64,000 bases of DNA, from contig CAYRDC010000002.1 in the NCBI GenBank assembly GCA_964422925.1, positions 68,991 through 132,990 on the forward strand, written 5' to 3'. The notes beneath the pieces are model-generated. The model was given only the letters and a program-made list of their open reading frames with translations. It searched no databases and was not told the origin of the DNA. The translations under genes and the position numbers were made by a program. The stretch comes from an uncultured Chitinophagales bacterium. Lineage in GTDB: Bacteria > Bacteroidota > Bacteroidia > Chitinophagales > S012-47. This document shows positions 1-64,000 of this stretch, piece by piece (positions within the stretch are counted from its first letter, which is position 1; every line of letters begins with the position of its first letter).

Positions 1-1255
1 GTTGCCGCCCGTCATCATCGAAGTCAATATCAATATCCGGCATGGTAATGCGCTCCGGGTTCAGGAATCGTTCAAACAGAAGGTTATACTTCAGGGGGTC
101 GAGGCTGGTAATGCCGGTGCAGTAGGCCACGGCCGATCCCGCGGCTGACCCGCGGCCCGGCCCTACCCAAACGCCCAGTTTCCGGGCGGCCGCCACAAAA
201 TCCTGCACGATCAGGAAATAGCCGGAGAAACCCATATCATCCACCACCCGCAATTCGTAATCAAGCCGTTCCTTGACATCAGCCCGCAGCTCGCCATAAC
301 GTTTTTTGGCGCCTTCATACGCCAGGTGTCGCAAATACTCGGTTTCGGAGGCGTATCCTTCCGGCAAAATGTAATTGGGCAATAAAATATCCCGCTTCAG
401 GTCCGGGGTATCCACTTTCTCTACGATCTCCATGGTGTTCACCAGGGCCTGGGGCAGGTCGCGGAAGAGGTCGTACATTTCAGCCCGCGTCTTGAAATAA
501 AACTGATCGTTTTCAAACCGGAAACGGTCCTGGATGTCAAGGGTTGAGCCCGTTGAAACACAAAGCAGCACATCATGGGCCAGGTAATCTTCCCGGTTGA
601 TATAGTGCGAATCATTGGTGGCAATGACCTTTACCCCGTGCCGCTGGGCCAGTTCCACCAGGAAAGTATTGATGGCATCCTGATCGATTTCCTTCAGGCC
701 GTGGCGCTGCAGTTCCACATAATAATCATCTCCGAAAATCTTATGGAACCGCTTGAATATCTTTTCAGCTTCTTCCGGCCCTTTCTCCAGGAAAGTGCGG
801 GGCACCATGGCAGCCGCGCAGCAGGTGGTGGCAATCAGCCCCTCGCTGTATTTTTCCAGCAATTCAAAATCAATGCGGGGATATTTACTGTAGTACCCTT
901 CGATGAAACCCAGCGAACAGAGCTTGCTAATGTTCTTGTATCCCCGCGCGTTTTTGGCCAGCAGCAACTGGTGGTAGCGTTTGTCTTTGTCGGCCGCGCT
1001 GAATTTTTTCCGATGCCGGTCTTCCACCAGGTAAAATTCACAGCCGATGATGGGTTTTATGCCCTGCTTCACAGCCGCCTGGTGGAATTTGAACACCCCG
1101 AACATGTTGCCATGATCGGTTATGGCTACGGCCGGCTGCCCGTCCGCTTTGGCTTTGGCTATCATCGCATCGATTTGCGATGCGCCATCCAGCAGGGAAT
1201 ACTGGGTGTGGCAGTGAAGATGGCAGAATTCAGGGTTTTGGATGGTGTCAGGCAT
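1..1255 (-). CDS. dnaE: DNA polymerase III alpha subunit, N-terminal part (gene continues beyond window start)
   Basis: Manual minus-strand translation from the ATG at 1255-1253 gives MPDTIQNPEFCHLHCHTQYSLLDGA...AITDHGNMFG...GPGRGSAAGSAVAYC...MPDIDIDFDD. This is the PHP domain plus palm-entry motifs typical of DnaE. The frame is open to position 1. It is absent from the ORF track because it is open-ended. Confidence 0.9.
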   Translation of the reverse strand, partial: MPDTIQNPEFCHLHCHTQYSLLDGASQIDAMIAKAKADGQPAVAITDHGNMFGVFKFHQAAVKQGIKPIIGCEFYLVEDRHRKKFSAADKDKRYHQLLLAKNARGYKNISKLCSLGFIEGYYSKYPRIDFELLEKYSEGLIATTCCAAAMVPRTFLEKGPEEAEKIFKRFHKIFGDDYYVELQRHGLKEIDQDAINTFLVELAQRHGVKVIATNDSHYINREDYLAHDVLLCVSTGSTLDIQDRFRFENDQFYFKTRAEMYDLFRDLPQALVNTMEIVEKVDTPDLKRDILLPNYILPEGYASETEYLRHLAYEGAKKRYGELRADVKERLDYELRVVDDMGFSGYFLIVQDFVAAARKLGVWVGPGRGSAAGSAVAYCTGITSLDPLKYNLLFERFLNPERITMPDIDIDFDDDGRQ

Positions 1256-1300
1256 GATGAACAAAAATGTTAAAAAAGAAATGAGCAGGTAAAAATATTA

Positions 1301-1654
1301 TCAAGACAATGTGCATTTATAACCCATAGTCTGCAGCCGGGTGAAAATTTTCTTCCGGACATCCCCCTGCAGCAGGATCAGTCCGTCTTTCACGCTGCCG
1401 CCAGTGCCGCAATAGGTCTTGAGGGTTCGTCCCAGGTCCGCGAGGTCGGCCGTGCGGCCCACAAAGCCCGATACCAGGGTAACCTCCTTACCCCTGCGCT
1501 GCTTGCAGTCCAGGGTGATGACCAGCCGTTGTTCTTGCGGTGGCAGGGTATCCGGTTCATCGTCCTCCGGCCGGGCAGGCTGGAAATCCGGGTCGGTGCT
1601 GAACACAATGCCGTCACCGGAGAGACGGATTTTTTTGTTTTTCTTTTTTCCCAT
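1301..1654 (-). CDS. SUI1/YciH-family translation initiation factor
   Basis: 117 aa. The C-terminal ...KEVTLVSGF...DLGRTLKTYCGTGGSVKDGLILLQGDVRKKI... matches the SUI1 fold signature. Confidence 0.85.
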   Translation of the reverse strand: MGKKKNKKIRLSGDGIVFSTDPDFQPARPEDDEPDTLPPQEQRLVITLDCKQRRGKEVTLVSGFVGRTADLADLGRTLKTYCGTGGSVKDGLILLQGDVRKKIFTRLQTMGYKCTLS

Positions 1655-1655
1655 G

Positions 1656-2537
1656 TCAGGGTACGATTACTTTTAGCGACCGGGGCACCACCGTTACATT
1701 CAGGTGGCTCACCGGGTCGCGGGTTTCCCCGTCAACCTGGAAATAGAGGGGCCTTTCGGTGCTGATTTCCACCCGGGCCGTTGTAAAATGCTGAAAATAT
1801 TTGCTCCGGAGGTGGGTTCCCCGCAGCACCCTGATAAACAAAAAGGGCGCCTTCCACCTCGGAAACCGGTTCAATACCCATACATCCATTAATCCATCCT
1901 GCAGGCTGGCGTCCGGGGCAATGCGGATGTTATAGCCGTACTGGTTGCTGTTGCACAGGGATATGATGAAGCCTTCCCCGTTAATCTCCTGCCCGTTCAG
2001 CTGCATGGAGTAGGGGAACCTCGGGAACAGGAACAAGCCTTTGAACACGCTGAAAGCATAGCTGAAGAACCCGCGCACCGCGTGGCCGGCAAAGAGTTTG
2101 GCCACCAGTGCCACAAACCCGATTCCCGCGTTGCTGCAGAATACCTGCCCGTCAAACCGGCAAAGGTCAATGGTATCGGTTTTCAGGCGGTTGATAATGT
2201 GCAGGGTCCGCAACGGGTTTATGGTATTATAACCGAGGTGCCGGGCCAGTCCATTCCCGGATCCTACCGGGAATATGCCCAGCACTACATCTGTCTGCTG
2301 CAACTGGTTGGCCACTTCGTTGATGGACCCGTCCCCACCGGCTATCACCACAATGTCGGTGTGGTCATCCACGGCTTTCCGGGCTAATTCTGATGCGTGG
2401 CCGGCATATTCGGTATAACGGATTTCCACCGTAAATTTTGAGCGGTCGATATGCCGTTCAATCAGGCGCGGCAAGCGCTTTTTCAGGAATTTCCGCGTTC
2501 CCGATATGGGGTTTATTATGAAAAGAATATGCTTCAC
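1656..2537 (-). CDS. Diacylglycerol kinase-family lipid kinase (YegS/BmrU-like)
   Basis: 293 aa. It starts MKHILFIINPISG and carries the IVVIAGGDGSINEV nucleotide-binding motif of the DAGK catalytic domain. Confidence 0.85.
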   Translation of the reverse strand: MKHILFIINPISGTRKFLKKRLPRLIERHIDRSKFTVEIRYTEYAGHASELARKAVDDHTDIVVIAGGDGSINEVANQLQQTDVVLGIFPVGSGNGLARHLGYNTINPLRTLHIINRLKTDTIDLCRFDGQVFCSNAGIGFVALVAKLFAGHAVRGFFSYAFSVFKGLFLFPRFPYSMQLNGQEINGEGFIISLCNSNQYGYNIRIAPDASLQDGLMDVWVLNRFPRWKAPFLFIRVLRGTHLRSKYFQHFTTARVEISTERPLYFQVDGETRDPVSHLNVTVVPRSLKVIVP

Positions 2538-4441
2538 TCCACGTAAAAAGTATTGTGAATCAATACGTTATTGAATATTTGAATAATGGCTTTCAGTTTT
2601 GTTTCCAGTTCTTTCATCCCCGCGGGGTGCTCCGCTGCCAGGTTTTTTTTCAACCCGGGTTCCTCCGCATAATGATAGTACCCGATAACTTTCGTGCCGT
2701 TAAACTGCAGCACATATCCTTGGTGCAGGATCTGGTAAATATTGTCCATGGCATTGGCGCTGAAATGCCACGCGGTGGTATCCATCAGAGAATTTCCAAA
2801 GCTTACGTACTCTTTCCTAAATCCGCAATATTCAAGAATTGTGTTAAAGATATCAACTTGCTGGACAGTATAGTTGATTTCACGGTGGAGATTGCGGCCG
2901 GGCAGATAGGCGATAATGGGAATACGGTATTCCCCCACGCGGTTTTTATTGACATCCCGTAAAATGGGACCCGTGTGGTCGGCCGTGATAATGAAAAGCG
3001 TATTGTCAAACCAGGGCATGGCCTTCGCTACATTGAAGAAATGACGAAGCGCGTTATCGGAATAGCCGACCGTCTCCAGGATAGGCAAGGGGCCTTTCCG
3101 ATATCTGTTTTGATGGCCCGGGGGCAAGGTAAAAGGATGGTGGGAGGAGAGCGAAAAGACTACCGCGCAGAAGGGCTTGTTCACGGTGTCCAGTGTGCGG
3201 GCCGTAAAGTCAAAAAACGGCAGGTCGAATATGCCCCAGTTCCCGTCAAAATCCGAGTCCTTGCCATATTCGTTGCGGCCAATGTACTTATCGAATCCGG
3301 CCGCGGCAATATATTGGTCAAAGTTCATGGTGCCGTTATTGCCTCCATGCAGAAAATAGGTCCGGTAACCGAGCGGCCGCAACAGGGTGCCCAGCCCGTT
3401 TAACCGGTTGGTGGCGTACATGGAGGAAATGTAAGCATCATTCATCAATGCCGGCAAACCGGCCGTAATGGCCGGGACCGCGTCAATGCTGTGCTTTCCA
3501 TTGGCATAGGCATCGGTAAACACCAGGCTGTGCCCCATCAGGCTGTCCAGGAACGGGGTAAAACCATCCCCACCGTTGTAATAACCGATATATTCTTTGG
3601 AGAAGCTTTCCATTATGAAAACCACGACATTGGGTTTGCCATGCGGCCGCATGGAGTCAATCAATGACAAAGCTTCCGGCCGGCCTCCCCGGTGCCGTAT
3701 ATTGAAAAGGGCCCGCGCTTTTTCAGGTGGCATATATGCCGGGTCTTCCAGTTCCCGGTGAAAAAGGGAATACAAAACGGTAAAAGTCGTATTGGTCACG
3801 AGGGAAACTTCATTAACCCGCACATAACGCGCGGCTGTTATGGGTGAGAGGGGTTTTAACTGGAACCCGCCCCTTCCGGCCACCAAAACAAGCCCCATCC
3901 CCACCAGAAAAATCAGTCCTTGCAGGGGATATTTAATTTTATCAGGTTCCTGAACAGTAGTGGTAGCTGCTTTTCGATATAAGCGTTCCACCACCAGCAC
4001 CAGCCCGATAATAATCAACAGGACATACCAGAAATCTTTAAGAAACTGTGGTATAAGCCCCGGGATATCGTTGATCAGGCCGAGTATATGGGAAGAAGTC
4101 CTTTGCTGGGCGTAAGCGTAATAAATAAAGTCTCCGGCTTCGAAAAACAGGGCAATCCCGTTCACGGAATAAAACAATACTTTCAGGGTTGTCTGGAACC
4201 AGGGTTTGGGGCGCCATGGCCCGGGCAGCAAATGAAGCAGGATGAAAAGACTGTTGATATATACAATAGCCGACAGGTCGAACCGCAACCCGTAAAACAT
4301 GATTTTCAGGAAGCGCCAGAAGGTGATATCCGGAAAGAGATGATAATTAAACAGGAAAAACAGGATCCGGCACAATGAAAACAGCCCGAGTATTATACCC
4401 AGGCGTTTCAATAAAAGAATCACATGCCGCCATTGACCCAT
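2534..4441 (-). CDS. LTA synthase / sulfatase-family membrane protein (phosphoglycerol-transferase-like)
   Basis: 635 aa. The N-terminus is polytopic and hydrophobic, followed by a sulfatase-type domain (NVVVFIMESFS...ITADHTG). Confidence 0.75.
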   Translation of the reverse strand: MGQWRHVILLLKRLGIILGLFSLCRILFFLFNYHLFPDITFWRFLKIMFYGLRFDLSAIVYINSLFILLHLLPGPWRPKPWFQTTLKVLFYSVNGIALFFEAGDFIYYAYAQQRTSSHILGLINDIPGLIPQFLKDFWYVLLIIIGLVLVVERLYRKAATTTVQEPDKIKYPLQGLIFLVGMGLVLVAGRGGFQLKPLSPITAARYVRVNEVSLVTNTTFTVLYSLFHRELEDPAYMPPEKARALFNIRHRGGRPEALSLIDSMRPHGKPNVVVFIMESFSKEYIGYYNGGDGFTPFLDSLMGHSLVFTDAYANGKHSIDAVPAITAGLPALMNDAYISSMYATNRLNGLGTLLRPLGYRTYFLHGGNNGTMNFDQYIAAAGFDKYIGRNEYGKDSDFDGNWGIFDLPFFDFTARTLDTVNKPFCAVVFSLSSHHPFTLPPGHQNRYRKGPLPILETVGYSDNALRHFFNVAKAMPWFDNTLFIITADHTGPILRDVNKNRVGEYRIPIIAYLPGRNLHREINYTVQQVDIFNTILEYCGFRKEYVSFGNSLMDTTAWHFSANAMDNIYQILHQGYVLQFNGTKVIGYYHYAEEPGLKKNLAAEHPAGMKELETKLKAIIQIFNNVLIHNTFYVE

Positions 4442-4505
4442 GTGGCCGCAAATTTAAAAAAATGTCGTTCCGCTATTTTGAAATCCGGGCCACAGGCCGG
4501 CCAAA

Positions 4506-5357
4506 TCATTTTTCCAGGCCCAGCACTTTCAGGGTTAAGTCCAGATGGGCGGCTGAATGGGTAATATACCCGGAACTGATGAAGTTGACTCCGGTTTCGG
4601 CATATTCCCGCACATTGTCTGGTGTAATGCCCCCGGAAGCTTCGGTTTCAAGTTTTCCGTTGATCAGGTCTACGGCTCTTTTTACATATTCTGGTTCCAG
4701 GTTATCGAGCATGATGCGGTCCACACCGCCATGGGCAATGATCTTTTTGACATGCACCATCCGGTTGGCTTCTATGATCACTTTCAGTTTCTTCTTTTTC
4801 TTTTTCAGGTAAGCCTGCACCCGGTCTATAGCATTTTCCACGCCTCCGGCAAAGTCAATATGATTATCCTTGATCAGGATCATGTCATAAAGCCCCATCC
4901 GGTGGTTTTCTCCGCCACCAAGGCGTACGGCCCATTTTTCGAAAAACCGCAGGGTAGGGGTGGTTTTGCGCGTATCCAGGATTTTAACATCATAATCCTT
5001 CACGGCATCCACCATTTTGCGGGTTTCGGTGGCAATGCCGCTCATGCGCTGCATGAAATTCAGCACAAGGCGTTCGGCAGCGAGAATACTGCGTTGCCGG
5101 CCGCTCACAATAAATACCAGGTCACCATAACGTGTGGTATCCCCGTCTTTCAGCCTTGATTCAAATACAAGTTCAGGGTCAACCGCCTGAAAAATTTGCC
5201 CGGCCAGGTCGATACCGGCAATTACTCCTGTGTCTTTGGCTACTAATTTGGCAGTACCTTTAGCCTCTTTGTCTATGCATGCCAGGGAAGTGTGGTCTCC
5301 GTCTCCGATATCCTCGCGGAGAGCTGCTTCAATGAATCTTTTTACGTCAAAATCCAT
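4506..5357 (-). CDS. nadC: Nicotinate-nucleotide pyrophosphorylase (carboxylating)
   Basis: 283 aa. ALREDIGDGDHTS...ILDTRKTTPTLR...LIKDNHI...MLDN are QPRTase hallmarks. Confidence 0.92.
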   Translation of the reverse strand: MDFDVKRFIEAALREDIGDGDHTSLACIDKEAKGTAKLVAKDTGVIAGIDLAGQIFQAVDPELVFESRLKDGDTTRYGDLVFIVSGRQRSILAAERLVLNFMQRMSGIATETRKMVDAVKDYDVKILDTRKTTPTLRFFEKWAVRLGGGENHRMGLYDMILIKDNHIDFAGGVENAIDRVQAYLKKKKKKLKVIIEANRMVHVKKIIAHGGVDRIMLDNLEPEYVKRAVDLINGKLETEASGGITPDNVREYAETGVNFISSGYITHSAAHLDLTLKVLGLEK

Positions 5358-5362
5358 AAGTA

Positions 5363-5764
5363 CTAATCTTGAGTGAATTTTAATTGTTGAATCAACATCT
5401 GTCCGGATTTGCTCTTTAACAGGATATATGTTCTGAAAGAGCCTTTACCGGTTTGGAGGGTACCTATGGCGTATTCTGCGTTTCCACCTGTAGTGCTGTG
5501 GTGCATGATGCGGAAAGATTGTACCGGATGGGCAACAAAAAACCTGCGAACCACTTCCTGTGCCTGGTCTTTGCTATACCCGTTTTCATTGTCTTTAATA
5601 GTAAGTTCCACCTGGTTGTCAAAGTGTTTGGCCAATTCAACCGCATTGCCGGCTGCAATAGCCTTGGAAAGCTTGTTCCAGTCAACCGATTCCTGAGCCA
5701 TCATCCCATGGCTTCCAAAGATTACCAGGGAAATAAGCAAAAAAAGCTTTAGCAAAGGTTTCAT
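5363..5764 (-). CDS. DUF4783-like secreted protein
   Basis: 133 aa with a signal peptide. The small domain is typically encoded next to nadC in Bacteroidota. Assigned from memory of the family. Confidence 0.55.
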   Translation of the reverse strand: MKPLLKLFLLISLVIFGSHGMMAQESVDWNKLSKAIAAGNAVELAKHFDNQVELTIKDNENGYSKDQAQEVVRRFFVAHPVQSFRIMHHSTTGGNAEYAIGTLQTGKGSFRTYILLKSKSGQMLIQQLKFTQD

Positions 5765-5868
5765 AACTTGGATTTTGCCATTGGCAGAACGAATACTATG
5801 CCAATTCGTTTAATTATCCACAGCGAACCAAATTTAAGAATAAACCATTAGAACTCTAAATTTGCGCA

Positions 5869-7401
5869 ATGAATTTTAAAAAAGGTTTCCTGATTATCCT
5901 GGACGGCTGGGGTATCGGCCGGAAGGACCACAGCAATGCTATTTACAATGCCAGCACGCCTTTCATGGATAGCTTGCTGAAAACCTGGCCAAATGCTACA
6001 TTGCGAACTGATGGCGAACATGTAGGCCTGCCGGACGGGCAGATGGGTAATTCGGAAGTGGGCCATCTGAATATCGGGGCGGGACGGATCGTTTACCAGG
6101 AATTGCTGCGGATCAACCGCGACATTGCCAGTGGCGCGTTTTTTAAAAAACCCGTATTGCTGGAAGCCTTGCAATTTGCTCGCGATAATAACCGGCCGGT
6201 CCATTTTATGGGTTTGGTGTCAGACGGTGGTATTCATTCGCATATCGCTCACCTGGAAGCCTTACTCGATATGGCACGGGATGCCGGGCTAAAACAATAT
6301 TTCGTCCATGCGTTCACAGACGGCCGGGATACAGACCCTCACAGCGGTATCGGTTTCATTCAACAGATTGAAGAAAAACTCAAAGGCACTGCGGGCAAGC
6401 TGGCTTCCGTGGTCGGCAGGTACTATTCCATGGACCGCGACAACCGCTGGCAGCGCATTATGCTGGCGTATGACCTGCTGACCAAAGGAATCGGCCGTCC
6501 GTCCAGAGATATTTTGCAGGCAGTACGCGAGTCGTATGACGAAGGAGTTTCTGATGAATTCTTAAGCCCGATAATAAAAGTGAGCGATGGCGGACGCCCT
6601 GTTACCCGGATACGGCCCGGGGATGTGGTCATTTCCTTCAATTTCCGCACCGACCGGCCTCGTCAAATCATTTCAGCCCTCACCCAGCGCGATTACCCGG
6701 AATTTGATATGAAAAAAATGGACCTGTATATGGTCACAATGACCAGTTATGACGATACATTCCGGAATCTGCATATTGTCTACGAAACCGAAACCGTGCG
6801 AAACGGACTGGGTGAATATTTTTCATCTTTGGGGCTGAGCCAATTGCGCATTGCGGAAACTGAAAAATACCCGCATGTCACATTCTTCTTTTCCGGGGGG
6901 CGGGAAGAAGCGTTTACAGGTGAGCAGCGGATTATGATTCCATCGCCCAAGGTATCGACCTATGACCTGAAACCGGAAATGAGCGCCCGGGAAGTAAAGG
7001 ATGCTGTGTTGCAAAGCATTCAAAAGGATATGCCTGATTTTATCTGCCTGAATTTTGCCAATCCCGATATGGTGGGTCATACCGGGGTGTTCGAAGCGGC
7101 CGTGAAAGCAGTGGAGACGGTGGACAGCTGCCTGTCGGAAGTTGTTCCGGCTGCGTTGAAACAGGATTATGTGATGCTGATCCTGGCCGACCATGGGAAC
7201 CCGGATTACATAATCAATGAAGACGGAACCCCCAACACGGCCCATACCAAAAATCCCGTGCCGCTCATTGCCATTGATTCAGGAAATAAATGGAAAATCC
7301 GGGATGGTATCCTGGCCGATGTGGCACCCACTTTGCTGACCCTGATGGGCATCGATATACCGGAATCCATGACCGGAAAGATACTGGTCGAAAAAAACTG
7401 A
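5869..7401 (+). CDS. gpmI: 2,3-bisphosphoglycerate-independent phosphoglycerate mutase
   Basis: 510 aa. LIILDGWG...GNSEVGHLNIGAGR...ADHGN are iPGM motifs. Confidence 0.93.
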   Translation: MNFKKGFLIILDGWGIGRKDHSNAIYNASTPFMDSLLKTWPNATLRTDGEHVGLPDGQMGNSEVGHLNIGAGRIVYQELLRINRDIASGAFFKKPVLLEALQFARDNNRPVHFMGLVSDGGIHSHIAHLEALLDMARDAGLKQYFVHAFTDGRDTDPHSGIGFIQQIEEKLKGTAGKLASVVGRYYSMDRDNRWQRIMLAYDLLTKGIGRPSRDILQAVRESYDEGVSDEFLSPIIKVSDGGRPVTRIRPGDVVISFNFRTDRPRQIISALTQRDYPEFDMKKMDLYMVTMTSYDDTFRNLHIVYETETVRNGLGEYFSSLGLSQLRIAETEKYPHVTFFFSGGREEAFTGEQRIMIPSPKVSTYDLKPEMSAREVKDAVLQSIQKDMPDFICLNFANPDMVGHTGVFEAAVKAVETVDSCLSEVVPAALKQDYVMLILADHGNPDYIINEDGTPNTAHTKNPVPLIAIDSGNKWKIRDGILADVAPTLLTLMGIDIPESMTGKILVEKN

Positions 7402-7404
7402 TTT

Positions 7405-7944
7405 ATGAAAAACTTCCGGTGGCTCCTGGCAGTGACCTTCACAGGCCTGGCTTCCTGCGGTTCAGGCGAAAAAGCGGCAGGCACGGTGAGCTATTTTTCC
7501 CTGCAGGCGTTCTTCCAAAATGAATTCACCCGCCTTGCCCGCGATAGCATTGCCCTTGAAAAGGAGGCCTGGCTGAACGACCATTTCGATCATAGTTTCA
7601 ACCCCTCACCCGACTGGCCCAAAGAACTGAATCTGTTTATCGAATCGGATATCAACAAACCGGCTTACCTGGGCAGTTATACCTGCGATACCATTGACTG
7701 GGGCGACAGCCTCGCTATTCAATACCGCGCCTTGGAGAAAAGCCTCCGGACCCGTGAACTGGAAATCCGGCTCAGGGGCGATTCCCTTACCGGTATTTTC
7801 ATTGCCTATGAAGACAACAATCCTGTATTTACCGCTTCCAGAACTATGCGTTACCGTCCCGGGAAAGGTTATTCCATTTCAGGTATGCAGGGAACCGCGG
7901 CAGGAGGGCACACCCGGCTGGAAATAAAAGGGCAATTCAAATAA
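7405..7944 (+). CDS. Hypothetical lipoprotein
   Basis: 179 aa. The signal sequence has a lipobox-like LASCGS. The ORF sits tightly after gpmI. Confidence 0.5.
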   Translation: MKNFRWLLAVTFTGLASCGSGEKAAGTVSYFSLQAFFQNEFTRLARDSIALEKEAWLNDHFDHSFNPSPDWPKELNLFIESDINKPAYLGSYTCDTIDWGDSLAIQYRALEKSLRTRELEIRLRGDSLTGIFIAYEDNNPVFTASRTMRYRPGKGYSISGMQGTAAGGHTRLEIKGQFK

Positions 7945-7956
7945 AAACCCGGACGA

Positions 7957-9351
7957 TTATTCCCCACCGGCAAAATAGTGGAAGAACCAGGGGATGGTTT
8001 CAATGCCCTTGTAATAGTTAAACAACCCGTAATGCTCGTTGGGCGAATGGATATTGTCGCTGTCCAGCCCAAAGCCCATCAGAATGGACTTTAAGCCCAG
8101 GACCTCTTCAAAAAGGGCGACAATGGGAATGGTTCCCCCGGAACGGACCGGTATGGGAGCTTTGCTGAAGGTTTGCTCAAATGCCCGGCTGGCCGCCTGG
8201 TAGGCCTTCGAATTGGTGGGCGTCACCACCGGTTCTCCTCTTTGTATGGGAATTACTTCCACCTTAACCGAAGGCGGGGCCAGCTGCCGGATGTAATCCT
8301 CAAACAGTTTGTCGATTTTCGAACTTTTCTGGTTCGGCACCAGCCGCATGCTGATCTTGGCATAGGCTTTTGAAGGGAGCACTGTTTTGGCACCTTCCCC
8401 GGTATAACCGCCCCAGATGCCGTTGACATCCAGCGAAGGGCGGATGGAGGTGCGTTCTGTGGTGGAATATCCTTCTTCGCCCTGCACGGCTTCTATACCC
8501 AGGTCTTTTTTGAACGCTTCCAGGTCAAAAGGTACCTTGGCCATTTCGGCCCGCTCGGCTGCACTCACTTCTTCCACGTCATCGTAAAACCCGGGTATGG
8601 TGATCCGCCCTTTTTCATCAATCAGGGAAGTAATCATGCTGCACAGCACGTTAACCGGGTTGGCTACCGCCCCGCCATACACCCCGCTGTGGAGGTCGCG
8701 GTTGGGGCCCGTCACTTCCACCTGGAAATAGCTGACGCCCCGAAGCCCCGTGGTGATGGAAGGCACATCATTGGCCAGCATGCTCGTATCCGATATCAGC
8801 ACCACATCGGCTGCCAGTTTTTTCTTGTTGGCCCGTACAAAGGCACCCAGGTTCTCAGAACCCACTTCTTCTTCGCCTTCTATCATGAATTTCACGTTGC
8901 AAGGCAGGTTACCGGTTTTCAGCATCATTTCCAGGGCCTTTACGTGCATGTACATCTGCCCTTTGTCATCGCTGGAGCCACGGGCGTAAATGATGCTGTC
9001 TTTTACCACCGGTTCAAAAGGCGGAGAATCCCACAGCTCGTACGGGTCGGCCGGCTGCACGTCATAATGCCCGTACACCAGTACGGTGGGTTTGGCCGGG
9101 TCAATGATTTTTTCGCCATACACAATCGGGAATCCTTTCGTGGGGCATATTTCCGCCACATCAGCCCCGGCTTCCGTCAGTTTTTCCCTGATGAATTCAG
9201 CGGCTTCAAAAACATCGTCTTTGAACTTGGGGTCGGTACTCACCGATGGTATGCGCAGCAGTTCAAGCAGTTCGTCCAGGAATCGTTGTTTGTTTTCTTC
9301 GAGATAGTTTTTCCAGGCTTGCATGGGTAGTTTGTTGATGACGGGGTACAA
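7957..9351 (-). CDS. M20-family dipeptidase
   Basis: 464 aa. VLVYGHYDVQP...SSDDKGQ...IEGEEEVGS are M20 metal-binding motifs. Confidence 0.85.
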   Translation of the reverse strand: MYPVINKLPMQAWKNYLEENKQRFLDELLELLRIPSVSTDPKFKDDVFEAAEFIREKLTEAGADVAEICPTKGFPIVYGEKIIDPAKPTVLVYGHYDVQPADPYELWDSPPFEPVVKDSIIYARGSSDDKGQMYMHVKALEMMLKTGNLPCNVKFMIEGEEEVGSENLGAFVRANKKKLAADVVLISDTSMLANDVPSITTGLRGVSYFQVEVTGPNRDLHSGVYGGAVANPVNVLCSMITSLIDEKGRITIPGFYDDVEEVSAAERAEMAKVPFDLEAFKKDLGIEAVQGEEGYSTTERTSIRPSLDVNGIWGGYTGEGAKTVLPSKAYAKISMRLVPNQKSSKIDKLFEDYIRQLAPPSVKVEVIPIQRGEPVVTPTNSKAYQAASRAFEQTFSKAPIPVRSGGTIPIVALFEEVLGLKSILMGFGLDSDNIHSPNEHYGLFNYYKGIETIPWFFHYFAGGE

Positions 9352-9399
9352 ATATACACCAAAAACACCAAGTTTCCGGCCCGGCAGCGGTTTTATTGG

Positions 9400-10401
9400 T
9401 CAGGCTTTGAGCTCCTGCAGGTATTTCTTGGGGGTAACCCCGAATTTTTTTTTGAACGAGGCAATAAAATTGCTGGGTTTTGCATAGCCAATGGAAAAGG
9501 CCACTTCGTTTACTGTGTATTTACGTTGTTCCAACATGAGAATGGCATGCTGCATCCGGTAATCATTGAGGTAACCGTATATGGTATTGCCGTAAATTTC
9601 CTTAAAGCCGTTTTTGAGCTTGAATTCATTGAGGCCCACCAAACGGGACAATGCGGCAATCGTGGGCGGGTCGGCCAGGTTTTCAAGCAAAATCTGTTTG
9701 GCCTTGCGAATGCATTTCACGTCTTCCGGGTTATCGAGGAAGGGGCAACTGGCCTCCGAATCTTCCCCGGTAGCGGCATTGTTAAAGTAGATGGAAAAGA
9801 TTTCCAGTACTTTCCCATGCATGTACATGTTGAGGAAAGGTTTCCCAAGATTGTAATTCAATATTTGCCTGGCGGCCATGTGCATGGAAGGGCTCATGGG
9901 CCTGACCAGGTAAAGGCGGCCGGGGTCATAATATTGTTTCATTTCTTCCCTCGACATGGCGCTGATATCCAGATTTGTGTTGAAGAAGGAGTGCATGCGC
10001 TGAATGGTTGTCAGGATCAACAGCAGGGAAGCATTGGGGGGAATGTGCAATCCGGCTATTATGGGAGCATAGGGATGGGAAAGGAATACGGAATGACTGT
10101 TTTCCACACGGCAGGTCTCAGCCATTTGGATGAAGGAGATTTCCAGCGTCCCTTCCAGGCAAAGAGCCAGGATCACCAATTGTGGATGAAGGGTTAATTC
10201 CAGGTCTATTGACCCGGCAGCATCTGCCGGTAATGTCAATAAACCCGTTTCCTCATCAATCAGATGCCAGTCGGGTTCTGCTTTCGGGTCCTTATGAGCA
10301 GAATGTTTTCCTTTTTCAAGCATTTCCCCAATCTGGGTGGAAATCCCTCTTAAGGTATTTTTTACCAGGAGCTGATCGACAGGCATTTTCCGGTATGGCA
10401 T
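9400..10401 (-). CDS. AraC-family transcriptional regulator
   Basis: The C-terminal HTH_18-type region reads ...IAALSRLVGLNEFKLKNGFKEIYGNTIYGYLNDYRMQHA...VAFSIGYAKPSNFIASFKKKFGVTP. The start is placed at the first ATG (10401). The track ORF begins at a TTG at 10431. Confidence 0.8.
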   Translation of the reverse strand: MPYRKMPVDQLLVKNTLRGISTQIGEMLEKGKHSAHKDPKAEPDWHLIDEETGLLTLPADAAGSIDLELTLHPQLVILALCLEGTLEISFIQMAETCRVENSHSVFLSHPYAPIIAGLHIPPNASLLLILTTIQRMHSFFNTNLDISAMSREEMKQYYDPGRLYLVRPMSPSMHMAARQILNYNLGKPFLNMYMHGKVLEIFSIYFNNAATGEDSEASCPFLDNPEDVKCIRKAKQILLENLADPPTIAALSRLVGLNEFKLKNGFKEIYGNTIYGYLNDYRMQHAILMLEQRKYTVNEVAFSIGYAKPSNFIASFKKKFGVTPKKYLQELKA

Positions 10402-10462
10402 GATAATGAGTTGTAAGTTACTGAAAAACAATACAAATATAGCACAATTGATTTTATGGCAG

Positions 10463-10486
10463 GGTGATAAAAATCACCATGATCAC
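10463..10486. promoter_or_regulatory. Candidate operator: GGTGAT-AAAA-ATCACC palindrome followed by ATGATCAC
   Basis: The inverted repeat has perfect 6-bp arms and an extra half-site. It lies in the divergent intergenic region between the AraC gene and the HmuY-like/TonB-receptor operon. This is a motif observation only. Confidence 0.25.
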
Positions 10487-10584
10487 TAACTTCTGCAGGT
10501 ATTTTTTATCCCGGAACAGGTATTCAGGTACTCCGGCTACGGGTAATTTTGCGTCCGAACCTATTTGGTAAAGAAAAACTCCTA

Positions 10585-11820
10585 ATGATGAAAAAAACTG
10601 GTTGGATGGTTTTGTTTATGGCAGCTACAGCAGCCTGGGCGCAGGTGACGGATACCGCTTCAATGGGGGCAGGTTACATGTACCAGACCTATTACAGTAT
10701 GGCCAATGGAACGGTACTTCAGCAAACACGCGATAGCTGGGATTTGCAGTTTGTTGCCAATATATTTTCTGCTTCGGTGCGGGTAAACAGTGCGGCCGGA
10801 GCGCAATTGTATGAGCCCCTCAATTCAGATACTACCAATTGGAGCACCCTGGATACCAGCGGAATGCAGCCCGTGTATGACCGGGACACTTCCTGGGAAG
10901 AAAGCGCATTCAACGCGAATGCCACAGGCCATCCTGACTACGGGTGGGGTTATTACACAGGCTCCGGCAACCTCACCGGTAAAAAGATATTTGTCATTAA
11001 ACTGGTTGACGGTTCTTTCCGGAAAATCTGGATCCGCGGGTTGGCTTTTGGCGATACCTATACCATAGAAGTGGCCAACCTGGACGGCAGCAATGACACG
11101 ACTTTTCAGGTTAAAAAAACGGATTACACCGGGAAAAGCTTTTTCTACTATGACCTCCGCGGCATGCAGGTGCTTGATCTCGATCCGCCTGCCGAAAACT
11201 GGGACTTGGTTTTCACCAAATATTCCGCACAGGTGGCTCCGGGCATGTATTATCCGGTGACTGGTGTTCTTTCCAATGCCGAAGTGGAAGTTGCCGAAGC
11301 CCGTGGTGTGGATATTAATGCTGTGGATTATACCATGTATCCGTTCCAGACGGATATATCGGCTATCGGGTACGACTGGAAATCGTTCAATATGAACAAT
11401 TTCCAGTATGAAGTGGAAGATTCGCTGGTTTTCTGGGTACGTGGTCGGGACAGTGGTATATACCGGTTGGTGTTTACCGCGTTCGGTGGCAGCGCGGATG
11501 GGAATTTTGTGTTCACCAAACAATTCGTGGCGCAAACGGGCCTGGAAGATATCCAGACGCCTGTGGTTGCTACAGACCTGTACCCGAATCCGGCTCGCGG
11601 GCAGTTTACCCTGATGCTGGATTTGAATCAACCCATGGCAAATACCCGTGCCGGACTGTTGGATATGATAGGCCGGATTGTGAAAACCTGGCAAACCGGG
11701 AATTTGCCGTCCGGTTTGCAAAGCCTTCGCTTTTCGCTGCCGGATCTGGCCCCGGGAATGTATTTGCTGCAGTTTGGAAATGATGCCTTCACCATTAACA
11801 AGCGAATTATTGTACGATAA
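10585..11820 (+). CDS. HmuY-like protein with T9SS C-terminal sorting domain
   Basis: It has a signal peptide (MMKKTGWMVLFMAATAAWAQ) and repeated WDLQF / NWDLVFTKY motifs like the HmuY family. The C-terminus LYPNPARGQFTL...GMYLLQF...IIVR is a T9SS CTD. The start is placed at the ATG at 10585. Confidence 0.55.
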   Translation: MMKKTGWMVLFMAATAAWAQVTDTASMGAGYMYQTYYSMANGTVLQQTRDSWDLQFVANIFSASVRVNSAAGAQLYEPLNSDTTNWSTLDTSGMQPVYDRDTSWEESAFNANATGHPDYGWGYYTGSGNLTGKKIFVIKLVDGSFRKIWIRGLAFGDTYTIEVANLDGSNDTTFQVKKTDYTGKSFFYYDLRGMQVLDLDPPAENWDLVFTKYSAQVAPGMYYPVTGVLSNAEVEVAEARGVDINAVDYTMYPFQTDISAIGYDWKSFNMNNFQYEVEDSLVFWVRGRDSGIYRLVFTAFGGSADGNFVFTKQFVAQTGLEDIQTPVVATDLYPNPARGQFTLMLDLNQPMANTRAGLLDMIGRIVKTWQTGNLPSGLQSLRFSLPDLAPGMYLLQFGNDAFTINKRIIVR

Positions 11821-11844
11821 TGAGGATACTGAAATAATACTCTC

Positions 11845-14082
11845 ATGCGCAGGGTGAGGAAATTTTCCCAGGCTGGTTTAGCGTTAGTTCTTCTTTTTTC
11901 ATGGCGGTTAACTATAGCGCAAAGCAAGGTAACGGTGCTTTCGGCCGGGGATGGTTATCCCTTGGCCTGGGCGCATGTTACTTTCACCAGCCTGGGTTCT
12001 TTACCCAGTCCTGAAGAGCAAACGGTTCTGACAGATGTCAATGGAGAGGCCGTTTCGCCTTTCCCCGGGCGGACGGCCATTTTTATTTCCTATGTTGGTT
12101 TTCAGCCTGTTTACGATACCCTGGATCCGGGAGAATTCCTGACCGTCCGGTTGAAAGAAGATGCCATTGCCATCGGGGATGTGGTGGTTACGGCTCAATA
12201 TTCCGAGGCCAGCCCGGATAAAGCGGTTCACCGGGTACAGATCATCAACAGCCGGCAGATCAAGTTGCACGCGGCTACCGATCTGCGCGACCTCCTGCAA
12301 TATGAAACCAATCTCCGACTGTCGCAGGATAATATCCTGGGAACCGGGTTAAGCCTGCAGGGATTGTCGGGACAGAATGTAAAAATCCTGATAGACGGTG
12401 TGCCGGTTATCGGCCGGCTGAATGGTAACATCGACATCAGCCAGATCAACCTGAACAATATCGAACGCGTTGAAATTATCGAAGGTCCGCTCAGCGTAAA
12501 TTACGGCACCAATGCCCTGGCCGGCACCATAAACCTGATCACCAAAAAAGAACAGGATTCAAAATATACGCTGGAGGCCAATGCCTATTATGAATCAGTG
12601 GGCAGGTACAATGTGGATGGAAGCGCGGGTATCCGCCTGGGCCGTTCCCGCCTGGTGCTTTCGGGCGGGCGGAATTTTTTTGACGGGTATGCCATTATAG
12701 ACACTTCGCGCCATAAAGACTGGAAACCCAAAACCCAGTATTTCGGTACCGCGGATTTTGCTTTCACATCCGGACGGATGAACGGGAGCATTTCCACTTC
12801 TTATTTCTGGGAGAAGATCACGAACCGCGGGTTCAGGCGGAAGCCTTATTACGAAACGGCTTTTGACGACTATTACTACACCCAGCGCCTCGACAACCGG
12901 GCCGATCTGAACTGGCAGCTGGACGAAGACCATCACATCCATATGCTGGGTGCTTACAACCGGTACTACCGCGTCAAAAACACCTATTTTAAAAACCTTG
13001 TCACCCTTGAACAAATGTTGACCACCAATTCGGGCGATCAGGACACCAGCCTGTTCGACCTTATAAACATCCGGGCGTCTTATGTAGCGGCCGACAAAGG
13101 TTCCCGGCTGCAGTATGAACTGGGTCTTGACCTGAACCGGGAGAGTGCCACGGGGCAACGCATCGAAGGCTGGAAACAATTCATCGGGGATTACGCGGTT
13201 TTTACCACGGCAGAATACCGGCCCCTGGAATCACTGACCATCCGTCCGGGCCTGCGGTATGCCTGGAATACGGCTTACCCGGCTCCCCTGGTTCCTTCCG
13301 TAAATATCAAGTTTGACGTAAACCCCCGGCTGGCCCTGCGGGTTTCCTGGGCGCGCGGGTTCCGGGCTCCTTCCCTCAAGGAGCTGAACTTCCTGTTTGT
13401 GGACATTAACCACAACATTCACGGGAATCCCAACCTGCTGGCTGAAAAATCCAATAACTATTCCCTGGCGCTCAATTACAATAAAGCCATTGGGCTTCGC
13501 TTTATCCGCGCGGAGGTGTCGGCCTTTTACAACAGCATTTACAACATGATCACCCTGGCTGTTGTTTCAGGCGATTTATACAGCTATGTGAATATCGGCA
13601 CTTACCGGACGGTGGGAGGCGAAGCCCGTTTTTCAGTCAATACCCAAAACCTGAATGCCCGGCTGGGAGCCGCGCTTACCGGGCATTACAATGATGTGGC
13701 AGCTTTGCCGGAAGTACCGAAAATCAGCGCCACACCTGAATTTACAATGAACCTGGTCTGGAAATGGCCGCGCACCGGCCTCAATACGGCCTTGTTTTAC
13801 AAGTACACCGGCCGGGCGCCCAGCTTTTTTGTGGATGAAAATGAAACGCTGCGGGAAAATTTCATTGCCGCCTACCATAGCGCGGACCTGACGGTAAGCC
13901 GGGATTTCTGGAAAGGGCGTATCACCCTGTCGGCCGGGGGCAAAAACCTTTTTGATGTAAAGAATGTACAGGCATCCGTCACCGGAGGCGGGGCGCACAG
14001 TGGAAGCAACTCTACCGTACCCGTGGGCTGGGGCAGAAGCTGGTTTTTCAAATTATCCGTAAAACCGGAGACTGGCTTATGA
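11845..14082 (+). CDS. TonB-dependent receptor (CarboxypepD_reg-like N-domain + plug + barrel)
   Basis: 745 aa. The plug region reads DLRDLLQYETNLRLSQD...GQNVKILIDGVPVIGR...IERVEIIEGPLSVNYGTNALAGTINLITK. The C-terminal barrel ends in an aromatic-rich strand. Confidence 0.85.
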   Translation: MRRVRKFSQAGLALVLLFSWRLTIAQSKVTVLSAGDGYPLAWAHVTFTSLGSLPSPEEQTVLTDVNGEAVSPFPGRTAIFISYVGFQPVYDTLDPGEFLTVRLKEDAIAIGDVVVTAQYSEASPDKAVHRVQIINSRQIKLHAATDLRDLLQYETNLRLSQDNILGTGLSLQGLSGQNVKILIDGVPVIGRLNGNIDISQINLNNIERVEIIEGPLSVNYGTNALAGTINLITKKEQDSKYTLEANAYYESVGRYNVDGSAGIRLGRSRLVLSGGRNFFDGYAIIDTSRHKDWKPKTQYFGTADFAFTSGRMNGSISTSYFWEKITNRGFRRKPYYETAFDDYYYTQRLDNRADLNWQLDEDHHIHMLGAYNRYYRVKNTYFKNLVTLEQMLTTNSGDQDTSLFDLINIRASYVAADKGSRLQYELGLDLNRESATGQRIEGWKQFIGDYAVFTTAEYRPLESLTIRPGLRYAWNTAYPAPLVPSVNIKFDVNPRLALRVSWARGFRAPSLKELNFLFVDINHNIHGNPNLLAEKSNNYSLALNYNKAIGLRFIRAEVSAFYNSIYNMITLAVVSGDLYSYVNIGTYRTVGGEARFSVNTQNLNARLGAALTGHYNDVAALPEVPKISATPEFTMNLVWKWPRTGLNTALFYKYTGRAPSFFVDENETLRENFIAAYHSADLTVSRDFWKGRITLSAGGKNLFDVKNVQASVTGGGAHSGSNSTVPVGWGRSWFFKLSVKPETGL

Positions 14083-15080
14083 AAAAGACATGGTACGTGC
14101 TTGTTTTGGCGGCCCTTGCCTGGTTGCCGGCCTGCGAAAAACCTGAATTGCCCATCCCTCCCCATAAGCGGGGAGACGTAAAGGTAGGCAACGTAGTCAT
14201 GGACCCGGATTACAAATACCAGGTCTATTTTGACCTGGGAACGGGTTCGGTAGCGGGGCAGAACCTGAAAATGGACTGGGACCTTGGATTTGAGACCTCG
14301 CCCGGGCATCATAGCATCATTCTGAATTCCTCCAAGGCTATGTTTGCGACAAATGCCGGACCGGTGGATTTTTACACCCTGATAGACACCACGGGCATGC
14401 ATTTCCGCTGGGACGCGCAAAACGGAGACCTGGATGCGACCGCCCTGAACGGCTGGGCCGACTTTTCAGGCCCTGATCCTGTGTACAGCAACAATGTTTA
14501 CATCATAGACCGCGGCAAAAAGCTCAACGGGCAGCCGGTTGGGCTGGTGAAGGTCCGGTTTGAAAAGTTCGAAGGCAATGCCTATACCTTCCGCTTTGCC
14601 AATATGGACAACAGCGCGGAGCAGGTGGTCAGGGTGCCGGTGGATACGAATTATAATTTCACCTTTTTCAGTTTCAAAAACGGTGGTAAAATCGTGGAAG
14701 CGGAGCCGCCCAAACGTGACTGGGACCTTGCCTTTACGCAATACCTGAAGATTTTCAATGTAAGCGGTGACACGATTCCCTACCTGGTAACCGGTGTGCT
14801 GCTCAACCATTACCTCACCCTGGGCGTGCGCGATTCCCTGGTTCCCTTCGAGCAGATTCGCTATGAGGATGTGTCGGATTTTACATTTGTGCCGGACCGC
14901 AATATTATCGGTTACAACTGGAAACGCTATTCCTTCGATACCAACCAGTATGAAGTGGTGCCGGATCTCGTGTTCCTAGTAAAGGATGCCGATGGGTTTT
15001 ATTACAAGCTGCGTTTCATTGATTTTTACGATCCGCAGGGCAATAAGGGAAACCCGCAGTTTGAGTATCAGCGGCTTTAA
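14079..15080 (+). CDS. HmuY-like lipoprotein
   Basis: 333 aa. The lipobox is LAWLPAC. DWDLGFE and DWDLAFTQY motifs are present. A 4-nt overlap with the receptor gene indicates an operon. Confidence 0.6.
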   Translation: MKKTWYVLVLAALAWLPACEKPELPIPPHKRGDVKVGNVVMDPDYKYQVYFDLGTGSVAGQNLKMDWDLGFETSPGHHSIILNSSKAMFATNAGPVDFYTLIDTTGMHFRWDAQNGDLDATALNGWADFSGPDPVYSNNVYIIDRGKKLNGQPVGLVKVRFEKFEGNAYTFRFANMDNSAEQVVRVPVDTNYNFTFFSFKNGGKIVEAEPPKRDWDLAFTQYLKIFNVSGDTIPYLVTGVLLNHYLTLGVRDSLVPFEQIRYEDVSDFTFVPDRNIIGYNWKRYSFDTNQYEVVPDLVFLVKDADGFYYKLRFIDFYDPQGNKGNPQFEYQRL

Positions 15081-16036
15081 TCCGGGGTCATTTTCCTGAA
15101 TACAATATTGTCAGATTCCAGGCCGCTTTGGGCAAGATGTTGTTCAATATTTTGCAGGGGGCTGAGGCTTCCATCCTTGCGAATAGCATAAGACCGGTAG
15201 CCTGATTCCTGCAGCATGGCGCTTGCCTTGCGGTGGGCCGTGTTATGCCGGGAAGCCTGCAGGTACTCCATAATCACGACCGGGTTGCCGGTGGCCAGGA
15301 ATTGCTTTCCGCCCCGGATTACCTTGTCTTCCGCCCCTTCCACGTCTATTTTCACAATGCGGGGAAGGAATTTTAAAAACCGGAAGGTTTCGTCAAGGGT
15401 ATAGCCCTCCACCTTCGTCTGTTTGGGTTTCCAGCGATTAAACCAGGGCTGTTCCCTGAACTGGGTTACATCGAAAGTATTGTACTCTGAATAGCGTACC
15501 GGGAATTCGTAAAAGGTGACCGGACCATTGGTATCGGTAACTGCCTGGTGCAGGGCCCCGATATTGGGAAAACTTGTGGTGTTTAGCTGAAGGAGGCGAT
15601 AGTTCCGCAGGGAGGCTTCTATGGCCAGCACCATACCTTCCGGGCCGGTGAGCCGGGAGGCCAGTTGCGCGAAAAAGCCGAAGTGTGTGCCTATGTCCGC
15701 AATGCAATCCCCGGGGCGGATCTCCTGAATCAGGAAACGTGTCAGCCGCAGTTCTGAATCGTGGGTTTTGCAACCGGTCAGGTAAATATCAGTGCCGGCG
15801 GGCAGCTCGAGGTGCAGGTAACTCCCGAAAAAGGATTTCGCTCTGACAGAAAGTCCCCGTCCGGTGAGTGGAAACCAGGCGTGATTGACGGATTGAGCCC
15901 AGGCGTATCTCAGCGGCTTATGCCAAAACCGCTTCCAACGGCTGCCCCTTGCCAATCGTTCTGCTTTTTCCAGTTTTTCGAGCATTCTGTCCCGCATCGT
16001 CCCGAAAATAGAAAAGGTTTGCCAGTTGTTCGACAT
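15077..16036 (-). CDS. FkbM-family methyltransferase
   Basis: 319 aa. IADIGTHFGFF (SAM motif I-like) and a central ...VKIDVEGAE... motif are typical of FkbM. Confidence 0.7.
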   Translation of the reverse strand: MSNNWQTFSIFGTMRDRMLEKLEKAERLARGSRWKRFWHKPLRYAWAQSVNHAWFPLTGRGLSVRAKSFFGSYLHLELPAGTDIYLTGCKTHDSELRLTRFLIQEIRPGDCIADIGTHFGFFAQLASRLTGPEGMVLAIEASLRNYRLLQLNTTSFPNIGALHQAVTDTNGPVTFYEFPVRYSEYNTFDVTQFREQPWFNRWKPKQTKVEGYTLDETFRFLKFLPRIVKIDVEGAEDKVIRGGKQFLATGNPVVIMEYLQASRHNTAHRKASAMLQESGYRSYAIRKDGSLSPLQNIEQHLAQSGLESDNIVFRKMTPD

Positions 16037-16104
16037 TTCCCGTCCCGCGTTTACTCACTCAGCGGGAGATTGGATACCTTTGTTTTTGGAACAAACAGCC
16101 CATT

Positions 16105-16224
16105 ATGCGGAATAAAAAAATGTTCCTGGCCGTGCTCATCAGCGCAATAATGGCCTTCCTGGCGGGTTTGCTGCTGGGCAGGCGTAAGTCCGGCCGCGGT
16201 ACCCGTTCTGAAACCGATGACTGA
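16105..16224 (+). CDS. Possible small single-pass membrane protein (39 aa)
   Basis: Manual translation gives MRNKKMFLAVLISAIMAFLAGLLLGRRKSGRGTRSETDD. It lies in an otherwise empty gap and is below the ORF-track size cutoff. Confidence 0.3.
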   Translation: MRNKKMFLAVLISAIMAFLAGLLLGRRKSGRGTRSETDD

Positions 16225-16230
16225 GCGGGC

Positions 16231-16641
16231 TCAGCAATAGGTATCGTACACGTGAGCCAGGTGCTGGGCAATGATTTCCGGTGGCCGGCCTTCGATCTGG
16301 TGGCGCTCCACGAAATGCACCAGTTTACCGTCTTTGAACAACGCAATGCTGGGTGAAGAAGGCGGATACGGCAGGGTGTATTCCCGGGCCCGGGCTGTGG
16401 CTTCCACGTCAAATCCGGCAAATACCGTAGCCAACCGGTTTGGTTTTTTTTCATTTTGTAACGATATGCGAATACCGGGGCGGGCACTGCCGGCTGCGCA
16501 ACCGCATACCGAATTGATCACCAAAAGCAGGGTGCCATCCTGAGTTATGGCTGAATCCACTGCTTCCGGGGTAGTCAGGTCTTCAAATCCTATAGCGGTC
16601 AGTTCTTCTTTCATGGGCATTACCATCTGGGGAGGATACAT
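16231..16641 (-). CDS. BrxA/BrxB-family bacilliredoxin (DUF1094)
   Basis: MYPPQMVMPMKEELT...LLLVINSVCGCAAGSARPG contains the CGC redox motif. The start is placed at the ATG at 16641. Confidence 0.8.
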   Translation of the reverse strand: MYPPQMVMPMKEELTAIGFEDLTTPEAVDSAITQDGTLLLVINSVCGCAAGSARPGIRISLQNEKKPNRLATVFAGFDVEATARAREYTLPYPPSSPSIALFKDGKLVHFVERHQIEGRPPEIIAQHLAHVYDTYC

Positions 16642-16780
16642 AGGTTCTAAGATTTTTCTGATTAGATAATAGGTTCTAAAGGCTAACAACATTATCCCCG
16701 GATATGTTTCCTGTCTTTCACGGGCTTGTAAACTTTTTCCGGGGGGAAAAGGTTATTTTTGCAGCAAAATTATTATTTCA

Positions 16781-18088
16781 ATGATTGACACGAAACTGAA
16801 ATTTAAAGTAAAGGACATAACCCTGGCAGACTGGGGAAGAAAGGAAATCCGGTTGGCAGAAGCTGAAATGCCGGGGTTGATGTCGCTCCGGGAAAAATAC
16901 CGGGACGAAAAGCCCCTGAAAGGCGCCCGCATAGCCGGCTGTCTGCACATGACCGTGCAAACCGCGGTACTGATTGAAACCCTCGTAGAACTGGGCGCGG
17001 AAGTGCAATGGTCGTCCTGCAATATCTTTAGCACCCAGGATCACGCGGCCGCGGCCATTGCCAAGGCCGGCATACCTGTGTATGCCTGGAAAGGGGAAAC
17101 GGAAGAAGAATTTAACTGGTGCATTGAACAAACCCTGTTTTTCGGGGATACCTCCCGCCCGCTGAACATAATACTGGATGACGGAGGAGACCTTACCGCC
17201 ATGGTGCTTGAAAAATACCCTGAACTTATTCCGGGTATCCGCGGCATCAGCGAAGAAACCACCACCGGAGTGCACCGGCTCTATGAACTGGAAAAGAAAG
17301 GAAAACTCCCCCTGCCGGCTATCAATGTCAACGATTCTGTAACCAAATCCAAATTTGACAATAAATACGGCTGCCGCGAATCGCTGGTGGACGGCATCCG
17401 CAGGGCTACCGACATCATGATGGCCGGGAAAGTGGCCGTGGTGGCCGGCTATGGCGATGTGGGTAAAGGCTCCGCCCAGTCGCTTCGGGGGGCCGGTGCC
17501 CGGGTTATCGTCACCGAAATCGACCCCATCTGTGCCCTGCAGGCCGCCATGGACGGCTTCGAAGTGAAAAGGATGGATGATGCCGTGAAGGAAGCCGACA
17601 TCATTGTAACAGCCACTGGCAACTGCGATGTGGTGGTCGGACGGCACTTCAAGGCCATGAAGGACAAAGCCATTGTGTGCAATATCGGCCACTTCGACAA
17701 CGAAATCGACATGGCCTGGCTGAACGGGAATTATGGCCATACCAAAGTGAACATTAAACCCCAGGTCGACCTGTACCATGTGGATGACCATGACGTGATC
17801 GTGCTGGCCGAAGGCCGTCTGGTGAACCTGGGCTGTGCCACGGGGCATCCCTCCTTTGTGATGTCGAACTCCTTTACCAACCAGGTGCTTGCCCAGATAG
17901 AACTGTGGCAGCACAGCGATCGTTACGAGAATAAGGTGTATACCCTTCCCAAACACCTCGATGAGATGGTGGCACGCCTACACCTCGAAAAAATCGGTGT
18001 GGAACTGGAAGAGCTCACCGACAGACAGGCAGAATATATTAACGTGCCGAAAACCGGGCCGTACAAACCCGACTGGTACCGGTACTAA
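16781..18088 (+). CDS. ahcY: Adenosylhomocysteinase
   Basis: 435 aa. [21 protein letters not shown]...[16 protein letters not shown]...GYGDVGKG (NAD site). Confidence 0.95.
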
Positions 18089-18107
18089 ACCCGGAAATAA
18101 TATAGAA

Positions 18108-18138
18108 GAAGGGCAGCGCAGGCTGCCCTTCTTTTTTT
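18108..18138 (+). terminator. Rho-independent terminator after ahcY
   Basis: GAAGGGCAGC-gcag-GCTGCCCTTC is a perfect 10-bp stem followed by T7. Confidence 0.75.
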
Positions 18139-18212
18139 CTTGGGGATTCTTCCGGCAATCAATTGCAGCCGGATGAACCATGAATGATATGCAAAATTGT
18201 AAATTCGCTGGC

Positions 18213-18929
18213 ATGACCCGCTTATCGGTAAACATCAACAAAGTGGCCCTGATCAGGAATGCCCGGGGCGGCAACGTTCCTGATTTGCTGCAGATAGCCA
18301 GGGATTGTGAACGGTTCGGAGCCGATGGCATTACGGTGCATCCCCGGCCGGACGAGCGCCATATCCGTTACCGTGACTGCCATGAACTGAAACCGCTCAT
18401 CACCACCGAATTCAACATCGAAGGCTACCCTTCGGAACAATGGCTCAGGCTGGTGAAAGACGTACACCCAGACCAGGCCACCCTGGTGCCCGACCCGCCC
18501 GGGGTGCTCACCTCCAACACGGGGTGGGATACCAAAACCCACCGGTCATTCCTGCAGGATGTGATTGGCCCGCTCAGGGAACTGGGCATCCGGGTTTCGG
18601 TCTTCATCAATTCCGACCCGGACATGATTGCCGCGGCTCCGGCCACCGGCACAGACCGCATTGAACTGTACACCGGCCCCTATGCGGAACATTACGCACA
18701 GGACCGCGAAAAAGCTATCGCGCCTTACGTGGAAGCGGCTGAACTAGCGTGCTCCCTGGGCCTGGGCATCAATGCCGGGCATGACCTGAACCTCGACAAC
18801 CTGCGGTATTTCTCCGAGTGCATTCCCTACCTGGATGAAGTGTCTATCGGCCATGCCCTGATTTCCGACAGTCTCTATTACGGGCTGGAAAACACTATTC
18901 AGATGTATAAAATGAGATTGCTGCAGTGA
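18213..18929 (+). CDS. pdxJ: Pyridoxine 5'-phosphate synthase
   Basis: [24 protein letters not shown]...[13 protein letters not shown]. The start is placed at the internal ATG (18213), which matches the usual PdxJ N-terminus. Confidence 0.92.
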
Positions 18930-18930
18930 T

Positions 18931-19695
18931 ATGAAAAAGTTGTTGCATTTCGCGGGAGCCATCTGGGCCGTATACACCCTGCTAATGTTGGCCCTGACCG
19001 GTTTGATTGCTATGGTTTTTTTCGTTCCCCTTTACTACCTGACCGGGCGGAAAGGATGGTATCTCGGGCACCAGGTAACCCGCATCTGGTCCTGGGTTTT
19101 CCTGTATATATCCGGCCTGCCTTTATGGGTGTGCGGACGGAGATGGATCACCCGGGGAAAGCCAGCGGTTTATATCTGCAACCACGTAGGCTTGATAGAC
19201 GTGCCGGCCGCGGCTGCCGCCTTGAAAGGCCCGTTTCATATTCTTTCCAAGGAAGAGGTTCGCAAAATGCCTATTATCGGGTATATGCTCCCAAGGCTGC
19301 ATTATGCCGTAAAGCGTTCGGATAAGCAAAGCCGGGATACCAGTTATAACTGGCTGCGGAAAGCTATCCGTAAAGGACGTTCCGTGCTGTTGTTCCCGGA
19401 AGGAACCCGCAACGCAGGGCCCGCGCTGACCCGCGATTTTTATGACGGGGCTTTCCGGCTGGCTATCATGGAACAGGTGCCCCTCACCGTCATGGTTTTG
19501 CTCGACTCTTTCAAACGGATGAACAAACACCACCCGTTTTCCATATTGCCCGGTATGCTGCGCTGTCGCATTTTCCCGCCCATTGATACCCGGGGGATGA
19601 CAGAAAAAGACCTGCCCGCGCTCAAGGAAAAAGCCCGCAGGATGATGGAATCAGCCCTGGAGAAAGTGTATGGTGCGCGGCTTCCGCTGCCCTGA
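18931..19695 (+). CDS. 1-acyl-sn-glycerol-3-phosphate acyltransferase-family protein
   Basis: The NHVGLIDV (NHxxxxD) and FPEGTR motifs are present, with an N-terminal TM segment. Confidence 0.8.
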   Translation: MKKLLHFAGAIWAVYTLLMLALTGLIAMVFFVPLYYLTGRKGWYLGHQVTRIWSWVFLYISGLPLWVCGRRWITRGKPAVYICNHVGLIDVPAAAAALKGPFHILSKEEVRKMPIIGYMLPRLHYAVKRSDKQSRDTSYNWLRKAIRKGRSVLLFPEGTRNAGPALTRDFYDGAFRLAIMEQVPLTVMVLLDSFKRMNKHHPFSILPGMLRCRIFPPIDTRGMTEKDLPALKEKARRMMESALEKVYGARLPLP

Positions 19696-22575
19696 TCAAT
19701 TTACCAGCTCCGCGAAACTTTCCACGGGGGGGTAGATGCACACTAGGTTCCGGTCGCCATAGGGATTGTTTACCCGGGCCACCGGGGGCCAAAATTTGCG
19801 TTCTTTCAGGTAGGGCTGTGGAAACACAGCCTTTTCGCGGCTGTAGGGAAACGGCCAGTCGCCTGCCAGCATGGTGGCCGTGTGAGGCGCGTTCTTCAGA
19901 AGATTATTGGCTGTGTCCGCCTTTCCTTCTTCCACCTCGCGAATCTCTTCCCTGATGTGTATCATGGCTTCACAAAAACGATCCAGCTCTTCGCGGGATT
20001 CGCTTTCGGTGGGTTCGATCATCAGCGTGTCGTGCACTGGAAAGGAAACAGTCGGGGCGTGAAAGCCATAATCTATCAGGCGCTTGGCGATGTCCACCGC
20101 ATCGATACCTGTTTTTTGCTTGATGGGACGGACGTCCACGATTAGTTCATGGGCCACGCGGCCCCGGCTCCCCGTATATAACACCGGGTAATGTCCCTCC
20201 AGCTTGGATTTGATATAGTTGGCGTTCAGGATAGCCACCAGGGAAGCCTGTTTCAGCCCTTCACTGCCCAACAGGCGGATATATGCCCAAGAAACCGGCA
20301 GGATGCCCGGGCTGCCAAAGGGAGCTGCGCTGACCGCACTGATCGCGCGGGAACCTCCGGTTGGTACCAGCGGATGGCCGGGCAGGTAGGGAGCCAGCTT
20401 TTCATTCACGCAGATCGGGCCAACGCCCGGCCCTCCTCCGCCATGCGGTATAGCAAAGGTTTTATGCAAATTCAGGTGGCAAACATCCGCGTGGATCATC
20501 ACCGGTGAGGTAAGCCCTGCCTGGGCATTCATATTGGCTCCGTCCATATAAACCAAGCCGCCATAGGTATGCACCGTGTCGCAAATACTGACAATGTCTT
20601 CTTCAAATATCCCGTGCGTGGAGGGGTAAGTAATCATCAGGGCAGCCAGGCGGTCACTATATTCTTCGGCTTTTTGTTTCAGGTCTGCCAGGTCGGTGTT
20701 TCCGCCTTCATCGCAGGCCACTACGACTACTTGCATGCCGGCCATCACCGCGCTGGCGGGGTTGGTGCCGTGCGCTGAAGCCGGTATCAGCACCACATTG
20801 CGCTGGGGCTGTCCGTTGTCGTGGTGAAAAGCCCGGATAACCATCAGCCCGGTGAACTCGCCCTGGGCGCCCGCGTTGGGCTGCAGGGAACAGGCGCTGA
20901 ACCCGGTGATGCGGCAGAGGTAATCTTCCAGTTCCCGGATGAGCTGCTGGTAGCCTTCAGCCTGTTCCAACGGGACAAAAGGATGGAGCTTCGCGAACTC
21001 CGGCCAGGTAACCGGCAGCAACTCCACGGCCGCGTTCAGCTTCATGGTACAGGAACCCAGCGGGGTCATGGCATGAACCAGGGACAGGTCCTTGTTTTCC
21101 AGGCGCTTCAGGAAACGCATCATTTCAGTTTCGGAGTGGTAGCGCTGGAACACTTCTTCCTGCAGGTAATCCGGTTTGCGCAGGAGGGATGCCGACAGGC
21201 ATTCTTCCCCGTCAGGCAGTTCTTGAGGAACCTTCTTACCGGCTGCCGGGGCAAAAACGGAAACAATGTCCAGCAAATCCTGTTGCGTCACGGTTTCGTC
21301 CAGGGCAATGACGGTGGTTTCGTCACCGGGGTAGTGGAAGTTGATTTTCCGCTGTACAGCTTCCCGGTGCACCGCTTCAGTGAGCCGGCCGGTTTTAACC
21401 CGGATGGTATCGAAATACCTGTTATTCAGTTGGTCAAACCCGAGTTTTTCAAGGCTTTGGCTGAGTGTACAGGCCATGTGGTGAATGTAGCCGGCAATGC
21501 GGTAAAGACGTTCCGGTCCGTGGTAAACCGCATACATGCCCGACACGATGGCCAGCAGGGCCTGGGCGGTGCAGATATTGGAAGTGGCTTTTTCGCGCCT
21601 GATGTGCTGTTCCCGGGTTTGCAGGGCCATGCGCAGGGCCGGACGGTTTTCCGCGTCTACAGATATACCGATGATCCGGCCCGGGGTCAGGCGTTTAAAT
21701 TCCTCGGTCGTGGCGAAAAACCCGGCATGGGGGCCTCCATAAAAAAGCGGCACCCCAAACCGCTGGGCGCTGCCAACGGCTATGTCCGCTCCCATTTGCC
21801 CCGCGGACCTGATCAGCAAGGAAGCCATCAGGTCAGTGGCCACCGCGATTTTCAGCCCTTTTTCATGAGCTATCGCGATGACAGCTGTCAGGTCATTCAC
21901 TTTCCCGTATTGGTCCGGGTTCTGCAGAAACAGGCCGAAAGCGGTTTCAGGGAAATCCGGGTTTTGCTTGTCGAATGCCTGCAGGGTAATTCCGGCAGAA
22001 CCGGCCCGGGTTTCAAGCACGGCCCGCGTCTGGGGAAAACAGTCCTTGTCAACCAGGAATACCTTTTTATCCTGTTGGCGGCTACGAGCGGCCGCGCGGT
22101 ACAACATCAGCATGGCTTCGGCAGCTGCCGTGGCTTCGTCCAGCAAACTGGCATTGGCAAGCGGCAGGCCGGTAAGTTCAGATATTACAGTCTGGTAAAT
22201 AAGCAATGCTTCCAGTCGGCCCTGTGAAATTTCAGCTTGGTACGGGGTGTATTGCGTGTACCAGCCGGGGTTTTCGAGGATGTTGCGCTGGATTACGGGC
22301 GGGGTGATGGTGCCGTAATAGCCCAGCCCGATATAGGAACGGTACAGCTTATTCCGGGAAGCGATTTGCCGTAACGCCTCCAGCAGTTGCATTTCGCTGG
22401 CCGGCTCCGGTAAATCGGGCAATGTATTCAAGCGGATGGCTCCGGGGATGGTTTGCCCGGCCAGTTCTTCCAGCGAGGAAACACCCAACGCTTCCAGCAT
22501 GGCCGGCAGATCGCCCGGACGAGGCCCGATATGCCTTTCAAGGAACCGGTCAGGATACAGCATAGCCTTTTTCAT
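19696..22575 (-). CDS. gcvP: Glycine dehydrogenase (aminomethyl-transferring), single-chain P protein
   Basis: 959 aa, with full-length similarity pattern (…YTPYQAEISQGRLEAL…, PLP-Lys region …HLNLHKTFAIPHGGGGPG…). Confidence 0.95.
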   Translation of the reverse strand: MKKAMLYPDRFLERHIGPRPGDLPAMLEALGVSSLEELAGQTIPGAIRLNTLPDLPEPASEMQLLEALRQIASRNKLYRSYIGLGYYGTITPPVIQRNILENPGWYTQYTPYQAEISQGRLEALLIYQTVISELTGLPLANASLLDEATAAAEAMLMLYRAAARSRQQDKKVFLVDKDCFPQTRAVLETRAGSAGITLQAFDKQNPDFPETAFGLFLQNPDQYGKVNDLTAVIAIAHEKGLKIAVATDLMASLLIRSAGQMGADIAVGSAQRFGVPLFYGGPHAGFFATTEEFKRLTPGRIIGISVDAENRPALRMALQTREQHIRREKATSNICTAQALLAIVSGMYAVYHGPERLYRIAGYIHHMACTLSQSLEKLGFDQLNNRYFDTIRVKTGRLTEAVHREAVQRKINFHYPGDETTVIALDETVTQQDLLDIVSVFAPAAGKKVPQELPDGEECLSASLLRKPDYLQEEVFQRYHSETEMMRFLKRLENKDLSLVHAMTPLGSCTMKLNAAVELLPVTWPEFAKLHPFVPLEQAEGYQQLIRELEDYLCRITGFSACSLQPNAGAQGEFTGLMVIRAFHHDNGQPQRNVVLIPASAHGTNPASAVMAGMQVVVVACDEGGNTDLADLKQKAEEYSDRLAALMITYPSTHGIFEEDIVSICDTVHTYGGLVYMDGANMNAQAGLTSPVMIHADVCHLNLHKTFAIPHGGGGPGVGPICVNEKLAPYLPGHPLVPTGGSRAISAVSAAPFGSPGILPVSWAYIRLLGSEGLKQASLVAILNANYIKSKLEGHYPVLYTGSRGRVAHELIVDVRPIKQKTGIDAVDIAKRLIDYGFHAPTVSFPVHDTLMIEPTESESREELDRFCEAMIHIREEIREVEEGKADTANNLLKNAPHTATMLAGDWPFPYSREKAVFPQPYLKERKFWPPVARVNNPYGDRNLVCIYPPVESFAELVN

Positions 22576-22733
22576 TAGGATAATGTTTTATAGGTTTATT
22601 CAGGAAGCAAAAGTACAGCAACCGCACTGAAACTCCGCACGCAAAAGTCAACTATTGGTACGAAAATCTGTTAGCAATTCCCAGGAATACGTTTTGAAAA
22701 TTTTACTATCTTTATTATGTTCAAACCCCAACG

Positions 22734-24137
22734 ATGATGTTCAGAAGATTTTTTGCAGCCGTTGCTTTGCTGTCGGCATCGCTAAACAGTTTCCCGTCAC
22801 ACATTGTTGGCGGAGAAATTACATACCAGTGGATCGGAGGCAAGGAATACGTGGTTTCGGTGGTATTGTACCGCGATTGCATGGGCGTGGCAGGACCCAG
22901 TGCAGAGATTGTCGGGATCGGCTCCAGTTCCTGCGGAATTTTTTTCTCCGGTACCCTCCCGCTGGTTCACGTTGAGGAAATATCACTGGTATGCCCGGGG
23001 TTGCAGACTACCTGCCAGTCGGGCTCCTACATAGGCATTCAGGCCCTGCTGTATAGCGACACAGTGACCATTCCCGCTGCCTGCCCCGACTGGGTTTTCA
23101 GCACGAGCACCTGTTGCCGTACCCCGCTCATCACCAACCTGTCGGATCCAGGTGCAGAATCGATTTATATAACAAGCCACCTGAACAATACCCTCGGGCC
23201 TAACAGCAGCCCTGTATTCAGCAACTGGGCTTTCCCGGTAATGTATGCCAACAACCAGGTGGTTCTGGATTTCCATGCCTGGGACCGGGACGGTGATTCC
23301 CTGGTGTATGCATTGGTACCGGCCATGGACGGGCCGAGTACCCCGGTCGACTACTCCACCGGTTTCAGCGCAACCTATCCGTTCACCACCAGTTCGGGGC
23401 AGGTGTACCTCGAGCCCATGACCGGGGTGATCCAGGACTCAGTGATTGGCCTGCAGGTGCCGGTAATATGCATTGGGGTAACCGAGTATCGCAACGGGCA
23501 GCTGGTCGGTTCAATAAAACGCGACCTGACCTTCTTTTTCATACAGGGTTCCAATACTTTCCCGGACATCAGCGGCATCGACAGCCTGTCGGTGTATTCG
23601 GTGGACGCTCACCCGGGCGATACGGTGGATTTCCTGGTGTACGGTTTCGACCCCGACAGCGGGCAAAGCCTGCTGATGTATTACGACACCGTGGTGCAGT
23701 CGGCCTATTTCATGATAAGCTACAATCCCCTGCTGGTAGGACATTTCCACTGGGAGATCGACCCCGGCATACTGCCGGGCAATTACCTGCTGCCGGTGAT
23801 GATACAGGATGACGCCTGCCCGTACAGTGCCGCACGCATCCGGAATTACCAGATACGGGTGCTGCCCACTGTATCCGTTGGCGTTGAGCCGCGTGTGCCG
23901 GTTCCGGAAGTGAAAGTATTTCCCCAGCCGGCCGCGGATGTGGTGCACTGGCGTTTCAGTCGCCCGGTGCAGGGCGAACTGCTGATTTATGACCTGCGGG
24001 GCCGCCTGGCAGGCAGCCTGCCTGTATCGGGTTCAAACCGGATTACCTGGCATGGGAACCAGATTGCCCCGGGCATCTACCTGTGGAAATTCCGGGGCAT
24101 GGATTTCAGCCAGCAGGGTACCCTGGTTATTCAGTGA
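22734..24137 (+). CDS. Secreted protein with T9SS C-terminal sorting domain
   Basis: It has a signal peptide. The N-terminal HIVGGEITYQW...YRDC module is common in gliding/T9SS cargo. The C-terminus is VFPQPAADVVHW...PGIYLWKF...TLVIQ. Confidence 0.7.
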   Translation: MMFRRFFAAVALLSASLNSFPSHIVGGEITYQWIGGKEYVVSVVLYRDCMGVAGPSAEIVGIGSSSCGIFFSGTLPLVHVEEISLVCPGLQTTCQSGSYIGIQALLYSDTVTIPAACPDWVFSTSTCCRTPLITNLSDPGAESIYITSHLNNTLGPNSSPVFSNWAFPVMYANNQVVLDFHAWDRDGDSLVYALVPAMDGPSTPVDYSTGFSATYPFTTSSGQVYLEPMTGVIQDSVIGLQVPVICIGVTEYRNGQLVGSIKRDLTFFFIQGSNTFPDISGIDSLSVYSVDAHPGDTVDFLVYGFDPDSGQSLLMYYDTVVQSAYFMISYNPLLVGHFHWEIDPGILPGNYLLPVMIQDDACPYSAARIRNYQIRVLPTVSVGVEPRVPVPEVKVFPQPAADVVHWRFSRPVQGELLIYDLRGRLAGSLPVSGSNRITWHGNQIAPGIYLWKFRGMDFSQQGTLVIQ

Positions 24138-25558
24138 GCATTCTTTATTTCCTCAAGCCGCGACAGCAGCCAGGTGGAATTGGGTACATGGCGGCTGGCC
24201 CGTACCTCCGCTTCCAATGCGGTAGGGTCGCCACGGTGGCGGAAACGCAACCTGACCAGCCTCCGCGCCAGGTTCAGAAAATTGGTATAACTCTTTAACT
24301 GGTATTTTGAAATGAGCCTGTTCCGCTTCAGGTAGATGTAAAACGCGTCAATCAGCGATTGCAGGGGCTCTGTTTCCTGCAGCTCATAATAGGTTTTCAG
24401 CAGCAGCGATTTGGAATCGAGGTGGTAATACACATCCGTGAACTCCACGTTGCGCAGCAGCTCCAGGGTCTGCCCGTACTCGCCCCGGTAGTAATGGTAC
24501 AGCGCCAGGTTGTAGGTGTAGGCGTTGTCGCGGTCGGCCGGGGGCAGCTTCTCCCGGTACTCGCGGATGAACCGGCCCACCCACTCGTAATCCTTCAGCC
24601 GCAAACCCACCGCTACGATGTTTTTGTAATCCCACTGCGACAGATAGCCGTCTTCCAGGATGAGCCCAGTTACGAGCAGTTTGCGGTAGAGGCTGAATAT
24701 CTCCTGCAGGTATTGCCGGTTGCCCTGGTTGATTTTCTTGGTGCAGTAGTTCCGGGCATATACATACATTTCGTTCAGCAACTCAGGCGGCAGGTTTTGC
24801 TCATACCTTTCCAGGCATTCGATCAGATCGCGGTAATGGCTTTCTTCCTGGTCTTCCAGCAAGGTAAGGATGATTTTATGGTAGAGCGATATGGCCGGGA
24901 TGTCGTCCTGCGGGTTTTGCGCCAGGTAATCCAGGATTTCGTTCAGCAACAGCGGTTTGGATTCACCGGCCAGCAAGTTGGTCAGGTTAATCAGCTCCGC
25001 GGAATAGCGAAGCTTGTTGATGATGTAAAATATATCCAGATAACGGTGGACGGATTGCAGGTTTTTTTCCAGGGTGATATCCCGTTTCTGAGGAGTGAAA
25101 TTAAACAGGTCGAGCTGATGGAGGAATTGGTAGTAATAATACCGGTCGTCTTCGTAGGGATAGTTTACCAGCCATTTGTCTTCCGCTTTCAGGTGGCGGC
25201 TGCTCTGGTCTTCCAGTTTGTAACCGGCCAGGGCCCCGAGCAGAAGGTGTTCTTTCAGCACAGGCTGCCTTTTCAGGGCTTCCCATGCCAGGAAATCTTC
25301 CATCAGGGAAGTCAGGTCGCTCATCAGGTAGCGCAGCGACTGCTCGTTGTAAGGGCGGTTCCCGAAAATTTTTTCATGCAAAACATGACGGTCTACCGCC
25401 TCCGCGCGGAACCTGGGATAAGCAGCGGCCAACAGCCTGAACAGTTCAGTGACACGGGGGTTTTTGTTGTAAAAAGGGGAATACACAAAATCCCGGAAGT
25501 GGTTTAGCTCCACTTTGCTCAGTTGCCCGAGCATTTTGACCAGTTTGCTGTTTTTCAT
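24131..25558 (-). CDS. Hypothetical protein (helical-repeat-like)
   Basis: The 475-aa ORF has coding-like composition. The family was not recognised. Confidence 0.55.
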   Translation of the reverse strand: MKNSKLVKMLGQLSKVELNHFRDFVYSPFYNKNPRVTELFRLLAAAYPRFRAEAVDRHVLHEKIFGNRPYNEQSLRYLMSDLTSLMEDFLAWEALKRQPVLKEHLLLGALAGYKLEDQSSRHLKAEDKWLVNYPYEDDRYYYYQFLHQLDLFNFTPQKRDITLEKNLQSVHRYLDIFYIINKLRYSAELINLTNLLAGESKPLLLNEILDYLAQNPQDDIPAISLYHKIILTLLEDQEESHYRDLIECLERYEQNLPPELLNEMYVYARNYCTKKINQGNRQYLQEIFSLYRKLLVTGLILEDGYLSQWDYKNIVAVGLRLKDYEWVGRFIREYREKLPPADRDNAYTYNLALYHYYRGEYGQTLELLRNVEFTDVYYHLDSKSLLLKTYYELQETEPLQSLIDAFYIYLKRNRLISKYQLKSYTNFLNLARRLVRLRFRHRGDPTALEAEVRASRHVPNSTWLLSRLEEIKNAH

Positions 25559-25824
25559 AACCGGGAATTATCAACCGAAGGTAAAAATTTGATAAAAAAC
25601 AACACGATAGCCAAACCGGTTTATAGACTGCCTTTTAAGCTTAAACAACAGAAATTCAGCCGGATAAAAAAAGTACTGTTTGGCAGTTGTGTAAAATAAT
25701 TGTCTGTTTCAGGCGATAGCCTGTGGAAAAACCCGATAATATTGGTAAAAAATTACTAACTTTAAGTTTGATAAGACCCGGTATTTAATTAGACGAACCA
25801 GATTCTTTATTGAATTTTCAGCGT

Positions 25825-26358
25825 ATGCGCACTTTGTACAGCACCCTATTGATTCTTTTTTTAACGGCTGGATTGTATGCCCAGCAAAGCGTACTGGATC
25901 CGAATGGCAACGGGGGCCCGGACCGGCCGGTAATTGATAATATCTCAGCCGTAACCATTGGCCCTGAGTTGCTGGATAATAAGGATGTTTTACATGCCGT
26001 ACAACCTGACCGGGACTATGGGAACGGCCAAAACGGCAACCAGGCGGACAACCCGGATGCCAACCAAATGGGTGGAAACCTCTATGGCGGTTCCAACGAC
26101 CCGGTTTTTGAAAATATCCGCCAAAACCTCCGCATCTATCCCAACCCGGCAGTGAATTACCTGGTGGTTGACCTGGGCGGTGAAGCTGAAGTGGAAGTAA
26201 GCCTGGTCAATATCATTGGCCGTAGGGTTTACTACCGCAACCTGACCATCGATAAACTAACCATCGATTTGTCTTCCATCCCGGCAGGCGCTTATTTCCT
26301 GACCATCCGAAGGGGAGATAACATTATGGCCAGGAGAGTGGAGATTTCCAGCAAATAA
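25825..26358 (+). CDS. Small secreted protein with T9SS C-terminal sorting domain
   Basis: The signal peptide is MRTLYSTLLILFLTAGLYAQ. The C-terminus is IYPNPAVNYLVVDL...GAYFLTI. The start is placed at the ATG at 25825. Confidence 0.65.
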   Translation: MRTLYSTLLILFLTAGLYAQQSVLDPNGNGGPDRPVIDNISAVTIGPELLDNKDVLHAVQPDRDYGNGQNGNQADNPDANQMGGNLYGGSNDPVFENIRQNLRIYPNPAVNYLVVDLGGEAEVEVSLVNIIGRRVYYRNLTIDKLTIDLSSIPAGAYFLTIRRGDNIMARRVEISSK

Positions 26359-26381
26359 CTTTAATGGGTGAACCCATTCGC

Positions 26382-26406
26382 AAGGCTGTCCCCGGGCAGC
26401 CTTTTT
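26382..26406 (+). terminator. Rho-independent terminator
   Basis: AAGGCTG-tccccggg-CAGCCTT stem followed by TTT. It is preceded by a second small hairpin, AATGGGT-ga-ACCCATT. Confidence 0.55.
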
Positions 26407-26610
26407 AATTTCTGAGCGATAAAGTCATTTTATTGTCAGTAAATGAAAATTTTGACATTCTAATGATAATCAGCTATCTATGATGCTTCAGTATCTCAAG
26501 TGATAGTGCTTATCATCGCAAAAACTATCCGATAAGCGTTAAAAAATGTAATTGTCTGTCTGTAATGGAAGGGATAATTTCATGGAAGTTGAAGGCAAAA
26601 TTCATTTCTC

Positions 26611-26832
26611 ATGAAAAATGTCATCCCTCGAATAGTTTTGCCGGCTTTTATTGTGATCCAGTTGGGGAGCCAGGTCCTGATTTCAAAAGTTTTTGAAAAA
26701 CCGATCAGACCTGTTCCACAAACCAGGTTACAGGAAGCTTCGGTTTCCAGCGAACCATGGAAACTGGTCCCGGACGAGTCTGATCAGCGTATGACGAAAG
26801 CCCTGACCCGCTTTGCCGTTAAGCTTCCTTAA
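26611..26832 (+). CDS. Doubtful small hypothetical protein (73 aa)
   Basis: This is the only ORF in an AT-rich gap of about 540 bp. It has a hydrophobic N-terminus and no recognisable family. Confidence 0.2.
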   Translation: MKNVIPRIVLPAFIVIQLGSQVLISKVFEKPIRPVPQTRLQEASVSSEPWKLVPDESDQRMTKALTRFAVKLP

Positions 26833-26896
26833 ATAAGATTCCGGCCATTCGTTCGTTATTGTCCCTGTACGGGCAAAATGCTTTTCTTTGCCCTAA

Positions 26897-27529
26897 ATGA
26901 CTTATTTGAAGAGATCACTACTCATCGTATTTCTTGGCTTTGGTCTGAGCTGGAATGGAATGGCGCAGGAAGATACGCTGATCCAGGTAACGGGATTGGT
27001 GCTGACCAGCGACAGCCTGCGGGCCGTGCCATTTACCCATGTCTATGTGAAAGGAAGCGGGAGAGGGGTAGTTGCCAATTATAAAGGGTTTTTCAGTATG
27101 GTGGTAACCCATGGAGATACGCTGGTGTTCTCAAGTGTTGGATTTAAAAAAGCAGAATTTACGGTGCCACACAACCTTGATAAGCCCAGATACAGCCTGA
27201 TTCAATTGCTGACACGCGATACTATCTACCTGGATGAAACGGTCATTTATCCCTGGCCCACCCCGGGTGATTTCAAGCGGGCCTTCCTCACCCTCGACAT
27301 TCCCGATGACGACCTCGAAAGAGCCAAAAAGAACCTGGACCAGAGCCTGATGAATGAGCTGGCCAGCCAGATGCCGGCCGATGCCAATGAAACAGTAGAT
27401 TATTACCAGCGGCAGGAAGCCGACCGGTATTATTACTATGGTCAGCAGCCTCCTATGAATATTTTCAGCCCGCTTGCCTGGGCAGACTTCGTAAAAGCTT
27501 GGAAAAGAGGAGATTTTAGAAGAAAGTGA
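26897..27529 (+). CDS. Carboxypeptidase-regulatory-like domain protein
   Basis: After the signal peptide comes IQVTGLVLTSDSLRAVPFTHVYVKGSGRGVVANYKGFFSMVV..GDTLVFSSVGFK, which is CarboxypepD_reg-like. Confidence 0.6.
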   Translation: MTYLKRSLLIVFLGFGLSWNGMAQEDTLIQVTGLVLTSDSLRAVPFTHVYVKGSGRGVVANYKGFFSMVVTHGDTLVFSSVGFKKAEFTVPHNLDKPRYSLIQLLTRDTIYLDETVIYPWPTPGDFKRAFLTLDIPDDDLERAKKNLDQSLMNELASQMPADANETVDYYQRQEADRYYYYGQQPPMNIFSPLAWADFVKAWKRGDFRRK

Positions 27530-28108
27530 TTACTTTACCCGTGCAGCCTGCGGGAAACGCATTTTATAGGGTATTTTCAGCTCGCCCCGGCTGATTTGTT
27601 GCAGCCGTTTGCGCAACAATCGCTTTTTCAGGGGCTTCAGGCGGTCGGTGAACAGGATGCCTTCGGTATGGTCATATTCATGCTGGATCACCCGGGCGGT
27701 TATCCCGTCAAAATCCCGGACATGCTCCCGGAAATCACGGTCCAGATAACGGATCCGGATTTTTTCCTTACGGATTACATCTTCGCGGATAAAGGGAATG
27801 CTCAGGCACCCTTCTTCCATGGCCCACGGCTTTCCGGATTCTTCTTCGATGCAGGCGTTGATAAACACTTCTTTCAGGTTTTCCACCCCATTGTTATCTG
27901 TATCTTCCTCCGTGGCCTGGGCAATGTCTATGATAAACAGGCGGATGGTTTTATCAACCTGTGGCGCTGCCAGGCCTATGCCGTTAGCGCTGTACATGGT
28001 TTCAAACATATTGTCAATCAGCTCCTGCAGGCCGGGGTAGTCCGGTGCGATCTCTTTGCATTTTTCCCGGAGCACCGGGTCGCCATATGCTACGATGGGT
28101 AAAATCAT
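27530..28108 (-). CDS. def: Peptide deformylase
   Basis: The GIGLAAPQV, EGCLSIP and HEYDHTEG motifs are all present. Confidence 0.93.
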   Translation of the reverse strand: MILPIVAYGDPVLREKCKEIAPDYPGLQELIDNMFETMYSANGIGLAAPQVDKTIRLFIIDIAQATEEDTDNNGVENLKEVFINACIEEESGKPWAMEEGCLSIPFIREDVIRKEKIRIRYLDRDFREHVRDFDGITARVIQHEYDHTEGILFTDRLKPLKKRLLRKRLQQISRGELKIPYKMRFPQAARVK

Positions 28109-28521
28109 ATTCTTTTCTGGTCTAAATAGGTTTTAAGGATCAGGGAAGCGCTGATCTGATCGAGGTTTTCTTTTTTCTGCCTGTCTTTTTTCTTGTACCC
28201 GGCCTGTACCATTGCGCGCGCGGCTATTTTGGACGTAAACCGTTCATCCACCCAGTGCAAAGCAATGCCCGGGAAGGCTTCCTGCAATTTCCGGGCAAAG
28301 TTTCTGGCCGCCTGGGCTGATTCAGCGGGGGTATTGTCCAGATTTCTCGGATCGCCCATTACAAAACATCCAATCGGTTCACTTAGTGCGAATTCCTTCA
28401 AAAAAAGGATTACCTCCCCGGGGGGCAGGGTGCACCATGGCATGGCCAGTATTTCCAGCGGATCGGTCCGGGCCAAACCAACTCTTTTTGTTCCGTAATC
28501 AATACCAATTATCCTGGCCAT
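28105..28521 (-). CDS. ruvX: Holliday junction resolvase-like protein RuvX/YqgF
   Basis: MARIIGIDYGTKRVGLA... The start is placed at the ATG at 28521 (the track ORF starts at a TTG at 28533). A 4-nt overlap with def is present. Confidence 0.88.
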   Translation of the reverse strand: MARIIGIDYGTKRVGLARTDPLEILAMPWCTLPPGEVILFLKEFALSEPIGCFVMGDPRNLDNTPAESAQAARNFARKLQEAFPGIALHWVDERFTSKIAARAMVQAGYKKKDRQKKENLDQISASLILKTYLDQKRI

Positions 28522-28552
28522 ACGCGGGGACAAAGTTAACCATATTTACCGA

Positions 28553-29407
28553 TTAAGCTGAAAACCAGGTGGCCGCGATAAAAAACACGGCATACATCAC
28601 CGATGCCACGCCATTGGTAGTGAAAAAGGCAAGATTCACCCGGCTCAGGTCATTGGGTTTCACCAGGGTATGCTGGTAAACTAAAAGGGCCAGAAATAGG
28701 GAAGTCCCTATCCAGTACAGCCAGTGAAACCCTCCCAGCCAGCCAATAGCCAGCAGGGCCAGGCCCGAAACCATGTGAACCAGCGAGGAAATGGCAAGAG
28801 CTTTTTTCCGGCCCGCGCGGGCCGGGATGGAATGCAGGCCTTTTTCCCGGTCGAAGGTGTCGTCCTGCAGGGCGTAAATTATATCGAACCCGCTGACCCA
28901 TCCGAGTACCGCCAGCGAAAGCAGCACCGGCAGGTAGTGAAACCGCCCGCTAACGGCCAGGTAAGCCCCCACCGGAGCCAGCGAGAGGCCCAGCCCCAGG
29001 ATGAAATGACTCAAAGCCGTGAAGCGCTTGGTGTAACTGTATAGCAGGATTACGGCCAGCGCCACGGGCGACAGATAAAAGCAAAGCGGGTTGATGAACC
29101 AGGTGCAGGCAATGAACAGCGCGCTGTTTATGAAGACAAACACGGCAGCCGCCCGGGTTGAAACCAACCCGCGCGGGATTTCACGCTGCGCGGTCCGTGG
29201 ATTGAGCCGGTCGTATTTCCGGTCGGCCAGGCGGTTGAAGGCCATGGCCGCGTTGCGGGCGAACACCATGCAAAGCACCACGAGCAGCAGGATCATTGCA
29301 TCGAATCCGTAATGATGGCGCCACACGGCCATGAAATACCCGGCCAGGGCAAAAGGCAGGGCAAATATGGTGTGGGCGAATTTGACCAGCGACAGATAAT
29401 GTTTCAT
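28553..29407 (-). CDS. UbiA-family prenyltransferase
   Basis: From the internal ATG at 29407 the sequence reads MKHYLSLVKFAHTIFALPFALAG...NRLADRKYD (NxxxDxxxD-type motif). The protein is polytopic. The upstream 102 codons of the track ORF overlap the neighbouring gene and look non-coding. Confidence 0.8.
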   Translation of the reverse strand: MKHYLSLVKFAHTIFALPFALAGYFMAVWRHHYGFDAMILLLVVLCMVFARNAAMAFNRLADRKYDRLNPRTAQREIPRGLVSTRAAAVFVFINSALFIACTWFINPLCFYLSPVALAVILLYSYTKRFTALSHFILGLGLSLAPVGAYLAVSGRFHYLPVLLSLAVLGWVSGFDIIYALQDDTFDREKGLHSIPARAGRKKALAISSLVHMVSGLALLAIGWLGGFHWLYWIGTSLFLALLVYQHTLVKPNDLSRVNLAFFTTNGVASVMYAVFFIAATWFSA

Positions 29408-29451
29408 GCGCCTGCAAAGGTATTCAAACCCGGCCATTCCCGGATGCGGGT

Positions 29452-30384
29452 TCAGGGATAAATCCCCAGCCCCAGGCTGTCGCGGTACACCGTATCCCGC
29501 AGGTCGTTGCGGGTCCAGTAATCGAGCAGCAGGGTGTTTGTGAGGCGGGCTTCCGAGGTCATCAGATGGGCCTTCTCGCCAAAGCCGGACTGGTAGGTTT
29601 CCCGGAATCCCAGTATACGATACGGGAATTCCTTTTCCACCGTAACCTCCAGCGAACGTTTGATTGAGGTGTAATGAACCGAATAAGTACGCGTGGAATC
29701 GCTTTCGGTCCAAGAAGCTTCAGCCTTCTGCGGTTCATAGGGTTCGTGCCGGAACCGCAGGTACTGAAACGAAGGAATGAGTTCGGTCTTTCCTTCGGGC
29801 AGGGAACCCGGGTCAATGCGCAGGCGGGTGAAAATTTCATCTTCCAGCAATATGGCCGGGACCCGCAGGCCCTGGTCGGCTTCTTCAGTAAAGTAGGAAT
29901 GCTGTTCTCCTTCATATCCCTGCCCGTTGAAGTCCATGCGGGTGAACACATGACCGCACCATTCCTGCATGCTGAAGGTTTCGCGCAAAGTGAACGGGTT
30001 TTCTGCCAGGTTCACCGGGGTGAAGATGGAAGACATGATGGAATACGGGTAAATCCCGGTCAGGAATTTACGGACCATGTTCATCTTCAGCACCGGGATG
30101 TCGGTATTGTCCTCATTGAAACTCTTTACATGTTTTTCAGGGTCCATGTGCTCTGTAACAAAGATCAGTACGGCATCCCCCTTGCGGATTTCTCCGTAAC
30201 GGGCTTGTTTCAGGGCGTAATGGTTTAGTTCCGCCTGGTTGTTGTACCAATAATCGTTGAATGCCTGGCTGGTGCTGTAAGCCGGCTTGGGCAGTTTTTT
30301 ATCAGTGGTATGTTTCTGTGAATCCGAGGTTTTTTGGCAGGCGCTGAGCGCCAGAGCAGCAAATAGTATCCTAGTGAATTTCAT
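29452..30384 (-). CDS. Hypothetical lipoprotein
   Basis: 310 aa. The lipobox is FAALALSACQ. The family was not recognised. Confidence 0.55.
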   Translation of the reverse strand: MKFTRILFAALALSACQKTSDSQKHTTDKKLPKPAYSTSQAFNDYWYNNQAELNHYALKQARYGEIRKGDAVLIFVTEHMDPEKHVKSFNEDNTDIPVLKMNMVRKFLTGIYPYSIMSSIFTPVNLAENPFTLRETFSMQEWCGHVFTRMDFNGQGYEGEQHSYFTEEADQGLRVPAILLEDEIFTRLRIDPGSLPEGKTELIPSFQYLRFRHEPYEPQKAEASWTESDSTRTYSVHYTSIKRSLEVTVEKEFPYRILGFRETYQSGFGEKAHLMTSEARLTNTLLLDYWTRNDLRDTVYRDSLGLGIYP

Positions 30385-30449
30385 GGGTCAGATATTTTAA
30401 TTGGAGCAACAAAGGTAAAGGTGGAAAAGTTGTAAAAAGGTGACAATAA

Positions 30450-32111
30450 TTACCGCCTTTGCTGAATCCAGGCCGTGAATTCCGGGAGAGGTTTGGCATT
30501 GAGCACATGCCGGGCTTCCAACCCGCCTTTGCGTGCCGCGTAGATGCCGTACCGGACATCTTCCAGACCATCGACATGGTGCGCGTCCGGGTTGATGGAT
30601 ATGAGCACTCCGGCTTCCGCGGCCATGGGCAGCCATTTCCAGTCGATGTCCAGCCGGTTGGGGTTGGCGTTCAGTTCTATTACTATGTTATGCTCCGCGC
30701 AGGCCCGGATGATTTCTTCATGGTCCACCGGGTATCCTTCCCGGGAAAGGAGGATACGGCCGGTCAGGTGGCCGAGAATCCGTGTGTAGGGGTTGGCAAT
30801 AGCACGCAGCAACCGCTCCATAGCTTTTTCCATTGGCATGCGCAGGTTGCTGTGCACCGAGGCGATGACCAGGTCGAATGAGGTAAGGACTTCATCCGGA
30901 TAATCCAGGTTGCCGTCTGAGAGGATATCCGCTTCAATGGAAGAAAACAGGCGGAAAGGGGCCAGCCGATCGTTAAGTTCCCGGATTTGCTCCTGCTGAG
31001 CCTTGAGTCGCTCAATATCCAGCCCGTTGGCATAGAAAGCCGAACGACTATGGTCGGAAACCACGGCATATTCATAGCCTGCATCGCGGCAGGCCAACGC
31101 CATTTCTTCCAGGGTGTTCAGCCCGTCACTCCAGGTGGTATGCCAGTGAATGACACCCCGCAGGTCTTTCCGTTCAACCAGGCGTGGCAATTGGTTTTTT
31201 TTGGCTTTTTCCAGCCAACGGGTCCCGTTTCGGAGTTCCGGGGCAATGTATGGCAGCCCGGCTTTGCGAAAATAATCCGCTTCGGCTGAGCCGGGGCGCA
31301 ATGGAACCGGCCACGCTTTCAGAAAAGCATCGTCCCCGGTGGTTTTCAGAAGCAGGTAGCCGGAATTATCCGGATCTGCCAGGTAAAGCCTGACTTTGGT
31401 TCCCACCGGGGTTACCGCGCTGATGTGCCCGTTTTCGGCCATCCGGTTTTCGAACAGGTGCAATGCATCGAGCTGCTCCGCCAGGCCGGGCTCCGGATAT
31501 TTCAGCAGGAATTCCAGTTCATCGACCAGGATTTCCCTGCGCCTTAAAGCGCCTGTAACTTGCACTTCCAGCCCGGGGATGGCAGCCGTCATGCGGTTTA
31601 TGATTTCCCGGGCTTCGGCCTCGGCTTCCGCATACAGCCTCTTGCCCCGGTTGACGAGGTAGTATTCCAGCTGCCTGCGCACATTCTCCTGGGTTTTCGT
31701 GCCAAATCCCTTCAATAGGGCCAGACGGTTTTCCTGGCAGGCGTACAGCAGTTCCCCGGGGCTTTCAATGCCCAGTTCACGCCAGATGATACCGGCTTTT
31801 TTTCCACCAAGCCCTTTGATGCTTAGCATTTCCAGCACCCCGTCCGGGGTTTTTTCGAGGTATTTGTCGAGCAGGGGCAGGGTGCCCGTTTCCAGTATGT
31901 CCCGGATTTTTTTCTGAATAGCCGGTCCGATGCCTTTCACTGTGGCCAGTTCCCGGACATCCAGCTGGTCGAGCGGTACGGGCAGGCGTTCGATCTGGTA
32001 GGCTGCGTTCTGGTATGAACGGATTTTGAACGGGTTTTCATCGTACAGTTCCAAGAGTTTGGCCAGCAGCCGGAAACGGGCGGCAATTTCTTTGTTAAGG
32101 GTAGTGCTCAT
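30450..32111 (-). CDS. polX: Family X DNA polymerase with C-terminal PHP domain (PolX)
   Basis: From the ATG at 32111: N-terminal HhH/8-kDa-like region (IRSYQNAAYQIERL...VKGIGPAIQKKI) and C-terminal PHP motifs (GVIHWHTTWSDG...SDHS...SVHS...LGH). Confidence 0.85.
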   Translation of the reverse strand: MSTTLNKEIAARFRLLAKLLELYDENPFKIRSYQNAAYQIERLPVPLDQLDVRELATVKGIGPAIQKKIRDILETGTLPLLDKYLEKTPDGVLEMLSIKGLGGKKAGIIWRELGIESPGELLYACQENRLALLKGFGTKTQENVRRQLEYYLVNRGKRLYAEAEAEAREIINRMTAAIPGLEVQVTGALRRREILVDELEFLLKYPEPGLAEQLDALHLFENRMAENGHISAVTPVGTKVRLYLADPDNSGYLLLKTTGDDAFLKAWPVPLRPGSAEADYFRKAGLPYIAPELRNGTRWLEKAKKNQLPRLVERKDLRGVIHWHTTWSDGLNTLEEMALACRDAGYEYAVVSDHSRSAFYANGLDIERLKAQQEQIRELNDRLAPFRLFSSIEADILSDGNLDYPDEVLTSFDLVIASVHSNLRMPMEKAMERLLRAIANPYTRILGHLTGRILLSREGYPVDHEEIIRACAEHNIVIELNANPNRLDIDWKWLPMAAEAGVLISINPDAHHVDGLEDVRYGIYAARKGGLEARHVLNAKPLPEFTAWIQQRR

Positions 32112-32202
32112 GGTTAGTAGCCTTAAAGTTAAGACAAGGTATAAAAAAAGCCCACCGCTGGGCAATGGGCTGATTTTTTTATAAAGTAAGGAATTTTGCT
32201 TG

Positions 32203-32817
32203 TCAGGACAGGTTTTTGGCCTGCTCAATCCAGCCGTCTTTTTCTACCTTCGCGGGTTTGATGCCGGTTTTGGCTTCCAACTCGGCCAGGTCATCAGCCG
32301 TCCAGGCAGCTATCTGGGCATAGGTTGTGATTCCGGCCTCGTTCAGCTTCTTTTCATAAGCCGGCCCGAGGCCTTTGATTTTTTTCAGGTCGTCCTTGCC
32401 GCTTGCTTCTGGAGCCTTGGCAGGCTTTTCTTTTACTTCAGCTTTGGCTGCAGCCGGTTTTTCGGGCGCAGCTTTTTTGACTGGAGCTTCTTTTGCCGGA
32501 GTTTCCTTTGCAACCGGTTTTTTGGCGGTGGCAATGACCTGTCCGGTTGCAGCCGCGTATTCCTCAGGAGTTAAAACCGATACATACGAACGGTTATTGC
32601 GCCTTTTGCGGAAATATACAATGCCTTCCCGGAGGGCAAACAGGGTGTGGTCCTTGCCCATACCCACTCCGTCACCGGGATGATGGCGGGTGCCGCGCTG
32701 GCGGACGATAATATTCCCGGCAATCGCTACCTGGCCGCCAAATATCTTTACACCAAGCCGTTTACTTTCTGATTCGCGTCCGTTCCGCGTACTACCAGCT
32801 CCTTTCTTATGTGCCAT
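32203..32817 (-). CDS. rpmA: 50S ribosomal protein L27 with a C-terminal extension of about 115 aa
   Basis: Residues 1-85 are canonical L27 ([27 protein letters not shown]...[25 protein letters not shown]). Residues about 90-204 are a K/A/P/E-rich linker plus [32 protein letters not shown]...GWIEQAKNL. Confidence 0.9.
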
Positions 32818-32840
32818 GGTTCAGGTGTTTTTCAGATTTT

Positions 32841-33149
32841 TTAAGAGATCTTTTCAATCTTGATCCTGGAAAATTGCTGGCGATGCCCGTTTTTGACACG
32901 GTATCCCTTGCGCCTTTTCTTTTTGAACACAATCACCTTGTCGCCTTTGACATGTTCCAGTATGGTGGCGCTTACTTTGGCTTTTTCCAGCACCGGGGTA
33001 CCGACTTCTACCTTGCCGTCATTGTCTTTCAACAGAACCCTGTCAAATTCTACTTTGTCGCCTTCCTTTCCTTCCAGGCGGTGAACAAACAGTTCCTGGT
33101 CTTTTTCAACCTTGAATTGCTGTCCAGCTATTTCTACTATTGCATACAT
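32841..33149 (-). CDS. rplU: 50S ribosomal protein L21
   Basis: [18 protein letters not shown]...[21 protein letters not shown]. The start is placed at the ATG at 33149. Confidence 0.92.
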
Positions 33150-33325
33150 GATTTGTGGCTGATTAAAATCGGAGTGCAAAGGTAAATAAAGTGAGCGGAT
33201 TTTTCAATTTCCCTGAAGGTTTTATTGCAGCCTGCTTTTTATGCCCGGGACCGGTAAGAAAGAATTGCCCGGTTTGCCAGGCGGATATACAGGGGCGGGG
33301 GATTTGGCAAGAGAAAAACCGGATG

Positions 33326-33844
33326 CTAACATCCGGCCTTTCCAGTGCAATGTCTGCGGGAGCGGTGCCCCTTTTCGCGCATCAGGATGAGGCGCGCGCT
33401 GAAGCCGGCTTCCAAGCCCAGCTTCGTGGCCTTGAAACCGAGTTCCGGGGAAGGATAGTTGAAATCCAGCCGGGGTTTCACGTCCAGGCTCAGCAGGAGG
33501 GGCAGCAGGGGTGTTTTCAGTTCAACCCCTGCGATGGCATCCGGGCCCCAGATCATCTGCGTGTTCTGGATATTGCCCAGGTGGGCGCCTCCGCCCAGGT
33601 AAATGTTGAAGCTCCTGAACAGGAGGGGGAAGTGGCGTTCCATCAGCAGGGTGCCCGTAAATTCATCGGTTCCCATTTCAAGGATGCCTTCCATGGTGTG
33701 GAACTCGCCCGTGCGTTGCTGCAGGGTCAGGCCCACGTGCCGGGGGTCGAGCCGGATGCCCAGGGCGGTGTTGTATTTTTGGGCATGGAGCGCAAGGGCC
33801 AAAATCATAATCATCATTCCTAGGGCAATTGTCTTTTTCATCAT
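33326..33844 (-). CDS. Hypothetical secreted protein
   Basis: 172 aa with signal peptide MMKKTIALGMMIMILALALHAQ. The family was not recognised. Confidence 0.45.
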   Translation of the reverse strand: MMKKTIALGMMIMILALALHAQKYNTALGIRLDPRHVGLTLQQRTGEFHTMEGILEMGTDEFTGTLLMERHFPLLFRSFNIYLGGGAHLGNIQNTQMIWGPDAIAGVELKTPLLPLLLSLDVKPRLDFNYPSPELGFKATKLGLEAGFSARLILMREKGHRSRRHCTGKAGC

Positions 33845-33880
33845 TGACAGGTTTTGGTTCGCCCCGCTTTAACGCAAGGG

Positions 33881-35128
33881 TTATGCCAGTTTATTTTCCA
33901 GCTGTCGCAAAACCTTCACCCGCAGCCAGGCGGGCGGGTGGGAGTAGTGCAGGGAAACGTACCACGGGTGGGGCCACGGGAAAGACAGGTTGCCGGTGCT
34001 CAGCTTGCGCAGGGCATCGGCCAGGGCACCGGCCCCGTAGGTTTCGGCTGCGAAACGGTCGGCTTCGAACTCGAATTTCCTCGAAAAATAATTGCCCAGC
34101 CAGCCGGTGAGGAGGCTCAGGGGCTGGAAAATGAGGGCAAAGGCCAGGGCGGTCAGGTGAAAGGAAGCGCTGTCTGCCCCGAGGGCCAGTGCAGGCTCCG
34201 GGTGCTGCAGCATCCAGCCGAAGAGGGCAAACACCAGCCCCGTGGTGAAAGCCGACAGCAGCAGTCCCTTGAGGATGTGCTTTTTCCGGTAATGGCCGAC
34301 TTCGTGGGCCAGCACGGCCACCAGCTCCCCGCGGGTGTGTTTTTCAATGAGCGTGTCGTAAAGCACAATGTCCTTGCGCCTGCCCAGCCCGCTGAAGAAG
34401 GCGTTGGCCTTGGACGAGCGTTTCGAACCGTCCATGACGCTGATCTTGCCGAGCGGGAAACCGGTTTTCCGGGCATACGCGGTGATGGCATCGCGCAGGG
34501 GCCCTTCATCCAGCGGGGTGAGCTTGTTGAACACCGGCAGCAGCACGGCCGTGTAGAACATGGACAGCAGCGAGCTGAACCCCAGCACCAGCAACCACGC
34601 AAATACCCAGAACCACTTGCCGGTTAACAGGTAAAGGAAAACGATGTTGACCAGTAAACCGCCCGCAAACAAGCTGCCGAGGGCCAATTCTTTGAACCGA
34701 TCGGTAATGAAAACGGAGGGAGTGGTTTTGTTGAACCCGAAGCGCTCCTCGATGACAAAGGTCTTCCACGCGCTGAAGGGGATGGAGAGAAGCCAGGCGC
34801 CCAGCCCGAGGATGCCGAAAAAGAGCAGGGCCTGCACCACGGGATGGGCTGCCCGGGCCTGCACCCACTGGTCGAGGCTGCCGAAAAAACCGGTGAAGAG
34901 CAGCACCAGCAGCAGGGCGGTGGACAAGGTGCCCGACACCAGCCCCAGGCGGAAGTGCTCGCGGTGGTAGGCCAGCGCTTCGCGGTATTTTTCCGGTGTG
35001 TAGAAATCCCGCAGGGCTTCAGGCACCTCTGCCGGGGCATGGTTCAGGTTCAGCCAGTCGAGATACAGGTCTGTGAAGAACCCGAGTACAACCAAAAGGG
35101 CGATGAGGTATAAGATTGTTTCAGCCAT
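33881..35128 (-). CDS. M48-family (Ste24/HtpX-like) zinc metalloprotease
   Basis: 415 aa, polytopic, with the HEVGHYRKKH (HExxH) motif. Confidence 0.85.
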   Translation of the reverse strand: MAETILYLIALLVVLGFFTDLYLDWLNLNHAPAEVPEALRDFYTPEKYREALAYHREHFRLGLVSGTLSTALLLVLLFTGFFGSLDQWVQARAAHPVVQALLFFGILGLGAWLLSIPFSAWKTFVIEERFGFNKTTPSVFITDRFKELALGSLFAGGLLVNIVFLYLLTGKWFWVFAWLLVLGFSSLLSMFYTAVLLPVFNKLTPLDEGPLRDAITAYARKTGFPLGKISVMDGSKRSSKANAFFSGLGRRKDIVLYDTLIEKHTRGELVAVLAHEVGHYRKKHILKGLLLSAFTTGLVFALFGWMLQHPEPALALGADSASFHLTALAFALIFQPLSLLTGWLGNYFSRKFEFEADRFAAETYGAGALADALRKLSTGNLSFPWPHPWYVSLHYSHPPAWLRVKVLRQLENKLA

Positions 35129-35189
35129 GGTACAAAACTACGGCAACCGGAATATTCTCGCCCGCAGGTGAATTACTAACTTTGCCCCC

Positions 35190-36698
35190 GTGGGATGGAA
35201 AGCTATTGCGATCAAACCCTATGCGCGTGCTTTGGTGCGCAAGCTGCACCGTTGGCGCCAGCAGCCACTGAAGGACCAGCAACTCATCTTCCGGAACCTG
35301 TTGCGGCAGGGAGCTTCTACCCGGTTTGGCCGTGATCATGACTTTGAAAAGATCCGGTCCTACGAGGATTTCCGGAAAGCAGTGCCTGTTCGGGATTATG
35401 AAGGGCTACGTTCCTATATTGATCGCATGGTGGCAGGAGAAACGGATGTTTTATGGCCCGCCCGGCCGCTGTATTATGCTAAAACTTCCGGCACTACTTC
35501 AGGCGCCAAATTTATTCCCATTTCACGCCAGTCAATTTCCAATCATATTCACACGGCAAGGTACGCCCTGATGAATTACATGGTTTGTTCCGGCAACTAC
35601 CGCATTTTTGACGGGAAAATGATTTTCCTTTCCGGCAGCCCTCGGTTAGATAAAACCAACGGGGTCCTGACCGGCAGGTTGTCCGGCATTGTAAATCACC
35701 ATATACCGGCATGGATCCGGGGCAACCAACTGCCCAGCTGGGAAACCAACTGCGTGGAAGACTGGGAAACCAAAGTGGACAAAATCGTGGAGGAAACCAT
35801 ACGGCAGCCCATGACCCTTATCAGTGGGATACCGCCCTGGGTGGTGATGTATTATGAGCGCCTGGTGGAAAAATCCGGCAAAAGGGTGGGGGACTTGTTC
35901 CCGGGGTTCCGGGTATTCATGCATGGCGGGGTGAATTTTCAACCCTATGAGCAGAAACTCGGGGAACTGGTCGGCCGTCCGGTGGATACATTGGAAACTT
36001 ACCCTGCCTCGGAGGGATTTATTGCTTTCCAGGACCGGGTGGACAAACCCGGCCTGCTGCTGAATACCGCTTCCAGCATTTTCTATGAGTTCATCCCGGC
36101 CGGGGAAGTGCATACGGACAATCCCACCCGCCTGTCACTGGAGGAAGTAGAACCGGGCGTGAATTATGCCATAGTGCTGAATACCAATGCCGGGCTTTGG
36201 GCTTACCTGTTGGGCGATACGGTCCGCTTTATTTCCCGGGAACCGTACCGGCTGGTGGTCACCGGCCGGGTCAGCCATTATATTTCCGCGTTCGGGGAAC
36301 ATGTCATTTCCGAAGAAGTGGACCGGGCCATGGTGACGGCCTGCGACAAAACCAAAGCCCGGGTGATTGACTTTACCGTGGCACCGCAGGTAAACCCGGT
36401 AGAAGGATTGCCCTACCATGAATGGTTCGTGGAGTTTTCAAAAATGCCGGAAGACGTGGATCGGTTCGCCCGCATCCTGGATGAAAACCTGCAGGAGCAA
36501 AATTCCTATTACCGGGATTTGATCACTGGGAAAGTCCTTCGCCCACTGGTAGTAACCTTGCTGCAAAAGGATGCCTTTCGCAGCTATATGAAATCCCGGG
36601 GGAAATTGGGCGGGCAGAACAAGCTGCCCCGCCTGCGCAACGACCGGCAGATAGCCGATGAACTGAAACCATATATTTGGACCGGGGAAAAGGCGTAA
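35190..36698 (+). CDS. GH3-family (auxin-responsive promoter-like) adenylating protein
   Basis: 502 aa. YYAKTSGTTSGAKFIP is an acyl-adenylate-forming motif. The start is GTG. Confidence 0.78.
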   Translation: MGWKAIAIKPYARALVRKLHRWRQQPLKDQQLIFRNLLRQGASTRFGRDHDFEKIRSYEDFRKAVPVRDYEGLRSYIDRMVAGETDVLWPARPLYYAKTSGTTSGAKFIPISRQSISNHIHTARYALMNYMVCSGNYRIFDGKMIFLSGSPRLDKTNGVLTGRLSGIVNHHIPAWIRGNQLPSWETNCVEDWETKVDKIVEETIRQPMTLISGIPPWVVMYYERLVEKSGKRVGDLFPGFRVFMHGGVNFQPYEQKLGELVGRPVDTLETYPASEGFIAFQDRVDKPGLLLNTASSIFYEFIPAGEVHTDNPTRLSLEEVEPGVNYAIVLNTNAGLWAYLLGDTVRFISREPYRLVVTGRVSHYISAFGEHVISEEVDRAMVTACDKTKARVIDFTVAPQVNPVEGLPYHEWFVEFSKMPEDVDRFARILDENLQEQNSYYRDLITGKVLRPLVVTLLQKDAFRSYMKSRGKLGGQNKLPRLRNDRQIADELKPYIWTGEKA

Positions 36699-37894
36699 GC
36701 CGGCTCCCGCAAAATCACCAGTCACTGGATACGAAAAAAAGACATATCGCGATACTCGGTTCCACCGGCAGCATCGGGAAACAGGCCCTGGAAGTGATAG
36801 CCGCTTACCCGGAAGTGTTTGCGGCAGAACTGCTTACGGCCAGCACCAACAGCGACCTGCTCATCGAGCAAGCCCGGCAGTTCCGGCCCAACATGGTGGT
36901 CATTGTTGATGAATTGGAATATGGCAAGGTGCGAGACGCCCTCGATCCCCTGGGCATCAAGGTGTTTACCGGAGCCGCCTCGCTGGAGCAGGTGGTTCAG
37001 TTTGATGAGGTGGACATCGTGCTGACCGCCATAGTCGGTTTTGCCGGCCTGCATTCCACCCTGAAAGCCATCGAGGCGGGCAAAACCATCGCGCTGGCCA
37101 ACAAGGAGACGCTGGTGGTGGCCGGCCACCTGATCACTTCGCTGGCCCGGGAGAAGGGTGTAAACATTTACCCGGTGGATTCCGAACATTCTGCCATATT
37201 CCAGTGCCTGGCGGGAGAGTTTCATAACCCGGTGGAGAAGATTTTTCTTACGGCTTCCGGAGGCCCGTTCCGGGGCATGTCGATCGAGGATTTGCGGCAA
37301 ATCACCCCCGCCCAGGCTCTCAGGCATCCCAACTGGAACATGGGCGCCAAAATCACCATCGACTCCGCCACGCTGATGAACAAAGGCCTCGAGGTAATCG
37401 AAGCCCGGTGGCTGTTCGGCCTGGTGCCCGAAAAAATCGAAGTGATCGTTCATCCGCAGTCCATCATTCACAGCATGGTGCAGTTCCGGGATGGCTCCAT
37501 CAAGGCGCAGCTGGGCCTGCCGGATATGCGCCTGCCGATACTGTACGCCCTGGCATATCCCCAGCGCCTGCCGACCAATTACCCGCGGTTTGACATAGCC
37601 GATTACCCGTCCCTGACCTTCGAGAAACCGGATACCGATACCTTCCGGAACCTGGCCCTGGCTTACGAAGCCCTGCGGAAAGGCGGCAACCTGCCCTGCG
37701 TGCTGAATGCCGCCAATGAAGTGGCTGTACAGTCTTTCCTGGAAAGGAAAATTCCTTTCCTATCGATTCCCGAGCTGGTCGAAAAGGCAATGGAATATAT
37801 TCCCTTTGTCAGCGAACCCGTTCTGACCGACCTGGAAAACACAGACCGGGAAACCAGGTCCTGGGTATCGGAGCAGGTGGCAAATGACCATTGA
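36677..37894 (+). CDS. dxr: 1-deoxy-D-xylulose-5-phosphate reductoisomerase
   Basis: ...KKRHIAILGSTGSIGKQALEV...PVDSEHSAIFQCL...NKGLEVIEA. The start is uncertain. There is no ATG or GTG upstream of the Rossmann motif, and the only in-frame start is a TTG at 36677 that overlaps the GH3 gene end by 22 nt. Confidence 0.9.
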   Translation: MDRGKGVSRLPQNHQSLDTKKRHIAILGSTGSIGKQALEVIAAYPEVFAAELLTASTNSDLLIEQARQFRPNMVVIVDELEYGKVRDALDPLGIKVFTGAASLEQVVQFDEVDIVLTAIVGFAGLHSTLKAIEAGKTIALANKETLVVAGHLITSLAREKGVNIYPVDSEHSAIFQCLAGEFHNPVEKIFLTASGGPFRGMSIEDLRQITPAQALRHPNWNMGAKITIDSATLMNKGLEVIEARWLFGLVPEKIEVIVHPQSIIHSMVQFRDGSIKAQLGLPDMRLPILYALAYPQRLPTNYPRFDIADYPSLTFEKPDTDTFRNLALAYEALRKGGNLPCVLNAANEVAVQSFLERKIPFLSIPELVEKAMEYIPFVSEPVLTDLENTDRETRSWVSEQVANDH

Positions 37895-37994
37895 TTCCGG
37901 GCAGGCTGAAAAGGTAATTATGGTTTTATAACCGACAAAATACTTCCAATTAGGCGCAGGTCGTTAACTTTGCCCGGCAAACAATTTATTCCGC

Positions 37995-39320
37995 ATGGTC
38001 ATTCTTATCAAAGCCCTCCAGTTTTTCCTGAGTCTTTCCATTTTAATTATCCTTCACGAGTTCGGACATTTCCTGGCTGCCAGGCTTTTCAAAACCCGTG
38101 TGGAGAAGTTTTATCTTTTCTTCAACCCGTGGCTGACTTTGTTTAAAAAGAAAATCGGTGACACCGAATACGGCATAGGCTGGCTGCCCCTGGGCGGATA
38201 TGTCAAGATTGCCGGGATGATTGACGAATCGATGGACCGCGAAGCACTGAAAAAACCTCCGCAGCCGTGGGAATTGCGCAGCAAGCCGGCCTGGCAGCGC
38301 CTGATCATCATGCTGGCAGGGATTATCGTCAACGCTATCCTGGCCATCCTGATTTTTGCCATGGTTCTCTTTGTCTGGGGCAAACCCTACCTGCCCCCGG
38401 AAAACCTGACCTACGGGGTGTATGCCGATTCCATAGGGACGAAAATCGGCATACAGGATGGCGATAAAATCATTGCCATAGACGGCCGGCCGTTCAAGGA
38501 TTTCAACAAGCTGAATTACGAAATCATTATCCATGAAGCCACCTCGCTGGATGTGGAAAGAAACGGGGAGATCATCACCCTGCCCATCCCGGAAGGCACG
38601 ATCAATGCCATCATCACTTCGCGTAACCGCAGCATTGCCTATCCGCGGTTCCCGGTGAAAGTCAAGGAAGTGATTCCGGGCAGCCCGGCTGAGGAGGCGG
38701 GCCTGCAGCCGGAAGACCAGATCATTGCCGTAAACGGGGAGGATACCTGGTTTTTTCACCGGTTTCGCAAAGCGTTGCAGGACAATAAGGACCGGGAGAT
38801 CGACCTCTCGGTGGTCCGCGTGCCGGACACCCTGCATTTGCATCCGGTGGTTCGGGAAGACGGCACGATCGGGTTTCAGGGGTATTCCCTGGCGTATTAC
38901 CTGAAACAGGATACGCTGCATTACGGGTTTTTTGCTTCCTTCCCGGCCGGCCTTCATGAAGCGTGGGTCAACCTGAAAGACTATGTAAAGCAAATCGGTC
39001 TCATCTTTACCTCCAAGGAAATCAAGGCCAGCGAATCGGTCGGAGGGTTTATCAGCATCGGGAGCATATTCGGTGATACCTGGGACTGGCACCGTTTCTG
39101 GAATATGACGGCCTGGCTGTCCATTGTGCTGGCCTTCATGAACCTGTTGCCCATTCCCGCCCTGGACGGGGGCCATGTGCTGTTCATCCTGGTGGAAATG
39201 GTGAGCGGGCGCAAACCGAGCGACAAATTCCTGGAATATGCCCAGGTGGTAGGCATGATCCTGCTGATTGCCCTGCTGATCTTTGCCAATGCCAACGATG
39301 TAATCAGGCTATTCAGGTAA
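37995..39320 (+). CDS. rseP: RIP (site-2) metalloprotease RseP
   Basis: 441 aa. It has HEFGHFLAARLF (HExxH), PDZ-like central region and C-terminal NLLPIPALDGGH. Confidence 0.9.
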   Translation: MVILIKALQFFLSLSILIILHEFGHFLAARLFKTRVEKFYLFFNPWLTLFKKKIGDTEYGIGWLPLGGYVKIAGMIDESMDREALKKPPQPWELRSKPAWQRLIIMLAGIIVNAILAILIFAMVLFVWGKPYLPPENLTYGVYADSIGTKIGIQDGDKIIAIDGRPFKDFNKLNYEIIIHEATSLDVERNGEIITLPIPEGTINAIITSRNRSIAYPRFPVKVKEVIPGSPAEEAGLQPEDQIIAVNGEDTWFFHRFRKALQDNKDREIDLSVVRVPDTLHLHPVVREDGTIGFQGYSLAYYLKQDTLHYGFFASFPAGLHEAWVNLKDYVKQIGLIFTSKEIKASESVGGFISIGSIFGDTWDWHRFWNMTAWLSIVLAFMNLLPIPALDGGHVLFILVEMVSGRKPSDKFLEYAQVVGMILLIALLIFANANDVIRLFR

Positions 39321-39338
39321 TACGGAGAAAAGGCAGGT

Positions 39339-40067
39339 TCAAACAGCCGGGGTCAGGGCTTTTATTTCCGGCATTTCGTTATACAACCTTCCGTCCAGTT
39401 TTCGCCCTGCTTTTTTCTTCTTGAATCCGCCCCACTGTTTGAAGAAAAATTTAACGCCCGTCTCTTTACACTGGTCTCGGATTTCAAGCACCCATTCCTT
39501 TTTCATGGGCCTGGCCTTCGGTCCGGATTCACCGCCAACAATGACCCAATCAATGTCATGCAGATTTAAACCGGGTAATGGGCCGAGCAGCGGTTCCAGC
39601 GAAAGGAATTTTATAAATGCCCCGGTGCTTCGCAGGTAATCAATCCGCTGAATAACTTTTTGATTCTCCACGGAAACACCCATCCAGATATTTGGGGTCC
39701 ATTCCAGCAGGGGGCTGTATTCCGCCAGGATATCAGCCCGTTTGGTCAGCAACTGGAAAGTATGCATGGGGTTATCGCGCATGACCCTGAACACTTCCCG
39801 GATGTAGTCAAGCGGAACGTCTTTGTGAAACAAATCGCTCATGGAATTCACGAACACCAGTTTGGGCTTCTTCCAAGTATAGGGAATGTTAAGCGTATCC
39901 GGATGCAGGGTTAGTTTAAACCCGTTCCGGTATTTGGGCTGCCCCATTGCCTTCAGGCGTCTGGACATAATTTCCGCGTAGCAGAATTTACATCCATCCG
40001 AGATTTTCGTGCACCCTGTGGTGGGGTTCCAGGTCATTTCCGTCCATTCAATGCGGGATTGGGCCAT
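39339..40067 (-). CDS. DUF5131 / phage Gp37-Gp68-family protein (three-Cys motif)
   Basis: 242 aa. [32 protein letters not shown] is the N-terminal three-Cys cluster. ...[15 protein letters not shown]...FFFKQWGG matches the family signature as I recall it. Confidence 0.8.
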
Positions 40068-40069
40068 GA

Positions 40070-40915
40070 CTAAAAGTTTAGTGATGTTTGGGGATTGGCG
40101 TACTTCTGGACTTCTCTCCAGAATTTATTTCCTAAATTATGTTTTGAAAAAAAAGCAAGATAATAAAGAGGGAGATTTCTTTTATCAGACCTGATCTGTT
40201 GAAAGGTGTCTGTTACTTTATAACCCAATTTTTCCATATTCATTTTATAATGTCTAGCTAAGAATCGAACAAAGCTCTCATTACTTTCAATTTTTTCATT
40301 TCTCCACTCAGAATTATCAATGAACAGGTCGATTTTATCGTTTTCGCTTTCAAGGTATGTTTTATAATTGCGGTTTGCGTCCATATGCAATGCTAGAAGA
40401 ATAAGAAAGTCCATTTTAAGGACTCCCAACTTTTTAATGGTATTAAAATGAAGGTTCAATGAGTATGGATCAACAAAACAAAATGATAACACACCACTTT
40501 CTCTCGAATAGGAAGGTATTACGTTCTTAACCTCGTCAACAATTTTATTAATGTCTCCATTAAAAAATACAACGTCTTTATCGGGAAAAATACGATTGAC
40601 ACGAACCTGTAGGGCTTCAATTAAACCTTTTTTCTTCTCGCAGAAGATATATTTTGTGAATGGTACAGGGAGCTATAAAGATATTAATGGTGAACCATAA
40701 ATGATTTGGTTTGTATTTCTAATTCTGGAATAGCCACTCCCTGCAAACAAATCTAAATAGATGAGATTAGGCCATTGAGCATGCATGCTTCTTGTAAATA
40801 TTTGGCAATAATGTCCGAAAAGCTTGTATTTCTGTAGAGCCCAACTACCTACTTCAGGAGCAGGTAAACCATCGTCTTGAGCTTCGATTATTGGATTCCA
40901 ATTATCTTTAGACAT
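40070..40915 (-). pseudogene. TcmP-like (three-Cys-motif partner) protein, interrupted by one in-frame TAG
   Basis: Manual translation shows the two track ORFs (40673..40915 and 40070..40492) share one frame. They join through ...YGSPLISL*LPVPFTKYIFCEKKKGLIEAL...SRESGVLSFCFVDPYS..., and the only stop is the TAG at 40675-40673. The N-terminus contains LDLFAGSGY, a SAM-methyltransferase motif-I-like sequence. Confidence 0.7.
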
Positions 40916-40916
40916 T

Positions 40917-41288
40917 TCAATTATATTGAATCACCCCTTTAACGATCCCTTCAATTTTTACTGCTTCCGGTTTTGCCAGAATCGGGGAATATTTTGCCTG
41001 GTTTTCAGAAGCTAATATAACCTGTTTCTGCTGTATGAAAAATTTCTTGATAAGCACCATTGAATTGTACACGCACACTACCATGTCTCCGTTTTCCGCG
41101 ACCCGGCTTTTTTTGGCTATCACCAGGTCTCCCGTTTTGATTTTTGGTTCCATGGAATCCCCCCTGGCTTCGACCAGGAAAGCATCTTTTGCCGGAAACC
41201 GGATAAGCCGGGAAGCGATGGGGATACGGTCTATCGGTTTGCCGTCCAGTATGGAACCCTCCGGGCCGCATCGGGCCATGCCGTACAA
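40917..41288 (-). CDS. S24 (LexA/UmuD-type) peptidase domain protein without a DNA-binding domain
   Basis: It has the GDSMEP Ser motif and a downstream Lys (VLIKKF). A C-G dipeptide lies at the position of the UmuD Cys24-Gly25 self-cleavage site, only 6 residues from the TTG start (41288). The alternative ATG is at 41279. The gene lies 1 nt upstream of the TcmP start. Confidence 0.72.
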   Translation of the reverse strand: MYGMARCGPEGSILDGKPIDRIPIASRLIRFPAKDAFLVEARGDSMEPKIKTGDLVIAKKSRVAENGDMVVCVYNSMVLIKKFFIQQKQVILASENQAKYSPILAKPEAVKIEGIVKGVIQYN

Positions 41289-41373
41289 ATTCAGATAAAC
41301 AATCGGCTTTTCCGGTTCGGGAAGAATATCTTCTTTTATCGCGTAAAATGATTGAGTAAATTCATTAGAAAGA

Positions 41374-41392
41374 ACAAGTATATAATACTTGT
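41374..41392. promoter_or_regulatory. Candidate operator palindrome ACAAGTAT-ata-ATACTTGT
   Basis: The inverted repeat has perfect 8-bp arms. It lies in the AT-rich divergent region between the S24 operon and the Ubl cassette. Confidence 0.3.
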
Positions 41393-41522
41393 AATAACAT
41401 AAATGAGAATGCTTTATTATTTCTAGTAGTGCTATATTTACTTACATTAAACTTACGTTTAGAATTAAAATTGTAAGAGTCTGTAAAAAGAAAACGCGCA
41501 TAATAATATAGCAGATGGGTAT

Positions 41523-41552
41523 TTTGAAATAATACTTTCTTTTTTATATTTG
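41523..41552 (+). promoter_or_regulatory. Candidate Bacteroidota sigma-A promoter (-33 TTTG / -7 TATATTTG) for the Ubl cassette
   Basis: TTTG lies at 41523-41526 and TAnnTTTG at 41545-41552, with an 18-nt spacer. The -7 box is 67 nt upstream of the ATG at 41619. This is a motif match only. Confidence 0.3.
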
Positions 41553-41618
41553 CTATGTAAATACCTAATTTTAACGAGAAAAAGAAATGAATTGTATTAC
41601 CTTTTAAAAAAGAGAATT

Positions 41619-41867
41619 ATGGAAAAATCAAAGAAAGAAGAGAATTATGAAATCACAATTGATCAAAAGCACTACAAAGTTAAGGATCGGTTTATTACAG
41701 GAAGTCAAATTAAATCATTGGCTGGCGTGCCTTCAACTTATGGTGTTTGGTTAAAAGTTAAGGGACCTCACAACGATAAGGAGATAATGGACGATGAAAA
41801 GGTTGACTTAAAAGAACATGGTGCGGAGCATTTCTTTACTGGTTCAAAAACAACAACGGCAGGATGA
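41619..41867 (+). CDS. Ubiquitin-like beta-grasp protein ('multiubiquitin'-type domain, single copy) ending in -Ala-Gly
   Basis: 82 aa from the ATG at 41619: MEKSKKEENYEITIDQKHYKVKDRFITGSQIKSLAGVP...DDEKVDLKEHGAEHFFTGSKTTTAG*. The pattern (I.v....y.v....itG.qI..lAG.p...L......d..i.dde.vdl...g..F) matches my recollection of the multiubiquitin family. The stop overlaps the next gene's ATG (ATGA). Confidence 0.72.
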   Translation: MEKSKKEENYEITIDQKHYKVKDRFITGSQIKSLAGVPSTYGVWLKVKGPHNDKEIMDDEKVDLKEHGAEHFFTGSKTTTAG

Positions 41868-42247
41868 CATTCTTACCGGAGGCTGATAGGGACTATTTAA
41901 GATCGAAGGAGTATCAATTTGAGGAAATAGTTGATAGTAATAGAAATGGACTGGTAATTAGAGATTATTGTTTGCCAAAAGAAAAGTTCAATATTGAAAT
42001 AGCAGACTTATTAATATTAATACCGCCTTGCTATCCTGATGTAAAACCTGATATGTGGTATTTTTACCCCGCCATTTTTTTAACTCCCTCAAACCGGGTA
42101 ATACCACAAACAGAGGGCACTATACATTTTGGAGGTAGAGAATGGCAAAGATGGTCTCGTCATTTTCCAGCTAGTGAATGGAGAGCTGGAATAGATGGAA
42201 TACATACTTACTTAAAGAAAATAGATTCATCATTATTAAATGCTTAA
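41864..42247 (+). CDS. Prokaryotic E2/UBC-like protein (family-E-like)
   Basis: 127 aa. LILIPPCYPDVKPDMWYFYP resembles the UBC YPxxPPxxxF strand-loop. It is followed by FGGREWQRWSRHFP. The gene is translationally coupled on both sides (ATGA and TAATG overlaps). Confidence 0.72.
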   Translation: MTFLPEADRDYLRSKEYQFEEIVDSNRNGLVIRDYCLPKEKFNIEIADLLILIPPCYPDVKPDMWYFYPAIFLTPSNRVIPQTEGTIHFGGREWQRWSRHFPASEWRAGIDGIHTYLKKIDSSLLNA

Positions 42248-43632
42248 TGAGATATACATTAACATTGCAGGAGTCACATTACGAAGCACTTCGTAATCAT
42301 TTAATTCGAAAAGATCAACGAGAAAGGGTTGCTTTTATAATTTGTGGACGTTCCAAAATTGGAAGTCTTGAAGAACGATTTCTTACCCGGGAAGTTATTC
42401 TTTTTGGTGATGACAAGCTATTGATTTCTCGTCCTAATCAGGTAAAATGGGACAACTACCATTTTATAAAGATATTAAAAGATATTGAAACTAAAGGTTT
42501 TGCTGTTGTAATTATTCACAATCATCCATCTGGTTTTGAAGATTTTTCAAAAGCAGATGATGAGGGGGAATATCATCTTTTTAAATTAACTTTTAACCGT
42601 AATGGTGGAACCAGACCACATGCAAGTTTGATCATGATGCCTGATGGACTCATATTTGGTAGAGCTTGGAAAAGTGATTTGTCCAATGAACCGCTTTCAT
42701 TGATAAGAATAATCGGAAAAACATTTCAGCTATATTATCCAAACAGGTTAAAAAATTATCAGTCTCCTGAGGCTTTCCATCGACAGCAATTGGCATTTGG
42801 AAAAGCTTTAATTCAAGACCTATCTCAAATAACTTGTACAGTCGTTGGGGCAGGAGCAACGGGTTCTGCTACTGCTTTGCTATTAACCCGTTTGGGAATT
42901 GGAACTATTAATATCATAGATAAGGACATTGTTGAGAAGACTAATTTAAATCGATTGCATGGTGCAACAGTCAAGGATATAGGCAAAAGCAAAGTGGATG
43001 TCTTAAGGAAGAGTATTGAAGAAATAGGATTGGGGACGCGTGTAAATGTATCAAGTGATTGGGTTGATGCTAAATCCAGCATTGAACTTCTGAAGAGTAG
43101 TGATATAATTTTTGGTTGCACAGATGATCATGCTGGTAGAATATTACTCAATCGTTTTGCCTATTTCTATCTTACACCGGTAATTGATATGGGGTTATTT
43201 ATTAAACTTAAAGATGATTCTTCTGGAATGCAGAGTCTGCAGGGAAGGATATCTTATTTATATCCTGGAAGTGATTGCCTTTTGACAAATGGGAACATTA
43301 ATATGGATATTGCGATTGCTGAAAACCTGAAGAGAAAAAATCCGGAGCAGTATAATGACCTAAAAAATGAAAAATATGTGATAGGAGAGGGAAATCAATC
43401 TCCATCTGTAGTAACATTTACTACACAAATTGCATGCATGGCAGTTAATGAATTTCTTAACCGAATACAGAAATTTAATCCAAATGGATTTCAATCTCAT
43501 AAATTATATTTTTTTAACTTAGATGAAAAAATTGTTCCTCATAATGACAAAAAGAATTGCTGTCAAATCTGTGGCGTTGATTCAAATTGGGGTAGAGGAG
43601 ACATGGAGCCTTTCTTAGATATGGCAATGTAA
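42247..43632 (+). CDS. JAB/JAMM deubiquitinase-like domain fused to ThiF/MoeB-type E1 adenylyltransferase
   Basis: 461 aa from the ATG at 42247. There is a perfect JAMM motif H91-N-H93-x7-S101-x2-D104 (HNHPSGFEDFSKAD, nt 42517-42558). The Rossmann motif VVGAGATGSATALLLTRLGIG (nt 42847-) is followed by IIDKDIVEKTNLNRLHG and GCTDDHAGR. The C-terminus has CCQICG. Confidence 0.85.
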   Translation: MRYTLTLQESHYEALRNHLIRKDQRERVAFIICGRSKIGSLEERFLTREVILFGDDKLLISRPNQVKWDNYHFIKILKDIETKGFAVVIIHNHPSGFEDFSKADDEGEYHLFKLTFNRNGGTRPHASLIMMPDGLIFGRAWKSDLSNEPLSLIRIIGKTFQLYYPNRLKNYQSPEAFHRQQLAFGKALIQDLSQITCTVVGAGATGSATALLLTRLGIGTINIIDKDIVEKTNLNRLHGATVKDIGKSKVDVLRKSIEEIGLGTRVNVSSDWVDAKSSIELLKSSDIIFGCTDDHAGRILLNRFAYFYLTPVIDMGLFIKLKDDSSGMQSLQGRISYLYPGSDCLLTNGNINMDIAIAENLKRKNPEQYNDLKNEKYVIGEGNQSPSVVTFTTQIACMAVNEFLNRIQKFNPNGFQSHKLYFFNLDEKIVPHNDKKNCCQICGVDSNWGRGDMEPFLDMAM

Positions 43633-43643
43633 CTAATATAAAA

Positions 43644-44060
43644 ATGAATTTATACCATAAAGCGGTTGGATATCTTTACTGGAAGTTTGGACTATTCAAA
43701 TATCGAGCTAAAATGATTTTGGAGAACCCAAAACCTGAAGAAATTAAAAAAAATATAGTTTATATCGTGGGTGGTAAGAATTATGTTAAATGGGCATACC
43801 TTAAATGCCCAGATTGTTGTGGTGAAACCATTTTATTGTCACTTGTATCTAACAAAGGTCCTTCATGGAAAATAAAACAAGATAAAAAGGGACGAGTAAC
43901 GAGATATCCTTCTATTTTTAAACAAGATGGATGTAGAAGCCATTTTTTTATTATTGATGGAAATTTAGTTTGGTTGAATAATGAAAATGAAGAAGAGCAC
44001 AAAGAATATTTCAATGTTATTGGGAAGCAGGCAGATACATTTTGTTCAATAAAGCTGTGA
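43644..44060 (+). CDS. Small Cys/His protein, DUF6527-like (recollection), fourth gene of the Ubl cassette
   Basis: 138 aa. WAYLKCPDCCGETILLSL...PSWKI...RYPSIF...GCRSHFFIIDGNLVW. It starts 11 nt after the E1 gene. An alternative start is Met24. Confidence 0.6.
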   Translation: MNLYHKAVGYLYWKFGLFKYRAKMILENPKPEEIKKNIVYIVGGKNYVKWAYLKCPDCCGETILLSLVSNKGPSWKIKQDKKGRVTRYPSIFKQDGCRSHFFIIDGNLVWLNNENEEEHKEYFNVIGKQADTFCSIKL

Positions 44061-45153
44061 AGAATGAATCTAGTTCTACGATAGTTTGAGATTGGAAGGA
44101 TATGATTTCAGCCAAACTATCAAGCATATAAACAATTTCTTGTTGTTTCTCAATGTTGGGAAGTGGCATTTTAATTTGATAGAATTTATCCATTTTTAAT
44201 CTTCGCCTGTTAGTACTTCCCTCGCTCGCAGCTTTGCAGGCATTATCAAAAAGCATGGTGCGGGAAAAATAATCGAAATACTTCGCTAATACACGGTCAG
44301 TGAAACTAAAAACTGGAAAGTCGTTGGTAACTATAGCACCGTCAAGCTCGGGCGGTATTAAACCCATTGCTCCATTCCTGGCATCAATTTTTGAGATGAT
44401 AAAATAACCTTTCCTTACGATGAATTGGGCTGATCTGATTTTAGAACCTTGAATTATTTTTCTAAGTTGGACCCCTTTGTGATCCATTTTTACAGTAACC
44501 TGTTTGTATGCCTTTTCAGGAAGTATTTCAGCTGGATTCCTTTCGTGTACAAGTATTTCTCCGATTTCTATATTAGGGTATATGTTGTAATAATCGGTAA
44601 ATATGCTGTTATGTAAATTTGTATATATCCTTCCCTGCTCCCTCCTCAGCTTTTCAATTTCCTCCATTCGCTGCCGCACGGCATCCAGCTTAGCTACAAT
44701 GCGCTTTTGCTCTTCCAGTGGGGGGAGGGGGATTTCTACTGATAGGAATTTATCGGGTTTTATTTCGGTCTTTATTCCACTAGGGAAACTTTGTTTTAAA
44801 TAAAAGGAAAATTCTCTACTTCTTAAGAAGTACCATAAATATTTTAAATCGACCTTTTTGTCATCGGGATAGTAAGACGAATAATGAATGGTGGCAGCTA
44901 ATTCGCAACCAGTGTCATTGATTGCTATTGCTCCTTTCTCGACATTTATTCCCGAAATAACCAAGTCATTCGGTTGAATAGAAATTAGCTTTGTATTGGA
45001 GGTGCCATCATTGCGTATTAAAATAGTACCATCATTAAATCCAATCTTGGCAACAATTGGAATATCGCCTATAGCAACTTTGATAGCATCAGGTAGTTCG
45101 TTCCTATTATACAGAACCTCTCCCAATGGTGATTTTGGCCATCTATGCTTCAT
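44017..45153 (-). CDS. hsdS: Type I restriction-modification specificity subunit
   Basis: 378 aa with two target-recognition domains. These are separated by the conserved helices PLPPLEEQKRIVAKLDAV...IEKLRREQ and the C-terminal PLPNIEKQQEIVYMLDSL. Confidence 0.88.
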   Translation of the reverse strand: MKHRWPKSPLGEVLYNRNELPDAIKVAIGDIPIVAKIGFNDGTILIRNDGTSNTKLISIQPNDLVISGINVEKGAIAINDTGCELAATIHYSSYYPDDKKVDLKYLWYFLRSREFSFYLKQSFPSGIKTEIKPDKFLSVEIPLPPLEEQKRIVAKLDAVRQRMEEIEKLRREQGRIYTNLHNSIFTDYYNIYPNIEIGEILVHERNPAEILPEKAYKQVTVKMDHKGVQLRKIIQGSKIRSAQFIVRKGYFIISKIDARNGAMGLIPPELDGAIVTNDFPVFSFTDRVLAKYFDYFSRTMLFDNACKAASEGSTNRRRLKMDKFYQIKMPLPNIEKQQEIVYMLDSLAEIISFQSQTIVELDSFFTALLNKMYLPASQ

Positions 45154-45218
45154 TTCCCACTGACTTGTTTTGATTCTCAGTCTAAAGCCTTATATATTTT
45201 CCCACCTTCCGGGGTATA

Positions 45219-46409
45219 TCAAAAGTTCTTTGACAACTGTTCTTCAATAAACTGCTGTAATTCATCTTCACTGGGCAGTTGCAATTTGTAGCGGCTCACC
45301 AGCACATTATCCTTATCGGCCAGTGCGTAGCGCACCATCTGGGGTTTGCTTTCGGTACAAAGCAGAATGCCAATAGGAGGGTTGTCTCCTTCCTGCATCA
45401 CCTTTTCCTTGTAATACTGCAGGTAAACATTCAGTTGTCCGATGTTTTCGTGCGTAAAACCTTCGGTTTTCAGCTCGATCAATACATGACACTTAAGGAT
45501 TCGATGATAAAATACCAGATCAATGTAGTAGTATTCGTCATCTATCAGTATGCGTTTTTGGCGAGCTTCAAAACAAAACCCGTATCCCAGTTCGAGCAGG
45601 AACTGCTGTAAATGATCAATCAGGGCTCTTTCGAGTTGCGCCTCTTCAAGCGTCTCATTAATGGGTAAGTCCAGGAATTCGAACACCATCGGGTCGCGAA
45701 GTGAAAGCGCTGTGTTTTCCGTTTCTGCTTTTGTATTGGCTAACTGACTTAATTTTTCCTTGTTGGCCGATAATCCTGAACGCTCGTAGAAAAGCGAATT
45801 TATTTGCCGCTTTAATTCCCTGACGCTCCAGGTGCCTTTTATACATTCGACCTCGTAGAAAGTGCGTTTTAGATTATCCTTTATCTTAATTAGCTCAACA
45901 AAGTGTGAGAATGATAAATGCGTTATCAGTTCCGTAGGGGGAACCGAAAGCCTGCTTGGGGATTCTTTTTGTGGTAAGGGTTGTTTCCCCGTAACCTGAC
46001 TTTTTTGCAACCTTTCCCGAGATAAGCGTGCCGTTAATTCGTGGGACAGCGTCCCACGAATTACAGGGTTGTCCAATATGTGGGACAGTGTCCCGCGAAT
46101 TTGATCATTGTCCGGATTGGCAAAGAGTTCGGAGAAGCGTGGGTAGGTGTTATAAAAAATTCGGAACCTTCTTAATTCACCATCACTTACGTTTGACAAT
46201 CCTTTTCTTTTTAAAGCATTGGAAAGGCGCACAAGCAATTTATCGCCATATCGTGCCTTGTCGCTGCCGTTTTGTTCATACTCAACAATATAATAACCGA
46301 TCAACCAATTGCGTATGGTGAGCAGCATATTGATGGCGGATTTCGCCCTGCCCTGAAGCTCATTGTGAACGGCAATTATTTTGTCAGTAAGATGTTTGAG
46401 ATTCATCAT
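45219..46409 (-). CDS. DUF1016 / YhcG-family PD-(D/E)xK nuclease-domain protein
   Basis: 396 aa. The N-terminal INMLLTIRNWLIGYYIVEYEQNG... is typical of YhcG. The C-terminal YYIDLVFYHRILKCHVLIELK is a D...ExK motif. A 4-nt overlap with hsdM is present. Confidence 0.8.
   Translation of the reverse strand: MMNLKHLTDKIIAVHNELQGRAKSAINMLLTIRNWLIGYYIVEYEQNGSDKARYGDKLLVRLSNALKRKGLSNVSDGELRRFRIFYNTYPRFSELFANPDNDQIRGTLSHILDNPVIRGTLSHELTARLSRERLQKSQVTGKQPLPQKESPSRLSVPPTELITHLSFSHFVELIKIKDNLKRTFYEVECIKGTWSVRELKRQINSLFYERSGLSANKEKLSQLANTKAETENTALSLRDPMVFEFLDLPINETLEEAQLERALIDHLQQFLLELGYGFCFEARQKRILIDDEYYYIDLVFYHRILKCHVLIELKTEGFTHENIGQLNVYLQYYKEKVMQEGDNPPIGILLCTESKPQMVRYALADKDNVLVSRYKLQLPSEDELQQFIEEQLSKNF
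46036..46102. repeat. Two copies of a GTGGGACAG(C/T)GTCCC(A/G)CGAATT hairpin-forming unit inside the DUF1016 CDS
   Basis: 46036-46062 is a perfect 12-bp-arm palindrome, AATTCGTGGGAC-agc-GTCCCACGAATT. A diverged copy lies at 46080-46102. The protein shows the corresponding duplicated IRGTLSH peptide. Confidence 0.6.
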
Positions 46410-47956
46410 TCCACCATTCGCTGAATTTCTTCCATCAATTTGAAAATTTTCAGTTCTTTCTCCATGATGGAACGCACAAGTTCCTTTGGATCCCTGTATT
46501 CAAACTCGCTCTTACGGTTGGGGTTTTTGAGGTCAAGGTTCACCGTTACATTGCCTCTGTCGTCCCGGCCGATAACCTCAGCTGCCGTAACCTTCCAGGC
46601 ATGCTCGTTTTCTTCCCGTTTATTCCACCAGGCCTTTACCGGTTCAAATTCGGAGTATTGCAGGGGACGGGTTTTGCTGTATTTCCTGCGGTCTTCCGGT
46701 ACGGGTACTTCATAGTACCATATTTCCTCCGTGGGGCCACCATGTTCGAAAAACAGCAGGTTGCAGGGAATGTCGGTATAAGGTGCGAACACGCCATCGC
46801 CCAGGCGCACAATGGTGTGCAGGTTAAAGTCCTCCAAAAGTTGTTTTTTTATTCGTGCGGCCACGCCATCGGCAAACAGTGTTCCGTTGGGTACCACCAC
46901 GGCTGCCCTGCCGCCCCGGGTACCGGCTTTTTTCCTTCTCAGTTTCCGCATAATGAGCTGTAAGAAAAGCAGGGCCGTTTCGGTTGTCCGTTTGTCTTCG
47001 GGGAAATTGTTCAGGATGCCTTTTTCTTCTGACCCGCCAAAAGGCGGGTTAGTTATAATGATGTCTACCCGTTCGCTGTCGCCAATATCTTTCAGGGGTT
47101 TCCCCAGGGAATTGCGCGGGTCAATCCGGGGAAAATCCATCCCGTGGAGAAGCAGGTTCATCTGGCAAAGCAGGTAGGGCAGGGGTTTTGCTTCCCCGCC
47201 ATAAACAGACCTGGTTTGCAGGATTTTCGAATCCTCTACGGTTTTGCATTGTTTTTTCAGGTGTTCAAATGCCTGCACCAGGAAGCCGCCTGTGCCGGCT
47301 GCCGGGTCCAGAACGGTTTCACCCAGCTGTGGGTTTATCATTTCCACCATAAACTGTACAACCGGGCGGGGGGTGTAGAATTCGCCCGCGTCTCCGGCAG
47401 CGTCCCGCATTTCCTTCAGAAGGCTTTCATACAGGTGGGCTAAGGTATAAATCTCTTCATTGGAGGTAAAGTGGATGCCGTCAATTTTATTAATGACATC
47501 CCGCAGTAAATAGCCATTGATCATCCGGTTAACCACACCCCTGAAAACAGTGGCGATTACGTCTTTGCGATTTGTGCCGTTTTCGCTTTGTAATGAGCGC
47601 AGATAAAACAATAGGCCGGGACCTTCTGTGCCGTCCGGCAGGGTGCATTTTTCCTGGTTTATAAAAGCCAGCAGGTCATCGCCCGTAAGCCCCTGGTTCC
47701 GGGCCCAATCGCGCCAGCGGTAGGGCGCTTCAATGGCCGGTCTGTATGGCTTGCCGGCCAGTTGGGCTTCCGTCTCCTGCATTGTTTCCATATCATCCAG
47801 AAATTTGAGGAACATAATCCAGGTAAGCATGGGCAGCCGGTCTGCATCACCGTTCAACCCCTTGTCTTTCCGCATAATATTGCGGCAGGACTTTACGATA
47901 GCTGAGAGCCTTTGCGCAGTGGTCAGCGGTTTTTGTTCTTTTTTTCTTCTACTCAT
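46406..47956 (-). CDS. hsdM: Type I restriction-modification N6-adenine DNA methyltransferase subunit
   Basis: 516 aa. It has the HsdM N-domain, GEFYTPR, DPAAGTGGFL (motif I) and IIITNPPFGG (motif IV). Confidence 0.93.
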   Translation of the reverse strand: MSRRKKEQKPLTTAQRLSAIVKSCRNIMRKDKGLNGDADRLPMLTWIMFLKFLDDMETMQETEAQLAGKPYRPAIEAPYRWRDWARNQGLTGDDLLAFINQEKCTLPDGTEGPGLLFYLRSLQSENGTNRKDVIATVFRGVVNRMINGYLLRDVINKIDGIHFTSNEEIYTLAHLYESLLKEMRDAAGDAGEFYTPRPVVQFMVEMINPQLGETVLDPAAGTGGFLVQAFEHLKKQCKTVEDSKILQTRSVYGGEAKPLPYLLCQMNLLLHGMDFPRIDPRNSLGKPLKDIGDSERVDIIITNPPFGGSEEKGILNNFPEDKRTTETALLFLQLIMRKLRRKKAGTRGGRAAVVVPNGTLFADGVAARIKKQLLEDFNLHTIVRLGDGVFAPYTDIPCNLLFFEHGGPTEEIWYYEVPVPEDRRKYSKTRPLQYSEFEPVKAWWNKREENEHAWKVTAAEVIGRDDRGNVTVNLDLKNPNRKSEFEYRDPKELVRSIMEKELKIFKLMEEIQRMVE

Positions 47957-48000
47957 TGTCTGAATCAGGATTTGTAGAATTACAGGATTCTCTGAATTAA

Positions 48001-48432
48001 TTAATCTCGATGCAATACAGACTTTCTTGCTTTGGAATTTTTCCGCGCTGGCTTTGGATGATATTTGGGGTTAAACATGAGTTTGTATTCCAGGCTTTTA
48101 CCGCCAAAATTTATCAGCAGTCCCAATGGAAAGTCATAAGCAACTGTGTAGTTTTTTGCCTGGGCTATGTGTACATCCTCTAATGCAACCAAGGCTTTTA
48201 TTTCCACCACTACTTTGTCCTCAACAATAAAATCAGCCCTACGGGTGCCTACCTCAATATTTTCATAATAAACAGTTTGTTCCTGCTCCCTCACAAATCC
48301 CAATCCTGCTCTTTCAAATTCAATGGCAAGGCATCGTTGATAAATCACTTCCTGAAAACCGGGCCCCATGGTATTGTGCACTTTCATGGCACACCCGATT
48401 ATCGTGTATGTAATCTCATCTTTAATGGACAT
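48001..48432 (-). CDS. GxxExxY-family protein
   Basis: 143 aa. GPGFQEVIYQRCL (G-x-x-E-x-x-Y) and ...ADFIVEDKVVVEIKA form a PD-(D/E)xK-like core. Confidence 0.8.
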   Translation of the reverse strand: MSIKDEITYTIIGCAMKVHNTMGPGFQEVIYQRCLAIEFERAGLGFVREQEQTVYYENIEVGTRRADFIVEDKVVVEIKALVALEDVHIAQAKNYTVAYDFPLGLLINFGGKSLEYKLMFNPKYHPKPARKNSKARKSVLHRD

Positions 48433-48491
48433 GGAGATTCTTCATTTCAATTCTGTACATTCATCAATTCTGAGAATTCTGATTTAGACAG

Positions 48492-50888
48492 TTACGCAGC
48501 ATATAAAAGTTGCTGCAATTCTTCTAAAGCTTTTTTAAGATTATCTACTCCGCCAAAGGCATCGGCAATCTCCAGGATGTTGCCTTTATCAGATATTGGT
48601 GGTGTTTTTAAAATTTCGGTATCAATTTGTTTCAAGCCAAACTGAATGTATTTATCCAGGATTATATTTAGTATTTCACGGGCTGTTTCACTGTATTGGG
48701 CAAAATAGTCAGGCTTGTTTTTTTTCAGCAGTTCCGCTCTTTGTTTACGGGTTTTGGGTTTAAGGTCAAAGGCTACATGACAAAGAAGATCGAACGGATC
48801 GGCATCGGGTTGCTTTACAATATCGGCCAGTTGCTCAAGGGCAATACCCTTTTCCTCCAGTTTCTCAAATAAGGTTTTACGCTGTGTAAGGTCATTCCAG
48901 AAGTTCTGAAGGTCTTTAATTGTCGGAAACATAGTGCGGATTTGCTCCCGGGCATATTGCGTGTACTGTATCGTTCGAAGTTTACCGTATGCGTCAGTTA
49001 TCTGTACTGTTTCGTGGGCAATGGTTACGACCCCTTCTTCCAGATAAAATTTCCGGGGTTCTCCTTCGTCACTACCTGATGAACCACCTGGTATTTCATC
49101 GATGATGATACCTTCATCTTCAGGCGGCCCGGCAGGATATTCTTCAATTACAGTTCCTTCAATAGTTTCACCTTCATCGTCAATTTGCTCAGATGTAATA
49201 AGGGGTGGATCACCGTCAAATTCAGGATCTGCAAAATTTCGGGAGGCACTACCTGTATAATCCAGTATAGTGAAGAAAAATTTGTTTTTATCATCCCTTA
49301 CACGGGTACCCCTGCCAATGATCTGCTTAAATTCGGTCATGGAGTTCACCATCCGGAAGATAACGATGTTGCGGCAGGTAGGTACATCAACTCCTGTACT
49401 CAATAACCGGGAAGTTGTGACAATCACCGGGAATTCTTCATCAATATCCATGAAACAGCTCAGGTAACCTCTGCCTGTATCACCCTCATCAGATACAATT
49501 CGAACTACATAATCCGGGTTTTCGCGGGTTATGTCGTTATTGAGATTATTCAATTCCCTCCGCATTTGATCTGCATGTTCCTGATCAACGCAGAACACAA
49601 TGGTTTTGTCGAACCGGCCATTTTTTGTCATAAAATCGAACAAATGCCTGGCAACAGCTTTTGTACGGGGAAGGTAGGAGAGCGTGCGTTCAAAATCGGG
49701 CGTAGTGTATATTCCGTCTGGAATAGTTTGTCCATATTTATCTTTTTGTCCCTCCTGAGGACGGAAACCGGTTGCGTCCACATCCGTAACTATCCGGTGA
49801 ACAATGTAAGGTGCTAAAAACCCGTCTTCAATACCTTGCCTTAAGCTATAAGTGTAAATAGGGTTACCGAAATACGCGTAAGTATCTTTGTTGTCGTCCC
49901 TTAGAGGGGTGGCAGTCAGGCCAAGCTGCACCGCAGAGGAAAAATATTTAAGAATAATTTTCCAGTTGCTGTCTTCTGCTGCGCTTCCCCGATGGCACTC
50001 ATCCACCACAATAAGATCAAAGAAATTGCGGGGGAACCTGCGGAATAGTCCAGTACGGCTTGCGTCTTCCGCGATGGCCTGATAAGTTGAGAAGTAGATT
50101 TCACGGCTTGTTACCGGTCCGTCTTCCGAAATTAGGCACCGGGCGTCACCGAACAGGACAAAATCCTTTGAGTGGGGATCCTCTACCAGTACAGTTCTGT
50201 CAGCAAGAAAGAGCACTTTTGGCCTTCTGTATTCTCCGGTTCGGTTCCATCGATTGTGCCAGAGTTTGTAAATAATTTGGAAAGCAACAGTAGTTTTTCC
50301 TGTCCCGGTGGCCATAGTAAGCAGTACTCGTGTTTTTCCGTCAAGGATAGCTTTTACAGCCCGGTTAATGGCGATGGTTTGATAGTATCTGACTTGTTTG
50401 TCGGGAATCTTCACCAGTGGTTTCAACAAGGTTTCCCTGGTTTCTTCACTGACCGGATCAATATGGTTGAGCCGGTTCCAAAGTTCATCGGGAGTAGGAT
50501 ATGAAGCGATTTCTTTTTCAATTCCGGTGGTGAAATCGTATTCCAGTATTTGTTTTCCGTTAGTGGAATATGCGAATTGCAATCCAAGGATTTGCGCGTA
50601 TTCTTTTGCCTGTTGCATCCCATCGGCCGCATTTTTATACCTGGTTTTTGCTTCCACAATGGCTATGGGGAAATCAGTGGAATACCGAAGCAGGTAGTCA
50701 AACCGTTTTCCTTTTCTCCTTCTTGCCCTGCGTCCGATAACGATGATCTTTCCGGGAGTGAAAGTTCGTTGTTCCAGTATCTGATCGTCATTCCACCCCG
50801 CTTTCTTCAACTGGGGCACAACCTCCTTACGGCAGGTGTCTGCTTCACTATCCTGTTCGAGGATTATTATTTTCTTTTCCTCATTCAT
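48492..50888 (-). CDS. hsdR: Type I restriction enzyme R subunit
   Basis: From the ATG at 50888: N-terminal nuclease region (FDYLL...AIVEAK), helicase motifs MATGTGKT and VVDECHRGSA, ...TATP..., and a C-terminal EcoEI-R-type helical domain. Confidence 0.92.
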   Translation of the reverse strand: MNEEKKIIILEQDSEADTCRKEVVPQLKKAGWNDDQILEQRTFTPGKIIVIGRRARRRKGKRFDYLLRYSTDFPIAIVEAKTRYKNAADGMQQAKEYAQILGLQFAYSTNGKQILEYDFTTGIEKEIASYPTPDELWNRLNHIDPVSEETRETLLKPLVKIPDKQVRYYQTIAINRAVKAILDGKTRVLLTMATGTGKTTVAFQIIYKLWHNRWNRTGEYRRPKVLFLADRTVLVEDPHSKDFVLFGDARCLISEDGPVTSREIYFSTYQAIAEDASRTGLFRRFPRNFFDLIVVDECHRGSAAEDSNWKIILKYFSSAVQLGLTATPLRDDNKDTYAYFGNPIYTYSLRQGIEDGFLAPYIVHRIVTDVDATGFRPQEGQKDKYGQTIPDGIYTTPDFERTLSYLPRTKAVARHLFDFMTKNGRFDKTIVFCVDQEHADQMRRELNNLNNDITRENPDYVVRIVSDEGDTGRGYLSCFMDIDEEFPVIVTTSRLLSTGVDVPTCRNIVIFRMVNSMTEFKQIIGRGTRVRDDKNKFFFTILDYTGSASRNFADPEFDGDPPLITSEQIDDEGETIEGTVIEEYPAGPPEDEGIIIDEIPGGSSGSDEGEPRKFYLEEGVVTIAHETVQITDAYGKLRTIQYTQYAREQIRTMFPTIKDLQNFWNDLTQRKTLFEKLEEKGIALEQLADIVKQPDADPFDLLCHVAFDLKPKTRKQRAELLKKNKPDYFAQYSETAREILNIILDKYIQFGLKQIDTEILKTPPISDKGNILEIADAFGGVDNLKKALEELQQLLYAA

Positions 50889-51188
50889 CAACAATAAACA
50901 AAAATATAGTATTTCTCTCAATTTGTAGGCGTAACCATAACCACTTCCAGTAAATGAGTTATAACTGCCATGCATTGGATTAAAATAGAATGTCCTTCAG
51001 TTTGACTTTGACAGATAGGTGTGCTGAACTTTGTCATAGTACGGATTGGTAGCAAATAGACTACAATCCTTCCCGCACCGTTTATACCTCGATTGCGTAC
51101 CTGTAGGGTATGGCGTAGCTTTGAAGCCGTTGCCGGCTCAGTCCTGGCATCACGCGCTTTTTTGCCCGGACTATATCGTTATCCTTCT

Positions 51189-52034
51189 ATGATCAAAAAG
51201 ATTCTTCCCCTGTGTATTTTCCTGGCCGCGAGCCTGATGGGTTATACCCAGGAAGCAGATACTTCTGCCTCATTGTTTGTTCGCGTGATGATCATTCCTT
51301 TTAACCCGCAGGATTACCTTTCGGATGCCGACCAGCAACTGGCCGAGTATAACCAGCTATCCGTGGAGCAGGTGCGCGAGCGTTTCCGCTACGGGCTGGA
51401 AGCCAGCCTCAATGCCCGTATTTTAAGTGATGATAAATTTGATACCCAGCGCTTTGTCAGCGATGACGAGGAACTGAATGAAGACCTGAAGCAGATTTAC
51501 TACGGATACGGCCTCAAATATGAAAAGCCCAAAGTGCCTGTGCTGGAAGATGACCAGCGAGCCAAAAAGAGCTTCGGTGAAAAGCTGGCGGCCCTGTTCC
51601 GGGACGACAGCCCCTCGCCCGATGCCCTGGATGAAGTGAACCTGGGCGAAGTCTATGCCAGCACCCCGGAAGACGAATACCTGAACGTGCACCTGGCCAG
51701 CCAGCGCATGCTGCCTGAACTGGCTGAAAAATATGATGTGGATTTTTTCGTGTTCCTCAACATGTTTGAAGTGAAGACCGATTACGAGACCTGCCTGGAC
51801 CGGGCAACCAATAATTTCAGGCGGGAGTTTACGGTTCATTTTTCCATATTCGATGCCAAAGGCCGGCAGGTTTACGGCAATGCCGCCCGCCTGTACACCG
51901 ATTCCAACACCCTTGACATGACGGAAATCGTTAGCCGCTACATCCCGAAACTCACGGCTTTCATTTACGAACAAATTCCCCGCAACCCCAGGGTGAAATA
52001 CAGGAAATCAAAACCTTTGACGGCAGATGAATGA
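51189..52034 (+). CDS. Hypothetical secreted protein
   Basis: From the ATG at 51189 the signal peptide is MIKKILPLCIFLAASLMGYTQ. The family was not recognised. Confidence 0.5.
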   Translation: MIKKILPLCIFLAASLMGYTQEADTSASLFVRVMIIPFNPQDYLSDADQQLAEYNQLSVEQVRERFRYGLEASLNARILSDDKFDTQRFVSDDEELNEDLKQIYYGYGLKYEKPKVPVLEDDQRAKKSFGEKLAALFRDDSPSPDALDEVNLGEVYASTPEDEYLNVHLASQRMLPELAEKYDVDFFVFLNMFEVKTDYETCLDRATNNFRREFTVHFSIFDAKGRQVYGNAARLYTDSNTLDMTEIVSRYIPKLTAFIYEQIPRNPRVKYRKSKPLTADE

Positions 52035-52551
52035 ATCCGGGCCGGAAGATTATTTCGCGGTGTTCAACCTGAAACCCGGGCTCCGGGTTGATGAGGCCGG
52101 GCTCAAACAGTTTTATATTTCGGCTCATAGGCGCCTGAAACCCGATTTTTTCACCGGAAAAGATCCGGCCGCGGAGCTGCAGAAGCTGGAGTTAGCGGAA
52201 AGGCTCGACCGGGCTTACCGGGTGCTGATGGATCCCGTGCAGCGCCTGGTGGCTTATTTTGAGCAAACCTGTGATTTCCAGCAGGCCATATGGCAGATTT
52301 CCGAACAGGATATACCGGAGGAATGGCTGCAGTGGTTCGGGCGCGACCCGGTGAACGCTTCAAAAACCTGGTCGGAAGAAGCCGGAGAGGCGTTCCCACT
52401 GTGCTGGAACGGGCTCAGACAGGAGATCAGGGATTTTATCGGCCGGCTCCCGGAGGGGCAGGAGCCGGATTGTTTCATGATGCTTCATTTATACAAGAAG
52501 GCGCGATACTTGTTGGGGGTTCGGGAATCTTTGGATAATTTTGCGGGCTGA
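52027..52551 (+). CDS. J-domain-like hypothetical protein (degenerate, no HPD)
   Basis: DYFAVFNLKPG...LKQFYISAHRRLKPDFF...AERLDRAYRVLMDPVQR resembles a J domain, but the motif is KPD rather than HPD. Confidence 0.35.
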   Translation: MNESGPEDYFAVFNLKPGLRVDEAGLKQFYISAHRRLKPDFFTGKDPAAELQKLELAERLDRAYRVLMDPVQRLVAYFEQTCDFQQAIWQISEQDIPEEWLQWFGRDPVNASKTWSEEAGEAFPLCWNGLRQEIRDFIGRLPEGQEPDCFMMLHLYKKARYLLGVRESLDNFAG

Positions 52552-52557
52552 CGAACG

Positions 52558-52643
52558 GCCCAGGTGGCGGAATTGGTAGACGCGCTGGTCTCAAAAACCA
52601 GTGGGAATTTCCCGTGCCGGTTCGACTCCGGCCCTGGGCACCA
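52558..52643 (+). tRNA. tRNA-Leu (anticodon CAA), CCA encoded
   Basis: Hand-folded cloverleaf. Acceptor stem GCCCAGG/CCTGGGC, D stem GCG/CGC, anticodon stem CTGGT/ACCAG with loop CTCAAAA. The long variable arm is GGGA-att-TCCC. The T arm is GCCGG-TTCGACT-CCGGC, with discriminator A + CCA. Confidence 0.9.
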
Positions 52644-52644
52644 G

Positions 52645-52673
52645 GCTCAAACCCAAGGGTTTGGGCTTTTTTT
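52645..52673. terminator. Hairpin plus T7 tract after tRNA-Leu (potentially bidirectional)
   Basis: GCTCAAACCC-aa-GGGTTTGGGC (one mismatch) is followed by TTTTTTT. The convergent glycosyltransferase gene ends at 52680. Confidence 0.6.
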
Positions 52674-52679
52674 AGCGGG

Positions 52680-53420
52680 TTACACGGACGGGTTGCGGTA
52701 TTTTTTCCGGATGGAGGTAAAGCGAAGGTACCACACACCGGAAAAGGCTTCCTTGAATATCCGCATGCTCATCTTGGATTTTCCCTTCAGCCGGTCTATA
52801 AACACAATGGGCACTTCCTGGATCCGGAATCCCAGGCGCCAGGCAGCGTATTTCATTTCAATCTGGAAAGCGTAGCCGATAAACCGTACATGGTCGAGAT
52901 TAATGGTACGCAAAACCTTTGCCTGATAACATACAAACCCTGCTGTGGTGTCGTGCACCGGTATCCAGGTGATGATGCGCACATACAGGCTGGCGAGGTA
53001 AGACATCATGATCCGGCTGAACGGCCAGTCTTTCACCTTGCCTCCGCGGCAATACCGGGAACCTACCGCTACATCGGCCCCCTCTTCCCGGCAGGCTTTC
53101 ATCAGCCGGGGTAAATCCTCCGGATTGTGCGAAAAATCCGCATCCATTTCGAACAAGTAATCGTATCCGTGTTCCAGCCCCCAACGGAACCCGTGGATGT
53201 ATGCCGTGCCCAGGCCCTGCTTACCGGGGCGGCATTCGAGATGCAGCCGGCCGGAAGTAGCCGCCATCTTCTGACGAACAATTTCCGCGGTGCCGTCCGG
53301 TGAATTGTCATCCACTACCAGGATATGAAAATCACCCGGTTGCGCCAGTACGGCATCAATAATATCGCTGATGTTTTCCTTCTCGTTGTAGGTCGGAATA
53401 ATGACTAGCGGCTTGCTCAA
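52680..53420 (-). CDS. GT2 polyprenol-phosphate mannosyltransferase-like glycosyltransferase
   Basis: VIIPTYNEKENI...ILVVDDNSPDGT...MDADFSHNPEDL gives a Dpm1/GT2 pattern. Confidence 0.85.
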   Translation of the reverse strand: MSKPLVIIPTYNEKENISDIIDAVLAQPGDFHILVVDDNSPDGTAEIVRQKMAATSGRLHLECRPGKQGLGTAYIHGFRWGLEHGYDYLFEMDADFSHNPEDLPRLMKACREEGADVAVGSRYCRGGKVKDWPFSRIMMSYLASLYVRIITWIPVHDTTAGFVCYQAKVLRTINLDHVRFIGYAFQIEMKYAAWRLGFRIQEVPIVFIDRLKGKSKMSMRIFKEAFSGVWYLRFTSIRKKYRNPSV

Positions 53421-53486
53421 GACTGGAAATGTTTATAGAAACTGCCTGCAAATATAGAATAACAGAATTTTACGAAGTTAAATTCA

Positions 53487-54251
53487 TCAATTGTGTTTCA
53501 TGGTCAGCTTGATTTCCTTTAGTTTCAGCTTGGTGTGCTGCATGAAATCACTGCGCATAATCCAGCTGTAATATGTCGGTTCCCTTTCCAGCACATCCCT
53601 GACTTTTTCGCCTTTGTGCTTCCCGAAATTGAACACCGGTTCCCCGTTTACGTAAATCATCCGCCTGCCCAGGTCCACGTATTCCACGTCTTTGGAAATT
53701 TCATTCAGGGAATCCACATCGTTCTCAAGTTCCTCGTAGCGGTCGAGTTGGGCCTGAAGCACTTCATAGGTGGCGCGTATGTCTGCCAGGGCCGAATGGG
53801 CATCCGGGAATTCCTTTTCACAATAAAATTTGTAGGCGGCTGTCAGATCCCTTTTTTCCATGGCGGTGAAAATCCGGTACACATCGATCATTCTCCGGGT
53901 TTTCACTTCAAATACCATCCCCACCCGCAGGAATTCTTCCACCAGGAGGGGTATGTCGAACCGGTTGCTGTTGTACCCGGCCAGGTCAGCGTCATTCAGG
54001 AATTCAAAAATTTCCCGGGCTTTTTCTGAAAAAGTCGGAAAGTCCCTGACCATTTCATTGGTATAGCCGTGAATCCTGGTGGCTTCTTCCGATATCGGTA
54101 CCGTGGGGTTCAGTTTGTATAATTTGCTTTCTTCGCTGTGATCAGGATTGACTTTCAGGATTCCCAGTTCAATAATCCGGTCGGTGGCTACATTGGTGCC
54201 CGTGGATTCAATATCGATAATAGCCAGGGGCTTCTTCAGGTTCAGTTTCAT
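53487..54251 (-). CDS. DEDDh 3'-5' exonuclease (DnaQ/epsilon-like)
   Basis: AIIDIESTGTN (ExoI), GYNSNRFDIPLL (ExoII) and HSALADIRATYEV (ExoIII, H-x4-D). Confidence 0.85.
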   Translation of the reverse strand: MKLNLKKPLAIIDIESTGTNVATDRIIELGILKVNPDHSEESKLYKLNPTVPISEEATRIHGYTNEMVRDFPTFSEKAREIFEFLNDADLAGYNSNRFDIPLLVEEFLRVGMVFEVKTRRMIDVYRIFTAMEKRDLTAAYKFYCEKEFPDAHSALADIRATYEVLQAQLDRYEELENDVDSLNEISKDVEYVDLGRRMIYVNGEPVFNFGKHKGEKVRDVLEREPTYYSWIMRSDFMQHTKLKLKEIKLTMKHN

Positions 54252-54261
54252 AAAAAGGGCT

Positions 54262-55617
54262 TCAGTTTGAGGTCACAAAGTTAGCGATTTCATCTATGGC
54301 AAGACCGCCAAAATTGCCGGAGCTCATCAACAGGAGGTTATGCTCCTGCCAGTCAAGGTTTTGCAAATAGTAGCGCAAGGCCTCTGCGTCATCGAATACC
54401 TGCAGCTCATCATACCCGAAGGCCGAACGGATATCCGCTGGGGAAAGGCTTAACTTTTTCAGCGATAACGCGTGCGGGTTGTAATAGACGATCCGGTGGG
54501 TGGCGCCTTTCATAATACCTTTATACTGTGGCAGGAAGTCTTTGTTCAGGCTGCTGTAAGTATGCAGTTCCAGTACTGCGGTGAGCTTTCTGTCCGGATA
54601 TTTTTCTTTTACGGCTGCTATGGTAGCTTTTACCTTGGAAGGAGCATGCGCGAAATCCAGGTACACCGCTGCGTTGTCGTTTTCGGCCAGGGTTTCCAGC
54701 CTTTTACCGGCTCCCGGAAAATCCGACAACGCGGTTAAAAATGCTTCCGGATGGATGCCCAGTTTCCCGGCCAGGGCCAGGGCCGCGCCCAGGTTTTCCA
54801 TATTGTGCCTCCCGAAAACATGCATGGGAAAAGCTTTGCCGTGGTATGGCACCACGAATTGTCCGTTCACCACCTGGTAGTTCAGGGGGCCGTAGGGGAT
54901 ACGGTTCAGATGCCGGGCTTCTTCTGCCAGCCGGGCCACTTCCGGGTCGGATTTGTTGTATACCAGGTATCCTCCGGGTTCGCATCGGGTGAGAAAATCC
55001 CGGAAGGCCTGCAGATAGTTTTCAAAGGTCGGAAAGACATTGTAATGGTCCCACGCAATGCCGGTCAGGACGATATAGCGGGGTTTGTAATGCAAAAATT
55101 TAGGGCGCGGATCAAGCGGGGAGCTCAGGTATTCGTCACCTTCGAAGACAGCCAACCAGGCTTCCGGGTGGAACATTACCTGCAGGTCAAAACCCCGGAT
55201 GGCTGACCCGACCAGGTAGCTCACAGGTATACCCTCCGCGCGCAGACCGTACAGCAACATCGCGGTAATGGTTGTTTTCCCATGGCTGCCGGCAATCACC
55301 GCCCTGGGGATGTCCCGGGTTTCGCGGTACACGAATTCAGGAAAACTGTACACCGGAATGCCCAGCCTGAGCGCCCTGGCCAGCTCCGGATTGTCTTTTC
55401 GCGCGTGCATGCCCAGAATGACGGCATCCAGTGATTTCGTAACTTTTCCGGGGTACCAGCCCGTATGAGGGGGCAGCAAACCTTCACTTTGCAGGTTTTT
55501 CCGGGCCGGATTGAAAATTTCATCGTCAGACCCGGTAACAACGTAACCCTGCTTTTTCAATGCGATGGCCAGGTTGTGCATAACGGATCCGCCTATGGCA
55601 ATAAAATGAATGCGCAT
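54262..55617 (-). CDS. mpl: UDP-N-acetylmuramate:L-alanyl-gamma-D-glutamyl-meso-diaminopimelate ligase
   Basis: From the ATG at 55617: MRIHFIAIGGSVMHNLAIALKKQGYVVTGSD...AGSHGKTTIT (Mur ligase P-loop). Confidence 0.88.
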   Translation of the reverse strand: MRIHFIAIGGSVMHNLAIALKKQGYVVTGSDDEIFNPARKNLQSEGLLPPHTGWYPGKVTKSLDAVILGMHARKDNPELARALRLGIPVYSFPEFVYRETRDIPRAVIAGSHGKTTITAMLLYGLRAEGIPVSYLVGSAIRGFDLQVMFHPEAWLAVFEGDEYLSSPLDPRPKFLHYKPRYIVLTGIAWDHYNVFPTFENYLQAFRDFLTRCEPGGYLVYNKSDPEVARLAEEARHLNRIPYGPLNYQVVNGQFVVPYHGKAFPMHVFGRHNMENLGAALALAGKLGIHPEAFLTALSDFPGAGKRLETLAENDNAAVYLDFAHAPSKVKATIAAVKEKYPDRKLTAVLELHTYSSLNKDFLPQYKGIMKGATHRIVYYNPHALSLKKLSLSPADIRSAFGYDELQVFDDAEALRYYLQNLDWQEHNLLLMSSGNFGGLAIDEIANFVTSN

Positions 55618-55684
55618 ACAGTTATAATTCAAAATTTGGAGTAAATTTGTGAATTCAGATTCTATTATGAAGCCTCAATCTGCT

Positions 55685-55831
55685 ATGAAAAAACGCGTCA
55701 AGAAAGCCCTGGGATTACTGGCTGTTATGGTATTGCTTACCGGATTGTTTTCTTCCTGTAAATCACAAGACCAATACGGTTGTCCCGGTAAAATTACCAA
55801 AGCCCGGCCTGCCGCAGAGCACAGCATTTAA
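55685..55831 (+). CDS. Possible small lipoprotein (48 aa)
   Basis: MKKRVKKALGLLAVMVLLTGLFSSCKSQ is a signal peptide plus lipobox Cys. No family was recognised. Confidence 0.35.
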   Translation: MKKRVKKALGLLAVMVLLTGLFSSCKSQDQYGCPGKITKARPAAEHSI

Positions 55832-55848
55832 CATTTTGCCTTTGGTTT

Positions 55849-56256
55849 TCATCCCTTCCAGATGAAACGGATCTCCTGTTTGATATCCGGGTGAAGGCTT
55901 TTGGCTACCGGGCAATTCAAAGCTGCCTGTTCCAGTATTTTCTTTTCTTTTTCATTGGTGACATTACGCATATGAACATGGATGCGAATGGTGGAAATTC
56001 GCCTGGGGTTGGAAACCATGATTTTTTCCACCTCTGCGTAAGACTCACGGATATCCAGGTTCATATCCCTGGCCTTGATGCCCATAATGGTCAGTAAACA
56101 GCAGGCCAGGGAAGTAGCAGCCAGGTCCGTTGGTGAAAAGTTTTCCCCCTTACCCCGGTTATCCGGTGGCGCATCGGTTTCAATCCGGGTGCCTGAACGG
56201 GAATGAATGGCGGAAGTATGCAAATCTCCCGTGTAGGTTACAATGGATATTGGCAT
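55849..56256 (-). CDS. OsmC-family protein
   Basis: 135 aa. ...FSPTDLAATSLACCLLT... and ...ALNCPV... give the paired-Cys OsmC/Ohr pattern. Confidence 0.85.
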   Translation of the reverse strand: MPISIVTYTGDLHTSAIHSRSGTRIETDAPPDNRGKGENFSPTDLAATSLACCLLTIMGIKARDMNLDIRESYAEVEKIMVSNPRRISTIRIHVHMRNVTNEKEKKILEQAALNCPVAKSLHPDIKQEIRFIWKG

Positions 56257-56379
56257 CTCGCAATGGTTTTTGACAATGGTAAAAAATCTTTTTTCAAGGA
56301 TTTGCGTTTTACGGTTTAAGCATACATGCTTTGCTGCCTGAAATAAAAATAGTATTTTAACCTTTTGTAAAAAACCGTT

Positions 56380-57165
56380 GTGACAACAAGGAATTTGATA
56401 AAAGCCATATTTACCATTCCGGTTCTGCTGTCATTTCTGAACCTGCCGGCTCAAAGCACTGATAAAAACAGCAATACCGTCAGCTTGATTTATACCCATG
56501 AAATCAGTTTCGGGGCATCGCTGAACACTTCCGGTCTTTCGGTTTTTGTCAATAAAACCAAGACCCTTAACATGAACACCAAACGGTTTTACCAAATCGA
56601 GCTGGCCGGTCTGAATCATCCCAAGGAATACAAGCAGCGAAATGACTACGTAATCGGCCCTAACGGTTATACACCAAAACCTTTTGTTTTCGGTAAAAAA
56701 AATTCATTCCTGGCCCTGCATGCCGGCCTGGGTAAAAAGATTTTGCTGGGCGATAAAGCTGAAAAAAGCGGGGTGGAGGTCAATTGGGTTTACATGTACG
56801 GCATTTCTCTTGGCTTGCTGAAGCCGTATTACCTCGATTTGATTTACCCGGTGGACGGCATCCGGTTTGAAATCCGGACGGAGAAGTATTCTGCTGGCAA
56901 CGCCCAGCGTTTTTTAAACCCGCAATATATCTTCGGCTCCTCGGGTTTCGCCCCTGGCCTGAGGGAAATCAAGCTGATTCCGGGCATTCATGCCAAGACG
57001 GGCCTCAATTTTGACTGGGCCAGTTATAACGACTTTGTCAAATCGCTGGAAATAGGTGTTACCGCTGATGTGTATTACAGGAAAATTCCCATTATGATCC
57101 TCGAAGACAACAGGCCCTATTTCCTTGCCATGTATTTGAGCCTGCAGTTCGGTAAAAAATGGTAA
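56380..57165 (+). CDS. Hypothetical outer-membrane-type protein
   Basis: 261 aa with a GTG start, a signal peptide and beta-strand-rich sequence ending in an aromatic residue (...LQFGKKW). Confidence 0.45.
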
Positions 57166-57187
57166 GTTAGCGCAAATTTTACAGCAG

Positions 57188-58057
57188 ATGCCCGTCCCGT
57201 CAACTCCGCGTACCGGAAGAAAACCTAAACCGGACTGGTTGCGTGTTAAACTGCCCACCGGAAAGAACTACCGTAATGTACGGCAAATCGTAGATGCTCA
57301 TAAGCTGCATACCATTTGCCAAAGCGGCAATTGCCCGAATATGGGGGAATGCTGGGGAGCCGGAACCGCTACCTTTATGATTCTGGGAAATATATGTACC
57401 CGGTCCTGTTCTTTTTGTGCCGTGGCCACTGGCCGGCCGCAGCCGCCCGACTGGGATGAACCGCACAGGGTGGCCGAGGCCATTCGTCTGATGAAAGTGA
57501 AGCATGCAGTGCTCACATCTGTCGACCGGGATGACCTAAAGGATGGCGGCTCCACCATTTGGGCCATGACGGTGGAGGCGATCCGTGAGATAAACCCGGG
57601 TACCACCCTGGAAACCCTGATCCCCGATTTCAAGGGAAACCGGGATAACCTGCAACGGGTGCTGGATACCCGGCCGGAAGTGGTTTCCCACAATATAGAA
57701 ACCGTCAGGCGGCTAACCCGCCTGATCCGCCCGCAGGCTAAATATGAAAGAAGCCTGGAAGTGCTTTCCTTTATAAAAACCAATGGATTAACCACCAAAT
57801 CGGGCATTATGCTCGGGCTCGGAGAAACCGAAAATGAGATTCTGGAAACTATGAAAGACCTGGCAGAGGCCGGTGTGGATGTGCTGACTATCGGGCAATA
57901 CCTTCAACCCACGCGGATCCACGCGGAAGTAATGGAATTTATCACCCCGGAGCAATTCTATTACTACCGGGAAGCCGGCCTGGAAATGGGATTCCGGATC
58001 GTGGAAAGCTCACCGCTTGTGCGTTCTTCTTACCATGCCGAGAAACACGTATTGTAA
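57188..58057 (+). CDS. lipA: Lipoyl synthase
   Basis: [13 protein letters not shown] (auxiliary cluster) and [10 protein letters not shown] (radical-SAM CxxxCxxC). Confidence 0.95.
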
Positions 58058-58152
58058 CAGCATTGTAAAAGATATTTCCGGCCCGGGAAGTTTATGCGAT
58101 TTTTAGTTATTTTGTTACCGATTTTTCACCCCAGTGTAAAAAGCAATTCAGG

Positions 58153-60969
58153 ATGAAGAAACCACTTACCCTTTCTGCCGGCATTACCGGTTTGTTTATG
58201 CTCGGCCTTGCGGTTGTACTTTCGGGAACCTGGAAGGTACAGCGAATGAATACATCCCTGCTGGATGTTCCCGGCATTCAGGCCATAGCGCATGAAGAAG
58301 AGGGAGGCGCTAATGAATATGCCGCCTGGCTTCATGAGATGCGGGCTGATCCCATAACCGGGGAAATTCCCCTGGCTGATGTATTGCGTGGCCGGGAAGA
58401 TGCTTACCGGCTCCTGGCCAACAGCGGCCGCAGGGGCAACCTGAACCTGCAATGGGAATTTATGGGCCCCAACAATGTCGGTGGCCGTACCCGCGCCATT
58501 TTGATTGACCGGGACAATCCGGTTACCATGTTTGCCGGTGGGGTAAGCGGAGGACTGTGGATTTCCCACAACAATGGCAACAGCTGGGAACCTTACACCG
58601 GGGACGATACCCTGGCCGGGCTGGGCGTAGTTTCCATGACACAGGCCGCCAATGGCGATATCTATGTGGGAACCGGTGAACGCCTTATCAATGCCGGAAC
58701 CACTGAAGCTTCCTGGGGTTTCCTCGGTGAAGGAATATGGAAAAGCACCGATCACGGCAATACCTTTGTGCACCTGGCGGCTACCAAACCTTCAGGTAAT
58801 CATAACTCCAGTTCCATAGATTGGACCACTGTCAACGTTCTGGCGGCCCATCCGACCAATCCGGATGTGATCCTGGCCGGAACCTACCGGGGGGTTTACC
58901 GCACGACCGATGGCGGGGCTACCTGGTCAAAAATGGGGTCCGGTGCCATGCTGGTGGGCAATATCCAGGATATTAAAATTGCCAGTGACGGAACTACCTA
59001 TGTCTGCGCGGGCAGCAGTTATTACCGCGGCAACGTGGACGATCCGTCCAGCTTCGAAAGCCGGATGTCGAAAGGCGGTTTTCCTTCTTCCGGGCTGCGC
59101 AGGATTATGTTTGCCCCGGCTCCCTCTGACCCGGCTTATGTGTATTGTATAGCCTGCGACAATGCCGGTCAGACGGTAGCCCTCCTGCAATCCACTGATG
59201 GCGGGTTGAACTGGACTTCCATTGCCCCCACTTCTTTGCCTTCCAATTTCTTTAATCCATCCGGAAACCAGGGTTGGTATGATCTGGAAATTGCCGTCAA
59301 CCCGGACGATAAGGAAAGAGTATATGTAGGAGGCCAGTTATCCATTTACGAATGGACCGCTACCGATGGTTGGTATCCGATTTCCAACTGGTTTTCATCA
59401 CCGGCCAGCGATCCGCAGTATATCCATGCCGACCATCACGAAATCGTATTTCATCCAAACAATGGCAACATAATGTACCTGGGGACGGATGGCGGTATTT
59501 TCAGAACCCAAAACGCTAAAGCCAATTATCCGAACCTGCCGGTTTTCCAGCAATTGAACAAAGGATACGGGGTCACCCAGTTCTATTCAATCTCTGCCGG
59601 ACTTGATGGTACGGTAATGGGCGGGTCGCAGGATAACGGAACCATTTACGTGGATTTCAGCGGCAACACCTTACAGCAGGGCCGTCATGTCGGTGGCGGT
59701 GACGGTGGATTTACCGATATTTCCAAAACCAATCCCGATGCATTGTTCTTTGCTTCCCAGGAAGGGAGTTTAAGGCGTTCCTCGAACAGTGGACACAGCA
59801 GTAATGCTTATTACGACAGCCATATTGACGATCCGCAGGACAATGATTTTGCTCCGGATTGCGGGGCCCCGTTCATTACGCCTTTCCGGCTTTGGGAACA
59901 AACCGATACTTCCAGTTCCGAATATGGAACAGGAATTATGTATCTGGCCACCTATTGCGGGCTCTGGGCCGCGGTTGACGCGCTCAATTTCGGGGATAAC
60001 CCCACGTGGTTCCAGATTGCCAAAAATGCCAATGGCCTGACCGGCATCATATCCTATATTGAAGTGACTCCTGATGGAGATATCGTATATGCCGGAACAA
60101 AAAACGGTTATCTGTACCGGATTGATGGTTTATCAGGTGTTACCTGGGAATACAATGATAACGGCACCCCGGCTGATCCTTCGGATGATTTCTTTGATCC
60201 GGACAGTGCCGGCATCCACGTTACGCGGATTGCTTCCTTCGGGCGGTACATAACCTGCATTGCAGCCGATAAATCCGATCCGAACCATGTAGTGGTAAGC
60301 CTTGGAAATTACGGTACTTCCAACTTTATTTACCGGTCAACCACCGCGGCTACCGATTCAACGGCCAACGGAACCGGGAGCTTTACCAGTATCCAGGGCA
60401 GCGGGTCGAATGCCCTGCCGCGGATGCCGGTGTATAGCTGCCTGATTGATAAATATTCCGGGGCCATCCTGGCAGGAACCGAACTGGGCATTTACTCAAC
60501 GACCAACAACGGAACCAGCTGGGCGCCCGAAAGCGCGGGGATGCCCTTCGCTGCTACCTTCCAGCTCCGCGAAGAAATGATCGAAAAGCTGGACGGCTCC
60601 TGTTACGTGATTTACGCGGGCACCCACGGAAGGGGCTTCTACCGCACCACCACCCTGACCCCGGCTTCGTGCAACACAGCCGTGGGCATTGCGGACAACC
60701 CAGTAATCCGGCTGCAAAACCTGGCCATTTACCCGAACCCCGTCCAGGATATGGCCTATATTGATATCACACTCGATAAACCGGGTTCCGCGCAACTGCT
60801 GGTTTTTGACCTGCAGGGGAAGAAAGTGCTGCACAAAGATCTGGGATACCTGGACAGCGGTACCAATAATACCCTGTTTTCAGTCAGCAACCTCGCCAAT
60901 GGGACCTATATCCTGCTGGTTCGGATGGAAGATTACCAGAAGAGCCTTAAATTTGTGGTGCAGCGGTAA
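58153..60969 (+). CDS. BNR/Asp-box repeat protein with T9SS C-terminal sorting domain
   Basis: 938 aa. It has multiple SxDxGxTW-type boxes (SHNNGNSWEP, TTDGGATWSK, STDGGLNWTS, TTNNGTSWAP). The C-terminus is IYPNPVQDMAYIDI...GTYILLV. Confidence 0.75.
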   Translation: MKKPLTLSAGITGLFMLGLAVVLSGTWKVQRMNTSLLDVPGIQAIAHEEEGGANEYAAWLHEMRADPITGEIPLADVLRGREDAYRLLANSGRRGNLNLQWEFMGPNNVGGRTRAILIDRDNPVTMFAGGVSGGLWISHNNGNSWEPYTGDDTLAGLGVVSMTQAANGDIYVGTGERLINAGTTEASWGFLGEGIWKSTDHGNTFVHLAATKPSGNHNSSSIDWTTVNVLAAHPTNPDVILAGTYRGVYRTTDGGATWSKMGSGAMLVGNIQDIKIASDGTTYVCAGSSYYRGNVDDPSSFESRMSKGGFPSSGLRRIMFAPAPSDPAYVYCIACDNAGQTVALLQSTDGGLNWTSIAPTSLPSNFFNPSGNQGWYDLEIAVNPDDKERVYVGGQLSIYEWTATDGWYPISNWFSSPASDPQYIHADHHEIVFHPNNGNIMYLGTDGGIFRTQNAKANYPNLPVFQQLNKGYGVTQFYSISAGLDGTVMGGSQDNGTIYVDFSGNTLQQGRHVGGGDGGFTDISKTNPDALFFASQEGSLRRSSNSGHSSNAYYDSHIDDPQDNDFAPDCGAPFITPFRLWEQTDTSSSEYGTGIMYLATYCGLWAAVDALNFGDNPTWFQIAKNANGLTGIISYIEVTPDGDIVYAGTKNGYLYRIDGLSGVTWEYNDNGTPADPSDDFFDPDSAGIHVTRIASFGRYITCIAADKSDPNHVVVSLGNYGTSNFIYRSTTAATDSTANGTGSFTSIQGSGSNALPRMPVYSCLIDKYSGAILAGTELGIYSTTNNGTSWAPESAGMPFAATFQLREEMIEKLDGSCYVIYAGTHGRGFYRTTTLTPASCNTAVGIADNPVIRLQNLAIYPNPVQDMAYIDITLDKPGSAQLLVFDLQGKKVLHKDLGYLDSGTNNTLFSVSNLANGTYILLVRMEDYQKSLKFVVQR

Positions 60970-60999
60970 TGGCTTACCGGGATAAGCAAATGATAACGG

Positions 61000-61027
61000 C
61001 CCCGCACTGAAGCGGGGCTTTTTTTAC
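61000..61027 (+). terminator. Rho-independent terminator
   Basis: GCCCCGC-actgaa-GCGGGGC is followed by TTTTTTT, 30 nt after the stop at 60969. Confidence 0.78.
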
Positions 61028-61547
61028 CCGGTATTAAAGCTTGTCGTCAATCCTCCGCCTTTGGCGGACAGGTGGGGCTGATCGGGGTTTTCTGTTTTGA
61101 AGAATGAGGCGTGAAGAATTGATACGGGCGGAGACTAAACCTGTTTTTTTTTGTAGTCCTGGTCCGTAGTTCCCTGGACGTGTCAAAGGCAAGCATTGAA
61201 GGGCCGAAGTTGAAAACTTCCGGATAGCAGGGGTTCAGCCTTCGTTCTGCAGTGAGCAGGACTCCGGCTGATGAAACTGGTTTATGTTTAGCGAAGCGTA
61301 ACTTAAACCTAAGTATAAAAAATTATTGTACATAACGATTGCGGTATGTTGTCAGGCATTGAGCTGGCGGGGTATGGGCGCCTGAGAAGTATTTTTCCCC
61401 CGCTAGCATCTGCTAAACCTGCAAGGGTTCCATAACCTTGCAGGCTTGCTTCCAAAGTTACCGGCCGGGAATGCGGCTGAGGCCGGATCTTTTTATGGCT
61501 TATTTCTCTCGTCTGCCGAAGCTTCAGCGAAGGCAGACTTTTCCGCG

Positions 61548-61570
61548 GCTTAAGTTGCAAACTTAAGCCA
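61548..61570. repeat. Palindromic unit GGCTTAAGTT-gca-AACTTAAGCC (copy 1)
   Basis: The hairpin has perfect 10-bp arms. Related copies lie at 61853-61879, with half-copies at 61301-61315 and 62047-62056. Confidence 0.55.
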
Positions 61571-61852
61571 GAGTGAGGCAACGGCAAGGGGCGGGAATTA
61601 GCCGTCCAACTTTTTCAGCAGTCGGGTTACCCGTTTGCTGAATAACAGCAAATACCTGTTTTCATTTCAAGGGTCAACCACGAAGACCAACAAAACTCAC
61701 CCACTATGCCGAAAGCATCAAACATTTGTAGCCAATGCCGTTCAAAGTAAAACACGACACCGAAGGGGTTGTATGGCACCACACGGACGTGGCAGCAGGC
61801 TAAGCTGGGAGCGGGCAAGGATTCATCAAGTAGCAAACTTGATTTTACCTTC

Positions 61853-61879
61853 AGGCTTAAGTTACAAACCTAAGCCTGA
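61853..61879. repeat. Palindromic unit CAGGCTTAAGTT-aca-AACCTAAGCCTG (copy 2)
   Basis: The hairpin has 12-bp arms with one mismatch. It shares its core with copy 1. Both are preceded by GA(C)TTTT. Confidence 0.55.
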
Positions 61880-62018
61880 GGTAGTTTGTATTCTCCCCTC
61901 CTCCAGCGGAGGGGAGAAAAGATCACTGAACAGATGTTTTTCTGAAGGAGAGTGTATAATGTAAAACCCGCTGGCCATCATTTCTTTTGGGCACTGCCGC
62001 CATGAAATTCCCGGTACT

Positions 62019-62051
62019 AAAAAGCCTTCCCCCGCAAAGGAGGAAGGCTTA
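62019..62051 (-). terminator. Rho-independent terminator of the 62082..63236 gene
   Basis: On the minus strand: AAGCCTTCC-tcctttgcggg-GGAAGGCTT, followed by a T-tract (TTT). It lies 30 nt after the stop. Confidence 0.7.
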
Positions 62052-62081
62052 AGTTTTATGTAGGTATCAAGTTCCCCGAAA

Positions 62082-63236
62082 CTACCGGTTGACCACAAAG
62101 CGGTCGGCAGCCACTGAATGGCCGTCATTGATTTTCAGCATGTAAATGCCATTGGGCAGATTGCTGATGTCGATCTGATGCAGCAGGTCGGAGCCTTTGT
62201 TAAAACTTTCGCTGTAAACCACCTGGCCCTGCAGGTTGGTAATTGCTACGGTGTAATCATCCAGGTCCTGGGTGGCGATGTCAAGGTTCAACACATCGCT
62301 GGCAGGGTTCGGATACAAATCGAAGTGGATATCGCTTTTTGCTTCATCAATTCCAACTCCCTGGTAATCGATGGTCACATAGGCCCAGATGGAGAAGTTT
62401 TCATTCAGATCGTCTTCCGGATCGGTGGGGCCGTCATATTGGTTGTTATTGTTGCAATCCCTGTATAGGAAGTTGTTGCCTCCGTTGCGGGGCCACATGT
62501 TTTCCAGTGGGGCATAGTTGAAGAAATAGTAGCTTGTGGGCCAGGTAAGGCCACGGTAGGCGGAATAATTGCACTGGCCGAAGGTGCCCCCGTTAGTAAA
62601 GCCGAAAATGAAAGAGCAGGAGTCTTCTTTGGCTCCGGAATAGTCAAGCCGGATACCAAAAGCATTGGGGGGCGTGACCGTAATATTTGTTTTTAATCCG
62701 AATGCCGGAAGCATGTTGAGAGCCAAACCGGTAAAGCTCTGGTTGGCAATGAACATCGTGTCCCAGATATTGGTTTCAGTGGGATCTCCATGGGCATCCA
62801 GGGCAACTACACGGATATGCAGCGTATCGTTTTGCCCCGAATGATTTACATGTCCCATTCGCCAGAATATCGAGTCAATGGTTATGGAATTGATGGTGCT
62901 GTAATCGTAGCTCTGCAGGGTGGTGTAGTCGATAATGGTATCGAACCCTACGGCAATCCAGTCCTTGGAGAAGGTATCAGGAACTGAAGAAAAATTCACG
63001 TTCATAACATCGTAAAATACCTGATACTGCGTGCCTGAGAAATCGGATTCCAGCGCTTCATAATCGAGGTAAAAACTGGTTACGCCCCGTTTTTGTATGC
63101 TGGGCGCATGATGTTTTTCCCCGACCCATTTGGGGACAAAACGGGTTTTGCCTGAATAGGGTGCGATCGCCCCGCTTTGGGCAAAGGCTGCCCCAATAAA
63201 ACAGGAAAGGAACAGGGTAATGTAAATTTTTTTCAT
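62082..63236 (-). CDS. Secreted protein with T9SS C-terminal sorting domain
   Basis: The signal peptide is MKKIYITLFLSCFIGAAFAQ. The C-terminus is LYPNPASDVLNLDI...GIYMLKI...FVVNR. Confidence 0.7.
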   Translation of the reverse strand: MKKIYITLFLSCFIGAAFAQSGAIAPYSGKTRFVPKWVGEKHHAPSIQKRGVTSFYLDYEALESDFSGTQYQVFYDVMNVNFSSVPDTFSKDWIAVGFDTIIDYTTLQSYDYSTINSITIDSIFWRMGHVNHSGQNDTLHIRVVALDAHGDPTETNIWDTMFIANQSFTGLALNMLPAFGLKTNITVTPPNAFGIRLDYSGAKEDSCSFIFGFTNGGTFGQCNYSAYRGLTWPTSYYFFNYAPLENMWPRNGGNNFLYRDCNNNNQYDGPTDPEDDLNENFSIWAYVTIDYQGVGIDEAKSDIHFDLYPNPASDVLNLDIATQDLDDYTVAITNLQGQVVYSESFNKGSDLLHQIDISNLPNGIYMLKINDGHSVAADRFVVNR

Positions 63237-63343
63237 TGTTTAACCATTTTTTGTAACAAATGAGGTCTCAATATACCGGTTGTCAAAAATAGGTATTCAC
63301 CCGTGAATAACAAAAAAATCAGCAGAGCATTGCCGTTGATGTG

Positions 63344-63922
63344 TCATTTCTTTGACATACCCTTTTGGTAGCATATTCTGCAGCGGGGCTCGTACTTGTC
63401 CTTTTCACCCAGCAATACCTGCCCTTCTTCCAGGGTAACCCGGTAACTGTGGGTAGCCAGGTTACCACACTGCACGCAAATAGCGTGGAGCTTTGTAACG
63501 TATTCCGCTTTGGCCAGAAGAGCGGGCATAGGCCCGAAGGGATGGCCCAGGTAATCCATGTCGAGCCCGGCCACAATGATCCGGATGCCCCGCATAGCCA
63601 GGGCATCGCATACTTCCGGCAGGGCGTCATCAAAAAACTGTGCTTCATCAATACCGATCACGTCCACCTCATCAGCCAGCAACAAAATATTTTGTGAATT
63701 GGGAACCGGTGTGGACAAGATCATATTCTCATCGTGGGAAACAATATTTTCCTGGTCATACCGCGTATCAATGATGGGTTTAAAGATTTCCACTTTCTGG
63801 TTAGCCAGACGGGCTCTTTTCAGGCGCCTGATCAGTTCTTCGGTTTTTCCTGAAAACATGGACCCACAGATCACTTCAATCCATCCTCTTTTTGCACCGT
63901 TGATATGTGGTTCCAGGAACAT
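63344..63922 (-). CDS. tdk: Thymidine kinase
   Basis: [14 protein letters not shown] (P-loop), IGIDEAQFF and a C-terminal zinc ribbon C..CG...C..C. Confidence 0.93.
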
Positions 63923-64000
63923 TTTTCGTTATGATGTGGCTATATTTGTGTTTACCCGAATAAAACTTACAAATGAACATGCCAAACATCACAAATTTAG

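What the first reader, a model, noticed from the sequence alone, without database searches (positions are those of the whole stretch)
41619..44060. Translationally coupled Ubl - E2 - JAB::E1 - small Cys/His protein cassette inside a restriction island
**What the sequence shows**
- Four plus-strand genes are packed with start/stop overlaps: ATGA at 41864-41867, TAATG at 42245-42249, and an 11-nt gap before 43644.
- Gene 1 is an 82-aa beta-grasp-type protein ending ...TTTAG-stop.
- Gene 2 is a 127-aa protein with a UBC-like PPCYPDVKPDMWYFYP segment.
- Gene 3 is a 461-aa fusion. It has a textbook JAMM metalloprotease motif (HNHPSGFEDFSKAD = HxHx7Sx2D) joined to a ThiF/MoeB-type adenylation domain (VVGAGATGS..., IIDKDIVEKTNLNRL, GCTDDHAGR).
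- Gene 4 is a 138-aa protein with CPDCCG and GCRSHF motifs.

**Established context**
E1/E2/JAB modules occur in anti-phage systems (CBASS Cap2/Cap3 and the Bil/ISG15-like system). Comparative genomics has predicted several further prokaryotic Ubl-conjugation operon classes, including one built from multiubiquitin, E2 family E and a JAB-E1 fusion.

**Inference**
This cassette belongs to that little-studied class. It sits between a type I R-M system and a phage-type DUF5131/TcmP operon in an AT-rich island, so a phage-defence role is the most economical hypothesis. Its targets, effector logic and the role of gene 4 are not deducible from sequence.
Basis: partly seen in the sequence, partly recalled or inferred. 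Interest (0 to 1): 0.9.

Follow-up and report, generated by a model that had tools for sequence, protein, structure and literature searches.

The report
Unfused Type I Bub ubiquitin-like operon
The four genes are a real, intact bacterial ubiquitin-like protein-tagging operon of the already described and crystallised "Bub" (formerly 6E/DUF6527) family, sitting in a defence island of a Bacteroidota genome; it is a correct call but not a new kind of system, and what the family does for the cell is still unknown.

Summary
Four tightly packed plus-strand ORFs (41619-44060) encode a one-domain Ubl ending in Gly, a Prok-E2_E E2, a JAB-E1 fusion and a DUF6527 protein.

The JAB-E1 matches crystallised Citrobacter BubCD over its full length (E=8e-47). 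The E2 matches BubB by sequence (E=3e-12) and by fold (TM 0.88).

This class was named Bub and worked out biochemically in 2024. It relays the Ubl through oxyesters (E1 Tyr, then E2 Ser) instead of thioesters, and DUF6527 (BubE) is a Ser/His protease that removes conjugates. Every published catalytic residue is present here and invariant in about 80 relatives.

One difference from the studied exemplar: Ubl and E2 are separate genes (ATGA overlap), so the Ubl is made with its terminal Gly already exposed. That is not new either. It applies to 66 of 78 related loci and about half of a broader sample. It does argue that the retained JAB domain does more than cleave a fusion precursor.

The cassette is a low-GC (about 35% against 50%) insert between a type I R-M system and a decayed DUF5131/TcmP pair. 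An anti-phage role is plausible but unproven; the only reported tests were negative. Verdict: new member of a known kind, modest interest.

The parts
41289..41618 (+). AT-rich (25% GC) upstream region of the operon. It has a Bacteroidota-type -7 box, TATATTTG, at 41545-41552, about 66 nt before the bubA ATG.
   Evidence: GC by gene. The motif is found by search. It is the only plus-strand TAnnTTTG in this intergenic region. It aligns with the same motif upstream of bubA in L001, L002, L007 and L025. That TAnnTTTG is the Bacteroidota -7 consensus comes from my own knowledge. Promoter function is inferred, not shown. No inverted-repeat operator was found.
41619..41867 (+). bubA: an 82-aa ubiquitin-like protein with a single beta-grasp (Multi_ubiq) domain. 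It ends ...TTAG, with Gly82 (41862-41864) directly followed by the stop, so the reactive C-terminus needs no processing.
   Evidence: Pfam PF14452, E=6e-17. phmmer matches beta-grasp domains of E. coli ZDHYS365 BubA (9cd2, 4e-8) and BilA (8u38). The conserved ...TT(E/A)G end is seen in relatives.
41864..42247 (+). bubB: a 127-aa cysteine-less E2. The catalytic Ser98 (42155-42157) sits with His100 and Asp63.
   Evidence: Pfam PF14462, E=6e-40. Citrobacter BubB 9eae, E=3e-12, with QRWSRH identical. D63/S98/H100 are invariant in 76-77 of 77 relatives, and the window's Cys36 falls in a variable column; no Cys is among the invariant or near-invariant columns of a 30-sequence alignment. AF2 model pLDDT 90.6. 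Foldseek top hit is 9eae_C, TM 0.88, rmsd 1.4 A.
42247..42741 (+). bubC part of bubCD: JAB/JAMM metallopeptidase domain (residues 1-165) with Glu26, His91, His93, Ser101 and Asp104.
   Evidence: Aligns to the JAB domain of Citrobacter BubCD, with E28 and D104 matched. The pentad is intact in 78-79 of 80 relatives, including 37 of 38 operons whose Ubl ends in Gly. The Pfam Prok-JAB hit is sub-threshold.
42742..43632 (+). bubD part of bubCD: single ThiF/MoeB-type adenylation domain. It has the Gly loop G201/G203/G206, Asp225, Arg236, Asp293 and the crossover-loop Tyr377 (43375-43377). There is no catalytic-Cys domain.
   Evidence: Pfam ThiF, E=4.5e-38. BubCD 9ea4, E=7.7e-47 over residues 7-438. 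R236 aligns with R227 and Y377 with Y370 of Citrobacter BubCD. All these residues are invariant in 80 of 80 relatives.
43644..44060 (+). bubE: a 138-aa DUF6527 protein with a Ser90 (43911-43913) / His100 (43941-43943) dyad, Zn-site cysteines C55, C58, C59 and C97, and a hydrophobic N-terminal extension. The last ~14 codons overlap the 3' end of hsdS on the opposite strand.
   Evidence: Pfam PF20137, E=7.5e-17. S90 and H100 are invariant in 76 of 76 relatives. The alignment shows a ~17-aa extra C-terminal tail and a CPDCCG knuckle where relatives have CPCGCG.

Best explanation
This is an intact Type I Bub (bacterial ubiquitination-like; formerly 6E.1/DUF6527) operon in its unfused form: bubA, bubB, bubCD and bubE.

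**Mechanism, by homology to the reconstituted Citrobacter system**
1. The E1 domain of BubCD binds the C-terminal tail of BubA and adenylates Gly82 with ATP (Arg236, Asp293).
2. Tyr377 on the crossover loop attacks the adenylate to form a BubA~Tyr oxyester.
3. BubA is handed to Ser98 of BubB, activated by His100 and Asp63, as a second oxyester.
4. BubB transfers BubA to lysines of target proteins.
5. BubE, a Zn-stabilised Ser90/His100 protease that may be membrane-associated, removes BubA from targets.

**What differs here**
- BubA is translated with Gly82 already exposed, so the JAB domain has no BubAB fusion to cut.
- Its fully conserved active site implies a second catalytic job. The most likely ones are trimming or recycling of BubA conjugates, including BubA-BubB auto-conjugates.

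**Setting and role**
- The cassette is a horizontally acquired low-GC module in a defence island of a Bacteroidota chromosome.
- Its biological role is most likely anti-phage or anti-mobile-element immunity, or a stress response. That role and its targets are unknown.

**Shown here:** gene structure, family membership, presence of every catalytic residue, and fold of the E2.

**Inferred:** enzymatic activity, the oxyester chemistry in this particular operon, the JAB role, the promoter, and the biological role.
For: - **Family hits:** Pfam hits to all four families.
- **BubCD:** full-length phmmer match to crystallised Citrobacter BubCD, E=7.7e-47. It aligns E28, D104, R227 and Y370 with E26, D104, R236 and Y377.
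- **BubB:** match E=3.3e-12 with an identical QRWSRH motif. The AF2 model (pLDDT 90.6) superposes on 9eae_C at TM 0.88 and 1.4 A.
- **Residue conservation:** all catalytic positions are invariant across 76-80 relatives and present in the window.
- **No thioester route:** the E2 Cys36 column is variable, no Cys column is conserved in a 30-sequence E2 alignment, and the E1 has a single adenylation domain without a Cys domain.
- **Published biochemistry:** oxyester relay, mutants Y370F, S333A/H335A and R227A, and BubE S92A/H102A.
- **Conserved operon:** the same four-gene order is found in 66 of 78 related loci across many phyla. RefSeq annotates it on Synechocystis pSYSX.
- **JAB retention:** the pentad is intact in 37 of 38 operons whose Ubl ends in Gly.
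- **Island context:** type I R-M, PDC-S02 and PDC-M41 hits. The bub genes are 31-36% GC against 50% for the window.
- **Mobility:** relatives occur on 127 plasmids, 59 of them conjugative, and in no phage record.
Against: - No experiment exists for this operon or for any unfused or Bacteroidota Bub operon.
- The Bub authors could not show phage protection for any Bub operon in E. coli.
- This locus has no CapW/BrxR or CapH+CapP-type regulator, although 42 of 80 relatives have an HTH/ImmA pair. How it is controlled is therefore unknown.
- Small deviations from the family consensus could reduce activity:
  - the penultimate Ubl residue is Ala instead of the near-universal Glu (TTAG against TTEG);
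  - the BubE Zn knuckle is CPDCCG instead of CPCGCG;
  - the BubE C-terminus reads through into hsdS antisense sequence.
- Two neighbouring genes are decayed, so the island is not uniformly maintained.
- The preprint's own view is that JAB may act only on the BubAB fusion. The alternative JAB role proposed here rests on conservation alone.
Confidence: 0.85

Rival explanations
1. The operon is a Bub system whose biological role is not phage defence. It would act instead in stress or DNA-damage response, or in maintenance of or competition between mobile elements, by tagging host or plasmid proteins.
For: - The authors could not find any Bub operon that protects E. coli from phage.
- Many Bub operons are wired to DNA-damage-responsive regulators.
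- Relatives are common on plasmids: 127 records, 59 of them conjugative.
Against: - The cassette lies among recognised defence genes: type I R-M, PDC-S02 and PDC-M41.
- The related Bil and Cap2/Cap3 systems are anti-phage.
- The negative tests were heterologous, run in E. coli with an unstated phage panel.
- No phage carries the system, which fits a host-side function.
Confidence: 0.35
2. The cassette is an inactive or decaying remnant: horizontally acquired, unregulated, and no longer under selection in this host.
For: - Adjacent TcmP has an in-frame TAG, and the S24 repressor gene lacks its HTH half.
- No linked regulator is present.
- The Ubl penultimate residue is Ala rather than Glu. The BubE Zn knuckle is shifted and its tail reads through into hsdS antisense.
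Against: - All four ORFs are intact with start/stop coupling.
- Every catalytic residue is retained.
- A Bacteroidota-type -7 box lies at the position conserved in relatives.
- The locus is identical or nearly so (99.97-100%) in contigs from two separate metagenome samples.
Confidence: 0.1
3. It is a conventional cysteine-thioester ubiquitin-like system (Bil-like or eukaryote-like), or a Cap2/Cap3-type accessory module of a CBASS/Pycsar system.
For: - It has the same domain vocabulary: Ubl, UBC-like E2, ThiF E1 and JAB.
- PADLOC Cap2 'E1-E2' models hit the E1 core at 1e-17.
- The E2 contains two cysteines, C36 and C56.
Against: - The E2 position equivalent to the catalytic Cys is an invariant Ser. 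The Cys36 column is variable and no Cys column is conserved in the 30-sequence alignment.
- The E1 has one adenylation domain and no Cys domain. Its best matches are BubCD at 1e-47, against 1e-5 for Cap2.
- PADLOC hits cover only the generic ThiF core.
- No CD-NTase, cyclase or effector gene is adjacent.
Confidence: 0.03
4. It is a sulfur-carrier or biosynthetic ThiF/MoeB-ThiS/MoaD-type module (CysO/Mec+ or siderophore type) rather than a protein-conjugation system.
For: - NCBIfam's best hits for the E1 domain are ThiF and MoeB, at 1e-22 to 1e-19 and all far below their cut-offs.
- JAB + E1 + small beta-grasp protein also occurs in sulfur-transfer pathways (from my own knowledge).
Against: - An E2 and a DUF6527 protease are present.
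- The Ubl belongs to Multi_ubiq, not ThiS/MoaD.
- There is no rhodanese domain or biosynthetic neighbour.
- The orthologous Citrobacter proteins make protein conjugates.
Confidence: 0.02

Closest known systems
Type I Bub operon of Citrobacter sp. RHBSTW-00271 (BubAB, BubCD, BubE; PDB 9EA4, 9EA5, 9EAE, 9EAV; bioRxiv 10.1101/2024.11.21.623953)
   Same: - Same four domain families in the same order.
- JAB-E1 fusion aligned end to end.
- E2 fold at TM 0.88.
- All catalytic residues shared: JAB E/HxH/S/D, E1 Arg and crossover Tyr, E2 Asp/Ser/His, and BubE Ser/His with Zn cysteines.
   Different: - Ubl and E2 are separate genes with an ATGA overlap instead of one BubAB polypeptide. The Ubl is born with its Gly exposed.
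- The Ubl has one beta-grasp domain (82 aa) instead of three.
- The tail is TTAG.
- The BubE knuckle is CPDCCG.
- The host is a Bacteroidota member.
- No tRNA-borne element signature or linked regulator was detected.
Unfused four-gene Bub operons in public genomes, for example Synechocystis sp. PCC 6803 plasmid pSYSX (SGL_RS01620-SGL_RS20235), and Bacteroidota MAGs and Tenacibaculum sp. (L001-L004)
   Same: - Identical gene order and split architecture.
- The Bacteroidota relatives share the 80-aa one-domain Ubl ending in Gly, the ATGA overlap, 60-65% BubCD identity, and the -7 box position.
   Different: - pSYSX has a two-domain-sized Ubl (152 aa) and a divergent HTH + ImmA/IrrE regulator pair; the window has neither.
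- None of these operons has been studied experimentally, as far as the searchable literature shows.
[quoted passage not shown]
   Same: - Standalone Ubl.
- DUF6527 BubE.
- Oxyester chemistry through an E1 Tyr and an E2 Ser.
- The Ubl beta-grasp is related (9cd2, E=4e-8).
   Different: - In Type II the E2 is fused to the E1 and there is usually no JAB domain.
- The E2 Ser is accompanied by Lys+His rather than His+Asp.
- The window has JAB-E1, a free E2, and the His+Asp configuration.
Bil (bacterial ISG15-like) systems BilABCD
   Same: - Ubl + E2 + JAB + E1 encoded together.
- The Ubl is related at sequence level (8u38, E=2e-7).
- Defence-island setting.
   Different: - Bil uses catalytic cysteines and an E1 with tandem adenylation domains plus a Cys domain.
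- Its JAB is a separate protein, and it has no DUF6527.
- An anti-phage function is demonstrated for Bil but not for Bub.
CBASS Type II Cap2/Cap3
   Same: - ThiF-type E1 core: PADLOC E1-E2 models at 1e-17 and Cap2 structures at 1e-5.
- A JAB peptidase acts as antagonist.
   Different: - Cap2 is an E2-E1 fusion with cysteines that conjugates a CD-NTase, not a Ubl.
- No cyclase or effector is present here.

Membership tests
Type I Bub (6E.1/DUF6527) operon | Ubl of the Multi_ubiq beta-grasp family with a conserved C-terminal Gly | tested here: met
   PF14452, E=6e-17. PDB beta-grasp matches. Ends ...TTAG-stop, aligned with the ...TTEG of relatives.
Type I Bub (6E.1/DUF6527) operon | E2 of family Prok-E2_E lacking a catalytic Cys, with an invariant Ser plus His and Asp | tested here: met
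   PF14462, E=6e-40. BubB 9eae, E=3e-12. D63/S98/H100 match D299/S333/H335 and are invariant. Fold TM 0.88 to BubB.
Type I Bub (6E.1/DUF6527) operon | JAB/JAMM peptidase fused to the N-terminus of a single-adenylation-domain E1 with a conserved crossover-loop Tyr and no Cys domain | tested here: met
   Full-length match to BubCD, E=7.7e-47. E26/H91/H93/S101/D104, R236 and Y377 are present and invariant.
Type I Bub (6E.1/DUF6527) operon | DUF6527 (BubE) gene with a Ser/His dyad and a Zn-binding Cys cluster | tested here: met
   PF20137, E=7.5e-17. S90 and H100 are invariant in 76 of 76 relatives. C55, C58, C59 and C97 are present, but the second Cys of the knuckle is shifted by one position.
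Type I Bub (6E.1/DUF6527) operon | Ubl encoded as an N-terminal fusion to the E2 (BubAB), as the preprint defines Type I | tested here: not met
   - Here the two are separate ORFs in different frames with an ATGA overlap.
- This is not an artefact: 66 of 78 related loci are split, and 95 of 96 close E2 homologues are standalone.
- In an unbiased library there are 75 standalone E2s against 63 fusions among the top 150 representatives.
- I therefore treat fusion as a variable trait, not a defining one. The companion paper's methods also say 'fused E2 domains (when present)'.
Type I Bub (6E.1/DUF6527) operon | ATP-dependent Ubl-target conjugation through Tyr and Ser oxyester intermediates; BubE-dependent deconjugation | not testable with these tools
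   Shown only for the Citrobacter and E. coli ZDHYS365 proteins. Inferred here from residue conservation.
Type I Bub (6E.1/DUF6527) operon | Linked CapW/BrxR or CapH+CapP regulator (present in about 39% of operons, so typical rather than defining) | tested here: not met
   No HTH/ImmA relative occurs anywhere in the window, although 42 of 80 related loci have one. The only nearby candidate is an S24 peptidase fragment without an HTH, which is not linked to Bub elsewhere.
Bil (BilABCD) system | Catalytic Cys in the E2, and an E1 with inactive + active adenylation domains and a Cys domain | tested here: not met
   Invariant Ser at the E2 active site and no conserved Cys. The E1 has a single adenylation domain, best matched by BubCD.
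CBASS Type II (Cap2/Cap3) | E2-E1 fusion next to a CD-NTase and an effector | tested here: not met
   The E2 is free and the E1 is fused to JAB. PADLOC hits cover only the ThiF core. No cyclase or effector is present among the neighbours.
Anti-phage defence system (functional class) | Confers protection against phage infection | not testable with these tools
   Only contextual support from the defence-island neighbours. PADLOC-DB 2.0.0 and NCBIfam 20.0 have no Bub model. The published attempts were negative.

The most novel reading that the evidence does not exclude
**Reading.** In unfused Bub operons such as this one, the Ubl is translated with its reactive Gly already exposed. The conserved JAB domain is therefore not a precursor-processing enzyme.

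**What it would be instead.** It would be a second, mechanistically distinct eraser or proof-reader working alongside the serine protease BubE. For example, one enzyme could clear isopeptide-linked conjugates or BubA-BubB auto-adducts, while the other acts on ester-linked or membrane-proximal conjugates.

**Consequence.** This would revise the published suggestion that JAB acts 'primarily or solely' on the BubAB fusion. It would make the split operons the natural system in which to separate writing from two kinds of erasing.

**Basis.** The evidence is conservation of the JAB pentad in 37 of 38 such operons, and nothing more.
Probability: 0.45. Interest if true: 0.5.

Novelty: new member of a known kind. 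Interest (0 to 1): 0.3.

Why it matters
**As a discovery, little.** The family was predicted by comparative genomics years ago. It has since been named, crystallised and reconstituted, and the exact four-gene layout is already annotated in RefSeq genomes.

**Residual value, in three parts.**
1. This is a clean example of the unfused, one-domain, born-mature form of Type I Bub. My survey finds that form at least as common as the fused form that was studied.
2. The unfused form poses a sharp and cheap question about what the JAB domain does when there is nothing to process.
3. A Bacteroidota copy with a Bacteroidota-type promoter, sitting in a defence island, suggests testing function in a Bacteroidota host. 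The only reported phage challenges were in E. coli and failed.

The central open question, what Bub systems are for, is not brought closer by this window alone.

Tried and rejected
- **Frameshift or sequencing error splitting a BubAB fusion: rejected.**
  - The Ubl ends exactly on the conserved Gly and the E2 starts at the overlapping ATG.
  - The same split is seen in 66 of 78 loci and in 95 of 96 close E2 homologues.
  - The locus is 99.97-100% identical in two independent metagenome contigs.
  - No canonical slippery heptamer precedes the stop (read).
- **Alternative starts (42178 for gene 3, 41550 for gene 1): rejected** from homologue alignments.
- **S24 peptidase (40917-41288) as the operon's regulator: rejected.** It has no HTH and is not linked to Bub in any of 80 loci.
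- **Operator-like inverted repeats in the upstream region:** none found. The sigma-70 and terminator scans were no better than shuffles.
- **att-like repeats of tRNA-Leu bounding the island:** none of 12 nt or more. The repeats across 39.3-45.3 kb look like chance AT-rich matches.
- **Dedicated defence or annotation models:** PADLOC-DB 2.0.0 gives only generic Cap2 'E1-E2' hits, and NCBIfam 20.0 gives only sub-threshold ThiF/MoeB hits.
- **Phage carriage:** none at E<=1e-10.
- **Preprint Table S1**, to see whether unfused Type I operons are listed: not held in the library.
- **Later literature on Bub or DUF6527:** nothing beyond the two 2024 preprints in the searchable library. The PDB entries were released in September 2025.
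- **Not attempted:** structure prediction of the Ubl, BubE or complexes.

Full report
**1. Observation**

- 41619-41867: 82 aa, ending ...TTTAG-stop
- 41864-42247: 127 aa
- 42247-43632: 461 aa
- 43644-44060: 138 aa

The junctions are ATGA (41864-41867), TAATG (42245-42249) and an 11-nt spacer. Translational coupling is an inference from these overlaps.

| Family | E-value |
|---|---|
| Multi_ubiq | 6e-17 |
| Prok-E2_E | 6e-40 |
| ThiF | 4.5e-38 |
| DUF6527 | 7.5e-17 |
| Prok-JAB | 0.0027 (18 bits, below the 25-bit cut-off) |

**2. What it is**

A literature search for DUF6527 leads to two 2024 preprints from one laboratory. The "6E/DUF6527" operons are renamed Bub, for bacterial ubiquitination-like. 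Type I consists of Ubl-E2 (BubAB), JAB-E1 (BubCD) and DUF6527 (BubE). Type II consists of Ubl, E2-E1 and DUF6527.

Direct comparisons with solved structures:
- The window's JAB-E1 matches crystallised Citrobacter BubCD over essentially its whole length (residues 7-438, E=7.7e-47).
- The E2 matches Citrobacter BubB (E=3.3e-12) with the catalytic QRWSRH stretch identical.
- The Ubl matches beta-grasp domains of E. coli BubA and of BilA.
- An AlphaFold2 model of the E2 (pLDDT 90.6) superposes on BubB chain 9eae_C at TM 0.88 and 1.4 A. Eukaryotic E2 and UEV folds follow only at TM about 0.5.

**3. Catalytic residues**

The PDB chains are numbered native + 2. I derived this from the D104A mutant sequence. 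On that basis the published functional residues map as follows:

| Citrobacter residue | Role | Window residue |
|---|---|---|
| BubCD E28, D104 | JAB active site | E26, D104 (with H91, H93, S101) |
| BubCD R227 | adenylation | R236 |
| BubCD Y370 | crossover-loop Tyr | Y377 |
| BubB D299, S333, H335 | E2 active site | D63, S98, H100 |
| BubE S92, C99, H102 | protease dyad and Zn site | S90, C97, H100 |

In alignments of 76-80 relatives these positions are invariant or nearly so. The window's E2 Cys36 falls in a variable column, and no Cys is among the conserved columns of a 30-sequence E2 alignment. The E1 has no Cys domain.

The window's operon therefore has everything needed for the published chemistry:
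1. Adenylation of the Ubl Gly.
2. A Ubl~Tyr oxyester on the E1.
3. A Ubl~Ser oxyester on the E2.
4. Transfer to lysines.
5. Removal by the Zn-dependent Ser/His protease BubE.

Activity in this operon is inferred, not shown.

**4. The one structural difference: split Ubl and E2**

The preprint states that in all Type I operons the Ubl is fused to the E2 and is released by the JAB domain cutting after the conserved Gly. Here the Ubl stops right after that Gly, and the E2 starts at the overlapping ATG in another frame.

I tested whether this is an artefact. It is not:
- 95 of 96 close E2 homologues in a 5.8-billion-protein collection are standalone proteins of about 127 aa.
- I counted 80 GTDB genome loci encoding BubCD relatives together with the window, 81 in all. 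Of these, 66 are split (including the window), 12 fused and 3 incomplete.
- An unfiltered HMMER scan of 1.84 billion cluster representatives gives 536 relatives at E<=1e-3. Among the top 150 there are 75 standalone E2s, 63 Ubl-E2 fusions, 2 E2-E1 fusions and 10 fragments.
- The same split layout is annotated in RefSeq on Synechocystis PCC 6803 plasmid pSYSX.
- Contigs from two separate metagenome samples carry the window's locus at 99.97-100% identity.

Among split loci, 39-40 Ubls end exactly on the Gly, as here. Another 26-27 carry a 2-7-residue tail after it.

Fusion is therefore a variable trait of the family, and the window is an ordinary member of the unfused form. The loci set is biased toward relatives of the window's BubCD. 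The HMMER scan is the less biased figure.

**5. A consequence worth stating**

[quoted passage not shown] In the window there is nothing to cleave.
- The JAB pentad is nevertheless intact here and in 37 of 38 born-mature operons. It is also intact in 27 of 27 tailed and 12 of 12 fused operons.
- The ratio of JAB-domain to E1-domain identity is only slightly lower in the born-mature class (0.70, against 0.76-0.79 in the others).

That pattern argues for an additional catalytic role, most simply deconjugation or recycling. This is inference from conservation only.

**6. Context**

Host and core genes:
- The host is a Bacteroidota member. The basis is a T9SS sorting domain on ORF 58153-60969; that T9SS is characteristic of Bacteroidota comes from my own knowledge. 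TAnnTTTG boxes, which I know as the Bacteroidota -7 consensus, lie just upstream of many gene starts.
- The core genes dxr and rseP end at 39320.

The island then runs as follows:

| Coordinates | Strand | Feature |
|---|---|---|
| 39339-40067 | - | DUF5131 / PDC-M41B |
| 40070-40915 | - | TcmP-like PDC-M41A, with one in-frame TAG |
| 40917-41288 | - | S24 peptidase fragment lacking an HTH |
| 41289-41618 | | 25%-GC spacer |
| 41619-44060 | + | bub operon, 31-36% GC |
| 44017-45153 | - | hsdS, overlapping bubE by 44 nt |
| 45219-46409 | - | YhcG-type nuclease / PDC-S02 |
| 46406-47956 | - | hsdM |
| 48001-48432 | - | PDDEXK_3 |
| 48492-50975 | - | hsdR |

- The window averages 50% GC, so the cassette looks horizontally acquired.
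- Its closest relatives (60-65% BubCD identity) are in Bacteroidota MAGs and Tenacibaculum.
- A TATATTTG box at 41545-41552 aligns with the same motif in those relatives. Genome-wide the motif is not enriched over shuffles, so promoter function is only plausible.
- No CapH/CapP- or CapW-type regulator is present, although 42 of 80 relatives have an HTH/ImmA pair.
- BubCD relatives occur on 127 plasmids, 59 of them conjugative, and in none of 50,697 phage records.

**7. Function**

However, the Bub authors report being unable to find a Bub operon that protects E. coli from phage, and they leave the role open between antiphage immunity and stress response. PADLOC-DB 2.0.0 and NCBIfam 20.0 contain no Bub models.

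My estimates:
- Roughly 0.45 that the natural role is anti-phage or anti-mobile-element defence.
- 0.35 for another stress or maintenance role.
- 0.1 that this copy is inert.

**8. Rivals rejected**

The following were considered and rejected. The reasons are given under Rival explanations and Tried and rejected.
- A thioester Bil-like system.
- A Cap2/Cap3 module.
- A sulfur-carrier ThiF/ThiS module.
- A frameshifted fusion.

**9. Verdict**

The system belongs to a family that is already named, crystallised and biochemically reconstituted, and the window's particular layout is common in public genomes.

It is a new member of a known kind. Interest is modest (0.3). It lies mainly in the born-mature Ubl with a retained JAB domain, and in the availability of a Bacteroidota example for functional tests.

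Noticed in passing
window 40070-40915 (-), stop at 40673-40675: The TcmP-like gene (PADLOC PDC-M41A) is one continuous reading frame interrupted by a single in-frame TAG. The same stop is present in an independent metagenome contig (L082, 100% identity). Its partner DUF5131/PDC-M41B (39339-40067) is intact. This is probably a recently inactivated candidate defence pair. TcmP is 34% GC and its partner is 49%.
   Followed up: partly
window 40917-41288 (-), and 41289-41450: The S24 peptidase ORF has the Ser45/Lys82 dyad and a Cys-Gly cleavage-site-like N-terminus but no HTH domain. Its frame continues upstream through linker-like sequence, then hits a stop where GC falls from about 50% to about 25%. 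It looks like the 3' half of a LexA/CI-type repressor gene truncated at the left edge of the low-GC bub insert.
   Followed up: partly
window 44017-44060: bubE and hsdS converge and overlap by 44 nt. BubE carries about 17 extra C-terminal residues absent from relatives, apparently read-through into hsdS antisense sequence. This suggests the right-hand junction of the insert lies here.
   Followed up: partly
window 45219-46409 and 48001-48432 (-); L040 1-2635: The type I R-M operon carries two embedded PD-(D/E)XK genes. One is a YhcG/DUF1016 nuclease (PADLOC PDC-S02) between hsdS and hsdM. The other is a PDDEXK_3 protein between hsdM and hsdR. A Methylomonas defluvii locus (L040) also has hsdM-yhcG-hsdS about 2.5 kb from its Bub operon.
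   Followed up: no
window 51093-52643: tRNA-Leu(CAA) at 52558-52643 lies at the right side of the island. It is preceded by two ORFs (51093-52034 and 52027-52551) with no Pfam hit. No repeat of the tRNA (12 nt or more) was found within 36000-52400, so no att sites were identified.
   Followed up: partly
window, e.g. 5857, 16754, 35177, 36672, 37965 (+); 9349, 10434, 35133, 54276 (-): TAnnTTTG boxes sit a few to a few tens of nucleotides upstream of many gene starts, although the motif is not enriched overall (48 matches against 41.7 expected). This fits Bacteroidota-type promoters and very short leaders.
   Followed up: no
L007 5626-6004: In one Bacteroidota MAG the bubB gene is broken into 55-aa and 65-aa ORFs while bubA and bubCD look intact. 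This is either a decayed copy or an assembly error.
   Followed up: no
L001 7731-8912 (-), L002 7731-8798 (-), L006, L025 8111-8818 (-): Four of the closest Bacteroidota loci share a signal-peptide-bearing protein encoded convergently just downstream of bubE. It is absent from the window, where hsdS occupies that position.
   Followed up: no
L081 11663-11761: The JGI metagenome contig that carries the same locus is 99.97% identical to window 31864-43526 but diverges in its last ~100 nt, inside bubCD. This is probably an assembly end artefact, though it could reflect population heterogeneity at this point.
   Followed up: no
26-27 of the 80 related loci, e.g. L043, L048, L038, L069: Many unfused BubA proteins carry a 2-7-residue tail after the conserved Gly (for example TTEG-GAA and TTEG-VS), reminiscent of eukaryotic ubiquitin and SUMO precursors. 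The family therefore spans three states: fused, tailed and born-mature.
   Followed up: partly

Follow-up and report, generated by a model that had tools for sequence, protein, structure and literature searches.

Bub operons (earlier called '6E' or 'DUF6527') were characterised by Ye, Gong, Chambers and Corbett (bioRxiv 10.1101/2024.11.21.623953). Their Type I is defined by BubAB, a fusion of a ubiquitin-like protein (Ubl) and an E2, together with BubCD, a JAB–E1 fusion, and BubE (10.1101/2024.11.21.623953). In the Citrobacter system, the JAB domain, which is rigidly docked on the adenylation domain, cuts BubAB directly after a conserved glycine (G229), and BubA that has been cleaved beforehand functions in trans together with BubB and BubCD (10.1101/2024.11.21.623953). 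The JAB substitution D104A has no effect on conjugation in vitro, and the wild-type domain produces no visible reversal of BubA–target or BubA–BubB(K358) conjugates; the authors hold that JAB acts 'primarily or solely' in BubAB cleavage, and their candidate deconjugase is BubE (10.1101/2024.11.21.623953). Conjugation through Tyr and Ser oxyesters has been established in two systems only, those of Citrobacter and E. coli, and no Bub operon is known to have an anti-phage phenotype (10.1101/2024.11.21.623953).

The same kind of gene set was grouped as class 6e by Iyer, Burroughs & Aravind in 2006 (PMC1779556). It comprises a polyUbl or Ubl, an 'inactive' E2/RWD-like protein, a JAB+E1 protein and a metal-binding protein, as does the locus described here. 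The unfused Ubl/E2 architecture was already described in that work, and the JAB domain was predicted both to process and to remove the Ubl; the E2 was thought to be inactive, and the C-terminus of the Ubl lay outside the scope of the paper (PMC1779556).

A four-gene Bub operon with separate Ubl and E2 genes

The window analysed here is a stretch of 64,000 nucleotides from an uncultured Chitinophagales bacterium (GenBank assembly GCA_964422925.1, contig CAYRDC010000002.1, positions 68,991 to 132,990 of the forward strand). It holds four tightly packed genes encoding a Ubl, an E2, a JAB–E1 protein and BubE, linked in turn by an ATGA junction, a TAATG junction in which the bubCD start overlaps the E2 stop, and an 11-nt gap (Table 1). 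Because the JAB–E1 protein matches Citrobacter BubCD (9ea4_A; E = 7.7e-47 over residues 7–438, nearly full length at low identity) and the E2 matches Citrobacter BubB (9eae_C; E = 3.3e-12, with QRWSRH aligned), we assign the locus by sequence homology as a four-gene Bub (6E/DUF6527) operon with a Type I-like JAB–E1 protein, in which Ubl and E2 are separate and predicted to be translationally coupled.

The catalytic residues named in the Citrobacter work are present in the E2, E1, JAB and BubE components. BubB carries Asp63, Ser98 and His100, with Ser standing where a catalytic Cys would be expected; its WSRH motif aligns with Citrobacter BubB S333/H335 and its PDMW motif with D299. All JAMM residues of BubCD (Glu26, His91, His93, Ser101 and Asp104, forming an E...HxH...S..D motif) are in place, and the match to 9ea4_A aligns E28/H91/H93/D104. 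The same 461-aa JAB–E1 protein has a single ThiF domain, with Arg236 and a crossover-loop Tyr377 and with no Cys between C344 and Y377; Y377 is invariant in sets of 39 and 80 sequences, as is R236. BubE contains a Ser90/His100 dyad together with Cys55/58/59/97, and its Ser and His are kept in 76–77 of 77 BubE sequences. A JAMM peptidase fused to the E1, as the initial annotation had proposed, is therefore borne out by the ThiF match (4.5e-38) and the complete motif. The family named there was wrong, since the operon is Bub (6E/DUF6527), with Tyr in the E1 and Ser in the E2 instead of Cys, and its inventory of peptidases, correct for JAB, left out a second one, BubE (DUF6527), the published candidate deconjugase.

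Two other gene models exist for bubCD. The identical public protein P0123 is annotated with 424 aa; this model begins 37 residues after the start that homologues support (42247–42357) and so lacks the JAMM catalytic Glu26; a mechanical list of open reading frames begins the gene at an upstream ATG (42178), giving 484 aa.

Table 1. Coordinates of the Bub operon and surrounding features in the window
Feature	Coordinates	Strand	Remarks
rseP	37995–39320		
Low-GC defence island holding the Bub operon	39339–52643		Between rseP and tRNA-Leu
DUF5131/PDC-M41B	39339–40067	−	
Two short ORFs in the defence island	40070–40492, 40673–40915	−	
123-aa ORF	40917–41288	−	S24 (LexA/UmuD-like) peptidase domain only; divergent from Bub operon
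bubA, single-β-grasp Ubl (Multi_ubiq)	41619–41867	+	ATG start, 82 aa, ends ...TTTAG then TGA
Ubl/E2 junction GCA GGA TGA	41859–41867	+	E2 ATG overlaps last Gly codon and stop (ATGA)
bubB, standalone E2 (Prok-E2_E)	41864–42247	+	127 aa; PF14462, 6.2e-40
bubCD, JAB–E1 fusion	42247–43632	+	461 aa; ThiF and weak Prok-JAB
JAB domain of bubCD	42247–42741	+	Weak Pfam Prok-JAB match, 0.0027; match to 9ea4_A
E1 adenylation domain of bubCD	42742–43632	+	Residues 166–461; ThiF PF00899, 4.5e-38
bubE, DUF6527	43644–44060	+	138 aa; PF20137, 7.5e-17
hsdS	44017–45153	−	
YhcG/DUF1016 nuclease	45219–46409	−	
hsdM	46406–47956	−	
PDDEXK_3	48001–48432	−	
hsdR	48492–50975	−	
tRNA-Leu	52558–52643		

The closest described relative is the Type I Bub (6E.1) operon of Citrobacter sp. 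RHBSTW-00271, which has the same gene order and protein families (10.1101/2024.11.21.623953). Common to both are a JAB–E1 fusion with JAMM residues, Arg236 and the crossover-loop Tyr, an E2 Asp/Ser/His set without a catalytic Cys, and a DUF6527 protein with a Ser–His dyad and a Cys cluster; the reactive residue of the two Ubls is the same conserved Gly. The window differs in that Ubl and E2 are two genes divided exactly at the JAB cleavage site, with no pre-protein, and in having one β-grasp domain in its Ubl, compared with three in Citrobacter. Of the features that define Type I, the JAB/JAMM domain fused to the E1 N-terminus is thus present, whereas the Ubl–E2 fusion (BubAB) is absent, the E2 lying in another frame with its own ATG. 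Type II Bub (6E.2; E. coli ZDHYS365 BubA-BubBD-BubE) resembles the window in its standalone Ubl gene, BubE and oxyester chemistry. There, however, the E2 is fused to the E1 (BubBD), typically without JAB; the window has a separate E2 of 127 aa, and the N-terminal domain of its E1 protein is JAB.

Bil operons (BilABCD) are alike in combining Ubl, E2, E1 and JAB in one cassette within defence islands, with JAB acting after the Ubl Gly. Their JAB is a gene of its own, their E1 combines an inactive and an active adenylation domain with a Cys domain, and their E2 is of the Cys type (10.1101/2024.11.21.623953); the operon described here has none of these features. Membership in Bil was rejected on the single ThiF domain in the JAB–E1 protein and the Tyr/Ser chemistry residues. 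PADLOC v2, whose models cover neither the Ubl nor the E2 nor BubE, matched the E1 only to CBASS E1-E2 models, through the adenylation domain.

The operon has 31–37% GC against a background of 50–60%, and next to it lie a DUF5131 gene, a YhcG-like nuclease and a type I restriction-modification system. The genes bubE (+) and hsdS (−) converge, and their 3' ends share 44 nt (44017–44060). Upstream of the divergent S24 ORF (40917–41288) no frame encoding an HTH was found, with stops in all three frames; this ORF might be what is left of one of the damage-responsive regulators that have been reported beside many Bub operons, or might act in place of one. In a promoter and terminator scan, promoter scores were at the level of shuffled sequence.

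The Ubl is encoded in mature form

The bubA start codon, read from the sequence, is ATG (41619–41621), and the gene closes with codon 81 GCA (Ala, 41859–41861), codon 82 GGA (Gly, 41862–41864) and TGA (41865–41867). These codons confirm that the frame stops right after Ala-Gly, as had been noted, and the E2 ATG at 41864–41866 confirms that the Ubl stop lies within the E2 start (ATGA). The E2 frame is −1 relative to that of the Ubl, with an overlap of 4 nt. A longer Ubl reading from a TTG at 41550 (105 aa), suggested by an ORF finder, is unsupported, because homologues are only 76–88 aa long.

One Pfam Multi_ubiq domain (PF14452, residues 10–75, E = 6.3e-17) is found in the protein, and an AlphaFold2 model, for which 26 homologues served as input, predicts a single β-grasp fold (mean pLDDT 80.6) whose last three residues are disordered. 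Searched with Foldseek, the model matches the solved multi-ubiquitin/BubA structures 9d5b, 8u38, 9cd2 and 9ea8_B, the best structural matches being bacterial multi-ubiquitin proteins and Citrobacter BubA(155–229). Domain and model agree with the single β-grasp unit described by the initial annotation, yet a single unit is a common state, present in about 40% of Bub Ubls (10.1101/2024.11.21.623966).

The G82 column is invariant in the alignment of Ubl homologues, and the conserved Gly falls at the final position of the profile in those operons classed as ending at Gly; the terminal Gly is therefore not a chance ending. The Ubl is encoded in mature form, with translation ending at the conserved Gly82, as first proposed, and ending at Gly is frequent in homologues. 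The earlier contrast with ubiquitin and Bil was sound as regards Bil, where BilC pre-processes BilA in many BilABCD systems (10.1101/2023.09.26.559546), so that many BilA proteins need a C-terminal trimming that the window Ubl does not. It missed the sharper contrast within the family itself, that with the BubAB fusions.

The Ubl–E2 junction is evolutionarily labile

Among close Ubl homologues, 21 of 26 end at Gly (...TTTEG-stop), while the remaining 5 carry 4–6 extra residues (YVSTRI, YVSTRS or YVLA). Of 96 E2 homologues in the database, 94 stand alone, with a length of about 127 aa, and 1 is a Ubl–E2 fusion. For a survey of complete operons, 79 reference-genome loci encoding BubCD relatives (30–65% identity) were added to the window, making 80 surveyed loci of at least 417 that were tblastn-positive, and junction classes were set by profile searches on stop-to-stop reading frames. 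This yielded 75 complete JAB–E1 operons, 74 from reference genomes and that of the window. The Ubl stops directly after the conserved Gly in 31 of them (30, and L039 from a distant clade), carries a tail of 1–21 residues after the Gly in 23 (15 close, and 8 in a distant 'NPG' clade) and is fused to the E2 in 21, so that 54 of the 75 are split. A profile search of 1.84 billion representative proteins returned, in a hand tally of terminal 'TEG'-type domains, about 32 Ubls ending at Gly, about 12 with short tails and about 16 fused.

Junctions vary in detail as well as in class. Coupled junctions in other operons read TAATG, ATGA or TGAnnATG in varied relative frames, and TAATG, TAAATATG and TGAnnnATG are among the frame and spacer variants seen. 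The short tails (GA, AA, LL, VS, RR, C, GRV, ARS, QNDISP and NVFARV) differ between clades and arise where the Ubl frame continues past the Gly, out of frame with the E2, through the overlapping start of the E2 gene up to the next stop codon; among fusions, the residues that follow the JAB cut vary widely. On a rough neighbour-joining tree of BubCD, parsimony places at least 9 changes between fused and split states, and at least 16 once stop-at-Gly, short-tail, fused and distant-clade operons are treated as four classes. The junction observed in the window, GGA TGA CA, is what a one-base deletion in GGN ATG ACA would leave.

These observations indicate that stopping at Gly is a common and repeatedly evolved state and that the junction is evolutionarily labile. 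As standalone E2s and stop-at-Gly Ubls are common among homologues, the split in the window is not an isolated mutation. Nor do homologues generally carry C-terminal extensions, given that 21 of 26 close homologues and 31 of 75 operons end at Gly; the comparison of C-termini proposed by the initial annotation thus came out in favour of its reading.

Other Ubl endings were also seen. In a distant JAB–E1 clade (L064, L067, L069, L070, L075, L076, L078 and L079, from Actinomycetota, Planctomycetota, Clostridium and others), most have a conserved ...NPG followed by 1–18 variable residues, and L076 has ...QNG with a 13-residue tail; these tailed Ubls would need trimming. Of 130 standalone Multi_ubiq representatives, 40 end in G, 39 in S and 12 in A. 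Ser or Ala, in place of Gly, is the final residue in many multi-β-grasp Multi_ubiq proteins of about 215–235 aa (P0243–P0392; ...TDKS, ...GSSS, ...GKGA). Since the local Ubl profile misses the divergent third β-grasp domain of the proteins of about 225 aa, their C-termini were read directly.

The JAB active site is mostly conserved in stop-at-Gly operons

The five JAMM residues, Arg236 and Tyr377 are all intact in 28 of 30 stop-at-Gly operons, as in 15 of 15 with short tails and 21 of 21 with fusions. The 120 closest BubCD homologues belong to a clade whose E2 is hardly ever part of a fusion, and the JAMM motif is kept in 112 of their 113 full-length sequences. Estimates of dN/dS point the same way. 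Computed by the Nei–Gojobori method on pairs with unsaturated dS, the dN/dS of JAB is 0.13–0.19 within clades made up entirely of stop-at-Gly operons versus 0.08–0.19 in fused clades. The ratio of JAB to E1 divergence differs little between junction classes (stop-at-Gly, 1.42; short-tail, 1.47; fused, 1.26); this is at most a weak hint of relaxation and carries no weight in what follows.

Purifying selection on the JAB domain and its active site is thus about as strong in operons whose Ubl needs no cleavage as in those where it does. This argues against a leftover of a recent split, and the intact JAMM residues, taken with a dN/dS of 0.13–0.19, indicate that JAB is kept for something other than Ubl maturation, pointing to a different catalytic role.

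Two operons depart from this pattern. L038 (a Pleurocapsa MAG; 1631–2992) and L057 (Sphingomonas palmae; 4001–5344), both stop-at-Gly, have lost all five JAMM residues, the positions reading RYANQ and GRQTI, while a JAB-size N-terminal domain is kept. JAMM loss therefore occurs in 2 of 30 stop-at-Gly operons against 0 of 36 fused and short-tail operons, too few events for significance. These losses show that catalysis is dispensable in at least some stop-at-Gly operons, and the JAB domain may also have a structural role.

Discussion

We favour, at a probability of about 0.65, a joint explanation in which the locus is an unfused Bub operon whose E1 adenylates Gly82 without processing and whose JAB domain is kept for another role. 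By homology to the Citrobacter system, the E1 domain would adenylate Gly82 directly, the Ubl would pass through a Tyr377 oxyester and E2 Ser98 to a target amine, and BubE would reverse the conjugates. As pre-cleaved Citrobacter BubA works in trans and D104A is harmless, the split arrangement should be fully functional without processing; and as Ubl and E2 are split exactly at the cleavage Gly, the only demonstrated job of JAB has no substrate here.

The comparative data suggest that JAB most likely hydrolyses other adducts on the Ubl Gly, either target and auto-conjugates or linear (alpha-amine) ones, in editing or recycling. A candidate role is accordingly the editing or recycling of those Ubl adducts that BubE does not handle, linear alpha-amine conjugates included. 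The initial annotation had assigned JAB to deconjugation or editing rather than maturation. The part that denies a maturation role is supported by the JAMM residues and the purifying selection, while deconjugation itself has to be set against the lack of visible reversal in Citrobacter. As a side effect, a retained JAB would allow mutations of the Ubl–E2 junction, such as read-through tails and re-fusions, to be tolerated. Such buffering would explain why tails and re-fusions are found, but it is a weak candidate as a selective force on its own.

A more specific division of labour can be imagined, although we consider it quite unlikely: the JAMM domain would remove alpha-amino-linked Ubl from protein N-termini, including the E2 N-terminus, and BubE would cleave Lys isopeptides. 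The linear linkage is suggested by the only demonstrated substrate of the JAMM domain, a linear Gly-X peptide bond, and a Ubl on the N-terminus of the E2 itself would restore a junction like that of BubAB. If true, N-terminal (linear) Ubl conjugates would be a regulated product of Bub systems.

The JAB domain could instead be mainly a structural module, serving folding, dimer geometry or Ubl binding, with catalysis irrelevant once the Ubl is pre-matured. The rigid docking of Citrobacter JAB on the adenylation domain, the harmlessness of D104A for conjugation in vitro and the JAB-sized N-terminal domain that L038 and L057 retain after losing all JAMM residues are in line with this account. It leaves unexplained why zinc ligands and catalytic Glu and Ser are invariant in nearly all stop-at-Gly operons, and we regard it as unlikely.

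Alternatively, JAB is purely a maturation protease and, in the window, an evolutionary leftover of a recent BubAB split, for instance through the one-base loss that turns GGN ATG ACA into GGA TGA. A single-base change at the window junction would indeed convert a fused into a split arrangement, JAMM losses are seen only in stop-at-Gly operons (L038 and L057), and the Citrobacter authors allow that BubAB may be the only substrate of JAB (10.1101/2024.11.21.623953). The split, however, is old and widespread, with whole clades at 45–70% BubCD identity unfused, and in the unfused clades JAB evolves at a dN/dS of 0.13–0.19, with catalytic residues kept in 28 of 30 operons and 112 of 113 homologues. 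A recent leftover is on these grounds improbable.

An assembly or sequencing frameshift in a fused bubAB, or programmed frameshifting that makes a precursor, would fit the −1 frame and 4-nt overlap of the E2 but was rejected as having a negligible chance of being right: the same gene pair is called identically on an independent public contig (P0001, P0097), 94 of 96 E2 homologues are standalone with their own start codons, relative frames and spacers at the junction differ from operon to operon, many genomes have E2 and Ubl as standalone genes, each with a start and a stop of its own, and reading the junction revealed no slippery heptamer 5' of the Ubl stop.

The locus is a further member of the known Bub system, in an arrangement noted in 2006 and overlooked by the mechanistic work of 2024. 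About 40% of JAB–E1 Bub operons in our reference-genome sample encode a Ubl that already ends at Gly, and the survey corrects the generalisation of Type I Bub as a Ubl–E2 fusion, a specialist point that leaves the kind of system unchanged. Stop-at-Gly operons keep a metalloprotease active site under purifying selection, and thus a conserved enzyme without a demonstrated substrate. They are natural 'pre-cleaved' systems in which the other role of JAB can be tested apart from maturation, and they isolate a small, testable question: what the substrate of the JAB domain is in unfused Bub operons.

Follow-up and report, generated by a model that had tools for sequence, protein, structure and literature searches.

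The window, i.e. the whole 64,000-nucleotide stretch of DNA that was analysed, carries on its forward strand four genes in the order bubA-bubB-bubCD-bubE. The third of them (42247-43632, +) translates into a protein of 461 aa in which a JAB/JAMM peptidase is fused to a ThiF-type E1. The features of the locus are as follows.

41523..41552 (+): candidate Bacteroidota-type promoter, recognised by pattern: TTTG at 41523-41526 and TATATTTG at 41545-41552, ~67 nt upstream of the ATG that starts bubA
41619..41867 (+): bubA, ubiquitin-like protein (Ubl) with a single beta-grasp domain, 82 aa (Multi_ubiq, Pfam, E=1.3e-16)
41864..42247 (+): bubB, Cys-less E2, 127 aa, with S98-x-H100 and D63 (Prok-E2_E, Pfam, E=6e-40)
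42247..42741 (+): JAB/JAMM peptidase domain, N-terminal part of BubCD, ~residues 1-165 (full-length match, AF2 secondary structure)
42322-42324, 42517-42525, 42547-42549 and 42556-42558 (+): JAB catalytic set E26, H91/H93, S101 and D104, respectively (translation)
42754..43632 (+): adenylation (E1) domain, ThiF/MoeB/UBA5-like, C-terminal part of BubCD, ~residues 170-461 (Pfam ThiF)
42847-42864 (+): nucleotide-binding G201-x-G203-x-x-G206 (invariant columns)
42952-42954 (+): R236, invariant, where alignment places the adenylation-site Arg of Citrobacter (R227 in the paper)
43123-43125 (+): D293 (invariant column)
43276..43287 (+): degenerate first zinc-knuckle C344-L-L-T347 (MoeB alignment)
43285..43401 (+): crossover loop, ~residues 347-385, Cys-free, two short helices then coil, carrying Tyr377
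43375-43377 (+): Tyr377, predicted E1 nucleophile (conservation, alignment with Citrobacter Y370)
43558..43572 (+): C438-C439-Q-I-C442, the second zinc-knuckle C439-x-x-C442 with the extra Cys438 (MoeB alignment, family columns)
43588..43620 (+): conserved C-terminal motif W448-G-R-G451-D452-x-x-P455-F-L-D458, family-wide
43644..44060 (+): bubE, 138 aa, homologue of the DUF6527 serine protease, carrying S90 and H100 (DUF6527, Pfam, E=7.5e-17)

The bubCD reading frame is open from 42178; its start was taken at 42247, which fits the length of ~100 homologues (461-462 aa) and overlaps the stop of bubB, ending at 42247, by 1 nt. The frame of bubA is open from a TTG at 41550, and the ATG at 41619 was taken as its start; the ATG of bubB overlaps the bubA stop (ATGA), bubA and bubB being separate ORFs. 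Promoters of Bacteroides follow the consensus TTTG / TAnnTTTG as -33/-7 elements, and the TTTG and TATATTTG upstream of bubA are candidates for these two elements of the operon.

The JAB::E1 fusion claimed in a preliminary description of this DNA was borne out, and its domains could be delineated, as proposed there, by HMM and structure prediction. Residues 179-424 match ThiF (Pfam, E=4.5e-38), and Prok-JAB at residues 9-112 is sub-threshold (18 bits vs a Pfam cutoff of 25), so that the JAB assignment rests on the full-length match to a solved BubCD, that of Citrobacter (PDB 9EA4; phmmer E=7.7e-47, residues 7-438). The AF2 model (pLDDT 91.4, pTM 0.91) matches BubCD over both domains: the top eight Foldseek hits in the PDB are all BubCD chains with TM 0.81-0.87 (0.84-0.87 for 9EA4), followed by UBA5, ThiF and MccB, which match the E1 half only. 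The protein and the characterised Citrobacter enzyme share only ~25% identity. The C-terminal motif W448...D458 is common to all branches of the family described below (four-Cys, three-Cys and Cys-less). Clearly, 42247-43632 encodes the BubCD of an operon of the Type I Bub kind (earlier called 6E.1 or DUF6527), a system described by Ye, Gong, Chambers & Corbett (2024, bioRxiv 10.1101/2024.11.21.623953; hereafter Ye et al.), and that it belongs to a known family and is no new kind of enzyme. The BubA-BubB fusion that forms part of the main-text definition of Type I is absent here, bubA and bubB being separate; since Table S1 of the same paper includes under Type I Bub such operons with a 'DUB+E1 fusion' and separate bubA and bubB, and since bubA and bubB are split in 66 of 79 related loci, this fusion does not truly define the type.

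The neighbouring genes encode the partners of such a system. BubA ends with ...FFTGSKTTTAG-stop, i.e. at the conserved Gly of the family, and its C-terminal motif aligns with TTEG across 79 loci. Its PDB matches are the multi-ubiquitin-domain Ubls of an E. coli ZDHYS365 protein and of Methylobacterium BilA, and the homologous ORFs are 82-88 aa long (82 aa in locus L082). BubB is similar to Citrobacter BubB (9eae_C, E=3e-12), with QRWSRH identical, and its S98 and H100 are conserved in 80/80 loci and D63 in 79/80. BubE retains S90/H100 in 78/78 loci and has a cluster of cysteines (C55/C58/C59/C97). No NCBIfam cutoff was reached by any of the four operon proteins.

The same gene order was found in nearly all of 80 related loci, as well as in L082 and L083. 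The GC content of the operon is 0.34 vs 0.50 for the window, and genes of a type I restriction-modification system (HsdS/M/R) are located downstream; the operon is therefore placed in a low-GC defence island beside this system. Members of the BubCD family occur on 110 plasmids, and a phage origin was rejected, as no match was present among 50,697 phage records. A gene of S24 peptidase (40917-41288) was considered as a regulator or conserved partner of the operon and discarded: it has no HTH, a stop lies directly upstream, and it stands beside 0 of 80 related operons. Regulators of the CapH/CapP or WYL type were not found here with Pfam and NCBIfam. Upstream of the Bub operon, L082 carries an HTH_3+Peptidase_M78 gene and L083 a Peptidase_M78 gene.

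By homology to the Citrobacter system, the protein is read as a Type I Bub BubCD acting by the following mechanism, with a probability of about 0.85 for the whole, including the interpretation of the JAB and of the zinc site. The ThiF-like domain at the C-terminus, which probably forms a homodimer, would bind ATP and BubA and adenylate the C-terminal Gly of BubA. Tyr377 of the crossover loop would then take up the Ubl in an oxyester linkage, without the participation of a Cys, and pass it to Ser98 of BubB with the help of His100 and Asp63; BubB would transfer it to target lysines, and BubE (Ser90/His100) would strip the conjugates. The JAB is predicted to be a peptidase that depends on Zn and cuts specifically behind the terminal Gly of BubA, and it may mature the Ubl in relatives with BubA-BubB fusions or with BubA tails of 1-7 residues. 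In the operon studied here, it might hydrolyse BubA that is mis-linked or blocked at its C-terminus, as a back-up or in editing, or act on another substrate. The passage of the Bub pathway through Tyr/Ser oxyester intermediates was proposed by Ye et al., and BubA conjugation and the JAB biochemistry were demonstrated only with the homologues from Citrobacter and E. coli (Ye et al.).

The peptidase site was reported in the preliminary description as an HxHx7Sx2D motif at 42517-42558 with an upstream acidic residue, and this is exact: these nucleotides translate to HNHPSGFEDFSKAD, i.e. H91-x-H93-x7-S101-x2-D104, and E26 is the acidic residue, situated in QRERVAF. The site is complete, and 318 of 324 aligned full-length relatives retain all of E/H/H/S/D. 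The Citrobacter peptidase, comprising residues 2-164 of BubCD, was active in experiment; its Zn is held by H91/H93/D104, and the activity needs E28 and D104 (Ye et al.).

The BubA of the operon is translated mature (...TTTAG-stop), and therefore pre-protein cleavage cannot be the job of the JAB here. One possibility is that the JAB acts as a genuine deconjugase (DUB) opposing the E1 of the same chain, the fusion regulating the cycle of conjugation and deconjugation intramolecularly. The lack of a precursor to process would favour it, as would the deconjugating activity of the JAB peptidases of CBASS and Bil (cited in Ye et al.). Moreover, although BubA is made already mature (ending at Gly) in 39 of 79 related operons, all 84 members of the subclade to which this BubCD belongs have an intact JAB motif, and the JAB is not relatively less conserved there (JAB/E1 identity ratio 0.83, vs 0.72 and 0.85 in other branches). 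The tight intramolecular regulation that was earlier thought to be implied by the fusion of opposing activities is, however, not what the Citrobacter homologue does: its JAB cuts the Ubl-E2 pre-protein after the Ubl Gly, while the conjugates of BubA are erased by the DUF6527 protease BubE and not by the JAB (Ye et al.). Conjugates accumulated in the presence of the wild-type Citrobacter JAB both in vitro and in cells, the D104A mutation left conjugation unchanged, and Type II Bub operons have no JAB at all (Ye et al.). Also against a deconjugase, both JAB-degenerate relatives with a readable operon, L065 (RYAIT) and P0101/L083 (ERHSN), have a mature standalone BubA; this pairing suggests that the JAB is dispensable once BubA needs no processing. 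On balance, a deconjugating JAB seems rather unlikely. Whether selection on the JAB is relaxed where BubA is made mature was considered separately; no such relaxation was seen in the subclade of this BubCD, the two decayed JABs being isolated cases elsewhere.

A related idea, which we put forward tentatively and regard as rather unlikely, is that in mature-BubA operons the JAB does not serve in maturation but erases or edits conjugates as a second enzyme beside BubE, with a linkage specificity that differs from BubE's. It might cleave e.g. peptide-linked, N-terminal or ester-linked BubA adducts. If true, there would be two deconjugases per system, contrary to what has been suggested in print, namely that the peptidase of BubCD acts 'primarily or solely' on the pre-protein (Ye et al.).

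In the E1 half, the nucleotide-binding elements were expected to be intact, and indeed G201/G203/G206, R236 and D293 are invariant among the 114 closest relatives. The cysteines of BubCD are at positions 33, 197, 291, 344, 397, 438, 439 and 442, so residues 345-388 of the crossover loop are Cys-free, which agrees with the earlier observation that no Cys-bearing insertion is visible in this loop. Y377 is kept in 323 of 324 relatives and aligns with the tyrosine of Citrobacter 'ERGYITG', replaced by Phe in structure 9eav (Y370F); confidence of the AF2 model drops to pLDDT ~69 across residues 371-390. The Y370F mutation abolished conjugation in the Citrobacter system; the Tyr oxyester was deduced from this loss of function and from modelling and was not trapped, and a gel-visible BubA-BubCD adduct was still present in the mutant (Ye et al.). 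The missing catalytic Cys is the defining trait of the Bub E1 family rather than a gap, with the invariant Tyr of the crossover loop as the predicted nucleophile.

The zinc site of the E1 half is partly degenerate. In an alignment with E. coli MoeB, ligands C172, C175, C244 and C247 correspond to C344, T347, C439 and C442, so three of the four positions are Cys: C439-x-x-C442 is whole, and C344-L-L-T347 has the first Cys only. Hence the single Cys at the first CxxC and the C-terminal CCQICG cluster were correctly recognised in the preliminary description, whereas its count of 'only half' of the motif was too low. A register equating C344 with MoeB C175 ('PGSDC' vs 'PCYRC') was rejected, as the profile alignment and the CxxC of the family at 344/347 put C344 on C172. 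Among 324 relatives, the states at 344/347/439/442 are CCCC (168), CTCC (78), CSCC (6), CCHC (9) and Cys-less (~61). Most relatives thus have all four cysteines and none is present in the Citrobacter branch, from which the crystal structures come, while the CTCC (three-Cys) state defines the Bacteroidota subclade of this BubCD. Judging from the alignment, what is left of the structural zinc site of MoeB/ThiF is C344, C439 and C442, the fourth ligand having been lost (Thr347) in this subclade. Zinc may still be bound via the three Cys and a carboxylate or thiol at position 438. This position is E/D/H/C in 80 of 84 three-Cys sequences vs 77 of 168 four-Cys sequences, an enrichment that gives no independent evidence because the three-Cys sequences are essentially one clade; a compensating role of residue 438 as the fourth ligand is speculation. 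Cys438 itself is peculiar to the protein studied here (1 of the 114 closest relatives).

The loss of Cys347 might be taken to mean that Cys344, freed from zinc duty, serves in the subclade as the nucleophile of a conventional thioester E1. The residue is invariant in the 114 closest homologues and stands at the entrance of the crossover loop, and the fourth zinc ligand is absent. Nevertheless, C344 aligns with the structural ligand C172 of MoeB and not with catalytic Cys positions, it strictly co-occurs with C439 and C442, Y377 is still invariant, BubB has Ser-His-Asp in place of Cys, and the Cys-less Citrobacter enzyme is active (Ye et al.), which makes a thioester mechanism highly improbable.

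Equally hard to accept is an adenylyltransferase acting on a sulfur carrier or in biosynthesis, as in the MoeB/ThiF, CysO-Mec+ or MccB systems; the Ubl would then be thiocarboxylated or modified in another way, and the JAB would release the carrier. The best named matches in NCBIfam and Pfam are ThiF and MoeB, the public annotation reads 'ThiF family adenylyltransferase', and a MoeB-like zinc site is partly kept. All ThiF/MoeB equivalog scores are, however, far under the cutoff (best ThiF, 79 bits vs 275, NCBIfam), Thr occupies the MoeB C175 position of what would be a four-Cys zinc site, and the whole-protein fold match is BubCD. The Ubl is Multi_ubiq, not ThiS/MoaD, and the operon also encodes an E2 as well as a protease of DUF6527, and its four proteins gave no match to sulfurtransferase, rhodanese or cofactor/thiamine biosynthesis families in Pfam; the neighbours with a family match are S24, DUF5131, TcmP and restriction-modification/nuclease proteins.

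Membership in a Type II CBASS, Pycsar or 6A-MBL (Cap2/Cap3) or Bil system, suggested by the defence-island setting, by PADLOC 'E1-E2' (Cap2-type) models matching ~residues 170-305 (E down to 2e-17) and by the NCBIfam 6A-MBL cap2_3 model (52.8 bits), can practically be dismissed because PADLOC, which holds no Bub-specific model, matches only these Cap2-type models on the shared adenylation core, the cap2_3 score is far under its cutoff of 320 bits, no cyclase, effector or MBL gene lies nearby, the E2 is a separate gene of the Prok-E2_E family, and the Bil E1 (BilD) has tandem IAD-AAD and CYS domains with a separate JAB (Ye et al.), whereas the protein here has a single adenylation domain, no CYS domain and a fused JAB.

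The Type I Bub assignment explains the initial finding by a known family, as the protease fused to an E1 and the 'missing' catalytic Cys are hallmarks of the Bub pathway. As the Ubl needs no processing, the locus is a clean system to ask what else the JAB does, and it is useful as a natural variant of the Bub system. Its BubCD represents a branch with a partly degenerate MoeB-type zinc site, while the sole solved structure comes from a minority Cys-less branch. The operon adjoins a type I restriction-modification system in an island that a probable Bacteroidota genome acquired horizontally, and this position supports, without proving, the proposed role in defence or stress response; protection from phages has so far been shown for no Bub operon (Ye et al.).

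Among known systems, the minimal homodimeric E1-like enzymes MoeB and ThiF of E. coli and human UBA5 share with the E1 half the Rossmann-type adenylation domain, GxGxxG, the Arg finger, DxxD and the crossover loop, and MoeB has zinc knuckles at homologous positions. None of them is fused to a JAB. In MoeB and ThiF the zinc ligands are four Cys and the crossover loop is short and contains a Cys (MoeB C187), and UBA5 uses the catalytic Cys250, whereas in the Bub E1 the residue is Tyr and the crossover loop is ~30 residues longer. Bil and Type II CBASS (Cap2/Cap3) are likewise conjugation machineries of bacteria that comprise E1, E2 and JAB and occur in defence islands, both without DUF6527. However, Bil has a separate JAB, an IAD-AAD-CYS E1 and thioester chemistry, and CBASS has an E2-E1 fusion (Cap2), the cyclase as conjugate and no Ubl gene.

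The Citrobacter sp. RHBSTW-00271 enzyme, for which structures are available (PDB 9EA4/9EA5/9EA8/9EAE/9EAV; Ye et al.), has the same two-domain architecture (458 aa there, 461 aa here), the JAB residues E28/H91/H93/S101/D104 (E26/H91/H93/S101/D104 here), the adenylation-site Arg R227 (R236 here) and the crossover Tyr Y370 (Y377 here). Both operons encode a Multi_ubiq Ubl, a Ser/His/Asp E2 and a DUF6527 Ser/His protease. In contrast, Citrobacter BubA consists of three beta-grasp domains fused to BubB and therefore needs cleavage by the JAB, whereas BubA here is one domain in a separate ORF ending at Gly; at the positions of C344/T347 the Citrobacter enzyme has Thr/Asp, with no aligned C-terminal CxxC, vs three of the four MoeB ligands here.

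Close to the present locus are the operons of Bacteroidetes GWF2_33_16 (L002) and GWF2_40_14 (L001), listed in Table S1 of Ye et al. as Type I Bub, 'DUB+E1 fusion', with separate Ubl and E2. Their BubCD are 65% identical to the one described here and have the same zinc state (C-x-x-T and C-x-x-C), and the operons share the four-gene order, ATGA-type overlaps and a separate BubA (84 aa) ending in Gly. The differences are BubA TTEG there vs TTAG here, Glu vs Cys at position 438 of BubCD, CPCGC vs CPDCC in BubE, and other flanking genes.

The gene at 42247-43632 encodes a protein of 461 amino acids and belongs to a tightly packed operon, whose successive genes overlap first by ATGA and then by 1 nt, the last lying 11 nt further on:

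41550/41619-41867, + strand: bubA, Multi_ubiq ubiquitin-like protein (Pfam)
41864-42247, + strand: bubB, Prok-E2_E E2 (Pfam)
42247-43632, + strand: bubCD, JAB/JAMM::ThiF-type E1 fusion
43644-44060, + strand: bubE, DUF6527 protein (Pfam)

This is a Type I Bub operon, formerly 6E.1/DUF6527 (Ye, Gong, Chambers and Corbett, bioRxiv 10.1101/2024.11.21.623953), and PF20137 is labelled 'BubE' in the precomputed Pfam annotation of relatives' contigs. The bubCD frame is open from 42178, but ATG 42247, which shares one base with the stop of the upstream gene (TAATG), is supported as the start by the agreement in length with about 100 homologues (461-462 aa).

The preliminary description of BubCD as a JAB(JAMM)::E1 fusion with an intact HxHx7Sx2D motif and an upstream acidic residue was borne out. 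Nucleotides 42517-42558, HNHPSGFEDFSKAD, translate as H91-x-H93-x7-S101-x2-D104, and E26 lies within QRERVAF. Pfam places ThiF at residues 179-424 (E=4.5e-38), and Prok-JAB remained under the Pfam threshold (18 bits vs a cutoff of 25). A phmmer search of all PDB chains gave Citrobacter BubCD (9ea4) as the best and full-length match (E=7.7e-47, residues 7-438 on 12-433), while UBA4, UBA1, MccB, ThiF and MoeB align with the adenylation core only (E ~1e-11 to 1e-7). A confident AlphaFold2 model with 74 homologues as input (pLDDT 91.4, pTM 0.91) has an N-terminal beta-rich domain to about residue 165 and a Rossmann-type domain from about residue 175. Its top Foldseek PDB matches are eight full-length BubCD chains (TM 0.81-0.87), followed by UBA5, ThiF and MccB, which cover the C-terminal half only.

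According to Ye et al., the Citrobacter JAB domain holds Zn by H91, H93 and D104 and, together with E28, cuts a BubA-BubB pre-protein directly after the Ubl Gly. The Citrobacter E1 half forms a ThiF/UBA5-like homodimer, complete in its adenylation residues and without catalytic Cys; Y370, the sole invariant residue of the crossover loop, is needed for conjugation and adjoins S333, H335 and D299 of the E2 in the E1-E2 complex, and BubE is a Ser/His protease that removes conjugates in cells. BubCD in the window has counterparts of these residues (E26, H91, H93, S101 and D104; R236 for R227; Y377 for Y370), BubB shares an identical QRWSRH with its Citrobacter counterpart and has D63, S98 and H100, and BubE has S90 and H100. 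The conservation is near-absolute: of 324 full-length BubCD relatives, made up of cluster representatives, 80 genome loci and 114 close homologues, 318 have an intact JAB set and 323 have the Tyr; at the loci BubB S98 and H100 occur in 80/80, D63 in 79/80, and BubE S90 and H100 in 78/78. By homology, the JAB domain would act as a Zn peptidase via H91, H93, D104 and E26, the E1 domain would form a ThiF/UBA5-like homodimer without catalytic Cys, Tyr377 (nt 43375-43377) is the predicted E1 nucleophile working with S98, H100 and D63 of BubB, and BubE would erase conjugates.

The protein has Cys at positions 33, 197, 291, 344, 397, 438, 439 and 442, and residues 345-388 of the crossover loop contain none, just as had been noticed. 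The model shows two short helices here (353-364 and 366-374) followed by low-confidence coil, in agreement with the Citrobacter loop as described by Ye et al. An E1 lacking a catalytic Cys insertion is thus a known hallmark of the Bub family. C344 is unlikely to be a catalytic thiol itself: its position corresponds to that of a structural ligand, it varies together with C439 and C442, and it occurs alongside retained Y377 and a Ser-type E2.

The zinc motif had been described as half of that of ThiF/MoeB. The single Cys at the first CxxC and the CCQIC cluster are indeed present, but an alignment of the family that includes E. coli MoeB pairs C172 with C344, C175 with T347, C244 with C439 and C247 with C442, so that three of the four ligands are kept, not two. 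Scoring positions 344/347/439/442 among full-length relatives gave CCCC in 168 sequences, CTCC, as in the window, in 78, CCHC in 9 and CSCC in 6, with about 61 Cys-less. CTCC occurs solely in the subclade of the window BubCD, mainly Bacteroidota. The crystallised Citrobacter protein (Thr at 344, Asp at 347) falls within the Cys-less minority. C438 occurs in the window BubCD alone; at this position E, D or H is found in 79/84 of the subclade vs 77/168 of the four-Cys group, counts that are not phylogenetically independent, and from the alignment it is conceivable that this residue serves as a replacement zinc ligand. Ye et al. contains no discussion of an E1-domain zinc site. BubE of the same genome also has unusual Cys placement in its zinc-finger region, reading C55-P-D-C58-C59 at residues 55-59 where close relatives have C-P-C-G-C, i.e. 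one Cys is displaced by one position (C58-C59, compared with the extra adjacent Cys of C438-C439 in BubCD).

The first reading is confirmed in its observations and partly supported in its interpretation; its proposal that activation and deconjugation are tightly regulated against each other within one polypeptide does not match the behaviour of the characterised enzyme. In Ye et al., conjugates still accumulate with the wild-type Citrobacter JAB, D104A leaves conjugation unchanged, and the authors conclude that the pre-protein may be what the peptidase 'primarily or solely' cleaves. No such pre-protein is encoded in the window operon: BubA has its own ORF, which ends in TTTAG-stop, and BubB begins with MTFLP, the stop and start coinciding exactly with the junction TTEG|NSFLP of fused relatives. 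Across the 80 related loci, the stop and start of split genes coincide exactly with the site where fused proteins are cleaved, and among the 79 with a readable junction BubA ends exactly at Gly in 39, extends 1-7 residues beyond it in 27 and is fused to BubB in 13. The JAB motif is nevertheless intact in 84/84 members of the subclade and its JAB half is relatively no less conserved than in other branches, which points to a retained JAB function. Against this count two BubCD relatives with decayed JAB domains, L065:1601-2998 (RYAIT, VYSASDN… with a deletion) and L083:3001-4410 (R-Y-H…S-H-I-N, H91R and D104N); both keep Y377 and the four-Cys site, and both of the decayed-JAB relatives with a readable operon (L065, P0101/L083) have a standalone mature BubA ending exactly in TTEG. 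Type II Bub systems, likewise, are described as lacking any JAB. The window JAB may act on C-terminally blocked BubA in a back-up or editing capacity, or be a true deconjugase.

After the second CxxC, residues 448-458 (43588-43620) read W-G-R-G-D-x-x-P-F-L-D. This motif is kept across the family, in a stretch of low AlphaFold2 confidence: G451 occurs in 152/168 four-Cys, 84/84 three-Cys and 61/61 Cys-less sequences, and D452 in 164/168, 84/84 and 52/61, respectively. No discussion of its role was found in the available preprint text; by analogy with UBA5, it could be a partner-binding tail.

The GC content of the operon is 34% vs 50% for the window, within a low-GC stretch at about 40000-51000 (0.31-0.45 over most of it, hsdM at about 46500-48000 being an exception with 0.50-0.53) between flanks of about 0.50-0.58 with housekeeping-type genes, which suggests a horizontally acquired defence island. 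The neighbouring genes are:

39339-40067, - strand: DUF5131, intact, adjoining the TcmP fragments
40070-40492 and 40673-40915, - strand: TcmP (three-Cys-motif partner), N- and C-terminal fragments
40917-41288, - strand: S24 (LexA/UmuD-like) peptidase ORF, 123 aa, whose linker is immediately preceded by a stop codon
44017-50975, - strand: type I restriction-modification block (HsdS, HsdM, HsdR), GC mosaic of 0.36 to 0.53
45219-46409, - strand: YhcG/DUF1016 PDDEXK nuclease, interrupting the block
48001-48432, - strand: PDDEXK_3 gene, interrupting the block

DUF5131 is the usual partner of TcmP, and the split TcmP is probably a pseudogene. Lying at the island edge, the S24 ORF is probably a repressor gene in truncated form; it has no HTH domain, and no S24 gene was found beside related Bub operons. 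Downstream, the order is HsdS, YhcG/DUF1016, HsdM, PDDEXK_3 and HsdR on the strand opposite to the operon. Flanks are not conserved among relatives; restriction-modification or BREX genes recur nearby (e.g. L001, L006, L040, L082, L083). A search for BubCD homologues found 110 plasmids with one, including 55 conjugative plasmids, and no match among 50,697 phage records. The pattern is compatible with a mobile cassette for defence or stress. According to Ye et al., no Bub operon is so far known to give phage protection. CapH/CapP-type regulators are reported for 31% of Bub operons; genes resembling them lie upstream of two related operons (an HTH_3+Peptidase_M78 fusion about 2 kb away at L082:372-1442, and Peptidase_M78 at L083:21-803), and the window has none.

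The window BubCD adds a member to a known, recently characterised family; with E<=1e-30 as the limit, there are matches to about 495 clusters (50% identity). The residual interest is modest, lying in a mature-Ubl operon with an intact JAB, a three-Cys variant of the E1 zinc site and the family-wide C-terminal motif. In their main text, Ye et al. state that every Type I operon encodes a fusion, yet their Table S1 has many split ones, including some laid out exactly as in the window, with Ubl and E2 encoded separately, a 'DUB+E1 fusion' and DUF6527. Two of these belong to Bacteroidetes bacterium GWF2_33_16 and GWF2_40_14, whose BubCD proteins are 65% identical to that of the window.
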